From contig CAZGIU010000001.1 in assembly GCA_964526535.1 (NCBI GenBank), forward strand, positions 1-37,263: a stretch of DNA of 37,263 bases, read 5' to 3'. Positions 1-37,263 of this stretch are shown here, one piece after another. Both the position numbers and the translations under genes were made by a program. Source of the DNA: an uncultured Candidatus Saccharibacteria bacterium (GTDB lineage Bacteria > Patescibacteriota > CPR2_A > CG2-30-33-46 > CAZGIU01). Numbering within the stretch: position 1 is the first letter of the stretch; each line of letters starts with the position of its first letter. The notes under the pieces were generated by a model. That model worked only from the letters and a program-made list of their open reading frames with translations. It did not search any database and had not been told where the DNA came from.

Positions 1-2
1 AT

Positions 3-79
3 TGGTCGGAGTGGTGGGACTCGAACCCACGACCCCCGCGTCCCAAACGCGGTGCGCTAGCCAACTGCGCTACACTCCG
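3..79 (-). tRNA. tRNA-Pro, anticodon UGG, 3' CCA genomically encoded
   Basis: The reverse complement folds as a 77-nt cloverleaf. Acceptor CGGAGTG/CACTCCG; D stem GCGC/GCGC; anticodon stem CCGCG/CGCGG with loop TT-TGG-GA; T stem GTGGG/CCCAC with TTCGAGT loop; discriminator A followed by CCA. Confidence 0.93.
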
Positions 80-209
80 TCGTCGGAATACACTTCAGGA
101 TAGATATTAGCTATAAACAAATATCTTAAACTTGCGTGATTCCTCCTCTTCGCAAAAAATATTTATTTTTTACGATAAATTCTCTTTATAACCCTTTAAG
201 CGCCTTTGG

Positions 210-485
210 TTATTTTCTAACTAACTTTTTCAAGGCCACTGAAGCTCTAAAACGAGGGACTTTCATTGAAGGAATTTTAATTAATTCGCCAGATTGAGGA
301 TCTCGTGCTCTTCTTGAAGCCCATTTAGCTACATCAAAAACGCCTAAACCAGAAACCATAACTCTTTCACCTCTTTGTAGGGTTTCAGTTACTACCTGAG
401 AAACCGAATCCATAACAGAATTAACGGCAGATTTTGAAAGACCAGATCTTGAAGCTACAGCCTCTAATAATTCTTCTTTTGTCAT
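210..485 (-). CDS. hup: HU/IHF-family nucleoid DNA-binding protein (91 aa)
   Basis: MTKEELLEAVA... N-terminus, 'VSGLGVFDV', and the beta-arm motif 'RRARDPQSGELIKIP' typical of HU. I moved the start from the track's TTG (500) to ATG 485 because GGAGG (493-497) lies 7 nt upstream of that ATG. Confidence 0.9.
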   Translation of the reverse strand: MTKEELLEAVASRSGLSKSAVNSVMDSVSQVVTETLQRGERVMVSGLGVFDVAKWASRRARDPQSGELIKIPSMKVPRFRASVALKKLVRK

Positions 486-514
486 ATTTGCACCCTCCAA
501 ATTAACTTAATTTT

Positions 515-523
515 ATTATATCA
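515..523 (-). promoter_or_regulatory. Extended -10 promoter element (TGaTATAAT) for hup
   Basis: The minus-strand reading is ttTGaTATAATaaaattaagttaatttGGAGGgtgcaaatATG. It sits directly after the ymdB stop. No clear -35. Confidence 0.45.
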
Positions 524-525
524 AA

Positions 526-1323
526 CTAAACAATTTTTTCAATTTTGTCGAATTTGAGGGCTTTTCCTTTACTGTCTAATTCAACCAAAATAGCATTAAA
601 AAATGAGGGTCCCATTGGTGCTATTTCATATTTAGCAGGAATATCTCTTAAAATTCTTTCCTGAGAAACATCTTTTCTCATACCAATAATAGAATCAACC
701 GGACCAATCATGCCAATATCGGTTACATAGAAAGTTCCCTGATCTAAAATCCTTAAATCTGAGGTTGGAACATGGGTATGAGTTCCAAAAACAATACTTA
801 CTCGCCCATTAAGATAGTCGCCTATCAAAACTTTTTCTGAAGTTGTTTCTGCGTGCATATCAACTATGATAATATCAGCCTTTTCTTTTTTAAGAATCTG
901 ATCAACTTTTATAAAAGGATCATCAACTTCTTTATTTATAAAAGCTTTACCTAAAAGATTAATTATCAAAAATTTTTTACCTTTAACTTTGAGGGTTTTA
1001 TATTCCTTACCAGGAGTATCCTCTGGAAAATTAGCTGGCCTTACAATAACTTCTCTTGGGTTATCTAAAATTTTATCAATACCCGGCTTAGAAAAAACAT
1101 GGTTGCCGGTAGTAAAAAAATTTACACCAACAGCTTTAAGCTCTTTTACTTTTTTTTCAGAGACACCCTTGCCACCGGCTAGATGCTCTCCATTGGCTAT
1201 CACAAAATCAGGAGAATGTTCTTTTAACAGGGTAGGTAGAACTTCTTTAACTTTGGTTCTGCCGGGACGCCCAATTATCTCGCCTAAAATAAGAATTTTT
1301 ATTTTATTTAGCAAAGTCGGCAA
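526..1323 (-). CDS. ymdB: YmdB-family metallophosphoesterase (2',3'-cyclic-nucleotide phosphodiesterase, TIGR00282-like)
   Basis: Collinear by eye with B. subtilis YmdB: 'ILILGEIIGRPGR', 'ANGEHLAGGKG', 'TTGNH', 'VRPANFPEDTPGK', 'DMHAETTSEK', 'GTHTHVPTSD', 'YVTDIGMIGP'. It sits immediately downstream of rny, as in Bacillus. There is no ATG near the N-terminus; the start is probably TTG at 1323 or 1314, so the start coordinate is uncertain. Confidence 0.88.
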   Translation of the reverse strand: MPTLLNKIKILILGEIIGRPGRTKVKEVLPTLLKEHSPDFVIANGEHLAGGKGVSEKKVKELKAVGVNFFTTGNHVFSKPGIDKILDNPREVIVRPANFPEDTPGKEYKTLKVKGKKFLIINLLGKAFINKEVDDPFIKVDQILKKEKADIIIVDMHAETTSEKVLIGDYLNGRVSIVFGTHTHVPTSDLRILDQGTFYVTDIGMIGPVDSIIGMRKDVSQERILRDIPAKYEIAPMGPSFFNAILVELDSKGKALKFDKIEKIV

Positions 1324-2824
1324 ATCGCCTTTCTCTTATTACATTAACCTTTATTTGACCCGGATATTTTAAATCTTCCTCAATTTTTCTGGCGATTTTA
1401 TGAGAAAGTTTTTCAGCTTGAAGATCATCTATTTCTTCTGGTTTAACAATAATTCTAACTTCACGTCCTGCTTGGATAGCAAAACTTTTTTCTACTCCAT
1501 CAAATGAATCGGCAATATTTTCTAATTCAGTTAAACGTTTAATATAGGCTTCCATACTTTCACGGCGAGCTCCAGGTCGAGCCCCGGAAATAGCATCCGC
1601 CACTTTCACAATAATAGCTTCAACGGTTTTAGGCTCAACCTCCTCGTGATGGGCCTCAACAGTATGAATAATTTCAGACGCAATTCCATATTTTTTTAGA
1701 ATATCACCAGAAATAGCAGCATGAGTGCCTGATACCTCATGATCTACGGCCTTACCAATGTCATGAAACAGGGCTCCCTTTTTAACTACCTCTACATTAG
1801 CACCTAATTCTTGAGCCAACAGTGCGGCTAAATGAGCCACTTCAATAGAATGTTTTAAAACATTCTGGCCATAGCTAGTTCTAAAAAAGAGCCTACCTAA
1901 AATTTTAATCAAATCTGAAGGCAAACCAGCTACTCCAACCTCATAAACAGCCTGTTCGCCGACTTCTTTCATTTTCTCACCAATATCATGCTTAGCTTTT
2001 TCAACCGCTTGTTCAATTCTAGATGGATTAATCCTCCCATCAGCCATCATTCGCTCCAAGGCCACTCTGGCAACCTGTCGACGAACAGGATCAAAACCAG
2101 AAATAACAATTGTTTCAGGAGTATCATCTACAATAATGTCGCAACCTGTGGCCTCTTCAATGGCTCTAATGTTGCGACCCTCTCGACCAATTACTCGGCC
2201 CTTCATTTCATCATTTGGCAAAGAGATAGTAGTAGCTATTAAATCAGAAGAATGATCAACTGCTACTCTTTCAACTGCTCTAGTTAAAATCTCTCTGGCT
2301 TTTTTGTCTGCCTCCTCTTTGGTTTCTTTTTCGATATCCTTAATTTTTTTAAGAATTTCATCTTTATATTCTTTTTCTGTTAAATCTAAGAGAATATTTT
2401 TAGCCTCTTCTTTATTCAACTTGGCAATTTTTTCAAGTTTTTCTTCTTGTTTTTGACGAAGCTTTAAAAGTTCTGCTTTAGTATTTTCAATTTCTTTTTC
2501 TTGATTTTTATATTCTAAATGCCTTTTATCAAGTTCTTCTATTTTTTTATCTATATTTTCTTGTCTTTTGGTTAATTTTTCCTCCATTTCTGAAATCTGA
2601 GTCCTACGTTCTTTTTCTTCTTTTTTAAGCTCCTCTTTTTCCTTTAAAGCTTCGTCTTTAGCCTGAATTAAAATCTCTTTTGATTTTTCCTGAGCATCCT
2701 GAAGAAGTTTTTTGGCCCGACCTTCCGCATTTTGAGTTACATTTTTAGTTTGATAACCTTTAACAAGATAACCCAAACCTAAAGAAATCGGCACTGCTAT
2801 GGCAATTCCAATTAAAAGTTCCAT
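1304..2824 (-). CDS. rny: Ribonuclease Y (506 aa)
   Basis: N-terminal TM helix (MELLIGIAIAVPISLGLGYLV), long K/E coiled coil, KH domain 'GRVIGREGRNIRAIEEATG', and HD domain 'HSIEVAHLAA...FHDIGKAVDHE'. ATG start with a GAGAGGA Shine-Dalgarno sequence. Confidence 0.95.
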   Translation of the reverse strand: MELLIGIAIAVPISLGLGYLVKGYQTKNVTQNAEGRAKKLLQDAQEKSKEILIQAKDEALKEKEELKKEEKERRTQISEMEEKLTKRQENIDKKIEELDKRHLEYKNQEKEIENTKAELLKLRQKQEEKLEKIAKLNKEEAKNILLDLTEKEYKDEILKKIKDIEKETKEEADKKAREILTRAVERVAVDHSSDLIATTISLPNDEMKGRVIGREGRNIRAIEEATGCDIIVDDTPETIVISGFDPVRRQVARVALERMMADGRINPSRIEQAVEKAKHDIGEKMKEVGEQAVYEVGVAGLPSDLIKILGRLFFRTSYGQNVLKHSIEVAHLAALLAQELGANVEVVKKGALFHDIGKAVDHEVSGTHAAISGDILKKYGIASEIIHTVEAHHEEVEPKTVEAIIVKVADAISGARPGARRESMEAYIKRLTELENIADSFDGVEKSFAIQAGREVRIIVKPEEIDDLQAEKLSHKIARKIEEDLKYPGQIKVNVIRERRFADFAK

Positions 2825-3000
2825 AAAATCCTCTCTTTCCTTTTAAAGAGAAGATCAACGCCAAAATAACTGGCTTAAATCAGTTTTATATTTTGCCTCT
2901 TTTAAGCAAATATGTCGATGAAAATGATTTTCTGTTTGTTATTTTCAACTTTAACCCGCGTGATCTTCTTTATTTCAAATTAATTAAGTTTTATATTTAA

Positions 3001-3029
3001 AGATTACTAGAAAATTGTTTTTTTGTCAA
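3001..3029 (-). promoter_or_regulatory. Candidate sigma70-type promoter for rny (TTGACA-17 nt-TAATCT)
   Basis: Minus-strand reading: -35 TTGACA (3024-3029), 17-nt spacer, -10 TAATCT (3001-3006). The -35 is perfect and the -10 is weak. This implies a leader of about 170 nt. Confidence 0.4.
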
Positions 3030-3050
3030 ATAAATATACAAAAAATAACT

Positions 3051-3094
3051 AAAATAACATTCTAACATTCTATAGAATGTTAGAATGTTATTTT
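3051..3094. terminator. 44-bp perfect palindrome; probable bidirectional intrinsic terminator/insulator after the tsaB array
   Basis: aaaataacattctaacattcta|tagaatgttagaatgttatttt. All 22 positions pair (checked base by base). A-tract/T-tract flanks give a U-run on either strand. It lies 31 nt downstream of the tsaB stop and 22 nt upstream of the putative rny -35. The stem is AT-rich (4 G:C pairs), so an operator role is equally possible. Confidence 0.5.
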
Positions 3095-3125
3095 TAATAT
3101 TTGATATAACCAGAAAACTGGTTAC

Positions 3126-3530
3126 TCATTTAGAATTTTTTGGCTTGGTAATATTTGGTTCTTTGCCATAAAACGGTAAAACTATCTCTTTAAAATCTTT
3201 TTTTGATATTTTTTTTCTAATTATATTTTCTAGATTATTCTCTTGATTTTGAGCAATTTCGATAATAGGTATTTTTAACAAATAAGCCATAGTATTAATT
3301 GTTACAATGCCAATTCTTAAAGAAGTAAAACCACCCGGACCTTTAAAAACTGATAAATGAGTTAAATCCCCAAATTCAATCTTATTTTTCTTTAAAAAGC
3401 TATCTATTTTTTCGGATAAATTATCAACCAAATCATTATTTTGTTCAAACTCAATAAATTTTGATTTATCGCTAGAAACTAAACCCATTTTTACGATTTT
3501 ATTGGCTGTATTTAAATATAGAACTTTCAT
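3126..3530 (-). CDS. tsaB: Truncated TsaB/YeaZ-like t6A-synthesis protein (134 aa, N-terminal half only)
   Basis: 'KVLYLNTA...', 'GPGGFTSLRIGIVTINTMAYLLKIPI' is the TsaB/YeaZ signature. ATGA overlap with tsaE. About 100 aa shorter than canonical TsaB. Confidence 0.75.
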   Translation of the reverse strand: MKVLYLNTANKIVKMGLVSSDKSKFIEFEQNNDLVDNLSEKIDSFLKKNKIEFGDLTHLSVFKGPGGFTSLRIGIVTINTMAYLLKIPIIEIAQNQENNLENIIRKKISKKDFKEIVLPFYGKEPNITKPKNSK

Positions 3531-3952
3531 TTTATTATTATCTTTCTGCTTTTTTCATCTATAAAATCAAACTCAATAAACTTAGTTCTCTTGGGCAAAA
3601 AACTTTTTATATTATTAGCCCACTCAATAACAGAGATTCCGCTAAAATCATCAAAAATCTCAGAAAGGCCAAGGTTTTGCGCTTCTTTTTCATTCTCTAT
3701 CCGATACATATCCATATGATAAAGTTTTTTTAAGCCATTTATCTTAATATTATATTCTTTGATTAAATTAAAGGTTGGACTCTGAACTTCTTCTTTAATT
3801 TTAAAATAAGAAGCTATTCCTTTAACAAAAGTTGTCTTGCCTCCGCCTAAATCACCGATTAAAGCTAAAACATCACCACCTAATAAATTTTGGGCAACTT
3901 CCTTAGCCACTTTTTGAGTATTTTCTTCTGATTTAGAGGTTATGATCTTCAT
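3527..3952 (-). CDS. tsaE: tRNA t6A37 biosynthesis ATPase TsaE (141 aa)
   Basis: P-loop 'GDLGGGKTTFVKG', followed by 'SPTFNLIKEY' and 'YHMDMYRI', typical of TsaE/YjeE. Confidence 0.88.
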   Translation of the reverse strand: MKIITSKSEENTQKVAKEVAQNLLGGDVLALIGDLGGGKTTFVKGIASYFKIKEEVQSPTFNLIKEYNIKINGLKKLYHMDMYRIENEKEAQNLGLSEIFDDFSGISVIEWANNIKSFLPKRTKFIEFDFIDEKSRKIIIK

Positions 3953-5858
3953 AGTCTTTTTTAGATTTTAACCCGTAAAGATAAATTAGAAAAGCAGAGG
4001 AAATAATAATTAAGATTAGACCTAAATAAAAATATGGATTATTAGACTTTTCCTTTTTGGCCTCAAACACTAAATAAGGTTCTTTAAAGTCAATCTTTCG
4101 CCAACTAGAGGCTCTGGCTATTTTCTTAGGCTTTTTAGGTTTTGTCCATAAAAGCTTAAAATCAGGTTGATATCTTGGCAAAACTCGCAAACCTGTTTTT
4201 GACAAAGAAACAATACCAGTAATTTCCACTAAATCATTTTTATAGGTTCTTGGTTTTTTAATACCAGTAAGTTTTGTAATGTAGATTCTTATAGTGCCTG
4301 TTCCGTCAGAAATGTAAAAAGTTTTACCAGAAGTTTTAACTATTCTACCTTTTACAGTCACTAACCTGCCCTGATAGGCTGAAATGTCTTTTATGTTTAT
4401 TTTAGCTGCCAAGGGCGGTCCACGATATTCAATAATTCTTATATCTTGGGCTCCTTTAATTTTAACTCTTTTTTCGCCATAAATTTGTGATAATTCTCCA
4501 AAAACTTCGATATAATCACCAACTTTTAATTGAGGATAATTTTTATACCAACAATATATCTGGATACCGGAACTTTCATCCTGAATATAAAAATAAGTAT
4601 TGGCTAATATTTTTGGTAAAACAGAAACTATACCCCTGGTTATAATTAAATAACCCTTGGGCAATTTTTTTATTTCAGAAATTGGTAAATTATAGATAGG
4701 AGCTTCTTTAAGTTGAGGAATTATTAAAATATCAGAATCTTTTTGGGGCAACAAACGAAAGCTCCCATTCCAACTACTAATAATGCCAGAAATTTCTGCC
4801 CAATCACCAGTTTTCTTTTTAGGTAAATTTATTCCTAAGCTATCTTTAACATAAATTTTTATAGGACCAGAGTCATCATCTACATAAAAAGTGTCGCCAG
4901 AGGTTTCAATAATTTTACCCTTGATTTTGACTAAGGCACCTTCGTAATCACTAAATTCAGCTGTTTTAATGTTAAAAAATACTGGCTCTTCATTTTCCTT
5001 GATTTGACTTTCGGAAATGTCAGGAATTTTAATTTCTTTTTCGCCATAATATGTAGTGACTTGACCCCTAATTATTAATTTACTGCCTATTTTTATATTT
5101 TCTGGCCAAGAGTCATTAGTTAATCTTATACGTAAACCACCACTTTCATCTTGAATATAAATACAATTTTCAAAAAGCTTATTTGGCCCTGAAGTTACCA
5201 AGCCACTAATTTTAACTTCATTTATACGATTTTTAGCTTCTTTAATGCTTGATATTTCTGTCTCTGAACTGTTAGGACTTTTAGGGGTAGCAATATTTTT
5301 TTCAAAATCTTTAAGATTAGAACCAATAATAGCTGTTTGCCAATCATAGCTTTTGGTACCATCTCCAGAGACTAAAACCCTTTCCATGGAGGCTTTATAA
5401 TCAGTTTTATTAATACCAGCCAAGGGCTTTTTGCCATTACCAGCAACATCTATTGAATTGCCCACAGAATCTTTTAGTTCAACTTTAAGTAGGTTATTAG
5501 AAAGAGTAACGGCTGTAGTTACCCAGTCTGGCTCAACATCTAAAATGCTTTTATTTGAAAATTTTGAATAATTAGCGATTAAAAAATAGCTCGAAGGAGA
5601 TATTTTTTTACCCTGAGGAATTATTAAATCAGCACCGCTAGTTGCTGCTCCAGAAATTATCCAACCAGAAAGGTCTATCTCCTTATCTGTTAAATTCCTA
5701 AGCTCCAGCCATTCATCAGCTGAAGATAAAGAAGAGCCTTGCCACATTATTTCATTGATAATAATAGTTTTATTTTCCTGAGCAGAAATAAAACCATAAT
5801 TACCAATAATAATCGAAAAATAAAAGCTTAATAGCAAAAATGAAAAGATTTTTTTCAT
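3933..5858 (-). CDS. Secreted, C-terminally membrane-anchored lamin-tail-domain (LTD) protein with four OB-fold-like modules (641 aa)
   Basis: Signal peptide MKKIFSFLLLSFYFSIIIGNYGFISAQ. LTD motif 'IIINEIMWQG...ADEWLELRNLTDKEIDLSGW'. Two copies of a two-module unit: 'YIQDESGGLRIRL...GQVTTYYGEKEIKI' / 'GDTFYVDDDSGPIKIYV...GSFRLLP' and 'YIQDESSGIQIYC...GELSQIYGEKRVKI' / 'GKTFYISDGTGTIRIYI...TGLRVLP'. Basic stretch, then a TM helix 'YFYLGLILIIISSAFLIYLYGL' at the C-terminus. No nuclease domain recognised. Confidence 0.75.
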   Translation of the reverse strand: MKKIFSFLLLSFYFSIIIGNYGFISAQENKTIIINEIMWQGSSLSSADEWLELRNLTDKEIDLSGWIISGAATSGADLIIPQGKKISPSSYFLIANYSKFSNKSILDVEPDWVTTAVTLSNNLLKVELKDSVGNSIDVAGNGKKPLAGINKTDYKASMERVLVSGDGTKSYDWQTAIIGSNLKDFEKNIATPKSPNSSETEISSIKEAKNRINEVKISGLVTSGPNKLFENCIYIQDESGGLRIRLTNDSWPENIKIGSKLIIRGQVTTYYGEKEIKIPDISESQIKENEEPVFFNIKTAEFSDYEGALVKIKGKIIETSGDTFYVDDDSGPIKIYVKDSLGINLPKKKTGDWAEISGIISSWNGSFRLLPQKDSDILIIPQLKEAPIYNLPISEIKKLPKGYLIITRGIVSVLPKILANTYFYIQDESSGIQIYCWYKNYPQLKVGDYIEVFGELSQIYGEKRVKIKGAQDIRIIEYRGPPLAAKINIKDISAYQGRLVTVKGRIVKTSGKTFYISDGTGTIRIYITKLTGIKKPRTYKNDLVEITGIVSLSKTGLRVLPRYQPDFKLLWTKPKKPKKIARASSWRKIDFKEPYLVFEAKKEKSNNPYFYLGLILIIISSAFLIYLYGLKSKKDYEDHNL

Positions 5859-5887
5859 TACAAAGTAAACAGATAAATAATTATTTA

Positions 5888-6208
5888 TTAAAGATTTTGC
5901 TCTTTTTTTTCTTGGGAAACTTCAAAATCAGAGTCAAAAGTCTCTGAAATTACTTTTTTCTCAGGACTATCATCATATTCTGATATACCATTTGCGTCAC
6001 CTAAATTTTCTATTTTTAAATCTTTTTTAGTCTCGGTATTATCTTTTGTCTCTGTTAAAGTAAGATTTTTCGTTTGATTCAAAGAAGAAGACTGAATGGG
6101 GCTATCAAATAAGCCAACAGGAGCACAAACTTCACAAAATCTCTTCCCCTCAGGAACTTTAGCCCCGCAAACTTCACATTCAGCTGTTTTGAGTTCTTTT
6201 TTATTCAT
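5888..6208 (-). CDS. Small zinc-ribbon protein with acidic/Ser-Thr-rich tail (106 aa)
   Basis: The CxxC-x10-CxxC motif 'CEVCGAKVPEGKRFCEVC' lies at aa 11-28; the rest is low-complexity and acidic. Its ATG (6206-6208) overlaps the permease stop by 8 nt. Confidence 0.6.
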   Translation of the reverse strand: MNKKELKTAECEVCGAKVPEGKRFCEVCAPVGLFDSPIQSSSLNQTKNLTLTETKDNTETKKDLKIENLGDANGISEYDDSPEKKVISETFDSDFEVSQEKKEQNL

Positions 6209-7415
6209 AATGTAGGGCCTCTATTGGATCTTTTTTGGCAGCTCTTAAGGCTGGCCATAATCCAAAAATAATACCAACCACTGTTGAAACTCCTAAAGCA
6301 ATAAGAATTATTGAAGGAGTAATATCGGGGGTTATTGAAGTTTGGGCAGCAACAACCTGACCAAAAATAAATGAAATAATTAAAGCAATTAAGCCTCCCA
6401 ATAAAGTAATGATTACAGCTTCAATCAAAAACTGTAAGCCAATTTCAAATTTAGTGGCACCAACTGCCTTTCTTAAACCTATCTCTTTTGTTCTTTCAGT
6501 TACTGTAACTAACATAATATTCATAATACCTATGCCTCCCACTACCAAAGAAATAGCAGCAATAGCCGAAACCATAGTGGTTACCAGGCTTAAAAGTGTA
6601 TCTAACAAAGAAAGCATATCATCCTGAGTTAGTACTGAAAAATCCTCTTCATTATTATGATTTTTAAGAATCTGATCTTTAATATCCGACTTGGCTTTAT
6701 TAACATCATAATTATCGCTAATTTTAACAACTACTCTTAAAATTTTCTCCTGATTATCATTTAAAATCTTAGCACCCGACTGAGGAATTACTACCATGTT
6801 TGAAAATTGATTGCCAAAAACACTTTCTCCTGTATCAAAAGTTAAAACACCTATAACCTTAAAATTACGATTAGCAACTTGGATTGTTTTATCAACAATA
6901 TCGCCATCACCTACTAAATTTTTTTTAACAACTTTATCAACTAAAGCTACAAAATTATCATCCTGGTCTGTAAAAAATCTGCCTTCGCTGACCTTGAGAA
7001 CATTAACAGCTTCAGAAAACTCTGGATTAGTACCAAAAACAATGGGAGTTGCTAGCTTATCCTCATACTTAACACTACCTGGCACTAGACTCATTGGGGA
7101 CACATACTCAACTCCGTCTGTTTTTTCTATTGTATTTAAATCTTGATTGGTTATAACATCACCGGAAATAAAATTAGCCGGATTAACGCTTTGCATGGCC
7201 TGAGGATTATCTGTATCAATTTTACCTCCAACAACAAAAACAATATTGGAGCCAAAGCCCTGAATCAGCTTAGTAACTTCATTTTTTAAGCCCTGACCCA
7301 AAGAAACTAAAGTTACAACTGATGTTACGCCAATGACAATACCTAAAACAGTCAACAAGCTTCTTACTTTGTTGCCCCAAATTGACTTTAAAGCACTTTT
7401 TAAGCCCTCTGTCAT
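6201..7415 (-). CDS. MacB/FtsX-type ABC transporter permease (404 aa)
   Basis: N-terminal 'LKSALKSIWGNKVRSLLTVLGIVIGVTSVV', a large extracytoplasmic domain, and a C-terminal FtsX-type 3-TM bundle with 'ERTKEIGLRKAVGA' and 'PALRAAKKDPIEAL'. ATGA overlap with the ATPase gene. Confidence 0.9.
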   Translation of the reverse strand: MTEGLKSALKSIWGNKVRSLLTVLGIVIGVTSVVTLVSLGQGLKNEVTKLIQGFGSNIVFVVGGKIDTDNPQAMQSVNPANFISGDVITNQDLNTIEKTDGVEYVSPMSLVPGSVKYEDKLATPIVFGTNPEFSEAVNVLKVSEGRFFTDQDDNFVALVDKVVKKNLVGDGDIVDKTIQVANRNFKVIGVLTFDTGESVFGNQFSNMVVIPQSGAKILNDNQEKILRVVVKISDNYDVNKAKSDIKDQILKNHNNEEDFSVLTQDDMLSLLDTLLSLVTTMVSAIAAISLVVGGIGIMNIMLVTVTERTKEIGLRKAVGATKFEIGLQFLIEAVIITLLGGLIALIISFIFGQVVAAQTSITPDITPSIILIALGVSTVVGIIFGLWPALRAAKKDPIEALHYE

Positions 7416-8092
7416 TTTGATTCTCGTTCTATCTTGCCATCTAAGATATGAATAGTTTTTTGGGCATAATCGGCAATTTTCTGATCATGAGTAATTATAA
7501 CAATAGTTTTGCCCTCTTTGTTAAGGTTAAGTAAAATTTTCATAATTTCTTGACCACTCTTTGAGTCTAAATTACCAGTTGGCTCATCTGCTAAAACTAT
7601 TTCAGGGTCATTAATTAATGCCCTGGCAATAGCCACTCTCTGCATTTCACCACCAGATAGCTCTGACGGTTTATGTTTCTGTCTGTCGGACAACCCCACT
7701 TTTTTCAATAAATCATTGGCTCTTTTTTGAGCAATTTTTTTAGAAACAGAGGAATAAGAAGTTGGCATTAAAACATTGGAAAGAGCTGTAGCCCTAGACA
7801 ATAAGTTAAACTGCTGAAAAATAAAACCTATTTTTTTAAGTCTTAGGCGAGCTAATTTTCTATCCGGCATTTTCATATCAATCTTTTCGCCCTCAATAAA
7901 CAAATCTCCCCTGGTAGGTCTATCTAAAAGTCCAATAATATGCATTAGGGTTGATTTTCCCGAACCAGAAGGCCCCATAATTGCGACAATAGAACCTTTT
8001 TGAATTTTAAGAGATACGCCACAAACAGCCTTAACTTTAAGCTTGCCTGTTTGATAAACTTTATCAATATTCTTAAGTTCAATTTGAATCAT
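7412..8092 (-). CDS. ABC transporter ATP-binding protein, MacB/LolD-like (226 aa)
   Basis: 'MIQIELKNIDKVY', Walker A 'GPSGSGKST', signature 'LSGGEMQRVAIARAL', Walker B 'VLADEPTGNLD', H-loop 'ITHD'. The start is set at ATG 8090-8092; the track's 30-aa N-terminal extension is low-complexity and runs through the promoter region. Confidence 0.92.
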   Translation of the reverse strand: MIQIELKNIDKVYQTGKLKVKAVCGVSLKIQKGSIVAIMGPSGSGKSTLMHIIGLLDRPTRGDLFIEGEKIDMKMPDRKLARLRLKKIGFIFQQFNLLSRATALSNVLMPTSYSSVSKKIAQKRANDLLKKVGLSDRQKHKPSELSGGEMQRVAIARALINDPEIVLADEPTGNLDSKSGQEIMKILLNLNKEGKTIVIITHDQKIADYAQKTIHILDGKIERESK

Positions 8093-8099
8093 TAATTTG

Positions 8100-8108
8100 A
8101 TTCTAACA
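8100..8108 (-). promoter_or_regulatory. Extended -10 element (TGtTAGAAT) 7 nt upstream of the ABC ATPase ATG
   Basis: The minus-strand reading is cTGtTAGAATcaaattaATG. There is no Shine-Dalgarno sequence between the element and the ATG. The geometry predicts a leaderless transcript. Confidence 0.45.
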
Positions 8109-8121
8109 GAAAAGAAATAAC

Positions 8122-8150
8122 TTGAGAAGAAGTTTGATTGTTGATATAAT
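8122..8150 (+). promoter_or_regulatory. Sigma70-type promoter for the pilus operon (TTGAGA-17 nt-TGaTATAAT)
   Basis: -35 TTGAGA (8122-8127), 17-nt spacer ending in TGa, and a perfect -10 TATAAT (8145-8150). AAGGAG (8166-8171) precedes the GTG start at 8176. Confidence 0.6.
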
Positions 8151-8175
8151 ATCTTGAGTAAAAACAAGGAGCGAG

Positions 8176-9900
8176 GTGGCAACTTCTCAAAAAAGGATAG
8201 AAGATATTTTGTTAAAGGCTGGCGTTATTCAAAACCAGCTATTAGATGCTAAAGCAGAACAGAAAAAAAGTGGCAAACCATTAGTTGAAATCCTAAAAGA
8301 AAAGAAAGCTTTTTCTGAAAAAGATTATGTAAAAATAAGAGCTGAACTTTTAGGAGTTCCCTTTGTAGATTTATCAAGTCTAACTATTGAACAAAATATC
8401 CTAAAACATATCCCAGAAGAAGTTGCAAAAAAATATCAAATTGTTTGCTTTGAAATAAACAAAGATACAAAGGCCCTAAAAATAGCAACCATTAAACCTG
8501 AAGATTATGTTACTTTAGAATTTTTACAAAAAATTATTGGCCAAGAAATTGAACCTTATCTGGCCATTAACTCAGAAATAGTAAAAATATTAAATCAATA
8601 CTCAGGCATCCAAACTGAGGTTGAAAAAGCTATCGAGAGCGAAAATTTATTACCTTCTAACAAGAAAGAGATTGAAAAAATAACTAAAGTTGATGCTATT
8701 CGGCAAGACTCTCCTTTGGCCAAACTGGTTGATACTATTTTTGAACACGCTGTAATTGGCGGAGCTTCTGATATTCACATAGAGCCAACCACTAAAACCT
8801 TAGATGTTAGATATCGCTTAGATGGAATTTTAAGAAGAACCATTACATTACCTATGGACATTCATAAAGCGGTAGTTTCAAGAATTAAGATACTTTCTGA
8901 TCTAAAAATCGATGAAGCTAGAATCCCTCAAGACGGACGTTTTCATGGAGTTTATGGTGACAGAGAAATTGACTTTCGTGTTTCCACTTTTCCCACCGTT
9001 AATGGTGAAAAAGTAGTAATGCGTATTTTAGATAAATCAACTGGTATTTTAACGTTAGAACAATTAGGCGTTAAGGGAAAACCTTATGATATTCTACAAA
9101 CCAACATTCATAAACCTCATGGCATGACCTTAGTTACTGGTCCTACTGGTGCTGGTAAATCTACCACTTTATATGCCATTATAGGTATTCTTAATAATGT
9201 GGGAATTAATATAGTAACCCTGGAAGACCCAGTTGAATATTATATTGACGGTATAAACCAATCTCAAGTTAATCACGATATAAAATATGATTTTGCTACC
9301 GGCATTAGAGCTATAGTCCGCCAAGATCCAGACTGTATCATGATTGGTGAAATCCGTGACTTTGAAACAGCTGACATGGCAGTTCACGCCGCTTTAACTG
9401 GCCATATTGTACTTTCAACTCTTCATACCAATAATGCAGCTGGGGCCATACCTCGACTTATTGACATGGGAATAGAACCCTTTCTTTTATCTTCATCTAT
9501 TAATGTAGTTATTGCTCAAAGACTAGCTAGAAAAATTTGCCCACATTGCAAAACTGAATTAAAAGTGCCTAAAGAAATCATATCTAATCTCAAAATCGAT
9601 TTATCAATCTTGCCAAAAAACTATCAAGATAAACTTAAAGGCAAAGATTCTATTAGTATTTTCAAGGGTGAAGGTTGTAACTTATGTAATCAATCTGGCT
9701 ATAAAGGCCGGATTGGCATATTTGAAATATTGCCATTAGAAGGAGAAGCCGAAGACCTGACTAATCAAAAAGTAGACGCCAAAAAAATAGAAGAAGCCGC
9801 TATTAGAAATGGCATGATAACCTTAAAACAAGATGGTGTAATGAAGGTTTTAGATGGCATCACCTCTATGGAGGAATTCTGGAGAGTTATTTCAGAATAA
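8176..9900 (+). CDS. pilB: Type IV pilus / type II secretion assembly ATPase, GspE/PilB family (574 aa)
   Basis: T2SSE N-terminal domain, Walker A 'GPTGAGKST', 'IMIGEIRD', 'TGHIVLSTLHTN', and the tetracysteine motif 'CPHC...CNLC'. GTG start with a Shine-Dalgarno sequence. Confidence 0.93.
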   Translation: MATSQKRIEDILLKAGVIQNQLLDAKAEQKKSGKPLVEILKEKKAFSEKDYVKIRAELLGVPFVDLSSLTIEQNILKHIPEEVAKKYQIVCFEINKDTKALKIATIKPEDYVTLEFLQKIIGQEIEPYLAINSEIVKILNQYSGIQTEVEKAIESENLLPSNKKEIEKITKVDAIRQDSPLAKLVDTIFEHAVIGGASDIHIEPTTKTLDVRYRLDGILRRTITLPMDIHKAVVSRIKILSDLKIDEARIPQDGRFHGVYGDREIDFRVSTFPTVNGEKVVMRILDKSTGILTLEQLGVKGKPYDILQTNIHKPHGMTLVTGPTGAGKSTTLYAIIGILNNVGINIVTLEDPVEYYIDGINQSQVNHDIKYDFATGIRAIVRQDPDCIMIGEIRDFETADMAVHAALTGHIVLSTLHTNNAAGAIPRLIDMGIEPFLLSSSINVVIAQRLARKICPHCKTELKVPKEIISNLKIDLSILPKNYQDKLKGKDSISIFKGEGCNLCNQSGYKGRIGIFEILPLEGEAEDLTNQKVDAKKIEEAAIRNGMITLKQDGVMKVLDGITSMEEFWRVISE

Positions 9901-9914
9901 GAAACAATCTGTCT

Positions 9915-10355
9915 ATGCTCAAAAAAGGTTTTACTGTAATGGAAATGATTTTAGTAATGAGTGTTCTGGGTTTTTTAATGGCTATGGTTATTCCCAATAT
10001 GAGTCGATGGTATGCCTCTTTAAAAATTAACAATGCCAAAAGAGATTTAATTTCTAACATAAGGTTAGTTCAGCAATACACTGTAACTTCCCAAATAAAT
10101 CACTCTGTTAAACTTGACGTGGCTCAAAACAGATACCAACTAATTAAAAAAAATGAACCTGACCAAGTTTTAAAAACTATTTTTTTGCCAAATAGCATAA
10201 GCTTTAATCTAATAACTCTTAATCCCCTAAACAATGAAATAGAATTTAATGCAGCTGGAGTCCCCTCATCTATTGGCAATATAAACCTAACCAATAACTA
10301 TGGAATCATCAAAGGCATAGAAATAACTCCAAGTGGTTTTGTAAAGGAGATATAA
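9915..10355 (+). CDS. Prepilin-type minor pilin, GspH/FimT-like (146 aa)
   Basis: Class III signal 'MLKKG|FTVMEM' (Gly-1, Glu+5) followed by a hydrophobic helix. The C-terminal pattern '...IEFNAAGVPS...IEITPSGFV' resembles GspH/FimU. Confidence 0.75.
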   Translation: MLKKGFTVMEMILVMSVLGFLMAMVIPNMSRWYASLKINNAKRDLISNIRLVQQYTVTSQINHSVKLDVAQNRYQLIKKNEPDQVLKTIFLPNSISFNLITLNPLNNEIEFNAAGVPSSIGNINLTNNYGIIKGIEITPSGFVKEI

Positions 10356-10364
10356 AAAATTCTT

Positions 10365-10769
10365 ATGAAAAAAGGCTTTACCCTGATAGAAGCAATTATG
10401 GCGATGGCAATTTTTTCGGTTGGCATAATGGCAGTCCTAACGGTTTTCCCAAAAGGAATTAGTCTAGGTCGCGAAGCTAAAGAAATTACCGTTGCCACTC
10501 AACTTGCTCAGGAAAAAATAGAAGAAACTTTATCGCTAAGTTATGACGATATTCCAATTGGTCAGGTAGAAGCAAGATCTAAAATAGAAACTGACCCGGG
10601 GAGTCAATTTTATATTTATGAGAGAGAGGTAAATTCGGAACTAGTAGATGAAAACTTACTTGTTACCAATGATGATTTAGGTCTAAAAAAAATACAGGTT
10701 AAGGTATATTGGCAACAACCAGATGGTGAAAAAAACGTAGAATTAATAAGACTTTTAAATAGGCCGTAA
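10365..10769 (+). CDS. Prepilin-type minor pilin, GspI/PilV-like (134 aa)
   Basis: 'MKKG|FTLIEA' prepilin signal, 'ATQLAQEKIEE', and 'KKIQVKVYW' near the C-terminus. Confidence 0.72.
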   Translation: MKKGFTLIEAIMAMAIFSVGIMAVLTVFPKGISLGREAKEITVATQLAQEKIEETLSLSYDDIPIGQVEARSKIETDPGSQFYIYEREVNSELVDENLLVTNDDLGLKKIQVKVYWQQPDGEKNVELIRLLNRP

Positions 10770-11318
10770 ATGAACAAGAAAGGTTTCACAATTATTGAAG
10801 TTATAACTTCAGCTTCCATCGGAGCCATTGTTTTAGCAGTAGTTTATCTTAGTTTTTTAGCTGGTCAACAAATCCATCAAAGAGGAGTTATGAACGCTGA
10901 ATTAGCTCAAAATGGAAGAATCGCCCTTGACAGAATAACCAGGGAACTTAGACAAACAGGAGAAATAACTACTGCCCTTGAAGAAAACGAACCAATAACA
11001 CCTCAAACAGAAATTCAATTCGAAGATGGTCATAATGAAGAAATTCAATATATAACTTATTATTTAGATGGGACAGAACTTAAAAGAGAAATCGGTCATT
11101 ACTACTTCCCTTCTGATCCCAATACTTGGGTTTATGCGACCTCTACAGATTCTTTTGGTAATTTAGCTAATTATGAAATAGACGACGAACAAACCGTTTC
11201 ACAATTTATTACAAAGCTTACTTTTTATGGTATTTCTACTATAAATATAAACTTAACTGTTAGTAAAAACGACCGAAGTATTAACTTAAAAACTCAGGTT
11301 TTAGGTAGAAATTTATGA
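10770..11318 (+). CDS. Prepilin-type minor pilin, GspJ/PilW-like (182 aa)
   Basis: 'MNKKG|FTIIEV' prepilin signal, 'GRIALDRITRELRQ', and 'ITYYLDGTELKRE', typical of PulJ/PilW. Its start abuts the previous stop with a 0-nt gap. Confidence 0.72.
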   Translation: MNKKGFTIIEVITSASIGAIVLAVVYLSFLAGQQIHQRGVMNAELAQNGRIALDRITRELRQTGEITTALEENEPITPQTEIQFEDGHNEEIQYITYYLDGTELKREIGHYYFPSDPNTWVYATSTDSFGNLANYEIDDEQTVSQFITKLTFYGISTININLTVSKNDRSINLKTQVLGRNL

Positions 11319-12529
11319 TAATGGATAAAATAAATAATCAAAAGGGCGTAGTTTTAATATCTGTTATGCTAACCTTGGTACTAATTGGAGCCTTAGCAGC
11401 TTTTTTTATAGGCATTATGATATCTGAATTTAGAATATCAACTTCTAATAGAAGCGGGATAGTAAGTTTCTATGTAGCTGAATCTGGCATTCAGGAAGCT
11501 ATTTTCAGGGTTAAAAATGACCCAATTATTAGAGAATATTTTGATAATGGCACTATAGACTATACTTTTTCTAGAAGCCCCTTTATCTTAGCCAACACCT
11601 CCTATACAGTAACCATTTTAGCTGTCGTGCCAGGCGAAGCTGAGATAATAGCCACTGGCAAATACCAATCAGGCTTTTTTAACTCTCAGAGAATTGTTAA
11701 AATAAGAATTGTTACCGGCATAGCCCAGCCTCCAGATTGGCAAAATGCCTTATATGGAGCCAGAAATGTGGATATTTCTGGCAGTAGGATAAGAGTAGAT
11801 GGTGACATTTATGCAGCCAGAGGCGTCAATATCTGGAGCAGATCGCAGGTTAATATTTTGGGTGATGTTTATGCTATGAGTGATATTAGAGTATGGGGAT
11901 CATCCTCTTTAAATGTCTCAGGCGAAAAAAGGGCTAATAATTTTCCACCTCCTCCTGCTATTACGATTGAAATGCCTATGATAGATTTTGATTCAACTGA
12001 CCAAAGCTCTCTTTATAATCAGGCCACTCAAATTTATACACAACAACAGTTTTCAAATCTTTTATCAAGTAGACCAAATTTAACCTTAAACGGTATAATA
12101 TATGTAACTGGTAATATAGACATCAAAGAAACAAGAGTAACCGTCAATGGCGCTTTAATTGCTGATGGCAATGTAAAAATAGGAATGGTTAGCCCTAAGA
12201 GAGGTGAACCAAACCCTTCATTAACGGTTATTAGTCCGGGCGAAGGACAAATCTCAGGCCTACTGGCTAAATCAAAAATAGAAATAGGAGTTCATGCTAA
12301 AAGTATTTATATAGACGGACTTGTCTATTCTTTAGCTGAAACTAAATTCTTTAATTTTTCAGATACTGCTATTATTAATGGTGGCATAATTGGGGGCGAA
12401 ATAGCTATTACAAATTGTGCCGGTGCAAATCTTAAAATCAATTATAATCCTGATTACATAAGATCACTAATCGAAATTAATCAAGCCTCTCCCCCAGTAG
12501 AAATCGAACATTGGGAAGAAAGTTATTAA
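11315..12529 (+). CDS. PilX/GspK-like large pilus tip/minor-pilin protein with beta-helix-like repeats (404 aa)
   Basis: 'QKGVVLISVMLTLVLIGALAAFF...YVAESGIQEA' matches a PilX_N-type N-terminus (no Glu+5). Three tandem ~20-aa repeats: 'ARNVDISGSRIRVDGDIYA / ARGVNIWSRSQVNILGDVYA / MSDIRVWGSSSLNVSGEKRA'. ATGA overlap with the preceding gene. Confidence 0.65.
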   Translation: MIMDKINNQKGVVLISVMLTLVLIGALAAFFIGIMISEFRISTSNRSGIVSFYVAESGIQEAIFRVKNDPIIREYFDNGTIDYTFSRSPFILANTSYTVTILAVVPGEAEIIATGKYQSGFFNSQRIVKIRIVTGIAQPPDWQNALYGARNVDISGSRIRVDGDIYAARGVNIWSRSQVNILGDVYAMSDIRVWGSSSLNVSGEKRANNFPPPPAITIEMPMIDFDSTDQSSLYNQATQIYTQQQFSNLLSSRPNLTLNGIIYVTGNIDIKETRVTVNGALIADGNVKIGMVSPKRGEPNPSLTVISPGEGQISGLLAKSKIEIGVHAKSIYIDGLVYSLAETKFFNFSDTAIINGGIIGGEIAITNCAGANLKINYNPDYIRSLIEINQASPPVEIEHWEESY

Positions 12530-12558
12530 GTGAAATTGATTTGTAAATAAGTTATAAT
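12530..12558 (+). promoter_or_regulatory. Possible internal promoter before pilM (GTGAAA-17 nt-TATAAT)
   Basis: Perfect -10 TATAAT at 12553-12558, with a weak -35 GTGAAA at 12530-12535 and 17-nt spacing. This is the only 50-nt gap inside the pilus cluster. Confidence 0.3.
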
Positions 12559-12579
12559 ATAAAGAAGCAAACTTAAATT

Positions 12580-13650
12580 ATGTCATTTTTCAAAAACATA
12601 TTTACCAGCATAAAACTGCCATTTGGTTTAGATATTGGCTATACATCTGTTAGAGCTGTTCAGTTAGAAAAAAAAGGCAAATTAGTTCATTTGGCTGGTT
12701 ATGGAGAAACTCCAATTAAAGAAGGGGTGGTCTCTAGAGATAATATTAAAACCGATGAACTTGCTTTTGCTATTAAGCAAGTTTTAAGGGAAAGTAAAAT
12801 TAAACCAATTTCTTCTAAACAAGTTGTTTGTGCCCTGCCAGAATCAGAAATTTTTATAAAAACACTTCAATTACCCAAAATGGAAGATTCTGAGATAGAA
12901 GAAGTCATTAAGCTTGAAATAGAAAAAATAGTACCTTTCCCAATTGATCAATTATACTTAGATTACAAAAGAGTGCGCGAAGGTAGTCCAAAGGAAAATG
13001 ACAATATTATTGTAGTAGCTGGCCAACAAAAAATGATTCATTCATATATGGAGGCTCTAAAAAAAGCTGAGTTAGAAGTAATCGCTCTTGATGTAGAGCC
13101 AGCCGCTGTAGCTAGGGCTTTAATTAAAAACAGTGAAACAGAGAAAGACGCCTATGCTATTATCGATATAGGCGCAGATTCTACCACCATTACTCTCTAT
13201 GATTATGGTTCAATCCAAATTACAGGCTCAACTCATATTGCTGGCAATGAAATAACTGATAGCCTAGCTCAGGAGTTAAATTTAGAAAAATCTAAAGCTG
13301 AGGAAATTAAAAGACATATTATTAACTCTGACAGAAGAATAAAGCCTCAGTTATTTGAAAAAGCTGTTAAGCCTGTTTTAGAAAAACTATCTAAGGAAGT
13401 GGAAAGATCAATAAATTATTACCTTAATTTTATGAAAGACCCTCATGATATAAAAAAAATAATTGTTACTGGTGGCAACGCTCAACTTGGAGGTATCACA
13501 GATTTTTTTACTAAAAAATTTGATATTAAAACAGAGGTGGGAAATCCTTGGAACAATGTAACTGCCTATCCACTCAAAGCTATACCTAAAATTAAGGCTT
13601 CTCTTTACACCACCGCTATTGGCCTAGCCTTAAGGGAATTGGTTGAATAA
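12580..13650 (+). CDS. pilM: Type IV pilus assembly protein PilM (actin-like ATPase fold, 356 aa)
   Basis: 'GLDIGYTSVRAVQL', 'IIDIGADSTTITL', 'VTGGNAQLGGI', and '...ALRE' near the C-terminus. Followed by pilN and pilO. Confidence 0.88.
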   Translation: MSFFKNIFTSIKLPFGLDIGYTSVRAVQLEKKGKLVHLAGYGETPIKEGVVSRDNIKTDELAFAIKQVLRESKIKPISSKQVVCALPESEIFIKTLQLPKMEDSEIEEVIKLEIEKIVPFPIDQLYLDYKRVREGSPKENDNIIVVAGQQKMIHSYMEALKKAELEVIALDVEPAAVARALIKNSETEKDAYAIIDIGADSTTITLYDYGSIQITGSTHIAGNEITDSLAQELNLEKSKAEEIKRHIINSDRRIKPQLFEKAVKPVLEKLSKEVERSINYYLNFMKDPHDIKKIIVTGGNAQLGGITDFFTKKFDIKTEVGNPWNNVTAYPLKAIPKIKASLYTTAIGLALRELVE

Positions 13651-13651
13651 A

Positions 13652-14224
13652 ATGGTTAAATTAAACTTATTACCACCAAAAGAAAGAACCAAAAAACAAA
13701 CTATAAAAGAAAATTTTATTGGTTTGTTGCTATCATTAGTAACGATAGCAATTATAATAACCTTTGCTGTTTCTTTAATATTCATTCAAAATAGCATAAC
13801 CTCTGAAACTAAAATCACGGAAGACAATATTAAAAAACAAGAAGAAAGAAACTCGGCCTATAAAGAGGTTGAAAATACTATCATAGAGCTAAATGAAAAT
13901 ATTGAACTAATAACCAAGCTTGAAAAAACTAATGTAACCTGGTCAAAAATACTGGAAGAATTTAGGAATAAAATACCGCCAGAAGGAGAGCTAACGACCA
14001 TAACAGCCGCTCTACAAACCACGTCTGGTAAAAAAACTCAAACTTCTGGACCTATTATTATAACTTTAAATGGTACTGCCACAGGCTTATTCCCCATTGC
14101 CAAATATAGGGAATCATTAGCTACTTCAGAATATTTTGACTATGTTGATTTTGAAGCTGCTAATTCATCCCAAGGTGGCTTTATGGATTTTACCTTTAAA
14201 ATTAGGATAAAAAACAATGGGTGA
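13652..14224 (+). CDS. pilN: Type IV pilus assembly protein PilN (190 aa)
   Basis: The 'MVKLNLLPPKER' motif, followed by a single TM helix and a coiled coil. The track's start at 13643 is a TTG overlapping pilM; ATG 13652 gives the canonical N-terminus. Confidence 0.8.
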   Translation: MVKLNLLPPKERTKKQTIKENFIGLLLSLVTIAIIITFAVSLIFIQNSITSETKITEDNIKKQEERNSAYKEVENTIIELNENIELITKLEKTNVTWSKILEEFRNKIPPEGELTTITAALQTTSGKKTQTSGPIIITLNGTATGLFPIAKYRESLATSEYFDYVDFEAANSSQGGFMDFTFKIRIKNNG

Positions 14225-14795
14225 GAAAAAATTTCTTTATTATGCTCTTGGACTAACAACAATAATTGTTTTAATTATTGCCTATTTTTATATTTATCCG
14301 GAAGTTAATAAAATAAATAATGCTAAAAAAAATCTGGCCACCAAGCAAGCAACACTAATCTCATTAGAACAAAAAGAAACTATATTAAAGCAATTATCTA
14401 GAGATTATGATAAATATAGAGACAAAATAGATATTATAACCAGCTTATTCCCTTCCACTAAAGAAATATCCGACTATTTGACCCAGCTTGAAGGCTTATC
14501 ATCAAAAAGTAATATTAGAATCTTATCAGTTAAAGTTGCTAGCCAACAACAATCAAGCAAATCAACAGTGATTGTCCCAGACAAAACTCAACTTATTAAA
14601 GATGGTAATATGTACAAATTGCCACTTGATGTTCAAATAATAGCTAACAATTATTCAGATACCATCTCTTTTATTGCCAATTTGGAAAAAATATCTAGAT
14701 TTACAACAATTAGCAAGATAGCTATAAAAGAAAGCCAAGAAAATGGTAGAAATTTAATAGAAACAACTTTTAGTTCATTTATTTATGTAAAGTAG
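14217..14795 (+). CDS. pilO: Type IV pilus assembly protein PilO-like (192 aa)
   Basis: Single N-terminal TM helix, a coiled coil and a C-terminal alpha/beta domain. Assigned from its position after pilMN; 8-nt overlap with pilN. Confidence 0.65.
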   Translation: MGEKKFLYYALGLTTIIVLIIAYFYIYPEVNKINNAKKNLATKQATLISLEQKETILKQLSRDYDKYRDKIDIITSLFPSTKEISDYLTQLEGLSSKSNIRILSVKVASQQQSSKSTVIVPDKTQLIKDGNMYKLPLDVQIIANNYSDTISFIANLEKISRFTTISKIAIKESQENGRNLIETTFSSFIYVK

Positions 14796-14802
14796 TCTTA
14801 TT

Positions 14803-15066
14803 ATGAAACTAACTATTTCAAAAAAAGGTCAATTCTCCAGAAAAAGTATTTTAATTTCTTACACTTTTCTTATTTTAGTAGCCGCAATTGCTCTTGCCTA
14901 CTTTAGCTATTTTTTACTTAGCAGTCAATCAAAATCAGAAACAATTAAAAAAAGTACTATAGTTATCCAAGAAGAAAAAATTGAAGAATTAGATAACTAT
15001 CAATACCATGGTAAAAAAATAGATCCACTTATATCTATCGGACGCAGCGAACCATTTCAAAGATAA
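14803..15066 (+). CDS. Small single-pass membrane protein, last gene of the pilus cluster (87 aa); possible PilP-like component
   Basis: TM helix 'ILISYTFLILVAAIALAYFSYFLL'. The C-terminus 'GRSEPFQR' recalls the R-D/N-P-F motif of PilP-type proteins. The 3' end overlaps the uvrC 3' end by 10 nt. Confidence 0.4.
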   Translation: MKLTISKKGQFSRKSILISYTFLILVAAIALAYFSYFLLSSQSKSETIKKSTIVIQEEKIEELDNYQYHGKKIDPLISIGRSEPFQR

Positions 15067-16502
15067 TTTTTATAAAAAATTTTAATACTCCTAGCTACCT
15101 TTTTACCAACCAATTTCTCAATCTTATCAAAATTGGCTTTTTTTAATCCACAAATGGAGCCAAACTTTTTTAACAATTTTTTTTGAGTAACCTTACCAAC
15201 TCCTTTAATTTGTTCTAAAGAAGAAGTGGTAATCTTTTTTTCTCTTATTCTGCGATGATGTGTAATAGCAAATCGATGGGCTTCGTTTCTAATTCTAGTT
15301 AAAAGAAGCAGAGCGTGGGAATTCTTATCTAAGATTATTTTTCTGAAAGTTCCTTCTAATATCCCAGCCTGCTTACCTTTATTTTTTATGAAGACTTCTT
15401 CGTTCCTCTTGGCTAAACCAATTATTTCTATGTTCAAATTTAAATTATCTAAAACTTTCTTAGATGCAGAAAGCTGACCTTTGCCACCATCTATAACAAT
15501 TAGATCTGGTAATATTTTGAATTTCTCATCACTGGTTTTGAAAAGTCTTCTAGAGAGTATCTCCTGCATCATGGCATAATCATTGATAGTATTTACCTTT
15601 TTAACTTTAAAATGACGGTAAGCTTTTTTATCTGGCAAACCATTAGTAAAAACTACCATAGAACCGGTAGCTTCTTTGCCAAAAAGATTTGAAACATCAT
15701 AGCACTCTATTCTGTTCGAGATTTTAATCATTTTTAACTCTAATCTAAGCTCCTCAAGAGCCTGATCTTTATAAATATTTTTATTAGCTTTTTCTAAAAT
15801 CATTTCAGAAACTTTTTTTAAATGTTTTATTTTGTCCCTTAAAGCAGCTGCTTTTTCATAATCTTTTTTATTAGAAAAAATAAACATTTGTTTCTCAATG
15901 TCTTTAAGTAATCTAACTCTTCTGCCTTTAAAAAAATTAATCAAGCGCCTGATCTCAAGACGATAATCTTTGTTTGATAATCCATAGCATGGACATTGCT
16001 TTAAATGTCCCCAAAAACATAACTTATGAGGAAATGTTTTACTGGTTATAAATGGAAATATCCTTCTTAAAACTCGCAAACTCTTTCTTACGGCTAAAGA
16101 ATCAACAAAGGGACCCAAATAAACATTTTTGCCTGACCTTGGAGATCTGATTAAATTAATTTTAGGCCATTCATCTTCTAAAGTTATTTCCACCCAAATA
16201 AAATTCTTATCATCTTTCCAGCGATCATTATAAACAGGTTTATATCTTTTTATCATTTCAGATTCCAAAAGCAAGGCTTCAATTTCAGAATCAGTTTGAG
16301 TAAAATCAATCTGATCAGCATCCTGAAAAATCATTTTCTCGAGCTTTGGCCTTGAATCAATTTCTTTTTGAAAATACTGAGAAACACGATTTTTTAAATC
16401 TGAGGCTTTGCCAATATAAAGAATTTTCCCCTTAGGGTTTTTAAAAAAATAGACTCCAGGTTTATGAGGAATATTTTTTAATTGTTTTTTTAAGCTTTCC
16501 AT
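15057..16502 (-). CDS. uvrC: Excinuclease ABC subunit C, compact form (481 aa)
   Basis: GIY-YIG 'GVYFFKNPKGKILYIGKASDLKNRVSQYF', UVR motif 'DYEKAAALRDKIKHL', endonuclease domain 'IECYDVSN...PDLIVIDGGKGQL', and a C-terminal (HhH)2 'LEQIKGVGKVTQKKLLKKFGS'. Confidence 0.93.
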   Translation of the reverse strand: MESLKKQLKNIPHKPGVYFFKNPKGKILYIGKASDLKNRVSQYFQKEIDSRPKLEKMIFQDADQIDFTQTDSEIEALLLESEMIKRYKPVYNDRWKDDKNFIWVEITLEDEWPKINLIRSPRSGKNVYLGPFVDSLAVRKSLRVLRRIFPFITSKTFPHKLCFWGHLKQCPCYGLSNKDYRLEIRRLINFFKGRRVRLLKDIEKQMFIFSNKKDYEKAAALRDKIKHLKKVSEMILEKANKNIYKDQALEELRLELKMIKISNRIECYDVSNLFGKEATGSMVVFTNGLPDKKAYRHFKVKKVNTINDYAMMQEILSRRLFKTSDEKFKILPDLIVIDGGKGQLSASKKVLDNLNLNIEIIGLAKRNEEVFIKNKGKQAGILEGTFRKIILDKNSHALLLLTRIRNEAHRFAITHHRRIREKKITTSSLEQIKGVGKVTQKKLLKKFGSICGLKKANFDKIEKLVGKKVARSIKIFYKNYL

Positions 16503-16509
16503 GGAATAA

Positions 16510-16518
16510 ATTATAACA
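16510..16518 (-). promoter_or_regulatory. Extended -10 element (TGtTATAAT) 7 nt upstream of the uvrC ATG
   Basis: The minus-strand reading is ttTGtTATAATttattccATG. There is no Shine-Dalgarno sequence. The geometry predicts a leaderless uvrC mRNA. Confidence 0.5.
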
Positions 16519-16519
16519 A

Positions 16520-16543
16520 ATTAGCGGGCTTTTGCCCGCTAAT
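16520..16543 (-). terminator. Intrinsic terminator after the GT4 gene pair
   Basis: ATTAGCGGGC-tttt-GCCCGCTAAT: a 10-bp stem with a 4-nt loop, 14 nt downstream of the stop at 16558, followed by a T-rich run on both strands. Confidence 0.8.
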
Positions 16544-16557
16544 TTTATAAGTATTTT

Positions 16558-17640
16558 CTATTTTTTTAAAATTCTAAAATATGTTTTCTGGTAATCATCA
16601 ACCATTTTTCTAATTGAGAAATATTTTTCAACATTTTCCCTGCACGCAAATCTCATTTTGATGTAGTCATTATCTTTCATCCTCATAATCAATTTTATAT
16701 AATCAGAAGCTTCTTCTGCAGTTTTGTTTTTATTAGTTAAAAAACCTGTAACACCATGTTTTATAATTTCAGGGGCAGATCCTCTTTTTACAGAAATTAC
16801 AGGGGTGCCAGTAGCCATAGCTTCGGTAAAATATAAGCCAAAAGGCTCTTCCCAATTAATTAATCCCAACAGAGCAATTGACTCACCTAAAAACTTATTT
16901 TTTTCTTTTGATCCAATTTCGCCAATATATTGTATATCTTTGTTATTTATTAATGGCTTAACTTCTTTTTCAAAATATGGTTTATCAGCAGCATCTATCT
17001 TAGCTGCCATTTTAAGATTAACCTTGGCTTTTTTAGCCGCTAAAATAGCCTCCTTGGGACCCTTCTCATAAGACATTCTTCCCAGAAAAGCAAAATATGA
17101 ACCTTTTTTATTAACAAAATTAAAATCTGATAAATTTATCCCGTTATAAACAGTAGAAATGTAGTTAAGGTTTTTGTTACCTTTCCTCTGGGCATTACTT
17201 ATGGTTATAAAATTATTTTTTCTATAAATATCAAAAACAGTTTTTACATATTCTTCATTTAAAGGCCCGTGACATGTAGTTACAACTGGGCATTTAAAAA
17301 TTTTTTCAATTGGAGAGACTCGCCAACCAACATGTTGATGGATTATATCAAAATCATTTTTAAGTAAATATTTTGTCATTTCTGCCAATGAAATATACTT
17401 CCAAGCTTCTCTGAGCTTTTCCTGACCAACAGATTCGGTCATAACCCTAATAGCCTTAGGTACTAATGAGTAGAGCCTCGCTTTAGTTTTTGAATCACCG
17501 CTAGCCAATAAATGAACTTCATGTCCTCTATTAACTAATTCTTCAGTTAGGTTACTTACTATTAATTCTGTTCCACCATATTTCCTAGGTGGTACGGTTT
17601 CTTCTACAGGAGCAATTTGAGCAATTTTTAATTTTTTCAT
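16558..17640 (-). CDS. GT4-family (GT-B, group 1) glycosyltransferase (360 aa)
   Basis: 'MKKLKIAQIAPVEETVPPRKYGGTELIVSNLTEELVNRGHEVHLLASGDS' and C-terminal 'EEPFGLYFTEAMATGTPVI' (EX7E-type motif). The start is set at ATG 17640 (1 nt after the upstream stop), not the track's 17664. Confidence 0.85.
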   Translation of the reverse strand: MKKLKIAQIAPVEETVPPRKYGGTELIVSNLTEELVNRGHEVHLLASGDSKTKARLYSLVPKAIRVMTESVGQEKLREAWKYISLAEMTKYLLKNDFDIIHQHVGWRVSPIEKIFKCPVVTTCHGPLNEEYVKTVFDIYRKNNFITISNAQRKGNKNLNYISTVYNGINLSDFNFVNKKGSYFAFLGRMSYEKGPKEAILAAKKAKVNLKMAAKIDAADKPYFEKEVKPLINNKDIQYIGEIGSKEKNKFLGESIALLGLINWEEPFGLYFTEAMATGTPVISVKRGSAPEIIKHGVTGFLTNKNKTAEEASDYIKLIMRMKDNDYIKMRFACRENVEKYFSIRKMVDDYQKTYFRILKK

Positions 17641-17641
17641 T

Positions 17642-18910
17642 TTATACCTTTCTTTTAGACACATCTAAATAAAGTTTTAACATTTTATCAGTAACCACCT
17701 TCCAACTAAAATTATTTTTAACTCTTACAACTCCATTTTCTCCTAACCTTTTTGCTAAATCCGGATGTTTTAAAATTTTAACAATCTGTCTAGCGAATGA
17801 TTTAGGATTTTGTGGTTCAGCATGAAAACCAGTAATACCTTCTTCAACATTCCATTTCAAACCACCCACATTAGAGGCAACAACTGGGGTACCTGTAGCC
17901 ATGGCTTCAGTAGCTACCATTCCAAAAGGCTCATAATAAGAAGGCATAACCACCACATCAGCTGAACCATAATAATAATGCAAAGTATCTCTCGTCAAAC
18001 CCTTCATATAACGAATAACTGAGTCAAGATTGTTTCTATTTATTGTTTTTATAATTTCTTTATCATAATCAGATTCTGCTTTACTCCTACTCTTTCTGGG
18101 ATCTCCAGAAGAAAAATAAACTTCCAGATTTTTATATACATTGGGCCAATTCTTTCTAATTTCAGCCATAGCCTTAAGTAACGTTAGCCCGCCTTTTCTT
18201 TTCTCCATTTTTGATACAAAAACAACCACATGTTTATTTTCATCAATCCCAATTTTTTTCCTAGCCTTTATTTTATCTAGTGGATAAAAATTATTTAGAT
18301 TTGTGCCTGGGGGAATAATAACTGCATTTTTATTAGAAACCTTGTATTGATTAATCATGTCTAATTTTTCTTGAGGAGAAGTAACAACAACTTTAGTAGC
18401 TTTTTCCATCAACTCTTTCTCTATTTTATATCTATCTTTGGGACTAGAATCCTCTTCACCTAAAGCCTTTCTTTTTAATAGACCTAATGAATGTGAGGTG
18501 TGAATTAGGGGAATATTAAGAATAGATGAAAGTCTTAAACCTGCCCAGCCTGAATAATAATAATGACTATGAATTAAATCATATTTAGCTTTTCTCTCTC
18601 TACAAAATTCCAAAAAATGTTCAACAAATTCTGGCATTAGAGACCCAAAATCATCCTTGGGTATAAAATTTCTTGGTCCCGCCTTAAGTCTAATGATCTT
18701 AGCTCTCTGAGCAAATCTAACCATAGGAACAGCTTTTCTGCTCTCCCATCTTGTAAAAACATCAACTTTAACGCCTAATCTGCTAAGGTTCTTAGCTAAT
18801 TCATAGACATAAACATTCTGACCACCAGATTGTTGACCACCAAGAGGAGACAAAGGGTCTCCGTGCTCTGAAATCATTGCAACTGTAAGAATATGTTTAT
18901 TATTTTGCAT
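17642..18910 (-). CDS. GT4-family glycosyltransferase with MshA / sucrose-phosphate-synthase-like N-terminal motif (422 aa)
   Basis: 'VAMISEHGDPLSPLGGQQSGGQNVYVYELAKNLSRLGVKVDVFTRW' resembles the MshA/SPS 'HxxP...GGxNVYV...TR' motif. C-terminal 'YEPFGMVATEAMATGTPVV'. Confidence 0.85.
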   Translation of the reverse strand: MQNNKHILTVAMISEHGDPLSPLGGQQSGGQNVYVYELAKNLSRLGVKVDVFTRWESRKAVPMVRFAQRAKIIRLKAGPRNFIPKDDFGSLMPEFVEHFLEFCRERKAKYDLIHSHYYYSGWAGLRLSSILNIPLIHTSHSLGLLKRKALGEEDSSPKDRYKIEKELMEKATKVVVTSPQEKLDMINQYKVSNKNAVIIPPGTNLNNFYPLDKIKARKKIGIDENKHVVVFVSKMEKRKGGLTLLKAMAEIRKNWPNVYKNLEVYFSSGDPRKSRSKAESDYDKEIIKTINRNNLDSVIRYMKGLTRDTLHYYYGSADVVVMPSYYEPFGMVATEAMATGTPVVASNVGGLKWNVEEGITGFHAEPQNPKSFARQIVKILKHPDLAKRLGENGVVRVKNNFSWKVVTDKMLKLYLDVSKRKV

Positions 18911-18932
18911 TAAACCTTTATTTTATTAATAC

Positions 18933-18941
18933 AATTATAAC
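18933..18941 (-). promoter_or_regulatory. Extended -10 element (TGtTATAAT) upstream of the GT4 pair
   Basis: The minus-strand reading is tttTGtTATAATtgtattaataaaatAAAGGtttaATG; the leader carries a Shine-Dalgarno-like AAAGG. Confidence 0.45.
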
Positions 18942-18962
18942 ATAAAATTGATAAAAAGGAAA

Positions 18963-21788
18963 CTACTTTAAAAGTTTCTTTAAGTACTGACCAGTATAAG
19001 ACTTGGGGCTCTTAGCAACCTTTTCTGGGGTTCCTTCAGCAACTAAAAAGCCACCCTCGTCACCACCTTCTGGGCCTAAATCTATCAGCCAGTCGGCTGT
19101 TTTTATCACATCTAAATTATGCTCTATAACTAAAACTGAATTGCCCTTATCAACTAATCTATTTAACACCTCTAACAGCCTTTTAACATCATCAAAATGA
19201 AGTCCTGTAGTTGGCTCATCTAGAATATAAAGAGTTTTACCAGTAGATCTTCGAGATAATTCAGATGCTAATTTTATTCTTTGAGCTTCTCCACCTGAAA
19301 GAGTTGTAGCTTGTTGACCCAAATGAATATAACCTAAACCAACATCATTAAGTGTCTCCAATTTATGTTTTATCTGGGGCATATGCCTAAAAAATGCAAG
19401 TCCTTGCTCTACTGTCATATCTAAAACATCGGCAATAGTTTTACCTTTATAAAGAATTTCTAAAGCCTCTTTGTTATATCTCTTACCTTTACACTCTTCA
19501 CAAGTAACATATACATCCGGCAAAAATTGCATTTCTATTTTGATAACTCCATCACCACGACAAGTTTCACAACGGCCACCTTTGACATTAAAGCTAAATC
19601 TACCCTGTTGGTAACCTCGCATTCTGGCTTCCGGCACCATAGCAAATAACTTTCTTATATCATCAAAAACCTTAGTATAAGTAGCTGGATTTGACCTAGG
19701 AGTTCTACCAATTGGAGACTGATCTATATTAATAACCTTATCCAAATTTTCAGTACCTTTTATTTCTTTAAATTTGCCCGGTAATTCTTGAGAACGATGA
19801 AATTCCATTGATAAATATTTAGCTAAAACTTCATTCATCAAAGTTGATTTACCTGAACCAGAAACACCCGTTATACAAACAAAATTACCCAGCGGAATAT
19901 CAATATTTATATTTTTTAAATTAAACTCTTCTGCTCCGATAATTTGAATTTTCTTACCAGACCCTTTTCTTCTTTTTTGAGGTACTTCAATTTTTTTAGC
20001 GCCCGAAAGATATTGACCGGTTAAAGAGTTCTTATCCTTTTTTATTTGCTCTGGAGTCCCCTGAGAAACTATCTCACCTCCATGAATACCTGCTCCAGGG
20101 CCCATATCTATAATATAATCAGCTGCTAAAATTGTATCTTTATCGTGTTCTACCACAATAATAGTATTACCTAAATCTTGAAGTTTCTTTAAAGTATCAA
20201 TTAAACGTTGGTTGTCTCGCTGATGAAGCCCAATTGAAGGCTCATCTAAAACATATAAAACTCCCATTAAATAACTGCCTATCTGGGTTGCCAGCCTGAT
20301 TCTTTGAGCCTCACCACCAGATAACGTTCCAGCAGAACGAGAAAGCGTTAAGTAAGATAAGCCAACATTATTTAAAAATCCTAATCTCTCTGATATTTCT
20401 TTTATTATTTGATTGGCAATTTTCTTTTCAATTTCTTTAAGTTCTAGGTTTTTTATAAAATTAAGTGTTTCTAAAATTGATATACCAGTAGCCTCAGCAA
20501 TATTTTTACCGCCCACCGTAACAGACAAAATTTCCCTTCTTAATCTTTTGCCTTGACATTCAGGACATGGAAATATTCTCATGTATTTTTCAATTTCTTT
20601 TCTCATATATTCTGAATCTGTTTCTTTATAACGTCTTTCGAGATTAGGGATAACCCCTTCATAACGTGAAGAATATTCTTTAACCGAGCCAGTATAGTCA
20701 TCATCACTTTTAACAATATAAATCTCTTCTCCTGTGCCATATAAAATCATATTTCTAGATTCTTTGGTAAGCTCACCCACTGGAACATCTAAGGAGAATT
20801 TATATTTTTTAGCCACCGAATCTAAAACTCTTTCAAACCAAGTCATACTTGAAGAAGTTCTAGACCAAGGCCTAATAGCTCCCTCTCTAATAGTCAATCT
20901 TGGATTTGGTAAAACTAAATTTTCATCAACCTCAAGCTTGGTTCCTAAGCCCGTACAAACAGGGCAAGCACCATGAGGAGAATTGAAAGAGAAACTTCTT
21001 GGCTCAAGCTCGGGAATATTAATTCCACAAACCGAACAAGCAAACTTTTCTGAAAACATTGTTTCAACATCTTTATCCAGATCATAAACACTAATCTCAC
21101 CATCACCTAACTTTAAAGCTGTTTCAACAGAGTCAGCCAATCTTTTTCTATTATCTTGCTCTACCTTTAACCTATCAACAACTACTTCTATAGTATGCTT
21201 TTTATTTTTATCAAGACGAATATCTTCTTCTATGTCATATATTTTACCATCAACTCTAATTCGTAAATAACCAGCCCTTTTTATTTCTTCAAATGTATAA
21301 CGATGCTCACCTTTTCTATCTCTAATTAATGGAGCAATAATCATTATCTTGGTTTTCTGATCTTTCTGGGCAATTTGATCAACTATTTGAGAAGAGCTCT
21401 GTCTTTTTATTTCTCTACCACAATTTATACAATGTGGGACACCTATTCTGGCATAAAGCAACCTGAAATAATCGTAAATTTCTGTAACCGTGCCAACTGT
21501 GGATCTAGGATTTCTGATAGTTGATTTTTGATCTATAGAAATAGCTGGAGAAAGACCATCAATATTCTCAACATCAGGCTTCTCCATCAAACCTAAAAAC
21601 TGACGAGCATAAGAAGACAATGATTCAACGTACCTACGCTGTCCTTCGGCATAAATGGTGTCAAAAGCCAATGATGATTTGCCAGAACCGGAAAGACCAG
21701 TAATTACCACAAACTTATCTCTGGGTATAGCAACATCAATGTTTTTTAGATTATGCTCACGCGCCTTATGAACTATTATTTTATCCAT
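18963..21788 (-). CDS. uvrA: Excinuclease ABC subunit A (941 aa)
   Basis: '[25 protein letters not shown]', two ABC modules ('[12 protein letters not shown]', '[12 protein letters not shown]', '[12 protein letters not shown]'), and zinc modules with CxxC pairs. Confidence 0.97.
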
Positions 21789-21820
21789 TAAAAGACTCCA
21801 AATTTAAGTAAAACAGAATT

Positions 21821-21849
21821 ATTGTACTACTAATGTTAAGATTATTCAA
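21821..21849 (-). promoter_or_regulatory. Candidate sigma70 promoter for uvrA (TTGAAT-17 nt-TACAAT)
   Basis: Minus strand: -35 TTGAAT (21844-21849), 17-nt spacer, -10 TACAAT (21821-21826). GGAG lies 9 nt before the ATG. Confidence 0.5.
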
Positions 21850-21866
21850 GACTATAAATGTAAATT

Positions 21867-21887
21867 AAAACCGCCTCAGGCGGTTTT
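21867..21887 (-). terminator. Intrinsic terminator after the epimerase gene
   Basis: AAAACCGCC-tca-GGCGGTTTT hairpin 29 nt downstream of the stop at 21916, with the U-tract on the minus strand. Confidence 0.7.
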
Positions 21888-21915
21888 AAAATCAAAATAC
21901 AATAAAATAATTTAA

Positions 21916-22848
21916 CTAGGGCTGTTTTTCAATTTCCACTAACCTCTTAATCCCCTCTTCTAAAGATATGGTTGGCTGATAGCCAAGTTCTTTGGAAATT
22001 TTATCCAAACTAGCAAGTTGAGTCATAACATAACCTTCTTTAACCGGATTTGGAATTAGTTTTGGTTTGATATCAGTCCCATTTGCCTTGTTGATTATTT
22101 CTACCATCTCAAGTAAACTGTAATCTTTTGTTGAGCCAATATTGAAAATTTCGGAACCGAAATTTTTATCTGAGTTCATAGCTAAAATACAAGCCTGAAT
22201 TATATCATCAACATAGGTAAAATCTCTTCTCTGAGTTCCATCACCATAAAGAATAGGACTTTTGCCATCTACCATATCCCAAATAAATTGGGAAGCAAGA
22301 TTAGCAAACTTCCCTTTTGACTTTTCGTTTGGACCATAAACACTCATAAAACGAAAACCAATAATTTCTAAGCTATGAACGCGAGAAAAAATATGAGAAG
22401 TATGTTCTTGAGCAAATTTGGTAACCGAATAATAATTAGGCGGAACCACCATATCAGACTCTCTAAGTGGGGTTGGATTGTTCCCGTAAATAGATGAAGT
22501 AGAAGCATAAATAACTTTTTTGGCTCCTACTTTTTTGGCCCACTCAAGAACAGAAACATAACCTAAAATATTATTATAATAAGCCCCTTTCAAGTCTTTT
22601 TCAAACATTGGAGCTGAAGAGGAAGCAGCTAAATGAAAAATGATATCAACTGGGCTTACTTTATCCAGATCTTCTTGTTTATTAACGTCTCCCTCAATAA
22701 CAGTTATTTTGTCTTTTATAGTTTCAACATTTTCATGTTTACCCAACAACAAGTTATCAATAATAAAAACTTCATGACCATCTTCAACTAATTTTTTAGC
22801 CAAGTTAGAACCAATAAAACCCAAACCTCCAGTTACTAAAACTTTCAT
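21916..22848 (-). CDS. NAD-dependent NDP-sugar epimerase/dehydratase (extended SDR, GalE/WbpP-like, 310 aa)
   Basis: 'KVLVTGGLGFIGSNL' Rossmann motif and catalytic 'YSVTKFAQE' (YxxxK). The substrate is not assignable from sequence alone. Confidence 0.85.
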   Translation of the reverse strand: MKVLVTGGLGFIGSNLAKKLVEDGHEVFIIDNLLLGKHENVETIKDKITVIEGDVNKQEDLDKVSPVDIIFHLAASSSAPMFEKDLKGAYYNNILGYVSVLEWAKKVGAKKVIYASTSSIYGNNPTPLRESDMVVPPNYYSVTKFAQEHTSHIFSRVHSLEIIGFRFMSVYGPNEKSKGKFANLASQFIWDMVDGKSPILYGDGTQRRDFTYVDDIIQACILAMNSDKNFGSEIFNIGSTKDYSLLEMVEIINKANGTDIKPKLIPNPVKEGYVMTQLASLDKISKELGYQPTISLEEGIKRLVEIEKQP

Positions 22849-22859
22849 GTTTCTCCTAT

Positions 22860-23801
22860 TTAAATTATAGTATTATTTCTTATTAATTGTTTTTCTATCT
22901 TAACATTTTTTATGCTTGAATCAAAATCTATAACTGAATCTCTGATCTTACAATTTTCAATTTTACAGTTTTCCATAATTATTGAATCTTCTATGGCTGA
23001 ATTAATAATCTGAGCATTTTGACCAATTACTGAACTTCCTTTTATCTCTGAATTTTCTATTTTAGAATTTTTATCTATTATCGGTGACTTTTGAAGCTTT
23101 TTATTAGCCTCTAGGTAAGCCTCAAAGGAGCCGATATCAAACCAAGATCCGGAAAAAACATATGGCTCTACTTCAAAAGGCGCGTCTTTAACTAAATAAG
23201 CAATAAAATCTCCAGCATTATCTTTGCCTGTCTTAGCAAATTCCTGAAGATATGGCAAACTTTTTTTAGGTAAAATATAACATAAAGTTGAAACAATGGT
23301 TGATTTTGGCTTTTTGGGTTTTTCTTCAAAATCGATAATTTTATCATCCAAAACCTCAACAACTCCAAATTTTTTGGCATCTTCTAAAGATTCAATATCA
23401 TAAACAGCCACCATAGTCTTACCTTTATACTTAGAAACAAAATGAGCTAAATCAAAAGTAAATAAGTTATCACCTGCTAAAACTACTAAATCATCGTCAA
23501 TCTTACATTCTTCAACCGCATAACTAATCCCGCCTATAGCTCCTTTTTTTTCTGATTCTGAAACAGCTGGTTCAACTAGAATTTTAATGTTTCTGTCTTT
23601 GAATTCTTTATTTTTCCATTCATTAAAGGTTTTTTCAAACTGCTGATTAGTTGAAATTATAATTTCAACATCTTTCGGTAGACTAACTACTAAATGTGAA
23701 ACAATAGCTTTGCCAGCCACCGGCAAAAGGGGTTTGGCTCTTTGCTCAGACAAAGGCCATAATCTTGTAGCAAAACCTCCCGCTAAAATAACTGCTTTCA
23801 T
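22860..23801 (-). CDS. Sugar-1-phosphate nucleotidylyltransferase with C-terminal hexapeptide (LbH) repeats (313 aa)
   Basis: 'MKAVILAGGFATRLWPLSEQRAKPLLPVAGK' is the NTP_transferase signature. The C-terminus holds I/V-x-hexad repeats ('ENSEIKGSSVIGQNAQIINSAIEDSIIMENCKIENCKIRDSVI'). Confidence 0.85.
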   Translation of the reverse strand: MKAVILAGGFATRLWPLSEQRAKPLLPVAGKAIVSHLVVSLPKDVEIIISTNQQFEKTFNEWKNKEFKDRNIKILVEPAVSESEKKGAIGGISYAVEECKIDDDLVVLAGDNLFTFDLAHFVSKYKGKTMVAVYDIESLEDAKKFGVVEVLDDKIIDFEEKPKKPKSTIVSTLCYILPKKSLPYLQEFAKTGKDNAGDFIAYLVKDAPFEVEPYVFSGSWFDIGSFEAYLEANKKLQKSPIIDKNSKIENSEIKGSSVIGQNAQIINSAIEDSIIMENCKIENCKIRDSVIDFDSSIKNVKIEKQLIRNNTII

Positions 23802-23807
23802 TTAAAT

Positions 23808-24791
23808 TTACCTTTTAAATTTTAATATCTTAACCAAAGTTTTTAAAATAATTTTAATATCCAAACATAATGACCAATTTTCGACATAAAAACTATCCTG
23901 ATTAAACATTTCCTCAAAATTAAATTTTTCATGACGATGAACCTGCCAAAGACCAGTCATACCTGGCCTAACCAATAATCTTCTTTTAAGGGAATCGCTG
24001 TATTGATCTACCTCTAAAGCATAAGCTGGTCTTGGACCAACTAAACTCATATCGCCTAATAATACATTAAAAAGTTGCGGCAATTCAGAAAGATAAGTAA
24101 CTCTCAAAAAACGGCCAAGCTGAGTAGCTCTTTTATCTTCTCTTATTTCTCTTAATTTTTCTGGGAGTTCTTTAAAGGAATATTTATTAATCATCTCCTC
24201 AGCTCCTTTTGGCAAGGTTCTGAATCTTAGCATTTTGAAATTCTTTTTTAAAAATCCATTATATCTATTTTCTTGAATGAAGATTTTAGCCGAAAAATCT
24301 TCAAGTTTGAGTAAAAAAGCGATTAATAATAGCAAGGGCAGGAATATTACCACAAGTAACAATGAACCTAAAATATCAACCGATCTCTTTAAATAAACAC
24401 TGAAACCAGAAAGCGGTGTCATCTTAAGTCTTAGGGTGATTAAATCACCACAATTTTCACCTACAAAGTTTTTGGAATAGTTACTAATAGCCAGTGGTAT
24501 TATTCGATAATTCAAATTATTAGCCCGGCAAAAAGTGATTATATTATAAGATTGCTCAAAATGACCAATTTGAATTATATTTTTTACTTTATTATCTTTA
24601 ACAATATTTTCTATGTCCAATATTTTGCCTAATACCGGCAAACCTAAAATTTCATTGCCTTTGGAAATATTGTTATCGACAACGCCAACTAAATTATCTT
24701 TAAAATAATTTTTAATTTGCTTAAGAATATCTTTGGTTTCTTCTGAATAACCAAGAATTATTGTTTTTTCTTTAATTTTCTTTTTGTTCAT
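23808..24791 (-). CDS. Polyprenyl-phosphate sugar-phosphate transferase (bacterial sugar transferase / WbaP-PglC family, 327 aa)
   Basis: C-terminal catalytic domain 'LPQLFNVLLGDMSLVGPRP...RLLVRPGMTGLWQV'. TM helix 'ILGSLLLVVIFLPLLLLIAFLL'. N-terminal Rossmann-like region. Confidence 0.88.
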   Translation of the reverse strand: MNKKKIKEKTIILGYSEETKDILKQIKNYFKDNLVGVVDNNISKGNEILGLPVLGKILDIENIVKDNKVKNIIQIGHFEQSYNIITFCRANNLNYRIIPLAISNYSKNFVGENCGDLITLRLKMTPLSGFSVYLKRSVDILGSLLLVVIFLPLLLLIAFLLKLEDFSAKIFIQENRYNGFLKKNFKMLRFRTLPKGAEEMINKYSFKELPEKLREIREDKRATQLGRFLRVTYLSELPQLFNVLLGDMSLVGPRPAYALEVDQYSDSLKRRLLVRPGMTGLWQVHRHEKFNFEEMFNQDSFYVENWSLCLDIKIILKTLVKILKFKR

Positions 24792-24816
24792 AATAAAAAT
24801 ATTTTACAGATATGAG

Positions 24817-25989
24817 CTATTTTTTCAAGAATCTAGTCTTGAAACTTATTTCTTTGCTAGATTCAACCTCTGGCTGATCATAGGGGTTTACTTTATTAAG
24901 CCAACAAAGATAAACAGTTAGGTAATGAAAAAACCCAGTTAAATAACCAATACTAAAATCATCTATATTTGTCATTTTAATTAATGAAGCGGGCAGTTTT
25001 CTTTTAACAGAATCATGCCAATTGCCTAAAAATTCTGCCTCCATAGCCCTTCTAAACGATAAACCATTAAGAGCCGAGAATTTTTTACCCCTCAAGGAAA
25101 TATTAATTAATGGTTTTGGTATTGTCAGTTTTTCCTTATTTTTAAAATCTGACAAAACCAAAAAAAGTCCCTGCATATTAGGTTTACCACCATAATAACG
25201 TTGATTCGAATGATGTTGAGACTCTGGAGCCGAAACAGGGATAATAGTTGGCCCTTTTTTATCTTTGCCAGAACTTTCATGAATAAGTTGCATAATCAAT
25301 TCAGCAAATCCCCATAAGCGAGCCGAATAGATTGGCATATATATTTCACCTCTTCCTTTTTTATCAAAGTAATGAAGATATTCAGCCATTTTTTGCGCCA
25401 GATTATTCTTTTTTTGAGGCAAGAAATCTTGGTAGGCTTTTTGAGCCCCTTTAACTAATTTGGTTATATCAATACCAAACAAAAAAGCTGGCAATAAAGC
25501 AGTCGCTGTTAGACCAGAAAAGCGACCACCTATTTCAGGGTGTGGCAAAACTGGGATTTTTTTTATCTTGGCTACCTGATACATAGGATTATCATCAATG
25601 GTAGTTATAAAGATTGTTTTGTATTCTTGAAAATAAAAATAATTTTCTATAACATCAATGGTTTTGCCAGACTTAGAAATAACTATTAATAATGTTTTTT
25701 TTATGGGGCATTCTTTTTTAACATAGGCCAGAAAATCAGGATCAGCTGTATCAACAAAAAAAACATTCTTTTTAATTTCATATTTAGCCAAAGATTCATA
25801 AAAAGCCCTAAAACTAGTAATTGAGCCTCCTCTGGCCGCTATTATTATATTTTGATATTTAAGAAACTTTTGGGAAAAATCTCTAATCTCTAATAGATCA
25901 GTTTTGTATTGAGCAAAGGTCGGCAATTCTTTTTTTGAAAAATCAGATGTTTTGATTTTTATTTTTTGAGAAAATTTAATTTCAATCAT
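24817..25989 (-). CDS. pgi: Glucose-6-phosphate isomerase, short form (390 aa)
   Basis: 'VISKSGKTIDV' (SKSGxT motif) and 'EIGGRFSGLTATALLPA' (PGI signature 1). Confidence 0.8.
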   Translation of the reverse strand: MIEIKFSQKIKIKTSDFSKKELPTFAQYKTDLLEIRDFSQKFLKYQNIIIAARGGSITSFRAFYESLAKYEIKKNVFFVDTADPDFLAYVKKECPIKKTLLIVISKSGKTIDVIENYFYFQEYKTIFITTIDDNPMYQVAKIKKIPVLPHPEIGGRFSGLTATALLPAFLFGIDITKLVKGAQKAYQDFLPQKKNNLAQKMAEYLHYFDKKGRGEIYMPIYSARLWGFAELIMQLIHESSGKDKKGPTIIPVSAPESQHHSNQRYYGGKPNMQGLFLVLSDFKNKEKLTIPKPLINISLRGKKFSALNGLSFRRAMEAEFLGNWHDSVKRKLPASLIKMTNIDDFSIGYLTGFFHYLTVYLCWLNKVNPYDQPEVESSKEISFKTRFLKK

Positions 25990-25990
25990 A

Positions 25991-28360
25991 CTAATTCCTT
26001 AATTTGGCTTTAAATTTAGTTTTTAGTCGTTGAAGAACTTTTTCGTGAATTGGTTTTATTTCTTCTTCGGTTAAAGTTCTATCATCTGACTGATAATATA
26101 GATGGTAAGCTAAGCTTTTTTCTCCAGTTTCTATTTGATTACCGCGATAAATATCAAACAATTCAACTTTTTTTATTAAATCGGGATTAATTTTTTTTAT
26201 TTCAGAGCTAATTTCAGCCTCTGGAATTCTCTCATCTGTAACAATAGCCAAGTCAAGAAGAATGGGTGGAAATTTCGAAAATGGCTTATAGGCTTTGTCC
26301 TTCTTTAACTTAAATAATGAACTAAAATCAATTTCTGCAATAGTTAGTTTATTTTTGAAATCAAACTTATTTTGTATACTAGGATGAAGCTCTCCCAAAT
26401 AACCAATCTTTTGATCTTCGCAAATTATATCAGCCACCCTTTGTGGGTGAAGATAACCATTTAAATCTTCCTTGGCAGTAAATTTAATCTCAGAAATATT
26501 TAATTTAGCAATTAGTTCCTCTATAGCCCCCTTGAGCTCAAAAAATGAGTTACTACTCAAGCGCCCCAGGGCAATTACTTTTTTTTCATGAGGATATTTA
26601 TTATCCTTACTTAAAAATATATTGGCAATTTCAAAAATGCCAAAATCCAAAAAATTTTTAGAATTTAAAGAAGCAATTTCTATTAAAGAGTAGGCTAAAT
26701 TTTGCCTTAAATATGTATGCTCTGGCTTAAGCGGATTTTTAAGCTCAAAATAATTCTTAGGATTATCTCCAAATGTTTGTAACAAATCATTACCAATAAA
26801 GGTATAAGAATATACTTCACTATAACTTAAGGCAGCTAAACTATCTTTTAAAAAGTAACCAAACTCACATTCCTTATTGGCTTTTGGAGCTATGTTTCTG
26901 GTTAATGGTACTGTTGTTGGAATATTATCATAGCCAATAACACGAGCAACTTCTTCAATTATATCTACGCTTTCTTTTATATCTCTTCTAAATGAAGGTA
27001 TTTTAACCTTAAGGCAGTTATTATCCTTTAAAGCTTCAAAGCCCAGGGAATTTAAAGCTGAAATAATTTTATTATCAGCAAAATCTTTGCCTAAATATGA
27101 TTTAATTTTATCAAAAGAAACATTTATTTCTTTTACTTGGCTTTTATGAAAATTAATATCTTTTTTACCTTTAATAACTAAACCACCTGAAACTTCAGCC
27201 AATAAATCAGCTGCCATTTCAAGTGCTTTTGATGTCATCTCTGGATCAAGACCTTTTTCAAATCTTACTACAGCTTCAGACCTTAGACCTAAAAGCCTAG
27301 CTGCTTTTCTAATTGCTACCCAGTTAAAATTAGCCGCTTCTAAGATAATTGTTTTAGTATTTTCACTAACTTCAGTATCTTTACCGCCCATAACTCCGGC
27401 TATCCCAATAGGCTTTTTATTATCTGCAATAACCAAGATATCTTTTGACAGTTTTCTCTTTTTATCATCAAGAGTAACAATTTCTTCACCAGACTTGGCA
27501 CTTCTTATTATTATATTTTTCTTACGACCAGCCCCTGAAAGAGTGTCAAAATCAAAAGCATGCATTGGTTGACCAAGCTCCATCATAACGTAATTAGTAA
27601 CATCGACGATGTTATTTACGGGCCTTACACCCAACACTAATAATTTATTCTTAAGCCAAGAAGGAGAACTGGAGACTTTAATATTTTCAATTACTCTAGC
27701 TTCATAGCGTGAACATATTTTTTTATCCTTTATTTCAATATCAAGCAAGTCATCAATTTTCTTAGAGGATTTTTCCTGGACCTCTTTTAATTTAGGATGA
27801 TTCATCTTTTTACTAAAAATAGCCGCTACCTCTCTGGCTACACCTAAATGAGAAAAAAGATCTGGCCTATTTGAGAGAACATCTAAGTCTAAAATAATAT
27901 CGTCAAGCTCAAGAGCCTTAAAGATTGGGGTACCAGCCTTTATATTTGAATTAAAAAAGGTAATTTCCTCACCTGACAAGTCTAAGCCTAATTCTTTATT
28001 AGAAGCAATCATCCCCTGAGACTCAACGCCCCTAAGATTACGTCTCTCAATTTTCATACCAGAAGGCAATGTGGCTGGAGCAACTACAATAGGTAATTTC
28101 TGACCAACTTGCAAATTAAGATGTCCGAAAATAATTTGAATTTTTTTTCTGCCAAAAGATATTTTAGCCACTGAAAGATTATCAGCATTAGGATGCTTTT
28201 TTATTTCAGCTATTTGCCCAACATAAACACCTTGATATAGTTGGCTTAATTTTATAATCTCATCTACTTCAACAGTAGACATAGTTAATCGATGAGCAAT
28301 CTCTTCTGCTGGAACATTTAATTTTACAAATTCTTTAAGCCAATTAATTGATACTTTCAT
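25991..28360 (-). CDS. pheT: Phenylalanine--tRNA ligase beta subunit (789 aa)
   Basis: 'MKVSINWLKEFV', an N-terminal tRNA-binding OB ('HPNADNLSVAKI'), B3/4 and B5 domains, and a C-terminal FDX-ACB domain. Directly follows pheS. Confidence 0.95.
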   Translation of the reverse strand: MKVSINWLKEFVKLNVPAEEIAHRLTMSTVEVDEIIKLSQLYQGVYVGQIAEIKKHPNADNLSVAKISFGRKKIQIIFGHLNLQVGQKLPIVVAPATLPSGMKIERRNLRGVESQGMIASNKELGLDLSGEEITFFNSNIKAGTPIFKALELDDIILDLDVLSNRPDLFSHLGVAREVAAIFSKKMNHPKLKEVQEKSSKKIDDLLDIEIKDKKICSRYEARVIENIKVSSSPSWLKNKLLVLGVRPVNNIVDVTNYVMMELGQPMHAFDFDTLSGAGRKKNIIIRSAKSGEEIVTLDDKKRKLSKDILVIADNKKPIGIAGVMGGKDTEVSENTKTIILEAANFNWVAIRKAARLLGLRSEAVVRFEKGLDPEMTSKALEMAADLLAEVSGGLVIKGKKDINFHKSQVKEINVSFDKIKSYLGKDFADNKIISALNSLGFEALKDNNCLKVKIPSFRRDIKESVDIIEEVARVIGYDNIPTTVPLTRNIAPKANKECEFGYFLKDSLAALSYSEVYSYTFIGNDLLQTFGDNPKNYFELKNPLKPEHTYLRQNLAYSLIEIASLNSKNFLDFGIFEIANIFLSKDNKYPHEKKVIALGRLSSNSFFELKGAIEELIAKLNISEIKFTAKEDLNGYLHPQRVADIICEDQKIGYLGELHPSIQNKFDFKNKLTIAEIDFSSLFKLKKDKAYKPFSKFPPILLDLAIVTDERIPEAEISSEIKKINPDLIKKVELFDIYRGNQIETGEKSLAYHLYYQSDDRTLTEEEIKPIHEKVLQRLKTKFKAKLRN

Positions 28361-28367
28361 TAAAAAA

Positions 28368-29387
28368 TTAAAACTGGTTAATAAACCTTAAGTCCCCTTT
28401 CATAATTTCCCTAATGTCTTCTATTTGATATTTAAGCATAGCAATTCGGTCTGGACCTAGACCAAAAGCAAATCCCGAGTATTTATTTGGATCATAACCA
28501 ACATTTCTTAAAACGTTAGGGTGGATCATGCCACAACCTAAGAGCTCAATCCAACCATCACCACCACAAGTTGAACATCCTTTGCCGCCACATTTAAAAC
28601 AAGAAACGTCAACTTCGGCCGAAGGTTCTGTAAACGGAAAAAAACTTGGCCTAAATTTTAATTTTATATTTGGTCCTAGTAATGACTTCATTAACTGATC
28701 TAAAGTTCCTTTCAAATCAGCAAAGGATATATTATCCGAAACAGCAAAACCTTCTATCTGATGAAAAACAGACAAATGAGTGGCATCTTCAGCCTCATAG
28801 CGATAAGTTCTGCCTGGTACAATTACTTTTAAAGGAGGTTTTCTATTTTTCATTGCTCGTATTTGAACAGGAGAAGTATGAGTTCTCATCAAAAGACCGT
28901 TGGTCAACCAAAAAGTATCCCAAGCATCTCTGGCTGGATGCTCTTTGGGAATGTTTAAAGCTTCGAAGTTATGATAATCGTCTTCTACCTCAGGGCCTTC
29001 TACAATCTCATAGCCTAAAGACTTAAAAATATTTTCTATCTCTCTAATTGTTTGGGTTATAGGATGAAGATGACCTAATTTATGCCTAATCCCCGGTTGA
29101 GTTATATCAACAAACTCTTCAGTTATTTTTTCCTGTATTAAGCCTTTTTCAAGTAATATTTTCTTATTATTTATCTCTATCTCAAGTTTTTCTTTAAGCA
29201 AATTAGCTGATTGACCTGATTTTTTACGATCCTTAAAAGCTAACTTATGTAAATTTCTTAAATAATTAGTTAGCTCACCTTTTCGACCCAAATATTTTAC
29301 TCTAACAGTCTCTAGACCGGCTATAGAAAAAACGCCATTAATCCGCTTTAAGGCTTCTTTTTCCATTTCTTTTAAATTAACCAACAT
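28368..29387 (-). CDS. pheS: Phenylalanine--tRNA ligase alpha subunit (339 aa)
   Basis: 'HPITQTIREIENIFKSLGYE', 'FEALNIPKEHPARD', 'LMRTHTSPVQIR', and class II motif 3 'GFAFGLGPDRIAMLKY'. Confidence 0.96.
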   Translation of the reverse strand: MLVNLKEMEKEALKRINGVFSIAGLETVRVKYLGRKGELTNYLRNLHKLAFKDRKKSGQSANLLKEKLEIEINNKKILLEKGLIQEKITEEFVDITQPGIRHKLGHLHPITQTIREIENIFKSLGYEIVEGPEVEDDYHNFEALNIPKEHPARDAWDTFWLTNGLLMRTHTSPVQIRAMKNRKPPLKVIVPGRTYRYEAEDATHLSVFHQIEGFAVSDNISFADLKGTLDQLMKSLLGPNIKLKFRPSFFPFTEPSAEVDVSCFKCGGKGCSTCGGDGWIELLGCGMIHPNVLRNVGYDPNKYSGFAFGLGPDRIAMLKYQIEDIREIMKGDLRFINQF

Positions 29388-29388
29388 C

Positions 29389-29763
29389 TTATTCCTTTCT
29401 GGCTAAAAAATAAAATTCCAATAATAGAATTGATATAACAAATAAAATACCATCAAAGATATTTAATATTTTAAGGGCTTGCAAGCCCAAAAGACCTACA
29501 AAGGCAAAGGTCACTAATAAAGCTTGACGGAAAGAAACTGTAATATTTTCATAATAATATTCATTGGAAGAAAACCATAACCTTAAATAAAAACCAATAA
29601 TAGTTAAACTCCCCACTAAAGCAAAAAATAAACTACCAAAAAAACTAACAAGTCCCCAGGCACCAGTATTTTTTGGATCAAGATTTAATAATGTTAAAAC
29701 CCAGGCAAGCCAACATAATGCTGTAGAAATAGCTATGCCAATTATATAAGCAGAAAGTGTCAT
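29389..29763 (-). CDS. Hypothetical 4-TM membrane protein (124 aa)
   Basis: Four hydrophobic segments (IIGIAISTALCWLAWVLTLL, GLVSFFGSLFFALVGSLTIIGFYL, ALLVTFAFVGLLGLQAL, ILFVISILLLEFYFL). ATGA overlap with the upstream coiled-coil gene. No family recognised. Confidence 0.55.
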   Translation of the reverse strand: MTLSAYIIGIAISTALCWLAWVLTLLNLDPKNTGAWGLVSFFGSLFFALVGSLTIIGFYLRLWFSSNEYYYENITVSFRQALLVTFAFVGLLGLQALKILNIFDGILFVISILLLEFYFLARKE

Positions 29764-30476
29764 AAGCTTTCTTTTATCTCTCTATCAATTTCTTTTAGGA
29801 CCTTTTGAGCCACTTCAGCATATTTTTTATTCTTTAGTGACTCTCTAATTTCTCTATCACGCTCCTCTAAGTCACGTAATTTTCTGGCTTCCTGCTTAGT
29901 TTCTTCAATCTTTTTTTGAATTAAATCAGCTTTTTCAAAAACTAGTGGTTTGCCCATAAGCTTTCTCTCAATTTCTTTAAGTTCCTGCTCAATTTTATCT
30001 TTTTTGTCCTCTAAAACCCTTAACTGTTCGGAATTTCTTAAGCCCAAGTTAGCAGATATTTTATCTCTTTCTATTAAATTATTCTTGACCCTAACTTTTT
30101 CATCATAACGCATATCCTTCAAACAAATGGGACAGTGGGGATCCGGATCCTCTAAAAGTTTTATTTTAAGATCAAACTCCTGGCTTCTCTTTTTAAGAGC
30201 CTGATTTGATTCTTTTATCTTAGAAATGCTTTCTTTTAGATTATTTAGAAACCTCTCTTTAGAAATTTTTTCTTCTTCAGACTTTTTTATATTAGTCTTA
30301 TCGCTTTTTAAATTATCAAGCTCGATCTCTAAAGAAGAAATTTCATCAATTTTACGCTCAAGGCTTCCTAATTTAAAAGAAATCATTTCCTGTTCCATTA
30401 AAAGCTTGCGCCTTTCCAGGCGGATTGTATCTTCCAGCTCTTTTTTCATTTTTTCCAATTTAGCTAACCAATTCAT
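29760..30476 (-). CDS. Head-less coiled-coil protein with a central CPIC (Rad50/SbcC zinc-hook-like) motif (238 aa)
   Basis: K/E/L-rich heptad-like sequence throughout, interrupted at the exact midpoint by 'EDPDPHCPICLKDM' (Cys115, Cys118). These are the only Cys residues. No Walker motifs and no TM helix. Confidence 0.6.
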   Translation of the reverse strand: MNWLAKLEKMKKELEDTIRLERRKLLMEQEMISFKLGSLERKIDEISSLEIELDNLKSDKTNIKKSEEEKISKERFLNNLKESISKIKESNQALKKRSQEFDLKIKLLEDPDPHCPICLKDMRYDEKVRVKNNLIERDKISANLGLRNSEQLRVLEDKKDKIEQELKEIERKLMGKPLVFEKADLIQKKIEETKQEARKLRDLEERDREIRESLKNKKYAEVAQKVLKEIDREIKESL

Positions 30477-30485
30477 AGTAATATT

Positions 30486-31517
30486 TTACTCCCCAAGTTG
30501 AGGCTTATCAACTTCAGCCACCTCAATCTGTTTCTTTTTGTTATCAGAAATTTTTAAAATGTCTTTATCAACTTTTTTTAATTCTTTATAGGCTTTATTA
30601 TAGGTTGTTACAGTGGTTGATAAATTAGAACCAACTTTTTTAAAGTATTCATCGTAAGCCAAAAGGTGCCTATCTAGATTTTGAACATTTTTAAGAATAT
30701 CTTTGACAGACTCTTCAATTTCCAATGAGCGTAAGCCCTGAAGAACTGTTTGCAAATAAGCAGCAAAAGAAGTTGGTGAAACTATAATTACTCTTTTTTC
30801 TTTAAAGGCATATTCTATTAAATCTCTGGTATTAATCTTAACTGCTCCCACTTGATTTACCAATAAATCATAATAAATACCTTCTGAAGGAATAAACATA
30901 AAAGCAAAATCCATGGTTCCCTCATTTGGTCTGATGTATTTAGCGGTTTCGTCGATTCTATTTTTTAGATCTTGTTTGAAAATTTTCTCAAGTTCTTTTC
31001 GTCTGATTTCTGATTTCTCAGTCATAATTTTATTGTAATTTTCCAAAGAAAATTTTGAGTCAATTGGAATAATTTTCTTATCTTTAACAAAAATTACAGC
31101 ATCAACAATTTGTCCATCTTTAAACTGATATTGAATTTTATATTGACTTGGGTTAAAAAGATTTTTAAGTAAGGCTTCAAGATAATACTCACCTAAAATT
31201 CCTCTTTGTTTCGGATTTTTTAAAATATGCTCTAGCCCCTGAAGTTGTTCGGTAATTCCAACAACCTGTTTATTGGTATCTTCAAGTTTAGTTAATTTTT
31301 CAGTAACATCTTTAATTATGCCAACGGAGGCCGTAAACTGTTCAGTAACCTTCTTATCCAATTGATTTTGAACTTGGGAAATCTGCTGTTGCAACATCAG
31401 AATACTTTGATCGTCTTTCTGTGTTTTGTTAGCATCAATCCTCTTGGTTAAAAAATAAGTCAAGCCAAAAAATCCCGCAGAAATAACTATTATTAAAATA
31501 AGAATATCGCTATTCAT
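30486..31517 (-). CDS. rmuC: DNA recombination protein RmuC (membrane-anchored, 343 aa)
   Basis: N-terminal TM helix 'ILILIIVISAGFFGLTYFL', a coiled coil, 'KQRGILGEYYLEALL', 'VDAVIFVKDKKIIPIDSKFSLENY', 'FAFMFIPSEGIY', and 'VIIVSPTSFAAYLQTV', all characteristic of the RmuC family. Confidence 0.88.
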   Translation of the reverse strand: MNSDILILIIVISAGFFGLTYFLTKRIDANKTQKDDQSILMLQQQISQVQNQLDKKVTEQFTASVGIIKDVTEKLTKLEDTNKQVVGITEQLQGLEHILKNPKQRGILGEYYLEALLKNLFNPSQYKIQYQFKDGQIVDAVIFVKDKKIIPIDSKFSLENYNKIMTEKSEIRRKELEKIFKQDLKNRIDETAKYIRPNEGTMDFAFMFIPSEGIYYDLLVNQVGAVKINTRDLIEYAFKEKRVIIVSPTSFAAYLQTVLQGLRSLEIEESVKDILKNVQNLDRHLLAYDEYFKKVGSNLSTTVTTYNKAYKELKKVDKDILKISDNKKKQIEVAEVDKPQLGE

Positions 31518-31525
31518 TAGCTTTA

Positions 31526-31534
31526 ATTATAGCA
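31526..31534 (-). promoter_or_regulatory. Extended -10 element (TGcTATAAT) 8 nt upstream of the rmuC ATG
   Basis: The minus-strand reading is atcTGcTATAATtaaagctaATG. There is no Shine-Dalgarno sequence. The geometry predicts a leaderless or near-leaderless mRNA. Confidence 0.45.
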
Positions 31535-31589
31535 GATTTAAGAACATAAAAAAATGCTTTATGTTTATTTTTTATTCACTTCCTTACTT

Positions 31590-32516
31590 CTAAAAAAGCA
31601 CGAAATTTGATTTTTTTAGTTTTTCAGAATCTTTTTTAATTATCTCTAAAAGCTCATCTATTCTTTGATAACTTTTTTCATAATCAGACTGTATAGCGGA
31701 AGAATCTATAGAGACAAAAGGATTATCGATACTTGAAAGAGCCTCTTGATTACCATTCTCAATGGCCAACGATAACTCTTTAACTGTTTTTAAGACTTTA
31801 TCGTGAGTTTCTTTCATACTTTGAGGTACTTTTAATCTCTCTAAAGCTTCTTGCCACCTTTTAACTGGATTTTTAAGAGCTACTAGGCCTTGCTCTTTAT
31901 TTAGGGCAGATAAGTCTTTATTGTTAAGCTTACGAGATTCATTTAAAGCGTCTCTGAAGAAATCTAAAGCACTATTAAACAAATCAATACTATAAATACC
32001 TTCTTCTGAGAGTTTTTCCCCAAGCTCCAGATACTCCTTAATATCATTTGATAATTGCTGAGTTTTTTTTGGAGAAGTTAAATTAGATAGAACATAAAGA
32101 TTAGCCTCTGCTTTAGTTTTAATTTTGTCATATATTTCTCTTTGATCTTCTAAATCTTTAGTTAAGGAATATAGCTTATTCTCATCAAAATTAACTGCAT
32201 TATCATAAATTTCTTTATTATCAAGACCAGTTAACCAAACCTCAGAAGCTATAATAATTTCATTAACTTTTTCGGAATAGAAAACCACCCTAGAACCATA
32301 CCAAAAACCATATAAAACAATTCCAAGAATTATTAAGACAAAAAAACTTATTATAATAACTATTTTTTTTATATTACTTGGAGGTAAACTATTGTAAGAA
32401 CTGCTGTTAAAACTTGGTTGCATCTGGCCAGTATTGGCCTGGTTAAGTTGAGTAGATTGATTATTGTTAGGATTTATTTGCCTAGAAAGACCATCAAGGT
32501 TTAAATTATCGGTCAT
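31590..32516 (-). CDS. Single-pass membrane protein, paralog B (308 aa): N/Q/S-rich N-terminal tail, TM helix, helical ectodomain, C-terminal KKSNFVLF
   Basis: Paralogous to 32600-33475. Shared motifs are 'YGFW.GS', 'KEY..L', 'P..(A/M)K(D/E).HDK(L/V)(I/L)K', 'NPF/DPF' and terminal 'LKK(S/T)NFVLF'. The start is set at ATG 32516 (MTDNLNLD), preceded by AAGGAGAAAA exactly as in paralog A. The track's TTG start at 32552 overlaps a TATAAT box. Confidence 0.6.
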   Translation of the reverse strand: MTDNLNLDGLSRQINPNNNQSTQLNQANTGQMQPSFNSSSYNSLPPSNIKKIVIIISFFVLIILGIVLYGFWYGSRVVFYSEKVNEIIIASEVWLTGLDNKEIYDNAVNFDENKLYSLTKDLEDQREIYDKIKTKAEANLYVLSNLTSPKKTQQLSNDIKEYLELGEKLSEEGIYSIDLFNSALDFFRDALNESRKLNNKDLSALNKEQGLVALKNPVKRWQEALERLKVPQSMKETHDKVLKTVKELSLAIENGNQEALSSIDNPFVSIDSSAIQSDYEKSYQRIDELLEIIKKDSEKLKKSNFVLF

Positions 32517-32566
32517 TTTTCTCCTTGCTTTACTTATCATATTATACAACAAAAAAAATAAAAAAA

Positions 32567-32588
32567 TGCCCCAAGCTAGCTTGGGGCA
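32567..32588 (-). terminator. Strong intrinsic terminator between the two paralogs
   Basis: 22-bp perfect palindrome TGCCCCAAGC|TAGCTTGGGGCA (GC-rich 9-bp stem). On the minus strand it is followed by TTTTTTTATTTTTTTT. It lies 11 nt after the paralog A stop. Confidence 0.85.
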
Positions 32589-32599
32589 CCTCCTTGTTA

Positions 32600-33475
32600 T
32601 TAGAATAAAACAAAATTGGTTTTTTTAAGTTCTGGGGCTTCCTTTAGAATTTCATCTTTTAGAGATTTAATTCTATTCTCTTTATCTTCGAGATATTTAG
32701 ACATTTCGTCAAAAGGGTCTTCTATATCATTAAAAATATCGTAGTTACCATCCCCTAAGGCTTTGGTAACATCTCCTACCAATTTGATTAATTTATCATG
32801 AACATCTTTGGCACTTTCAGGGGGAGTAATTTTTTCAAGTTCATCTAACCAATTATTAAACATCTTCTCCATCTCAACCATCATTTCATCCTCTGAAGAT
32901 GAGGAATACATTAAATCAGACATACCTTCAACTACACCAACAGTAGCTTCCATAATTTGAATTCCATATTTAGAGGATTCTCCGAACTCTTTAGCTAATT
33001 GGGTGTATTCTTTTAAATTCTTGCCTAAACCAGAAGCCTTGCCTGGTACCCCTTTTTTAGCAACTTCTTGATAATACTTATCAATTTCGGTAGCAAATTC
33101 TTCTGTCTCATCTTTTAATTTTTTAAGCTCAGCATCAAAAGAACCACTGGCAAACTGATCAAAACTTAAAGAACTTAAATCACTATTCTTTAAAACTTCT
33201 ACCTTCTTTTCAATGTCATTAACAATTTCTTCTGCTCTAGTAGCATAAGAAGCTACTTGCGAACCATTCCAAAAACCATAGCCAACAACAGAAATTAACA
33301 AAACAACTGCTACAACAATTCCAATCAAAATATTTTTATTAGGACCTGAGGAACCACTGCTTGGCATGCCTTGTGGTGGCTGACTGCCAGGTGGCATAAA
33401 ACTAGAATCCTGAGCTGGGGGCATTGGCGCCTGAGTTGGCTGTTGAGGCACCTGGGGATTTAAATTTTCCGCCAT
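32600..33475 (-). CDS. Single-pass membrane protein, paralog A (291 aa): P/Q-rich N-terminal tail, TM helix, helical ectodomain, C-terminal KKTNFVLF
   Basis: 'MAENLNPQVPQQPTQAPMPPAQDSSFMPPGSQPPQGMPSSGSSGP' followed by TM helix 'ILIGIVVAVVLLISVVGYGFW'. Shine-Dalgarno AAGGAGAAATT before the ATG. No family recognised. Confidence 0.6.
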   Translation of the reverse strand: MAENLNPQVPQQPTQAPMPPAQDSSFMPPGSQPPQGMPSSGSSGPNKNILIGIVVAVVLLISVVGYGFWNGSQVASYATRAEEIVNDIEKKVEVLKNSDLSSLSFDQFASGSFDAELKKLKDETEEFATEIDKYYQEVAKKGVPGKASGLGKNLKEYTQLAKEFGESSKYGIQIMEATVGVVEGMSDLMYSSSSEDEMMVEMEKMFNNWLDELEKITPPESAKDVHDKLIKLVGDVTKALGDGNYDIFNDIEDPFDEMSKYLEDKENRIKSLKDEILKEAPELKKTNFVLF

Positions 33476-33489
33476 AATTTCTCCTTTTG

Positions 33490-36003
33490 TTAATTATTTT
33501 TTATATTATATAGTAAATCTTGTTTATTAACAACAAATTTCTCACCTTTTTTGATTTCATCTTTAATAATTTTATCAGCTAAAAAGTTTTCCAAAATATC
33601 CTGAATAGCCCTTCTCATCGGCCTGGCACCAAACTCAGGCTGATAACCTTTTTCAATCAAAATATTTAAAACATCTTTGTTAATTTCAATTAAATAACCC
33701 TTGCTTTCAAAATCTTTTATCATTTTAGCAATTATATTTTTAGCAATTTGTCGTAGATTATCTTGAGTAAGCGGTTTAAACATTACAACCTCATCGAAAC
33801 GATTTAAAAACTCTGGCGTAAAAATACCTTTTTTCTGAAGAGACTCAAAAACCTCTTCTTTAAGATCTTGCCAATCTCTATTTTTAGCTAATCCCTCTCT
33901 TATCATATTAGCCTCAGCATTAGAAGTTGTAATAATAATTGAATTTGTAAATTTAACTATATTGCCCATGCCATCTTTAGTGTAGCCTTCATCAAAAATT
34001 TGAAGAAAAATATTGAGAATATTTTTATGAGCTTTTTCGAGTTCATCTAATAAAATTACAGAAAAGGGTTTTTGCTTAATTTCCTTAACCAATTGCCCGC
34101 CCTCAAGCTCATCTAAACCTGTTTGTTTTTGACCCAAGAAATCTTTAATTGAGGAGGGTTCTTGATATTGATTCATATCCATTCTAATGATAGCTTTTTC
34201 ATCACCAAAATAAGACTGAGCTAAGGTTTTAGCAACTTCTGTTTTACCAACTCCTGTCGGACCTAAAAACAAGAAAACTCCAATAGGCCGAGCCGAATCA
34301 TTAACCTGAGCTCTCTTCCTTTTAAGAGCGTTAACAATAGCCGAGATGGCCTCATCTTGGCTTACTACTCTTTGGTGCATAACCTCTTCTAACTTCAATA
34401 AAGAATTTTTTTCTTCTTTTGCAACTGTAGCAACTGGGATCGATAAAATACCTTCACAAACTCTACTAACTATCTGTTTATCAATTACATCCAAGCTATC
34501 TCTTTTAGCGCAAGAAATTACATTTTCCATTAAGTCTATGGCTTTGCGAGGAAATTCTCTATCATCAATAAATTGATCAGCTATCCGATAAATTTCCTTT
34601 AAAGCATTGTAGGTTAGTCTAACTTGATATTTACTGAAAAAATAAAGGCTTAAGTCAGCCAAAACCTTAATAGTTTGATCTTTGGTTGTTGGCGGTATCT
34701 TAATATTTTCAAATAAACCTGCAAAAGAAGATTTAGGCGAAAGATAGGATTCATAATTTCTTTGAGTAGTAGCGCCAATTACCCTAATCTCACCCGACTG
34801 AAGATAAGGACTTAAAACTTCGGTGGCATCCACAGCCCCAACCTTTCCATTGCCACCTTGAAATAAAGTATGAATGTTGTCGATAAATAAAATTATATTA
34901 CCAGCCTGGGCTGCATCTTGGAGAACCATTATAAGCCTTTGTTGAATTTCTTGAGGATTCTGAACTCCAGCCACTAAAGCTTCAGTGTTAAGCTGAATAA
35001 TTCTCTTGTGTTTTAACTCTTTTGTGGTTTCATAACTAAAAAGCTTAGCAGCTAAAGCATTAACAATGGTTTTTTTGCCTGAACCCGGCTCACCAATTAA
35101 CAAACAATTATTATTACCGGGCTTAGAAAGTACAGTTTCTATCTGAGAAATAATATGTTTTCGGCCAACTACATAAGATTCATCAAAAAATTTCGGACCA
35201 TTAATATGCATACCATAGATATCTAAATATAAGGTGTAACCATAAGCCCAGTCTTCACCAATACCAGTAACATTAGTTTTAAGTTTTTCAATTAAAGGTT
35301 TTTGATATTTAGCTTTATTAAAAACTGAGTTAGCCCAAAATAAGATATTCCTAATATCATTTAATTCTAATTCTAAAGTAGCGCCAAAGCTATCAAAATC
35401 AGGTAAAAGTTTAATAAAACCATAAAAAATATCAGCTGTCGTTAATCTTTTTTCTCCTTCAGCCAAAGCACTCTCTATAGAGTTATCTAAAATCAGACCT
35501 AGAGATTCTTGACCATTTGAAGCTGAAATCTGAGTTAAGATTATTGATAGATGACTATCGGTAACACCCATTTCGTTTAAAGCAAAAATTACTCTTTTAG
35601 ATGAAACTATGTCAGAAAAAAGTTTACCCAAATCACAGTTATTAAGATCATACTTGCCAAAAATTCTGGCTACTTCCAAATCAGCTATGGCAAAAACATT
35701 AAAGTTATTTTTGTCTGGTGAGATTTCCCTTAACCTCTCTTCTTGGCGAAAATATAATCTTAAAAAGACATAAATAATAAAAGATTTTACTCCTAAAAAT
35801 CCTAAAAATTTAAAAACATAGATCAGGGCTTCAAAATTAACCAGCTTTAAATAATCAAGCAAAATTAAAATATATGAAAAAATACCTAATAACCAAATTG
35901 CCTTTAAAACAATGAAAATATTCTCAGATTTAAAATAATGCCACAAATTAGCAGTCTGAATATAACTATAATCTTTTTGATAATCTATTTGATATTTGCT
36001 CAT
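33490..36003 (-). CDS. Membrane-anchored Hsp100/Clp-like double AAA+ protein (837 aa); D1 degenerate, D2 intact, no M-domain
   Basis: aa 27-85 are hydrophobic (2-3 TM helices). Clp_N-like repeats follow. D1 reads 'LLIGEPGSGKKTIV...ILFIDNIHTL...VIGATT...FPRKAIDLM'. D2 reads 'FLGPTGVGKTE...VILLDELEKAH...ITTSN...EFLNRFDEVVMF...GARPMRRAI'. Confidence 0.85.
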   Translation of the reverse strand: MSKYQIDYQKDYSYIQTANLWHYFKSENIFIVLKAIWLLGIFSYILILLDYLKLVNFEALIYVFKFLGFLGVKSFIIYVFLRLYFRQEERLREISPDKNNFNVFAIADLEVARIFGKYDLNNCDLGKLFSDIVSSKRVIFALNEMGVTDSHLSIILTQISASNGQESLGLILDNSIESALAEGEKRLTTADIFYGFIKLLPDFDSFGATLELELNDIRNILFWANSVFNKAKYQKPLIEKLKTNVTGIGEDWAYGYTLYLDIYGMHINGPKFFDESYVVGRKHIISQIETVLSKPGNNNCLLIGEPGSGKKTIVNALAAKLFSYETTKELKHKRIIQLNTEALVAGVQNPQEIQQRLIMVLQDAAQAGNIILFIDNIHTLFQGGNGKVGAVDATEVLSPYLQSGEIRVIGATTQRNYESYLSPKSSFAGLFENIKIPPTTKDQTIKVLADLSLYFFSKYQVRLTYNALKEIYRIADQFIDDREFPRKAIDLMENVISCAKRDSLDVIDKQIVSRVCEGILSIPVATVAKEEKNSLLKLEEVMHQRVVSQDEAISAIVNALKRKRAQVNDSARPIGVFLFLGPTGVGKTEVAKTLAQSYFGDEKAIIRMDMNQYQEPSSIKDFLGQKQTGLDELEGGQLVKEIKQKPFSVILLDELEKAHKNILNIFLQIFDEGYTKDGMGNIVKFTNSIIITTSNAEANMIREGLAKNRDWQDLKEEVFESLQKKGIFTPEFLNRFDEVVMFKPLTQDNLRQIAKNIIAKMIKDFESKGYLIEINKDVLNILIEKGYQPEFGARPMRRAIQDILENFLADKIIKDEIKKGEKFVVNKQDLLYNIKNN

Positions 36004-36004
36004 A

Positions 36005-36376
36005 TTAAATAAAAATATAAATAAATGATATTAAAGCAATAGCCGGCATAAAAAACCAAAAAACCAAGCTAAAAGCCAAAAATAAAATATAGAAAAATAG
36101 AAAAACTAAATAGACGATAATCAAGAAAAATCTTAAAACAAAACCAACTAAGCGGGAAATAAGGGTATCAGCTAAGGATTGAAAAAAATTATCAAGACCT
36201 CTGCCTTGCTGACCAACAATTCTTTTCCAGGGTTTAAAAATATTAGTTATTAAGTCAATCGGCGAAAAATAATTTGAAGTATGTATAAAATAGGCCGACA
36301 AAAAATCGAACAAAGAAGCAATTCCCTTTGAATACCACCACCTAAATAATGTAGGTAAAAAAGTAAAATATACCAT
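36005..36376 (-). CDS. Hypothetical polytopic membrane protein (123 aa)
   Basis: An aromatic-rich N-terminus 'FRWWYSKG...FKPWKRIVGQQGRG' is followed by very hydrophobic helices (FFLIIVYLVFLFFYILFLAFSLVFWFFMPAIALISFIYIFI). The stop lies 1 nt from the Clp-like ATG. Confidence 0.5.
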   Translation of the reverse strand: MVYFTFLPTLFRWWYSKGIASLFDFLSAYFIHTSNYFSPIDLITNIFKPWKRIVGQQGRGLDNFFQSLADTLISRLVGFVLRFFLIIVYLVFLFFYILFLAFSLVFWFFMPAIALISFIYIFI

Positions 36377-36408
36377 TTAAATTACTATAACTCATTTAAG
36401 GCTAAAAA

Positions 36409-37179
36409 TTAACTAACAAAATTAAGATAATTTATCCTTTTAAATCTAAGAGGCTTTGCAACCACAATAAACGGGAAACTTTCTATTAAAGTATTAAATT
36501 TATTAACGGATTTATTATAAAATTTCCTAGAATATAAAATTCTCTCCTCAGTATCGAAATAAGCTTCAGATAGCTTCTTAAAGCTTTCAGAGGCTCTAAT
36601 TTTGGGATTACTTTCTAAGATTATAAAAACTTCGCTTGAGACACTCTCATTTTTTATTTGACTCGAACTAGAAACAAAATCTTTTTTAGCCCTACTTAGG
36701 GAAATTAATGTCTGAAGCTCTTTTTCATACGAAGCAAAGGCTTTAACCACATCTAACATCTGAATTATCAAGTCATGCCTTCTTTTGAGTTCTGCGTCAA
36801 TATTACTTAAAGAATTTTTGACCCTCTGCCTTAAAACAACCATCCTGTTATACATCGATAATATTACAGTCCCTAAAATTAAGGTGTTCCCAAATGTTAA
36901 CAAAAGCCCCATCAATTCCTTGCTAAACGAAAAGAGATATTCTGCTGCAAAAACAGAAAGAGTAAAGGCAATGGCAATAATAAGATGAATGGAATAAAGA
37001 ATTAACTTTCCTCTATAGAAACTATCAACATACTGGCTTCTGTTATCTCTACTAACTATTAAGGGGTGATTAGTATCTTCTGAAATTACCAACTTACCAT
37101 TCTTCTTTTTTATAACTCCATAAAAAAAGGCATTAATATTTGGTCTTAAAACATACTCGCTTTTCCTATACTTTTGCAT
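36409..37179 (-). CDS. lemA: LemA-family protein with extra N-terminal domain and two TM helices (at least 256 aa; frame stays open to the window edge)
   Basis: LemA core: 'LRQRVKNSLSNIDAELKRRHDLIIQMLDVVKAFASYEKELQ...', 'ESNPKIRASESFKKLSEAYFDTEERILYSRKFYNKSVNKFNTLIESFPFIVVA'. The 28 codons upstream of ATG 37179 (37180-37263) contain no stop, so the true start may lie outside the window. Confidence 0.8.
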   Translation of the reverse strand: MQKYRKSEYVLRPNINAFFYGVIKKKNGKLVISEDTNHPLIVSRDNRSQYVDSFYRGKLILYSIHLIIAIAFTLSVFAAEYLFSFSKELMGLLLTFGNTLILGTVILSMYNRMVVLRQRVKNSLSNIDAELKRRHDLIIQMLDVVKAFASYEKELQTLISLSRAKKDFVSSSSQIKNESVSSEVFIILESNPKIRASESFKKLSEAYFDTEERILYSRKFYNKSVNKFNTLIESFPFIVVAKPLRFKRINYLNFVS

Positions 37180-37263
37180 ACCGTACCTTATACCTAAAAA
37201 CTTTTTATCAGATTCTTCACCGTAGACCTGTCTAAATAAAACTTGTTCAGTATTAATTTCACT

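Follow-up and report, generated by a model that had tools for sequence, protein, structure and literature searches.

Background

The hooks of Rad50 and SbcC join apex to apex through one shared Zn2+, and to our knowledge the hook and its coiled coil have always been studied within an ATPase. RmuC is a "recombination-limiting" protein whose mechanism has been unclear for over two decades. We know of no RmuC partner outside the accessories of the Pseudomonas Shield system, and the literature searched yielded no paper linking RmuC to a zinc hook. RmuC domains function in Shield (PMC10270631), in which the RmuC-like ShdA carries its nuclease core behind a transmembrane (TM) helix and a coiled-coil stalk (PMC10270631; PMC10542128); none of the accessories ShdB-E is related to a zinc-hook coiled coil (PMC10270631). 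Other described systems carry comparable coiled coils on ATPases, namely the SMC-like LmuB of Lamassu and JetC of Wadjet, with heads joined by the coil, and the phage Rad50-like endonuclease subunits of the T4 gp46 type, which are 500-1400-aa ATPases with heads.

Here we analysed a window of 37,263 nt (the whole stretch of DNA presented above), in which the RmuC product shares the architecture of ShdA and is followed by a 238-aa open reading frame (ORF). We show that this ORF matches the hook-proximal ~230 residues, i.e. both arms and the CPxC apex, of ~850-aa SbcC/Rad50 proteins of the Patescibacteria type.

Results

Organisation of the locus

Re-reading of the sequence returned all coordinates of the original prediction, and the features of the locus are as follows.

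31526-31534, minus strand: extended -10 promoter-like motif TGCTATAAT (sequence reading and conservation)
30486-31517, minus strand: rmuC, 343 aa (ORF list and Pfam PF02646)
31053-31103, minus strand: putative PD-(D/E)xK active-site residues of RmuC, D139 ... D153-S-K155 (invariance)
29760-30476, minus strand: 238-aa ORF, predicted head-less coiled-coil hairpin of SbcC/Rad50 type (profile search, register check, BLASTP, AlphaFold2)
30387-30476, minus strand: predicted hairpin base, conserved N-terminal end, residues 1-30 (entropy)
30108-30152, minus strand: predicted hook apex loop, residues 109-123, EDPDPHCPICLKDMR (non-helical in the model)
30123-30134, minus strand: C115-P-I-C118 codons (invariance, alignment to the CPxC of SbcC)
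29763-29822, minus strand: predicted hairpin base, conserved C-terminal end, residues 219-238, YAEVAQKVLKEI... (entropy and shared motif)
29389-29763, minus strand: 124-aa ORF with four TM helices, 4-TM (ORF list, homologs, AlphaFold2)
28368-29387, minus strand: pheS (ORF list; Pfam label from syntenic loci)
25991-28360, minus strand: pheT (ORF list; Pfam label from syntenic loci)

A gap of 9 nt separates rmuC from the 238-aa ORF (hereafter the hook gene), whose TGA overlaps the ATG of the 4-TM gene as ATGA at 29760-29763. Then pheS starts 1 nt past the 4-TM stop and pheT 7 nt past pheS. The first three genes had been read as a unit with its own promoter, a view that no longer holds: the promoter-like motif does mark the 5' end, yet the genes continue into pheS-pheT with gaps of 1-7 nt, forming one co-oriented and tightly packed run. 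The other neighbours in the window are of housekeeping type as well (ClpB-like, PGI, sugar-nucleotide genes and UvrA, besides pheST). Neither SbcC nor SbcD is encoded within the 37-kb window, which says little on the whole genome.

The motif TGCTATAAT, at 31534-31526, sits 8 nt before the rmuC ATG, in a near-leaderless arrangement. As predicted, an extended -10 sequence is present there, and TGnTATAAT is kept 5' of rmuC in all seven clade-A loci, frequently directly after a terminator hairpin; by contrast, this site was missing from the output of a generic promoter scan, whose promoter-like sites were not enriched over shuffled sequence. A promoter function of the motif is thus suggested by its conservation.

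Pfam assigns the gene to RmuC (PF02646, E=4.4e-51, residues 45-322; score 174.1 bits, cut-off 26), with a TM helix at residues about 5-24 and a coiled-coil stalk at about 30-110 preceding the nuclease core. D139, D153, K155 and E212 are invariant among 12 RmuC sequences from related loci; by reference to RmuC and the restriction-endonuclease-like fold, these are the putative catalytic residues, with D139/D153/K155 as the candidate PD-(D/E)xK motif.

A head-less homolog of the SbcC/Rad50 hook region

A profile of 12 hook orthologs was searched against 1.84 billion protein representatives (E<=1e-3) and retrieved almost exclusively SbcC/Rad50 ATPases, with E-values reaching 1e-15 for full-length SbcC. 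Apart from 3-4 short clusters, the 71 matches were ~850-aa proteins aligned at about residues 315-550. The CPxC of the profile fell on a CPxC in every match, at a relative position of ~0.50 in the full-length ones, as compared with 0.48-0.50 for C115-P-I-C118 (context ...LLEDPDPHCPICLKDM...) in the window protein. Three of the full-length matches carry Pfam AAA_23, Rad50_zn_hook and SbcC_Walker_B. The best full-length relative is a Patescibacteria SbcC (P0017), to which residues 6-235 of the window protein align by BLASTP on residues 315-544 (26% identity over 236 aa, 72.8 bits, E=8e-19), whereas the other coiled-coil segments of P0017 score at most 21 bits. When the hook motif was removed, the N-arm profile still matched in register in 27/32 cases and the C-arm profile in 20/21, against 3/43 and 1/43 for reversed decoys of the arms. 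These sequence comparisons show the 238-aa ORF to be homologous, without the heads, to the part of the SbcC/Rad50 coiled coil next to the hook, and the "Rad50-like zinc-hook" reading of the original prediction stands in this sense. The description as "head-less" was equally accurate: AAA_23, SMC_N and SbcC_Walker_B gave no Pfam match in the 238-aa protein, while its full-length relatives have the ATPase heads.

Short profile matches (160-500 aa) were also considered as independent head-less families and set aside, as they look like fragments of full-length SbcC from short contigs.

Pfam returned no family for the window protein at E<=1, Rad50_zn_hook included, which places it below the threshold of the SbcC/Rad50 hook family; two head-less relatives score 24.0 bits (P0014) and 18.2 bits (P0016) against this model, for a gathering cut-off of 24.3. 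A search of PDB sequences with the family profile gave no match at E<=10. NCBIfam, PADLOC and PHROGs gave weak matches to mid-Rad50, LmuB and SbcC-like models (E=1.7e-3, 1.9e-4 and 4.8e-4, respectively), to which we gave no weight because of coiled-coil bias, relying instead on the whole-library profile search and its register controls.

The AlphaFold2 model of the 238-aa protein (mean pLDDT 90.4) predicts helices at residues 2-108, 124-173, 176-215 and 221-237, so that residues 2-237 are helical except for the loop 109-123, in agreement with the anticipated end-to-end coiled coil with a central break. Arms of 107 and 114 residues flank this loop, the sole long non-helical one, which holds C115-P-I-C118; Cys115 (nt 30132-30134) and Cys118 (nt 30123-30125) are the only cysteines of the protein. 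The predicted fold is a hairpin-type two-armed coil and not a straight one, and resembles antiparallel coils and Rad50-like subunits of phages most closely. Against the PDB, the nearest folds by Foldseek were coiled coils of Smc and Rad50, none of which reached E=1e-3; the leaders were SH3BP5 and Smc arms, which are generic antiparallel coils, and Rad50 (5gox) came at rank 20 (E=0.036), a predicted resemblance consistent with the hook reading and non-discriminating. In the viral library, the best matches of the model were subunits of the T4 gp46 type (E=9e-5, query TM ~0.48), with a likeness limited to the coiled-coil hairpin.

Conservation and selection on the hook gene

The orthologs form 22 distinct intact frames of 235-243 aa with conserved start and end positions. 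C115, P116 and C118 are invariant in all of them, which answers positively the question of CxxC conservation raised by the original prediction. The apex and the two termini are the most conserved parts: residues 1-30 are among the stretches of lowest entropy (0.87-1.11 bits, compared with 1.6-2.1 for the mid-arms), entropy is also low over residues 219-238, and the C-terminal motif L..[DK][YF]A..Q is common to full-length SbcC, ~105 residues past the hook.

The hook gene evolves about twofold faster than rmuC or pheS (dN 0.23-0.44 against 0.13-0.26). No pair gave a dN/dS value, synonymous divergence being saturated or undefined throughout, and the argument for selection uses intact frames and conserved sites only. 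This faster evolution, together with the equivalence of the ORF to an internal fragment of SbcC, is what a decaying sbcC remnant without a function of its own might display. We strongly disfavour such a remnant and hold it for the least probable of all readings, given that so many distinct frames have stayed intact at near-constant length, with conserved termini and an invariant CPxC, despite saturated synonymous divergence. The data show instead that the 238-aa ORF encodes a genuine protein kept by selection.

The hook gene is always found with rmuC

Wherever the sequence extends upstream of the hook gene (13 non-redundant loci), rmuC lies directly 5' of it. These loci span two deep clades, A and B, between which PheS is 48-51% identical and the upstream flanks differ, and the synteny extends to relatives with a hook identity of only 26-29%; the expectation that the two genes would recur together is thus borne out. 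RmuC is very widespread and the hook family tiny, being restricted to a narrow range of a few uncultured CPR/Patescibacteria lineages. In one related locus (L023), rmuC adjoins the 4-TM gene with no hook gene between them, and RmuC can therefore do without the hook. Moreover, the adjacency is not specific to the pair, since the entire rmuC-hook-4TM-pheS-pheT block is conserved, and in compact CPR genomes inheritance alone can preserve such a gene order.

The 4-TM gene probably belongs with pheS

AlphaFold2 predicts four long helices for the 4-TM protein (pLDDT 82.5), which matched no family in Pfam, NCBIfam, PADLOC or PHROG, and whose model has no structural neighbour (best E=2). Its gene follows every hook gene, with the ATGA overlap in 7/7 clade-A loci and gaps of 0-8 nt in most clade-B loci. 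The 4-TM gene also precedes pheS in four loci without the hook (L020, L021, L023, L027), where the gene 5' of 4TM-pheS is a UDG in L027, an AAA ATPase in L021 and rmuC alone in L023; in two others (L018, L019), also without the hook, it precedes priA instead of pheS. Being linked to pheS and persisting without the hook in these six loci, and without rmuC in part of them, the 4-TM protein does not qualify as the coupled partner initially supposed, and is most likely a conserved pheS neighbour acting with pheS or at the membrane, not with the rmuC-hook pair.

Discussion

Comparison with SbcCD

The likeness of the hook protein to the SbcC/Rad50 hook region (PF04423) consists of a collinear similarity over ~230 residues centred on CPxC, a predicted two-armed helical hairpin, and two shared landmarks: around residue 175 the helix is interrupted at L[LM]GK, and around residue 219 stands [DK][YF]A..Q. 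The gene order is also comparable, with a nuclease gene directly upstream, as sbcD before sbcC. By contrast, the hook protein has none of the Walker A, signature and Walker B heads, and accordingly neither an ATPase nor a DNA clamp; it holds only ~43% of the coiled-coil length of its ~850-aa relatives, and the nuclease beside it is a membrane-anchored RmuC of the PD-(D/E)xK class and not an SbcD/Mre11 phosphoesterase.

Full-length SbcC is found beside SbcD in two of the related loci. In L020, the position ahead of 4TM-pheS is taken by a complete sbcD-sbcC pair, and in L026 such a pair lies 3' of an AddA-like gene, as rmuC-hook likewise does in L014 and L025. This shared slot and AddA-like context draw a suggestive parallel between rmuC-hook and SbcCD. 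Single-gene NJ trees place L020 and L023 next to the hook-bearing clade B, a grouping compatible with either direction of change. An origin of the hook gene in situ from an L020-type sbcC was considered and set aside, since the SbcC of L020 resembles the hook family only weakly (E=0.011).

A candidate ATPase-free nuclease-plus-hook pair

The roles proposed below for the hook protein are read from its sequence and gene order. Our preferred reading, which we advance tentatively, is that a zinc-dimerising head-less SbcC hairpin docks by its base on the RmuC stalk and so forms an ATPase-free nuclease-plus-hook pair. Each hook chain would fold back into an antiparallel coiled-coil hairpin ~15 nm long, and two hairpins would be joined apex to apex, with one Zn2+ between their CPxC pairs. 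The hairpin would dock by its open end, formed by residues 1-30 and 219-238, on the coiled-coil stalk of the membrane-anchored RmuC, these conserved stretches being the putative docking surface; we count the coiled-coil docking proposed for the RmuC-like ShdA as a precedent (PMC10542128). Such a bridge would link two RmuC molecules or keep DNA near them, by analogy with SbcD-SbcC minus the ATP-driven clamping. The original prediction further envisaged a possible action on DNA that is incoming or close to the membrane. In SbcC, the same two terminal stretches are where the ATPase heads attach. Zinc binding and partnership with RmuC are both putative properties, and the adjacency of the genes suggests the hook protein as a first candidate RmuC partner. 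That the pair goes further, and in this CPR lineage acts as a counterpart of SbcD-SbcC that needs no ATP, or may even have replaced it in the course of evolution, is a more speculative proposal that we consider possible but rather unlikely.

The fixed order of the genes is also compatible with a genuine head-less SbcC hairpin that acts independently of RmuC and owes its position to inherited order in a compact genome. It could then serve as a zinc-dependent coiled-coil scaffold, or pair hook to hook with full-length SbcC and thereby modulate or tether SbcCD, and a conceivable target exists in Patescibacteria and in the related L020, where full-length SbcC carries a compatible CPxC hook. The functionally unrelated pheS and pheT within the conserved block, and the rmuC without a hook in L023, point in the same direction. 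Against this stands the fact that the hook gene is never seen apart from rmuC, throughout two clades with differing upstream flanks; the lack of SbcC and SbcD in the window, weak as it is for the genome, adds little to this. We regard an independent hook as possible, though less probable than the preferred pair. An enlarged version of the preferred pair, in which the hook would be anchored by, or signal through, the coupled 4-TM protein and both would regulate membrane-bound RmuC, draws on the ATGA overlap, the short clade-B gaps and the constant presence of the 4-TM gene after the hook gene. Such a three-part membrane complex appears improbable: tight spacing is general along the whole gene run, the 4-TM gene keeps its place before pheS or priA behind other upstream genes, its product is better conserved than the hook at equal divergence (41-49% against 26-29% identity), and no known fold is near it.

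The involvement of RmuC domains in Shield also raises the case of an anti-phage or anti-plasmid module, either Shield-like or Lamassu/Wadjet-like, and PADLOC indeed matches RmuC to RTasRmuC (E=1.6e-13) and the hook ORF weakly to LmuB and JetC (E=0.073 for the latter). The former match, the only PADLOC one bearing on a Shield-like reading, is at the domain level; the accessory genes of Shield (PMC10270631) are absent from the locus, and Shield partners are other proteins, such as the M15-peptidase-like ShdB. The matches to LmuB and JetC are limited to the coiled coil, the hook protein having no ATPase domain. Furthermore, the context of rmuC-hook is housekeeping and its synteny stable across deep divergence, not patchy as in a defence island, and no head-less hook relative was found on viral contigs. 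On gene context and this absence from viral contigs we reject a defence island, and a defence role for the module is, in our view, very unlikely.

Implications for RmuC and for the hook module

Returning to the nuclease-plus-hook pair, the fixed association of rmuC with the hook gene offers a testable hypothesis for the organisation of RmuC at the membrane. If the replacement reading is true, a Rad50-type hook and coil would bridge a non-Mre11, membrane-anchored nuclease without ATPase heads, RmuC would gain its first identified partner, and the hook hairpin would appear as a portable module, re-usable with non-Mre11 nucleases. The pair may, moreover, illustrate a way in which CPR bacteria with reduced genomes reassemble the processing of DNA ends or hairpins out of minimal parts. 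A natural and conserved stand-alone hook hairpin would, in addition, cleanly isolate what the hook and coil do alone. The hook protein is small and soluble-looking, and its structure is predicted with high confidence.

Homology of the hook protein to SbcC/Rad50

The 238-aa protein encoded directly after rmuC is, at the level of homology, very probably a hook hairpin of SbcC/Rad50 deprived of its ATPase heads. Its gene belongs to a tightly packed minus-strand run that extends in the window from a ClpB-like gene through uvrA (ORF listing):

33490-36003, minus strand: ClpB-like AAA+ gene
32600-33475, minus strand: single-TM paralog 1, 291 aa
31590-32552, minus strand: single-TM paralog 2, 320 aa
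30486-31517, minus strand: rmuC (Pfam RmuC, E=4.4e-51)
29760-30476, minus strand: hook ORF, 238 aa
29389-29763, minus strand: 4-TM ORF, 124 aa
28368-29387, minus strand: pheS
25991-28360, minus strand: pheT
after pheT in the same run, minus strand: PGI, sugar-nucleotide genes and uvrA

Direct reading of the sequence confirmed the predicted 9-nt spacing between rmuC and the hook ORF, the location, in LLEDPDPHCPICLKDM halfway along the protein, of its sole two cysteines, C115 (30132-30134) and C118 (30123-30125), the ATGA at 29760-29763 through which the hook stop overlaps the 4-TM start, and the extended -10-like TGCTATAAT at 31534-31526 ahead of rmuC. However, these three genes do not end the run: pheS starts 1 nt past the 4-TM stop.

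The hook protein matched no Pfam family and returned nothing from a PDB sequence search; weak matches, restricted to its middle, were obtained with Rad50, LmuB and SbcC-like models. A word-indexed search recovered 12 close homologs, all of 238 aa (54-100% identity), whose alignment kept LL-x-x-P-x-P-x-CPxC-x-K-x-MRYD. Two homologs had been auto-labelled “SbcCD ATPase subunit” by annotation pipelines, indicating that the similarity to SbcC was already picked up silently. Exhaustive searching of 1.84 billion representative proteins with the hook-family profile yielded 71 matches at E<=1e-3, the bulk of which were ~850-aa proteins aligning the full profile at about residues 315-550, with AAA_23, Rad50_zn_hook and SbcC_Walker_B domains in three of these long matches. 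The remainder comprised three clusters without heads (238, 239 and 243 aa) and some short sequences resembling gene fragments. Local re-alignment placed the profile CPxC on a CPxC in every match, at a relative position of about 0.50 in the full-length ones, and a motif ~105 residues past the hook (L..[DK][YF]A..Q) was common to the hook family and the matches. Against Rad50_zn_hook, one head-less relative (P0014) scored 24.0 bits for a cut-off of 24.3, and the window protein fell below the Pfam hook threshold.

The best full-length match was annotated as coming from a Patescibacteria bacterium, with sbcD directly upstream of its sbcC. BLASTP aligned hook residues 6-235 to residues 315-544 of this SbcC (72.8 bits, E=8e-19, 26% identity, 57% positives), while, as a control for composition, the remaining coiled-coil stretches of that SbcC each scored no more than 21 bits against the window protein. 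Furthermore, arm profiles from which the hook had been removed recovered the correct register in 27/32 (N-arm) and 20/21 (C-arm) full-length SbcCs, against 3/43 and 1/43 matches for their respective reversed decoys. Together, the hook register, the domains of the matches and these two coiled-coil composition controls argue for true homology.

The AlphaFold2 model built from the 12-sequence alignment (pLDDT 90.4) consists of a helix (2-108), a loop (109-123) and three further helices (124-173, 176-215 and 221-237), the two arms of the hairpin matching in length. Its closest structures were Smc arms (TM about 0.5) and the Rad50 hook 5gox, all of them antiparallel coiled coils, and, in a viral library, phage Rad50/gp46-type endonuclease subunits (E=9e-5).

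Conservation and synteny of the hook gene

All of the 22 distinct hook sequences that we collected (235-243 aa) were intact, with conserved start and end positions and invariant C115, P116 and C118, which effectively excludes a decaying pseudogene. Conservation peaked at the N-terminus (1-30), the apex (111-120) and the C-terminus (221-230), the mid-arms being the least conserved stretch, as would be expected of functional sites at the apex and the open hairpin base. Between the window and five relatives, dS was saturated, so that no dN/dS could be computed, and the hook protein evolved at roughly twice the rate of RmuC or PheS. It is an SbcC-derived hairpin that lacks heads and is conserved at both apex and base, and the motif suggests zinc binding.

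Across the window and related loci on other contigs (L001-L027), rmuC lay immediately upstream of the hook gene in 13/13 non-redundant loci having upstream sequence, and the 4-TM gene then pheS followed it in the same 13, so that adjacency to rmuC is obligatory. These loci form two deep clades, A (window, L001-L005, L011, L013) and B (L006, L007, L014, L024, L025), the proteins of the latter being 26-29% (hook), 33-37% (RmuC), 41-49% (4-TM protein) and 48-51% (PheS) identical to those of the window. The flanks 5' of rmuC differ, with two TM paralogs in clade A and DUF5679 and TIG/fn3 genes in clade B. The putative active-site residues of RmuC (D139, D153-x-K155, E212) were invariant, and the membrane-anchored RmuC beside the hook gene is apparently active. 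The family is limited to a few uncultured CPR lineages, its nearest named genome being labelled Candidatus Saccharibacteria.

TGnTATAAT preceded rmuC in 7/7 clade-A loci, often directly 3' of a terminator hairpin. In the window (31517-31534, minus strand) it stops 8 nt short of the rmuC ATG (~7 to ~20 nt in relatives); this leaves no space for a Shine-Dalgarno sequence, and the rmuC mRNA may be leaderless or nearly so.

The 4-TM gene and its variable upstream slot

The hook/4-TM ATGA overlap was preserved in 7/7 clade-A loci. The 4-TM protein, better conserved than the hook and predicted as a four-helix bundle (AlphaFold2, pLDDT 82.5), had no family match and no structural relative (best E=2). 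Used as a probe, it revealed further arrangements:

L023: rmuC-4TM-pheS, 30-nt gap, no hook
L020: sbcD (414 aa)-sbcC (688 aa, heads and CPLC hook)-4TM-pheS-pheT, both sbc genes complete
L021: AAA ATPase-4TM-pheS
L027: UDG-4TM-pheS
L018, L019: 4TM-priA, no pheS

The hook gene always occurs with both neighbours, each of which is also found without it. The small 4-TM gene precedes pheS almost constantly in divergent CPR lineages, and the genes beyond it vary (rmuC-hook, rmuC, sbcDC, UDG, AAA ATPase). Since it persists while its upstream slot changes, its link is with pheS and not with the hook, which makes the original prediction of a three-part membrane complex of hook, 4-TM protein and RmuC improbable.

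In L020 (1597-5369, metagenome contig FWWM01008686.1), complete sbcD-sbcC occupies exactly the rmuC-hook slot, directly 5' of 4-TM and pheS-pheT, and may reflect the exchange, in either direction, of one nuclease-plus-hook cassette for another. In clade B, rmuC-hook is preceded at a distance of a few genes by an AddA-like UvrD-helicase/PDDEXK_1 gene (L014:1-2817, L025:18-1793); on the Patescibacteria contig of the best full-length SbcC, a similar helicase-nuclease gene (L026:457-3369) precedes sbcD-sbcC. Given this shared flank and the slot occupancy, the analogy with SbcCD is not purely rhetorical. Single-gene NJ trees placed L020 and L023 beside clade B; the RmuC of L023 appeared clade-B-like, and the SbcC of L020 was weakly similar to the hook family.

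Possible functions of the hook protein

The window protein descends from, and probably works like, the hook and coiled coil of SbcC/Rad50, but without heads or an SbcD partner it is not a full member of this ATPase family. Synteny and the conserved base suggest, tentatively, a partnership with RmuC that we rate as slightly less likely than not. Two hairpins would share one Zn2+ via their CPxC pairs, and the hairpin base, the ATPase-head site in SbcC, would dock on the coiled-coil stalk of RmuC, as coiled-coil docking was suggested earlier for the RmuC-like ShdA (PMC10542128). The outcome could be a zinc-bridged nuclease pair or a membrane-located rod that tethers DNA, without an ATP-driven clamp. 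It appears less likely that the protein acts independently of RmuC or forms hetero-hook pairs with a full-length SbcC. A defence role for rmuC-hook(-4TM) is very unlikely, as the surrounding genes are housekeeping ones with deeply conserved synteny, Shield accessory proteins differ from the hook (PMC10270631), and a search of viral contigs found no hook relative. In our literature search, no paper connected RmuC with a zinc hook or reported a hook protein lacking heads. The hook protein is a first candidate RmuC partner, through a putative functional link, and a tractable natural “hook-only” protein.

Other features of the gene run

Each tandem paralog 5' of rmuC combines a Q/P/S-rich N-terminus, one TM helix and a helical domain, and both end in KK[ST]NFVLF; their genes are separated by a strong, bidirectional terminator-like hairpin (32560-32595), and L002 and L013 carry comparable pairs of ~300-aa genes 5' of rmuC. 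The ClpB/ClpC-like double-AAA+ protein (837 aa; 33490-36003, minus strand), with a comparable 841-aa gene upstream in L013, bears two strongly hydrophobic segments in its first ~85 residues, which suggests a membrane-anchored Clp-type unfoldase. After pheT, the window (24817-25989, minus strand; weak PF00342 match) and L001 encode a 390-aa PGI-family isomerase, and L003, L011, L013 and L020 a cupin-type GPI (PF06560, ~260 aa), an apparent case of non-orthologous replacement of the glucose-6-phosphate isomerase.

Follow-up and report, generated by a model that had tools for sequence, protein, structure and literature searches.

An obligate pair of a small membrane protein and a membrane-anchored Clp/Hsp100 variant in ultra-small Patescibacteria

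Gene layout of the locus

What is encoded in the last few kilobases of this contig? The window, that is, the whole stretch of 37,263 nucleotides analysed, closes with five open reading frames on the minus strand (31590..37263): a LemA gene, the genes of a 123-residue protein (p123) and of a Clp-like ATPase (TM-Clp), and two paralogous genes (par) whose products both end in NFVLF. A sequence-only reading of the locus had placed the five genes where we find them, with gaps of 32, 1 and 14 nt and with a terminator and a promoter ahead of the second paralog, all of which were reproduced. It had also described all five products as membrane proteins, and our hydropathy scan detects TM or hydrophobic segments in each of them. 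The features are, in the direction of transcription:

36409 to beyond 37263, minus strand: LemA gene, 3' part (284 codons), running off the contig; GIDE-like region, two TM segments, then the LemA domain
36384..36389, minus strand: -10-like box TATAGT, followed after 7 nt by the p123 ATG; candidate promoter, of the leaderless type, for p123-Clp
36005..36376, minus strand: p123, 123 residues; small all-helical membrane protein, partner of TM-Clp
33490..36003, minus strand: TM-Clp, 837 aa; membrane-anchored class-I Clp/Hsp100 variant
35752..35913, minus strand: N-terminal TM hairpin of Clp, aa ~31-84 (hydropathy scan)
35269..35706, minus strand: N-domain fold of Clp, aa ~100-245 (AF2 and Foldseek)
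34489..35175, minus strand: D1 AAA+ module, degenerate, aa 277-505 (aligned with ClpB of T. thermophilus and E. coli)
33514..34473, minus strand: D2 AAA+ module with intact ATPase motifs, aa 511-830
32600..33475, minus strand: paralog 1, 291 aa; P/Q-rich cytoplasmic tail, one TM, helical outer domain of ~220 aa, C-terminal KKTNFVLF
32560..32595, minus strand: intrinsic terminator after paralog 1; 16-pair stem with 6 GC pairs, then a T-run
32521..32546, minus strand: signals of paralog 2; TATAAT box at 32546-32541, AAGGAG SD at 32526-32521
31590..32552, minus strand: paralog 2 open reading frame, with its own promoter; the likely true start is ATG 32516, giving 308 aa (31590..32516)

The sequence-only reading had suggested, as a hypothesis, that this arrangement is one system dedicated to the quality control or remodelling of membrane proteins, with the tails of the paralogs as handles or the paralogs as adaptors; in the model as examined here, LemA and p123 would be accessory subunits of Clp. 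In its favor are five membrane proteins encoded on one strand with small gaps, and the stretch from LemA to paralog 1, in which we searched for an intrinsic terminator and found none. However, such spacing is uninformative, since the median gap between same-strand neighbors in this genome is 8.5 nt; 66% of the 440 pairs lie within 32 nt of each other, 57% within 14 nt and 38% within 1 nt, and measured against these pairs the five genes are packed no tighter than chance. Co-location of all five was also not conserved in relatives. Only p123 and TM-Clp form a conserved unit; LemA and the paralogs are neighbors specific to the lineage.

The p123-Clp pair

The smaller member of this unit, p123, is hydrophobic over 48 residues toward its C-terminus according to the hydropathy scan, and its AF2 model (pLDDT 91) consists of helices at 6-37 and 61-122. 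Neither p123 nor 37 relatives gave a match in Pfam, NCBIfam or PADLOC, and a comparison of the model with the PDB returned no fold match. The residues W13, F37-S38 and F47-x-P-W-K-R52 are invariant, with nine positions invariant across 38 sequences in all. The family comprises 1,552 clusters at 50% identity. An HMM search detected it, nearly always as a single copy, in 175 of the 401 genomes sampled from the phylum, a count that may miss divergent members. No SD is seen in the sequence before p123. Two further loci carry TATAAT, 7 nt and then ATG before p123 (L044 and L045), in L045 preceded by a terminator and TTGAAC.

For TM-Clp, Pfam identifies AAA (300-414), AAA_lid_9 (441-500), AAA_2 (572-739) and ClpB_D2-small (745-824), and the best sequence matches in the PDB are ClpB, ClpC and ClpA. 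This two-ring Clp/Hsp100 architecture, together with the N-terminal hairpin in the hydropathy scan, bears out the earlier description of a TM-anchored Clp-like ATPase. The AF2 model places the helices of the hairpin at 27-51 and 61-90; the hairpin shows no homology to p123 (hhalign probability 2%). Behind it lies a domain without a Pfam Clp_N match that is recognizable as a Clp N-terminal domain by its fold: for the AF2 model of residues 1-285 (pLDDT 87), the top 50 Foldseek matches in the PDB are all Clp/Hsp100-type N-domains or chains containing one, namely those of ClpC, ClpC1, ClpA, Hsp104 and relatives, two of them being the C-terminal domain of ClpC2, with probabilities of 0.85-1.0 and a TMt of ~0.5 or above for isolated domains. 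A conserved, family-specific motif, GIGxDWxxGYTPxLxxY, marks the junction of this domain and D1.

The two AAA+ modules have fared very differently. In D1 of the window protein, Walker A reads GKK where GK[T/S] is expected and Walker B reads DN where DE is expected; across the family, the Walker B glutamate is present in 17 of 85 members and the Walker A T/S in 26 of 85, so that the window protein lacks a catalytically competent D1 and the family does not conserve one. In D2, by contrast, Walker A GKT, Walker B DE, the sensor-1 asparagine, the arginine finger and the sensor-2 arginine are each found in 85/85 members. Gapless alignment to ClpB shows QNP in place of KYR in the D1 pore loop and TGLD in place of GYVG in the D2 pore loop. 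Neither pore-loop tyrosine is conserved among the 85 members, in which both loops are hypervariable: an aromatic residue occurs anywhere in the D1 loop in 9 of them and in the D2 loop in 21, and the latter loop, shortened by as many as 7 residues in some members, varies in length and holds no conserved residue. In the same alignment the canonical ClpC of this genome (contig C22) has KYRG, GYVG and the VGF loop; both it and ClpP are encoded elsewhere in the genome.

TM-Clp thus resembles the class-I Clp/Hsp100 proteins ClpB, ClpC and ClpA in its two AAA+ modules, AAA_lid_9, ClpB_D2-small and the N-domain fold. By sequence, the nearest counterpart of its D2 is ClpB (403 bits to the T. thermophilus protein), while in overall length TM-Clp matches ClpA. 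It differs from this class by the additional N-terminal TM hairpin, by the obligate or fused small membrane partner, by the degenerate Walker A and B motifs of D1 and by the loss of both pore-loop tyrosines. Unlike the disaggregases ClpB and Hsp104, it has no coiled-coil M-domain inserted in D1, residues 397-511 of T. thermophilus ClpB being without counterpart; unlike the protease partners ClpA, ClpC and ClpX, it has no ClpP-docking loop, as neither an insertion nor an [LIV]-G-[FL] motif follows sensor-1 of D2. Pfam finds no peptidase domain in it.

The coupling of p123 and Clp proposed from the sequence is strongly supported. At every one of the 58 loci taken from named CPR (Patescibacteria) genomes, p123 lies directly upstream of Clp or is fused to it in frame, the two adjoin or are fused in every further locus that we fetched, and a p123-like gene neighbors TM-Clp in eight relatives from different families. 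A first pass over 91 fetched loci yielded 32 fused and 48 split pairs and 11 ORF-calling cases; nine of the latter were checked and are also split, two of them with a gap of ~0.5 kb that holds a small ORF. Fusions thus make up about a third of the fetched loci, in a sampling partly enriched for them. No other neighbor family recurs to this extent: the best reaches 11 of 90 loci, and within two genes on either side of the pair none exceeds 6 of the 90. p123 and TM-Clp are therefore an obligate pair, often fused, found across ultra-small Patescibacteria, and this two-gene core is a real, apparently undescribed variant of Hsp100.

Could this variant be the decaying, functionless remnant of a ClpB or ClpC gene in reduced genomes? 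The loss of the catalytic residues of D1 and of the pore loops might be read in this way. However, decay is contradicted by the conservation pattern, with five invariant catalytic positions in D2, the invariant residues of p123, and retention of the pair in 146 of 319 genera, nearly always in single copy. It is also at odds with transposon data from Southlakia epibionticum, in which a hypothetical gene of 127 codons overlaps one of 860 codons for an AAA ATPase with AAA_2 and ClpB_D2-small but no Clp_N; both are non-essential in the first two passages and show a growth deficit in the third (NE/NE/GD in Tn-seq), with reads falling in parallel (PMC10633639, Table S1). We place these two genes in the p123-Clp family by architecture, not alignment, and as apparent orthologs they share a concordant growth deficit. 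The LemA gene of this organism lies 185 kb from them and is NE/NE/NE (PMC10633639, Table S1). A functionless remnant is therefore exceedingly unlikely.

Lineage-specific neighbors of the pair

The window's LemA gene is a supernumerary, atypical copy encoding a putative GIDE-like::LemA fusion. Its product matches Pfam LemA (PF04011) over aa 152-281 (E 6e-27, 94.7 bits against a cut-off of 26.2), and the unusual N-terminal extension and two TM segments noticed earlier are indeed present. Pfam GIDE (PF12483) matches the window part alone weakly, at aa 24-81 (21.6 bits, cut-off 23.6). The missing 5' part of the gene probably lies at one end of contig C33 from this assembly, where an open frame of 174 codons breaks off just after a NUDIX gene; in a hypothetical C33-C1 join, GIDE reaches 26.0 bits over the same cut-off, with a match that spans the junction, while the C33 part alone has no GIDE match. 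Canonical LemA proteins have about 160-200 aa and one N-terminal TM (35/35 database matches; open frames); the 35 matches, of 160-197 aa, cover about half of the query, and the window copy differs from them by at least 270 extra N-terminal residues, further TM segments and the GIDE-like region. Its C-terminal 130 residues also match the magnetosome protein MamQ, more weakly than LemA. The canonical LemA of the genome is found on contig C15, next to an M48 peptidase.

The gene occupies a variable slot between NUDIX and p123, where relatives have either DUF2207 or nothing. One relative, 93% identical in nucleotide sequence, reads NUDIX, 102 nt, p123, Clp, without LemA. Although 387 of 401 genomes of the phylum encode a LemA, the gene stands beside the pair in one of 90 loci, that of the window; in 17 hand-checked genomes with LemA and p123 on one contig, it never comes closer than 34 kb to p123. 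LemA thus drops out as a member of the proposed module. Membrane proteins of the DUF2207 and GIDE types are frequent neighbors of LemA, and with DUF2207 or GIDE::LemA upstream of p123 in three of six close relatives, a point in favor of the five-gene system, their recurrence could be more than coincidence.

Over their full length the two paralogs share 26% identity (E 6e-30), and the hydropathy scan gives each of them one TM, in agreement with the paralogy of single-pass proteins first suggested; paralog 2 is a tandem duplicate of paralog 1. The start of paralog 2 is placed at ATG 32516 because the AAGGAG SD precedes it. Paralog 1 has an AAGGAG SD of its own, and with no terminator between Clp and paralog 1 it is probably co-transcribed with Clp. 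Solid HMM hits to the family occur in ~19 of 401 genomes. A distant member carries a zinc ribbon at its N-terminus; this implies an N-in topology and hence a predicted extracytoplasmic location of the conserved NFVLF end. The NFVLF genes are clade-restricted, encode bitopic surface proteins and have been gained and lost independently of Clp: a genome of the same order (G001) keeps par-RmuC-cc238-p124-PheS and has neither p123 nor Clp, a different genome (G003) has an intact p123-Clp pair and a par pseudogene, and more distant par genes lie in unrelated contexts. This separates the paralogs, too, from the supposed module.

A smaller unit of three genes might still be specific to this lineage, with an NFVLF protein recruited as client, adaptor or output of p123-Clp and co-expressed with it in this order and in G394. 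Indeed, par follows Clp in five genomes of two families: it is the next gene in the window, L044 and G394, comes one gene later in G002 and survives as a remnant in G003. The Clp-par gap in the window is 14 nt without a terminator. However, these genomes share the RmuC-cc238-p124-PheS synteny, so descent can explain the adjacency. The reciprocal losses in G001 and G003 count against such a unit as well, as do the absence of p123 from 11 of the 19 genomes with solid par hits and the location of par and p123 on different contigs in four of the eight genomes that have both. We thus regard recruitment of this kind as improbable.

Taken over all five genes, orthologs are scattered or non-adjacent in relatives for three, and adjacency holds solely for p123-Clp. 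The five-gene system is thereby largely refuted by synteny: LemA is missing from the 93%-identical relative and shows no linkage to the pair at the other 89 loci or in those of the 401 genomes that were checked by hand, p123 has its own candidate promoter, par and Clp are lost reciprocally, the NFVLF end is predicted to face away from the cytoplasm, and the pore loops required for pulling a "handle" are not conserved. We consider that system very unlikely, and it is quite likely that the five genes are three independent parts lying side by side, the p123-Clp machine, LemA and the NFVLF pair.

A possible membrane machine that does not thread

How might the pair work? We propose that p123 and TM-Clp constitute one machine, which would have its own promoter, with the -10 box 7 nt ahead of the start codon of p123. 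The ATG of Clp lies 1 nt past the p123 stop and is not preceded by an SD; this spacing and the missing ribosome-binding site suggest that Clp is probably made by re-initiation. As the two proteins form a single polypeptide at so many loci, we infer that p123 is a stoichiometric membrane subunit of Clp and not a substrate; the fusions also imply that the C-terminus of p123 is cytoplasmic, and with it the conserved W / FS / FxPWKR region. The ATPase would then consist of the TM hairpin, the Clp-N-fold domain, a D1 that at most binds nucleotide and the fully conserved D2 motor, in a ring that is presumably hexameric and would carry 12-24 TM helices.

The N-terminal membrane anchor and cytoplasmic AAA+ ring are reminiscent of the extractors FtsH and Msp1, which the sequence-only reading had named as analogues. 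Both extractors require aromatic residues in their pore loops, and FtsH in addition its M41 protease domain. TM-Clp has no M41 domain and its family does not conserve the aromatic loop. Judging from the sequences, the ring probably differs from ClpA/B/C, FtsH and Msp1 in not threading polypeptides, although non-aromatic loops could still grip a substrate. TM-Clp might accordingly still be a threading unfoldase or extractor in the manner of FtsH, Msp1 or ClpB, pulling membrane or aggregated proteins by non-canonical loops with p123 as its membrane adaptor. The intact D2 motor, the retained N-domain fold, the membrane anchor and the aromatic in the D2 loop of a minority of members would fit such an activity. 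However, the D2 loop varies in both length and sequence, D1 lacks catalysis and loop aromatics, and to our knowledge every characterised Hsp100, FtsH or Msp1 translocase requires an aromatic pore-loop residue. We therefore judge threading to be rather unlikely.

A non-threading ring has a parallel, in outline, in the Torsin ATPases of the eukaryotic ER and nuclear envelope, which are membrane-associated and Hsp100-D2-related, lack aromatic pore loops and act with a small TM partner, LAP1 or LULL1. Torsin has a single AAA module and relies on the partner for an arginine finger, having none itself. TM-Clp, in contrast, retains the arginine finger and sensor-2 arginine of D2 throughout the family and has a second, dead ring and an N-domain, while p123 is without an AAA-like fold; the likeness implies no homology between the partners. 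ATP hydrolysis in D2 would probably serve as a conformational switch that acts in a Torsin-like manner, either on the membrane helices of the machine itself or on a partner bound through the N-domain.

Carried further, and with rather low expectation on our part, p123 and TM-Clp may represent a mechanistically new type of membrane machine that spans the Patescibacteria. Its Hsp100-derived ring would have given up threading; D2, scaffolded by the dead D1, would instead move a crown of 12-24 TM helices contributed by Clp and p123, and thereby gate or remodel something in the membrane. The lineage-specific outputs of the machine in this clade would be the neighboring NFVLF surface proteins or the LemA/DUF2207-type proteins of the upstream slot.

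Gene packing and expression signals

What can be discerned from the arrangement of these genes about a shared function? The window is the entire contig C1 of an assembly of 567 kb in 91 contigs, and the five consecutive minus-strand reading frames of the sequence-only reading were recovered at the same coordinates, with gaps of 32, 1 and 14 nt:

36409..>37263, minus strand: LemA reading frame, running off the contig
36389-36384, minus strand: TATAGT box
36005..36376, minus strand: p123, a 123-aa membrane protein
33490..36003, minus strand: TM-Clp, a membrane-anchored Clp-like ATPase of 837 aa
32600..33475, minus strand: NFVLF paralog 1
32595-32560, minus strand: strong hairpin with T-run
31590..32552, minus strand: NFVLF paralog 2

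All five products carry membrane segments in a hydropathy scan, as had been predicted. Pfam finds the LemA domain, preceded by the additional N-terminal sequence described earlier, and identifies TM-Clp as a two-ring Clp/Hsp100 ATPase; for p123 and the paralogs, nothing meaningful was found in Pfam, NCBIfam or PADLOC. The paralogy of the two NFVLF proteins is borne out by a full-length alignment (26% identity, E 6e-30) and by the C-terminal NFVLF common to both. The terminator and promoter proposed ahead of paralog 2 are likewise present, the hairpin being followed by a TATAAT box, and an AAGGAG Shine-Dalgarno sequence 5' of the ATG at 32516 marks the likely true start. Tight packing had been called the norm in this genome, and it is: the 440 same-strand gene pairs have a median gap of 8.5 nt, with 38% at 1 nt or less, so the packing of the five genes is uninformative.

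The p123 ATG has a -10-like box exactly 7 nt 5' of it, both in the window (TATAGT) and at two loci in relatives, L045 and L044 (TATAAT), and in L045 the box is preceded by a terminator after the upstream NUDIX gene and by TTGAAC. Thus, the transcription unit probably begins at p123, not at LemA. A Shine-Dalgarno sequence is absent from both p123 and Clp, with 1 nt between the p123 stop and the Clp start, and a strong one is present at paralog 1.

The p123-Clp pair in Patescibacteria

Orthologs of TM-Clp in relatives were sought with its N-terminal 280 residues, and every one found has a protein of 122-133 residues with a hydrophobic C-terminus immediately 5' of it. As a word-based homolog search with p123 returned only 2 relatives, a profile search was needed; the p123 profile matches 175 of 401 genomes sampled evenly across the phylum, with a single match in nearly all of them. 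About 20 genomes have the match inside an open frame of 690-930 codons, and the fetched regions establish that such in-frame p123::Clp fusions are real: residues ~2-120 are the p123 module, and Clp comes after it. An independent set of 58 loci from named genomes, gathered with a narrow p123 alignment, spans Saccharibacteria, Paceibacterota, Berkel-, Zambryski-, Nealson-, Shapiro-, Woesebacteria and others; after nine ORF-calling artefacts had been resolved, p123 was upstream of or fused to Clp in all 58. Neighbour clustering over 90 loci yielded no other recurrent family, the best reaching 11 loci, and at most 6 within two genes. Conservation of the neighbourhood, proposed as a check on the whole module, therefore holds for p123 and Clp but extends to no further family. 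In several lineages with fused p123::Clp (loci L024, L027, L031, L032), the fusion has as recurrent neighbours a ~385-aa protein and, in divergent orientation, one of 613-636 aa with 11-13 TM segments.

When 1.84 billion representatives were searched with a profile, 1,552 p123-family clusters were recovered, mostly of 120-135 residues and a few of ~770-825, and none of 38 family members has a Pfam match. Some p123/Clp records are labelled 'Gammaproteobacteria', 'Chlamydiae' or 'Limnocylindria'; these labels are doubtful, as the genomes measure 0.8-1.8 Mb, but the family may not be confined to Patescibacteria. The pair is a widespread Hsp100 variant, of which the literature searched contains no description, nor anything relevant on membrane-anchored Clp proteins in this phylum.

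LemA and the NFVLF proteins

The sequence-only reading had joined all five genes into one membrane-protein remodelling or quality-control system. Of this, only the p123-Clp pair stands; LemA and the NFVLF proteins are its neighbours by lineage history. A contig 93% identical at p123/Clp reads NUDIX, 102 nt, p123, Clp, without LemA, and its homology to the window ends 14 nt 5' of the start codon of p123. The slot upstream of p123 is taken by DUF2207 in a 60-70% relative and in comparison genome G002, and by an ABC-2 permease in G003. LemA itself occurs in 387 of the 401 genomes, in most of them once and with a length of ~190 codons, and twice in this genome; in 17 genomes compared by hand that have LemA and p123 on the same contig, at least 34 kb separates the two.

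The NUDIX block of this genome lies on contig C33, where a terminal open reading frame of 174 codons (C33:4995-5518) directly follows NUDIX and encodes 2 TM segments and the start of a GIDE-like domain. Since NUDIX precedes p123 in relatives and C33 ends in this open frame, C33 and C1 are probably adjacent, with the LemA frame running on into C33. In the hypothetical join, the Pfam GIDE match rises above its cut-off and spans the junction; most likely, then, the window LemA gene encodes a GIDE-like::LemA fusion with a minimum length of 458 residues. A database search for a full-length GIDE::LemA homolog returned canonical LemA proteins only, and nothing relevant was found in the literature on LemA with GIDE, DUF2207 or HtpX. 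The association of LemA with membrane proteostasis genes mentioned in the sequence-only reading is true elsewhere in this genome, but not at the window locus: at C15:267-1734, 13 nt separate the canonical LemA (184 aa, one TM) from a 4-TM Peptidase_M48 of 299 aa that comes after it (HtpX-like, with a HELSH motif; Pfam E 4e-33).

The NFVLF profile has solid matches in ~19 of 401 genomes. The gene follows Clp in the window, in L044 and in G394, and stands one gene further in G002, with a CorA Mg2+ transporter gene (L013, G002:C73 1084-2010, Pfam E 2e-48) intervening, a further sign that its position is not under functional constraint. The adjacency to Clp is inherited, because genomes with the NFVLF gene after Clp share the entire downstream synteny of RmuC, a 238-aa coiled-coil protein, a 124-aa 4-TM protein and PheS. 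This block (window 29389-31517; L014, L104, L105) is syntenic in G001, G003 and G394. In G003, an NFVLF pseudogene (L014, G003:C29 4251-4960) lacking start and TM, interrupted by a stop codon and, close to its end, by a frameshift, lies 3' of an intact p123-Clp. Conversely, G001, of the same order, retains the NFVLF gene and the block on an intact contig, with p123 and Clp missing both from that contig and from the rest of the genome. More distant NFVLF genes have unrelated contexts; in one (L110, G053:C1 5692-6693), an N-terminal Zn_Ribbon_1 (Pfam E 6e-8) replaces the P/Q-rich tail, which would make the N-terminus cytoplasmic and leave the conserved K-x-[ST]-x-F-x-[FY] end extracellular.

Architecture and role of the pair

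The motifs of TM-Clp were scored by alignment to solved ClpB.

Motifs of TM-Clp (feature; canonical; window TM-Clp)
D1 Walker A; GKT; GKK
D1 Walker B; DE; DN
D1 pore loop; KYR; QNP
D2 pore loop; GYVG; TGLD
M-domain; present in ClpB; absent

Among 85 family members, Walker A, Walker B, sensor-1, the Arg finger and sensor-2 of the second AAA+ module (D2) are each invariant; the first module (D1) keeps the Walker-B Glu in 17 and the Walker-A T/S in 26. Both pore loops are hypervariable, in length as well as in sequence, and an aromatic residue of any kind occurs there in 9 (D1) and 21 (D2) of the 85. ClpP is also encoded in this genome, and its canonical ClpC (contig C22) has the ClpP-docking loop, whereas TM-Clp lacks it. 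As judged from sequence, TM-Clp argues against classical threading. Hand-over-hand threading is the accepted model for the Hsp100 family, from which a member whose motor is intact and whose rings both lack a conserved pore loop would depart. PADLOC matches of TM-Clp to DolB, PDC-M37B and TRIP13 cover the generic D2 AAA domain only and were therefore discounted as a sign of a defence system.

Residues 1-285 of Clp form a helical hairpin, then a helical domain, in an AF2 model (pLDDT 87) whose top 50 PDB matches are Clp/Hsp100-type N-domains or chains containing one (such as ClpC, ClpC1, ClpA and Hsp104); the domain has no match to Pfam Clp_N. The p123 model is confident (pLDDT 91), with helix 6-37, a loop bearing an invariant FxPWKR, and helix 61-122, and a fold search returned no PDB analogue at E <= 0.001. 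A duplication of Clp's own TM region was rejected as its origin (hhalign probability 2%). The best-conserved non-catalytic motif of Clp, GIGxDWxxGYTPxLxxY, lies at the junction of N-domain and D1 (aa 246-264; window 35211-35267) and is, with the FxPWKR loop, a candidate contact pair.

In Southlakia epibionticum, SEML1_0700 is an 'AAA family ATPase' of 2,583 bp with AAA_2 and ClpB_D2-small and without Clp_N, overlapped by SEML1_0701, a hypothetical gene of 384 bp (Wang et al., 2023; PMC10633639, Table S1). From size, overlap and domain content, they appear to belong to the p123-Clp family. By the published Tn-seq, both are non-essential in passages 1-2 with a growth deficit in passage 3, normalised reads falling in parallel (SEML1_0700: 4124, 2517, 1638; SEML1_0701: 258, 157, 51), a mild, concordant fitness cost of the apparent pair; the LemA gene (SEML1_0902) is 185 kb distant and non-essential throughout (PMC10633639). 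The candidate parts are cut from five genes to two, with LemA and the NFVLF proteins dropped, and nearly half of the Patescibacteria sampled carry the pair, in which a Clp that cannot dock ClpP and lacks substrate-gripping loops is always accompanied by a small membrane subunit. As Southlakia is genetically tractable and its apparent pair bears a fitness cost, the role of this pair is directly testable.

Follow-up and report, generated by a model that had tools for sequence, protein, structure and literature searches.

Among AAA+ machines, the Hsp100/Clp proteins are the textbook case of substrate threading by means of pore-loop tyrosines: these residues are needed for translocation in ClpB/Hsp104, ClpA, and ClpX, and Tyr-to-Ala mutants lose translocation. 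Replacement of the Walker-B Glu by Gln or Asn blocks hydrolysis, not nucleotide binding, and an IGF/VGF loop is required for docking to ClpP. In the two-ring machines NSF, p97, and Pex1-Pex6, the work is done by one ring, while nucleotide bound by the other serves mainly for assembly. A Torsin is a lumenal protein with one AAA+ module and no Arg finger of its own, LAP1/LULL1 supplying one. Torsins (a review is PMC5425593) are Clp/Hsp100-D2-related, membrane-associated AAA+ proteins of the eukaryotic ER and nuclear envelope that have no aromatic pore-loop residues and have membrane-protein partners.

The gene described here encodes a membrane-anchored Hsp100/Clp-like ATPase and was found in a 37,263-nt stretch of DNA (hereafter the window) from an uncultured Candidatus Saccharibacteria bacterium (GCA_964526535.1, CAZGIU010000001.1:1-37263). 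It occupies positions 33490..36003 of the minus strand, which carries all the features given below, and its intact reading frame encodes 837 aa, analysed with Pfam, NCBIfam, HMMER, AlphaFold2 (AF2), and Foldseek. The protein is a class-I Hsp100 by its domains (Pfam, and hhalign to Clp_N) and by its fold (Foldseek), with the domain order TM hairpin, divergent Clp_N, D1, D2, and D2-small. The two AAA+ modules that had been recognised from the sequence alone (hereafter the original prediction) were both found by Pfam, as AAA (aa 300-414) with AAA_lid_9 (aa 441-500) and as AAA_2 (aa 572-739, 3e-47) with ClpB_D2-small (aa 745-824, 2e-20). The best sequence match is ClpB of T. thermophilus (1qvr, E 1.6e-119, HMMER). 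The AF2 model is confident (pLDDT 87.5), and its best Foldseek matches are ClpC, ClpB, and ClpA with E-values down to 1e-49, the best full-length match being ClpC (E 1.7e-49, 793 columns). Motifs were placed in register by aligning the protein in HMMER with the ClpB proteins of T. thermophilus (1qvr) and E. coli, and by a 62-sequence MAFFT alignment, and the motif states agree across HMMER, MAFFT, hhalign, AlphaFold2, and Foldseek.

No curated family was assigned to the ATPase by Pfam, NCBIfam, or PADLOC, and every NCBIfam cut-off was missed by far: ClpB (TIGR03346) scored 483.8 bits vs a cut-off of 1232, ClpA (TIGR02639) 425.2 vs 993, TssH 366 vs 885, and ClpK and ClpG 408 and 398, each vs 1900. 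T6SS genes were not found within the 37-kb window. Full-text literature searches yielded no paper on such a family, so that the failure of the original prediction to match a characterised family holds; the sole literature match that pairs Saccharibacteria with Clp genes concerns host genes.

For the family sample, 83 distinct relatives with a membrane anchor were compared, almost all of them taken from MAGs of Patescibacteria/CPR. The family is found in many lineages throughout the ultra-small Patescibacteria, not an oddity of one genome, and the ATPase is a member of a large uncharacterised class-I Hsp100/Clp subfamily with few members outside Patescibacteria (CPR). Three features go together in it: an intact D2 combined with the absence of the D1 Arg pair, pore-loop Tyr, M-domain, and ClpP loop; N-terminal TM segment(s), seen in the 83 members; and a small membrane protein with WWY, PW(K/R), and R-G-R motifs, encoded directly upstream or fused to the ATPase. 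Among the related loci compared, the substitutions first noticed in this one protein were found to recur and the small-gene neighbour was found to be kept. Relatives are automatically annotated by databases as 'ClpC' or 'ClpA'.

The N-terminal TM hairpin (aa 27-51 and 61-90, 35734..35925) was delimited by hydropathy and AF2 helices: the Kyte-Doolittle 19-residue mean in the N-terminus peaks at 2.46, and both hairpin helices have a pLDDT of about 82-94. A hydrophobic N-terminal segment is present in 83/83 family members and in none of the canonical ClpB/ClpC matches. Of the two or three N-terminal helices originally predicted, the membrane anchor as such was borne out and a third helix was not, two being found by hydropathy and AF2. 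The hairpin is followed by a divergent Clp_N-type helical N-domain (approximately aa 100-232, 35308..35706; hhalign and AF2), which AF2 models as an eight-helix bundle. Pfam did not detect Clp_N in the 837-aa protein, although the Clp_N-like character proposed for this region was recovered when the family N-region was compared with canonical Clp_N by profile-profile alignment (hhalign probability 97.1%, E 6e-11, 121 columns).

The D1 module (aa 278-510, 34474..35172; Pfam AAA and AAA_lid_9) is catalytically degenerate and conserved. Its Walker A motif reads GEPGSGKKT (aa 304-312, 35068..35094) for the canonical GEPGVGKTA; K310 is the canonical Lys, and K311 (35071..35073) stands in place of the Mg-coordinating Thr. 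Across the family G[KR] is found in 83/83 and GK[ST] in 44/83, and all of 48 sequences compared have the P-loop residues G304, G307, and G309. The D1 pore loop AGVQNPQE (34948..34971; canonical AGAKYRGE) has Asn at the Tyr position, and an aromatic residue anywhere in this loop is found in only 4/83 members. In Walker B, FIDNIH (34870..34887) replaces FIDELH, the catalytic Glu being changed to Asn376 (34876..34878); DE is retained in 13/83, a count skewed toward DN/DD by the pattern ILFID[ND]IH, which served to find the L-series loci. At the Arg-finger position SFAGLFEN (34705..34728; canonical ALERRFQP) has Gly-Leu for Arg-Arg, and the RR pair is found in 0/83. With Walker B reading DN and the RR pair missing, the module is not the catalytically active D1 of a ClpC. 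All the D1 substitutions claimed in the original prediction proved to be in register (HMMER to ClpB, 62-sequence MAFFT) and the positions it gave for K311 and N376 were exact, while the range of the substituted pore loop was off by one residue (aa 345-357 instead of 344-356).

Degeneration of D1 is graded across the family and the 837-aa ATPase lies at its extreme end. Mean pairwise identity among 8 orthologues is 63% in the D1 large domain and 72% in the D2 large domain, and D1 identity among orthologues is 63-65%. The 63% identity (vs 72% for D2) and the invariant P-loop Gly residues argue that D1 is under purifying selection; the substitutions are not due to chance, as they are seen again in orthologues and D1 is about as conserved as D2.

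In the D2 module, which is taken here to include the C-terminal small domain (aa 511-826, 33526..34473; 286 bits to ClpB D2, HMMER), all catalytic motifs are intact by alignment: Walker A GPTGVGKTE (34237..34263; 83/83 family members), Walker B LLDELEK (34033..34053; DE in 82/83), the canonical sensor-1 TTSN, the Arg finger R735 in EFLNRFD (33799..33801; 83/83), and sensor-2 GARPMRR with R794 (33610..33630; 83/83). The five canonical D2 motifs and the single intact ring of the original prediction are thus both upheld, D1 having lost its catalytic residues in the alignments and across the 83-member family. The D2 pore loop GQKQTGLDELEGG (aa 624-636, 34096..34134; canonical GAPPGYVGYEEGG) has no GYVG and, as had been predicted, no aromatic residue (HMMER, MAFFT), so that neither KYR in D1 nor GYVG in D2, the aromatic pore loops of Hsp100s, is present in the ATPase. 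Family-wide, this loop contains an aromatic residue in 9/83 members, at the canonical position only in L049 (GYEG), and in 51/83 it has lost 2 or more residues. The few members that keep an aromatic residue here are a counterpoint to a non-threading mode of action. In the ATPase's own clade the loop is of canonical length and follows the pattern G-[RKQ]-x-x-x-G-[SL]-[DE]-x-L-E-G-G; a D2 that is a complete threading-type motor, together with this clade-conserved loop, makes a modified grip on some substrate possible.

The ATPase shares the order N-domain, D1, D2, and D2-small with ClpC and ClpA, and over aa 278-824 it runs collinear with ClpA, uninterrupted by an M-domain. Unlike ClpC and ClpA, it has a membrane hairpin and no (V/L/I)GF ClpP loop, its D1 has no Walker-B Glu, Arg fingers, or Tyr, and its D2 has no GYVG. 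The long coiled-coil M-domain of ClpB is missing (a gap of more than 100 columns relative to the ClpB sequences P0096 and P0114), and the alignment shows no insertion at the site of the short M-domain by which ClpC contacts MecA or other adaptors. In the stretch that separates D2 sensor-1 from the Arg finger, an (I/L/V)-G-(F/L) ClpP-docking loop was found neither in the ATPase nor anywhere in the family; in the ClpC sequences P0032 and P0052 the LGF/VGF tripeptide lies inside an insertion that the family does not have. Alignment with ClpC and ClpB is therefore in accord with the claim that both the M-domain and the ClpP loop are absent. A GIF tripeptide at aa 725-727 was considered as a cryptic ClpP loop and rejected, its counterpart in the alignment with ClpB and ClpC being the helix ahead of the Arg finger. 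In its D2 region from sensor-1 to the Arg finger the ATPase resembles ClpB/Hsp104, which likewise has no ClpP loop; it differs from them in being membrane-anchored and in having lost the D1 catalytic residues and both pore-loop tyrosines, and, with no coiled-coil M-domain, it would have no coupling to DnaK. No clpP, clpX, or other Hsp100 genes were found within the 37-kb window, and clpP is present in at least one family-carrying genome (L006), 6 kb from its family copy.

Directly upstream of the ATPase gene lies its conserved and obligate partner, a small membrane protein gene of 123 aa (36005..36376), whose TAA stop is one base ahead of the ATPase ATG. The small protein has an aromatic-rich, helical N-terminus (WWY, F-x-P-W-K-R) followed by a G-R-G loop, conserved residues R75/G78/R82, and a hydrophobic hairpin of approximately 40 residues with W107 and P111; AF2 (pLDDT 94.9) models aa 61-122 as a single continuous helix and no hairpin. 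It belongs to no Pfam, NCBIfam, or PADLOC family, and Foldseek found no PDB match to its fold (best E 3.5). Its homologues form 383 representative clusters in a library of 1.8 billion proteins. The small gene is directly upstream of the Clp-like gene, abutting or overlapping it, in approximately 45 related loci, and the small protein is fused to the ATPase in P0046 (E 1.7e-10), P0034, P0018, L030, and L064. The reciprocal search from the small-protein side recovered divergent homologues followed by family ATPases, with a 4-nt overlap. Because the two are adjacent in approximately 45 loci and fused in others, the ATPase and the 123-aa protein form one module, and the gene pair is probably translationally coupled. 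All-against-all ORF clustering of 57 loci detected no conserved neighbour beyond the small gene; PPDK, GlyRS, and other neighbours are lineage-specific in these loci. LemA and two paralogous membrane proteins, which flank the pair in the window, were considered and rejected as conserved neighbours. The window is of core-genome type, with PheST, UvrA/C, RNase Y, and type IV pilus genes, and the L007 locus lies among ribosomal genes. We read the subfamily and its fixed small membrane partner as a new, uncharacterised Hsp100 subfamily.

We consider it rather probable, though far from assured, that the ATPase is a D2-driven membrane remodeller that acts with its small partner, neither as a classical threading machine nor together with ClpP. 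The proposal draws on sequence, synteny, and fusions, from which we infer the hexamer, nucleotide binding by D1, and contact with the small protein. The hairpins of both proteins have positively charged flanks and the fusions need an N-in/C-in orientation, which suggests that both are N-in/C-in; the hexamer would then lie beneath the membrane, the N-domain/D1 face turned to the bilayer and ringed by up to 24 TM helices, and D2 pointing into the cytoplasm. D1 keeps the P-loop Gly and Lys residues, whereas its catalytic Glu and Arg fingers are gone, as is the Mg-binding Thr in this protein; it would most likely serve as a non-hydrolysing assembly or scaffold ring, like NSF-D2 and p97-D1, leaving D2 as the sole putative motor. 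Processive threading of polypeptides appears unlikely because aromatic pore-loop residues are missing from both rings of the ATPase and the loops of the family vary or have become shorter, and the enzyme would not be able to feed ClpP. ATP turnover in D2 may instead drive conformational work, exerted on the small membrane partner or transmitted through it, possibly the remodelling, assembly/disassembly, or gating of a membrane complex, or alternatively a weak-grip form of membrane-protein quality control. Doubtful, if conceivable, is a more specific version of this remodeller, a Patescibacteria-specific machine in which a ring of up to 24 TM helices is mounted on a two-tier Hsp100 hexamer whose D2 does not thread polypeptide, and which might for example gate or drive a channel, or insert, extract, or assemble envelope or host-interaction components.

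The most serious competitor, which we regard as unlikely, is a classical threading unfoldase or extractase, i.e. a membrane-anchored analogue of ClpB or FtsH/Msp1 that pulls membrane or aggregated proteins with a non-aromatic pore-loop grip. Such an enzyme could make use of the complete D2 motor, the retained Clp_N-type substrate/adaptor domain, a fold that is that of translocating Hsp100s (Foldseek), and a D2 loop that is of canonical length and conserved inside the ATPase's clade; a D1 face turned to the membrane, as the predicted topology has it, would also suit extraction. However, almost all of the 83 members have lost the aromatic pore-loop residues of both rings, the loop sequences vary, with D2-loop deletions in 51/83, unlike a conserved gripping element, and pore-loop Tyr-to-Ala mutants of ClpB, Hsp104, ClpA, and ClpX do not translocate. 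The loss of the D1 catalytic residues and the unconstrained pore loops across the family could also be explained by an ATP-binding pseudo-enzyme or scaffold that does little or no mechanical work and organises, for example, the small membrane protein or another complex; SMAX1/D53, a precedent for non-catalytic Hsp100-like proteins, is among the weak PDB matches. This explanation is improbable, since the D2 catalytic set is kept in 82-83/83 members over very deep divergence, which argues for selection on ATP hydrolysis.

Two further explanations have very little probability. A component of anti-phage defence, like the ClpB-like DolB of Dodola, is suggested by PADLOC matches to DolB (8e-34) and PDC-M37B, both confined to the D2 region; these matches reflect generic AAA_2 similarity with no partner defence gene, and the housekeeping surroundings, the spread over many CPR lineages, and the one fixed neighbour do not resemble the patchy distribution of defence islands, so that a defence role was rejected on genomic context. 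Slightly less probable still is decay into a pseudogene, or the splitting of one gene into a small ORF and a Clp ORF by an error of assembly or a frameshift, which the single base between the ORFs and the existence of fused versions might bring to mind. The ORF is intact over its 837 aa, the confident AF2 model (pLDDT 87.5) and the strong conservation of D1 and D2 speak against decay, and approximately 45 independent assemblies of different lineages have two genes with a stop and a start between them; the comparative data effectively refute this possibility.

The membrane remodeller favoured above has partial counterparts outside the Hsp100 clade. NSF, p97, and Pex1-Pex6 also have two rings with divided labour, which the motif pattern suggests for the ATPase as well; they belong to the classic AAA clade, not to the Hsp100s, are soluble, and have aromatic pore loops in the active ring. 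FtsH and Msp1 have an N-terminal TM anchor that sets an AAA+ hexamer against the membrane, but each has a single classic-clade AAA module whose pore loop is aromatic, a protease domain is also present in FtsH, and there is no sequence kinship with the ATPase past the AAA+ fold. Pfam Torsin gave a weak partial match to the ATPase (aa 532-601, E 4.9e-4). The ATPase is not a Torsin: it has two rings and its own D2 Arg finger R735, and it must be cytoplasmic. The likeness to Torsins would be one of functional analogy only, with no evidence for direct descent.

The deeply conserved subfamily challenges the standard threading model: it has kept a complete D2 motor, has dropped the tyrosines of both rings, the D1 catalytic residues, the M-domain, and the ClpP loop, and has gained an anchor and a dedicated membrane partner. 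It is a natural experiment on the abilities of an Hsp100 motor that lacks the canonical grip. Because its members are mislabelled as 'ClpC' or 'ClpA' protease subunits, reconstructions of CPR metabolism and proteostasis probably over-call ClpCP/ClpAP proteolysis. The partner family of 123 aa, with no Pfam model or PDB fold match, offers an experimental entry point. The subfamily is spread over many lineages of the minimal-genome Patescibacteria, in which genes that are kept tend to matter, and if the non-threading machine is real, its mode of action would be new among the Hsp100s, and CPR bacteria would have in it a conserved system of the cell envelope that is likewise new.

The ORF at 33490..36003(-) is genuine and encodes an 837-aa ATPase in which Pfam recognizes AAA (aa 300-414), AAA_lid_9 (aa 441-500), AAA_2 (aa 572-739, E 3e-47), and ClpB_D2-small (aa 745-824). 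Against all of the best curated families its scores fall far under the cut-offs: ClpB (484 bits vs 1232), ClpA (425 vs 993), ClpK (408 vs 1900), ClpG (398 vs 1900), and TssH (366 vs 885). In phmmer comparison with PDB sequences, ClpB of T. thermophilus and E. coli aligned to it in two blocks and ClpA as a single collinear block (aa 278-824), and all of the substitutions listed in the original prediction were found in register. In the first AAA+ module (D1), Walker A reads GSGKKT instead of the canonical GVGKTA, the pore loop AGVQNPQE instead of AGAKYRGE, Walker B FIDNIH instead of FIDELH, and the Arg-finger region SFAGLFEN instead of ALERRFQP. In the second module (D2), Walker A, Walker B, sensor-1, the Arg finger, and sensor-2 are all retained, and the pore loop reads GQKQTGLDELEGG (canonical GAPPGYVGYEEGG). 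The nucleotide positions predicted for K311 and N376 are correct to the base; the substitution in the D1 pore loop stands, with its residue range one residue off.

In the AlphaFold2 model (48-sequence input; mean pLDDT 87.5, pTM 0.79), two helices of TM length cover aa 27-51 and 61-90 and lead into an N-domain of eight helices. Hydropathy analysis shows two strongly hydrophobic segments, the 19-residue Kyte-Doolittle mean peaking at 2.46; the predicted membrane helices are thus upheld, their number being two rather than 2-3. The best Foldseek matches of the model are ClpC, ClpB, and ClpA, with full-length ClpC matched over 793 columns. Although Pfam detects no Clp_N in the ATPase, the family N-region profile matches the canonical Clp_N profile (97.1% probability, E 6e-11), in agreement with the Clp_N-like region proposed earlier. 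Alignment with ClpC and ClpB also bore out two predicted absences, the M-domain and the ClpC insertion bearing the (V/L)GF ClpP-docking tripeptide. Its fold and the order of its domains place the protein in the class-I Hsp100 superfamily, but it differs from ClpB in lacking the M-domain, from ClpA/C/E in lacking the ClpP loop, and from all of these as well as ClpV, ClpK, and ClpG in scoring under their cut-offs.

The window ATPase belongs to a family and is not a one-off. The protein search returned eight full-length orthologues (44-63% identity) and, at 30-40% identity, a wide range of relatives encoded in MAGs of Patescibacteria (Portnoybacteria, WWE3, Saccharimonadales); those that bear a name were automatically annotated as 'ClpC' or 'ClpA'. 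A genome scan (one genome per GTDB species) found loci in MAGs labelled Saccharibacteria, Kaiser-, Berkel-, Buchanan-, Komeili-, Magasanik-, Falkow-, and Veblenbacteria, and Parcubacteria, plus about 15 further contigs labelled 'uncultured Gammaproteobacteria' (loci L032, L036-L038, L040, L042, L044-L047, L051, L058, L060, L063, and L064). Most of the latter have the two-gene module of the CPR type, and their motif strings match those of Komeili-/Magasanikbacteria loci exactly, so that their labels are probably wrong; L064 is a fused form, and L058 and L063 encode a membrane-anchored ATPase with the small-gene match absent.

Motifs were counted in 83 distinct sequences whose N-terminus is hydrophobic. 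D2 Walker A GKT, the D2 Arg finger, and the D2 sensor-2 Arg are present in all 83, and the D2 Walker B DE in 82. In D1 the P-loop G[KR] is likewise universal (83/83), GK[ST] is found in 44, the Arg pair (RR) in none, and the Walker-B DE in 13 of 83, the DN/DD counts being inflated as the genome-scan loci were recruited by the peptide pattern ILFID[ND]IH. An aromatic residue occurs anywhere in the D1 pore loop in only four members and anywhere in the D2 pore loop in nine, at the canonical D2 position in one alone (L049, GYEG); the D2 loop is shorter by at least 2 residues in 51. In the unbiased protein-search set, WWE3/Saccharimonadales-type members retain D1 GKT[ST], DE, and one Arg, so that D1 degeneration is graded across the family, with the window ATPase at the extreme, having lost all four elements. 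Among the eight orthologues, identity is 63% in the D1 large subdomain, 72% in D2, 45% in the N-domain, and 36% in the TM region, and all of 48 sequences share the P-loop glycines G304, G307, and G309; judged from conservation, D1 is not decaying. The ortholog survey proposed in the original prediction thus found the same states to recur in orthologues, with the small-protein gene described below as a conserved neighbour.

The same pattern also caught soluble non-CPR Hsp100 relatives, which keep the D2 GYVG and have no hydrophobic N-terminus; the feature combination is therefore specific to the membrane family. These proteins, from Bacteroidales, Sutterella, Acidobacteriota, and Treponema (within L054-L088, e.g. 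L059, L065, L072, L078), have FIDD/NIH rather than DE at D1 Walker B and mostly keep the D1 aromatic, so a missing Walker-B Glu in D1 does not by itself set the CPR family apart. L071 (Dojkabacteria), a CPR Hsp100 with D1 FIDNIH and D2 GYVG but neither hydrophobic N-terminus nor small-gene neighbour, is a soluble relative that stands apart from the membrane-anchored CPR proteins. In L009, a 54-aa ORF matching ClpB_D2-small (10344-10508), located about 1.7 kb downstream of the family ATPase, looks like a gene fragment.

Upstream of the ATPase gene lies a 123-aa membrane protein ORF (36005..36376(-)), whose TAA stop ends one base ahead of the ATPase ATG. It has no match in Pfam, NCBIfam, or PADLOC, yet its entire sequence shows homology to the N-termini of family ATPases of other lineages (P0046, E 1.7e-10; also P0034 and P0018). 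With an HMM of the small protein, a separate ORF abutting or overlapping the ATPase gene directly upstream was found in the window and about 45 loci, one copy being partial at a contig end, and the match lay inside the ATPase ORF in L030 and L064; among the loci it was never found beside non-CPR Clp genes. Komeili-/Magasanik-type small proteins carry a variant motif, F-x-P-M-F-G-Q-Y-D...G-R-x-I-S-F, with which the WWE3/Saccharimonadales-type ATPases begin, so these are fusions too. An exhaustive search gave 383 representative clusters, and each of the best 150 is a stand-alone protein about 120 aa long; in a reciprocal check, two divergent small proteins (25% identity) were followed by a family ATPase with a 4-nt overlap. 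The pair has no third conserved neighbour.

Conserved residues of the small protein are W13, W14, Y15, F37, S38, P49, S74, R75, G78, R82, W107, and P111, and its confident AlphaFold2 model (pLDDT 94.9) has no fold match in the PDB. Since in simple fusions the hydrophobic stretch of about 40 residues has basic residues on both flanks and the cytoplasmic ATPase directly after it, the stretch must, on this sequence reasoning, be an N-in/C-in hairpin, contrary to the single long helix drawn by AlphaFold2. The fusions P0018, P0019, and L030 have four hydrophobic segments, the small-protein hairpin plus the ATPase's own. In the simplest fusions (P0046, P0034, L064) the conserved linker G-x-G-x-D-W-x-Y-G follows the TM hairpin after only about 60 residues; Clp_N is thus reduced or absent where the small protein is covalently attached, which hints that one role of the N-domain may be docking the partner.

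The window represents ordinary chromosomal DNA of a Patescibacteria-type genome low in GC (~32%), with genes for YmdB, RNase Y, TsaE, a MacB-type ABC transporter, UvrC, UvrA, PheST, RmuC, LemA, sugar-nucleotide and glycosyltransferase functions, and a type IV pilus cluster (8176-14795(+): PilB-type T2SSE ATPase, two prepilin-type N-methyl proteins, PilM, PilO, and unannotated ORFs). A 641-aa protein (3933-5858(-)) in which a Lamin Tail Domain is combined with DUF5689 and several OB-fold matches may act at the surface as a DNA-binding or nuclease-type protein. Immediately downstream of the ATPase gene are two paralogous single-TM proteins (31590-32552(-) and 32600-33475(-); 26% identity, E 6e-30) with Pro/Gln-rich N-termini and a C-terminal KK[TS]NFVLF, belonging to no Pfam/NCBIfam family and absent beside ATPase orthologues. 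Just upstream of the pair is a LemA-family protein (36409-37179(-), E 5e-27) that has two hydrophobic segments and an N-terminal extension of unusual length; DUF2207 takes its place in L004, and LemA is not a conserved neighbour. Neither clpP nor clpX lies within the window. In one related genome, clpP is located 6 kb away from the family ATPase, so at least there the family and ClpP occur side by side, with ClpX presumably serving ClpP.

Architecture, motif states, the family-wide conservation pattern, and gene pairing and fusion are direct observations; the mechanistic steps draw on established AAA+ biochemistry. Because the catalytic Glu and the trans-acting arginines are gone, here together with the Mg-binding Thr, and the P-loop Lys is kept, D1 would be a non-hydrolysing assembly ring, probably nucleotide-binding or purely structural, and D2 the sole ring able to hydrolyse ATP. 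ClpP docking would be impossible without the (I/V/L)GF loop, as would DnaK regulation in the ClpB manner without the M-domain. The hairpin immediately precedes the N-domain, so the N/D1 face of a hexamer would point toward the membrane, ringed by 12 + 12 TM helices. Our preferred reading, held with a modest lean, is a membrane-docked, D2-powered remodeller acting on or through the small membrane partner; its exact mechanistic step is much less certain. The main rival, in which substrate threading or extraction persists with an atypical grip, draws on the intact D2 motor and on a D2 loop of canonical length that is conserved in the query's own clade; we consider it rather doubtful, as neither ring has an aromatic pore-loop residue and the loops drift and shrink across the family, making classical hand-over-hand polypeptide threading unlikely. 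Three further readings are unlikely as well: against a role as scaffold or pseudo-enzyme speaks the D2 catalytic set, retained in 82-83 of 83 members; against one in defence, the housekeeping surroundings and the single fixed neighbour; and against an artefact, the recurrence of the two-gene arrangement in about 45 independent assemblies.

Torsins are likewise membrane-associated Clp-D2-like ATPases with no aromatic pore loops and with membrane partners; NSF and p97 also split labour between two rings, and NSF-D2 is a non-hydrolysing ring, as proposed for D1. These are resemblances only, and the window ATPase is a member of neither group. Full-text literature searches found no description of the family; it constitutes an uncharacterised subfamily of Hsp100 that spans the lineage and has its own dedicated membrane partner, equally uncharacterised.
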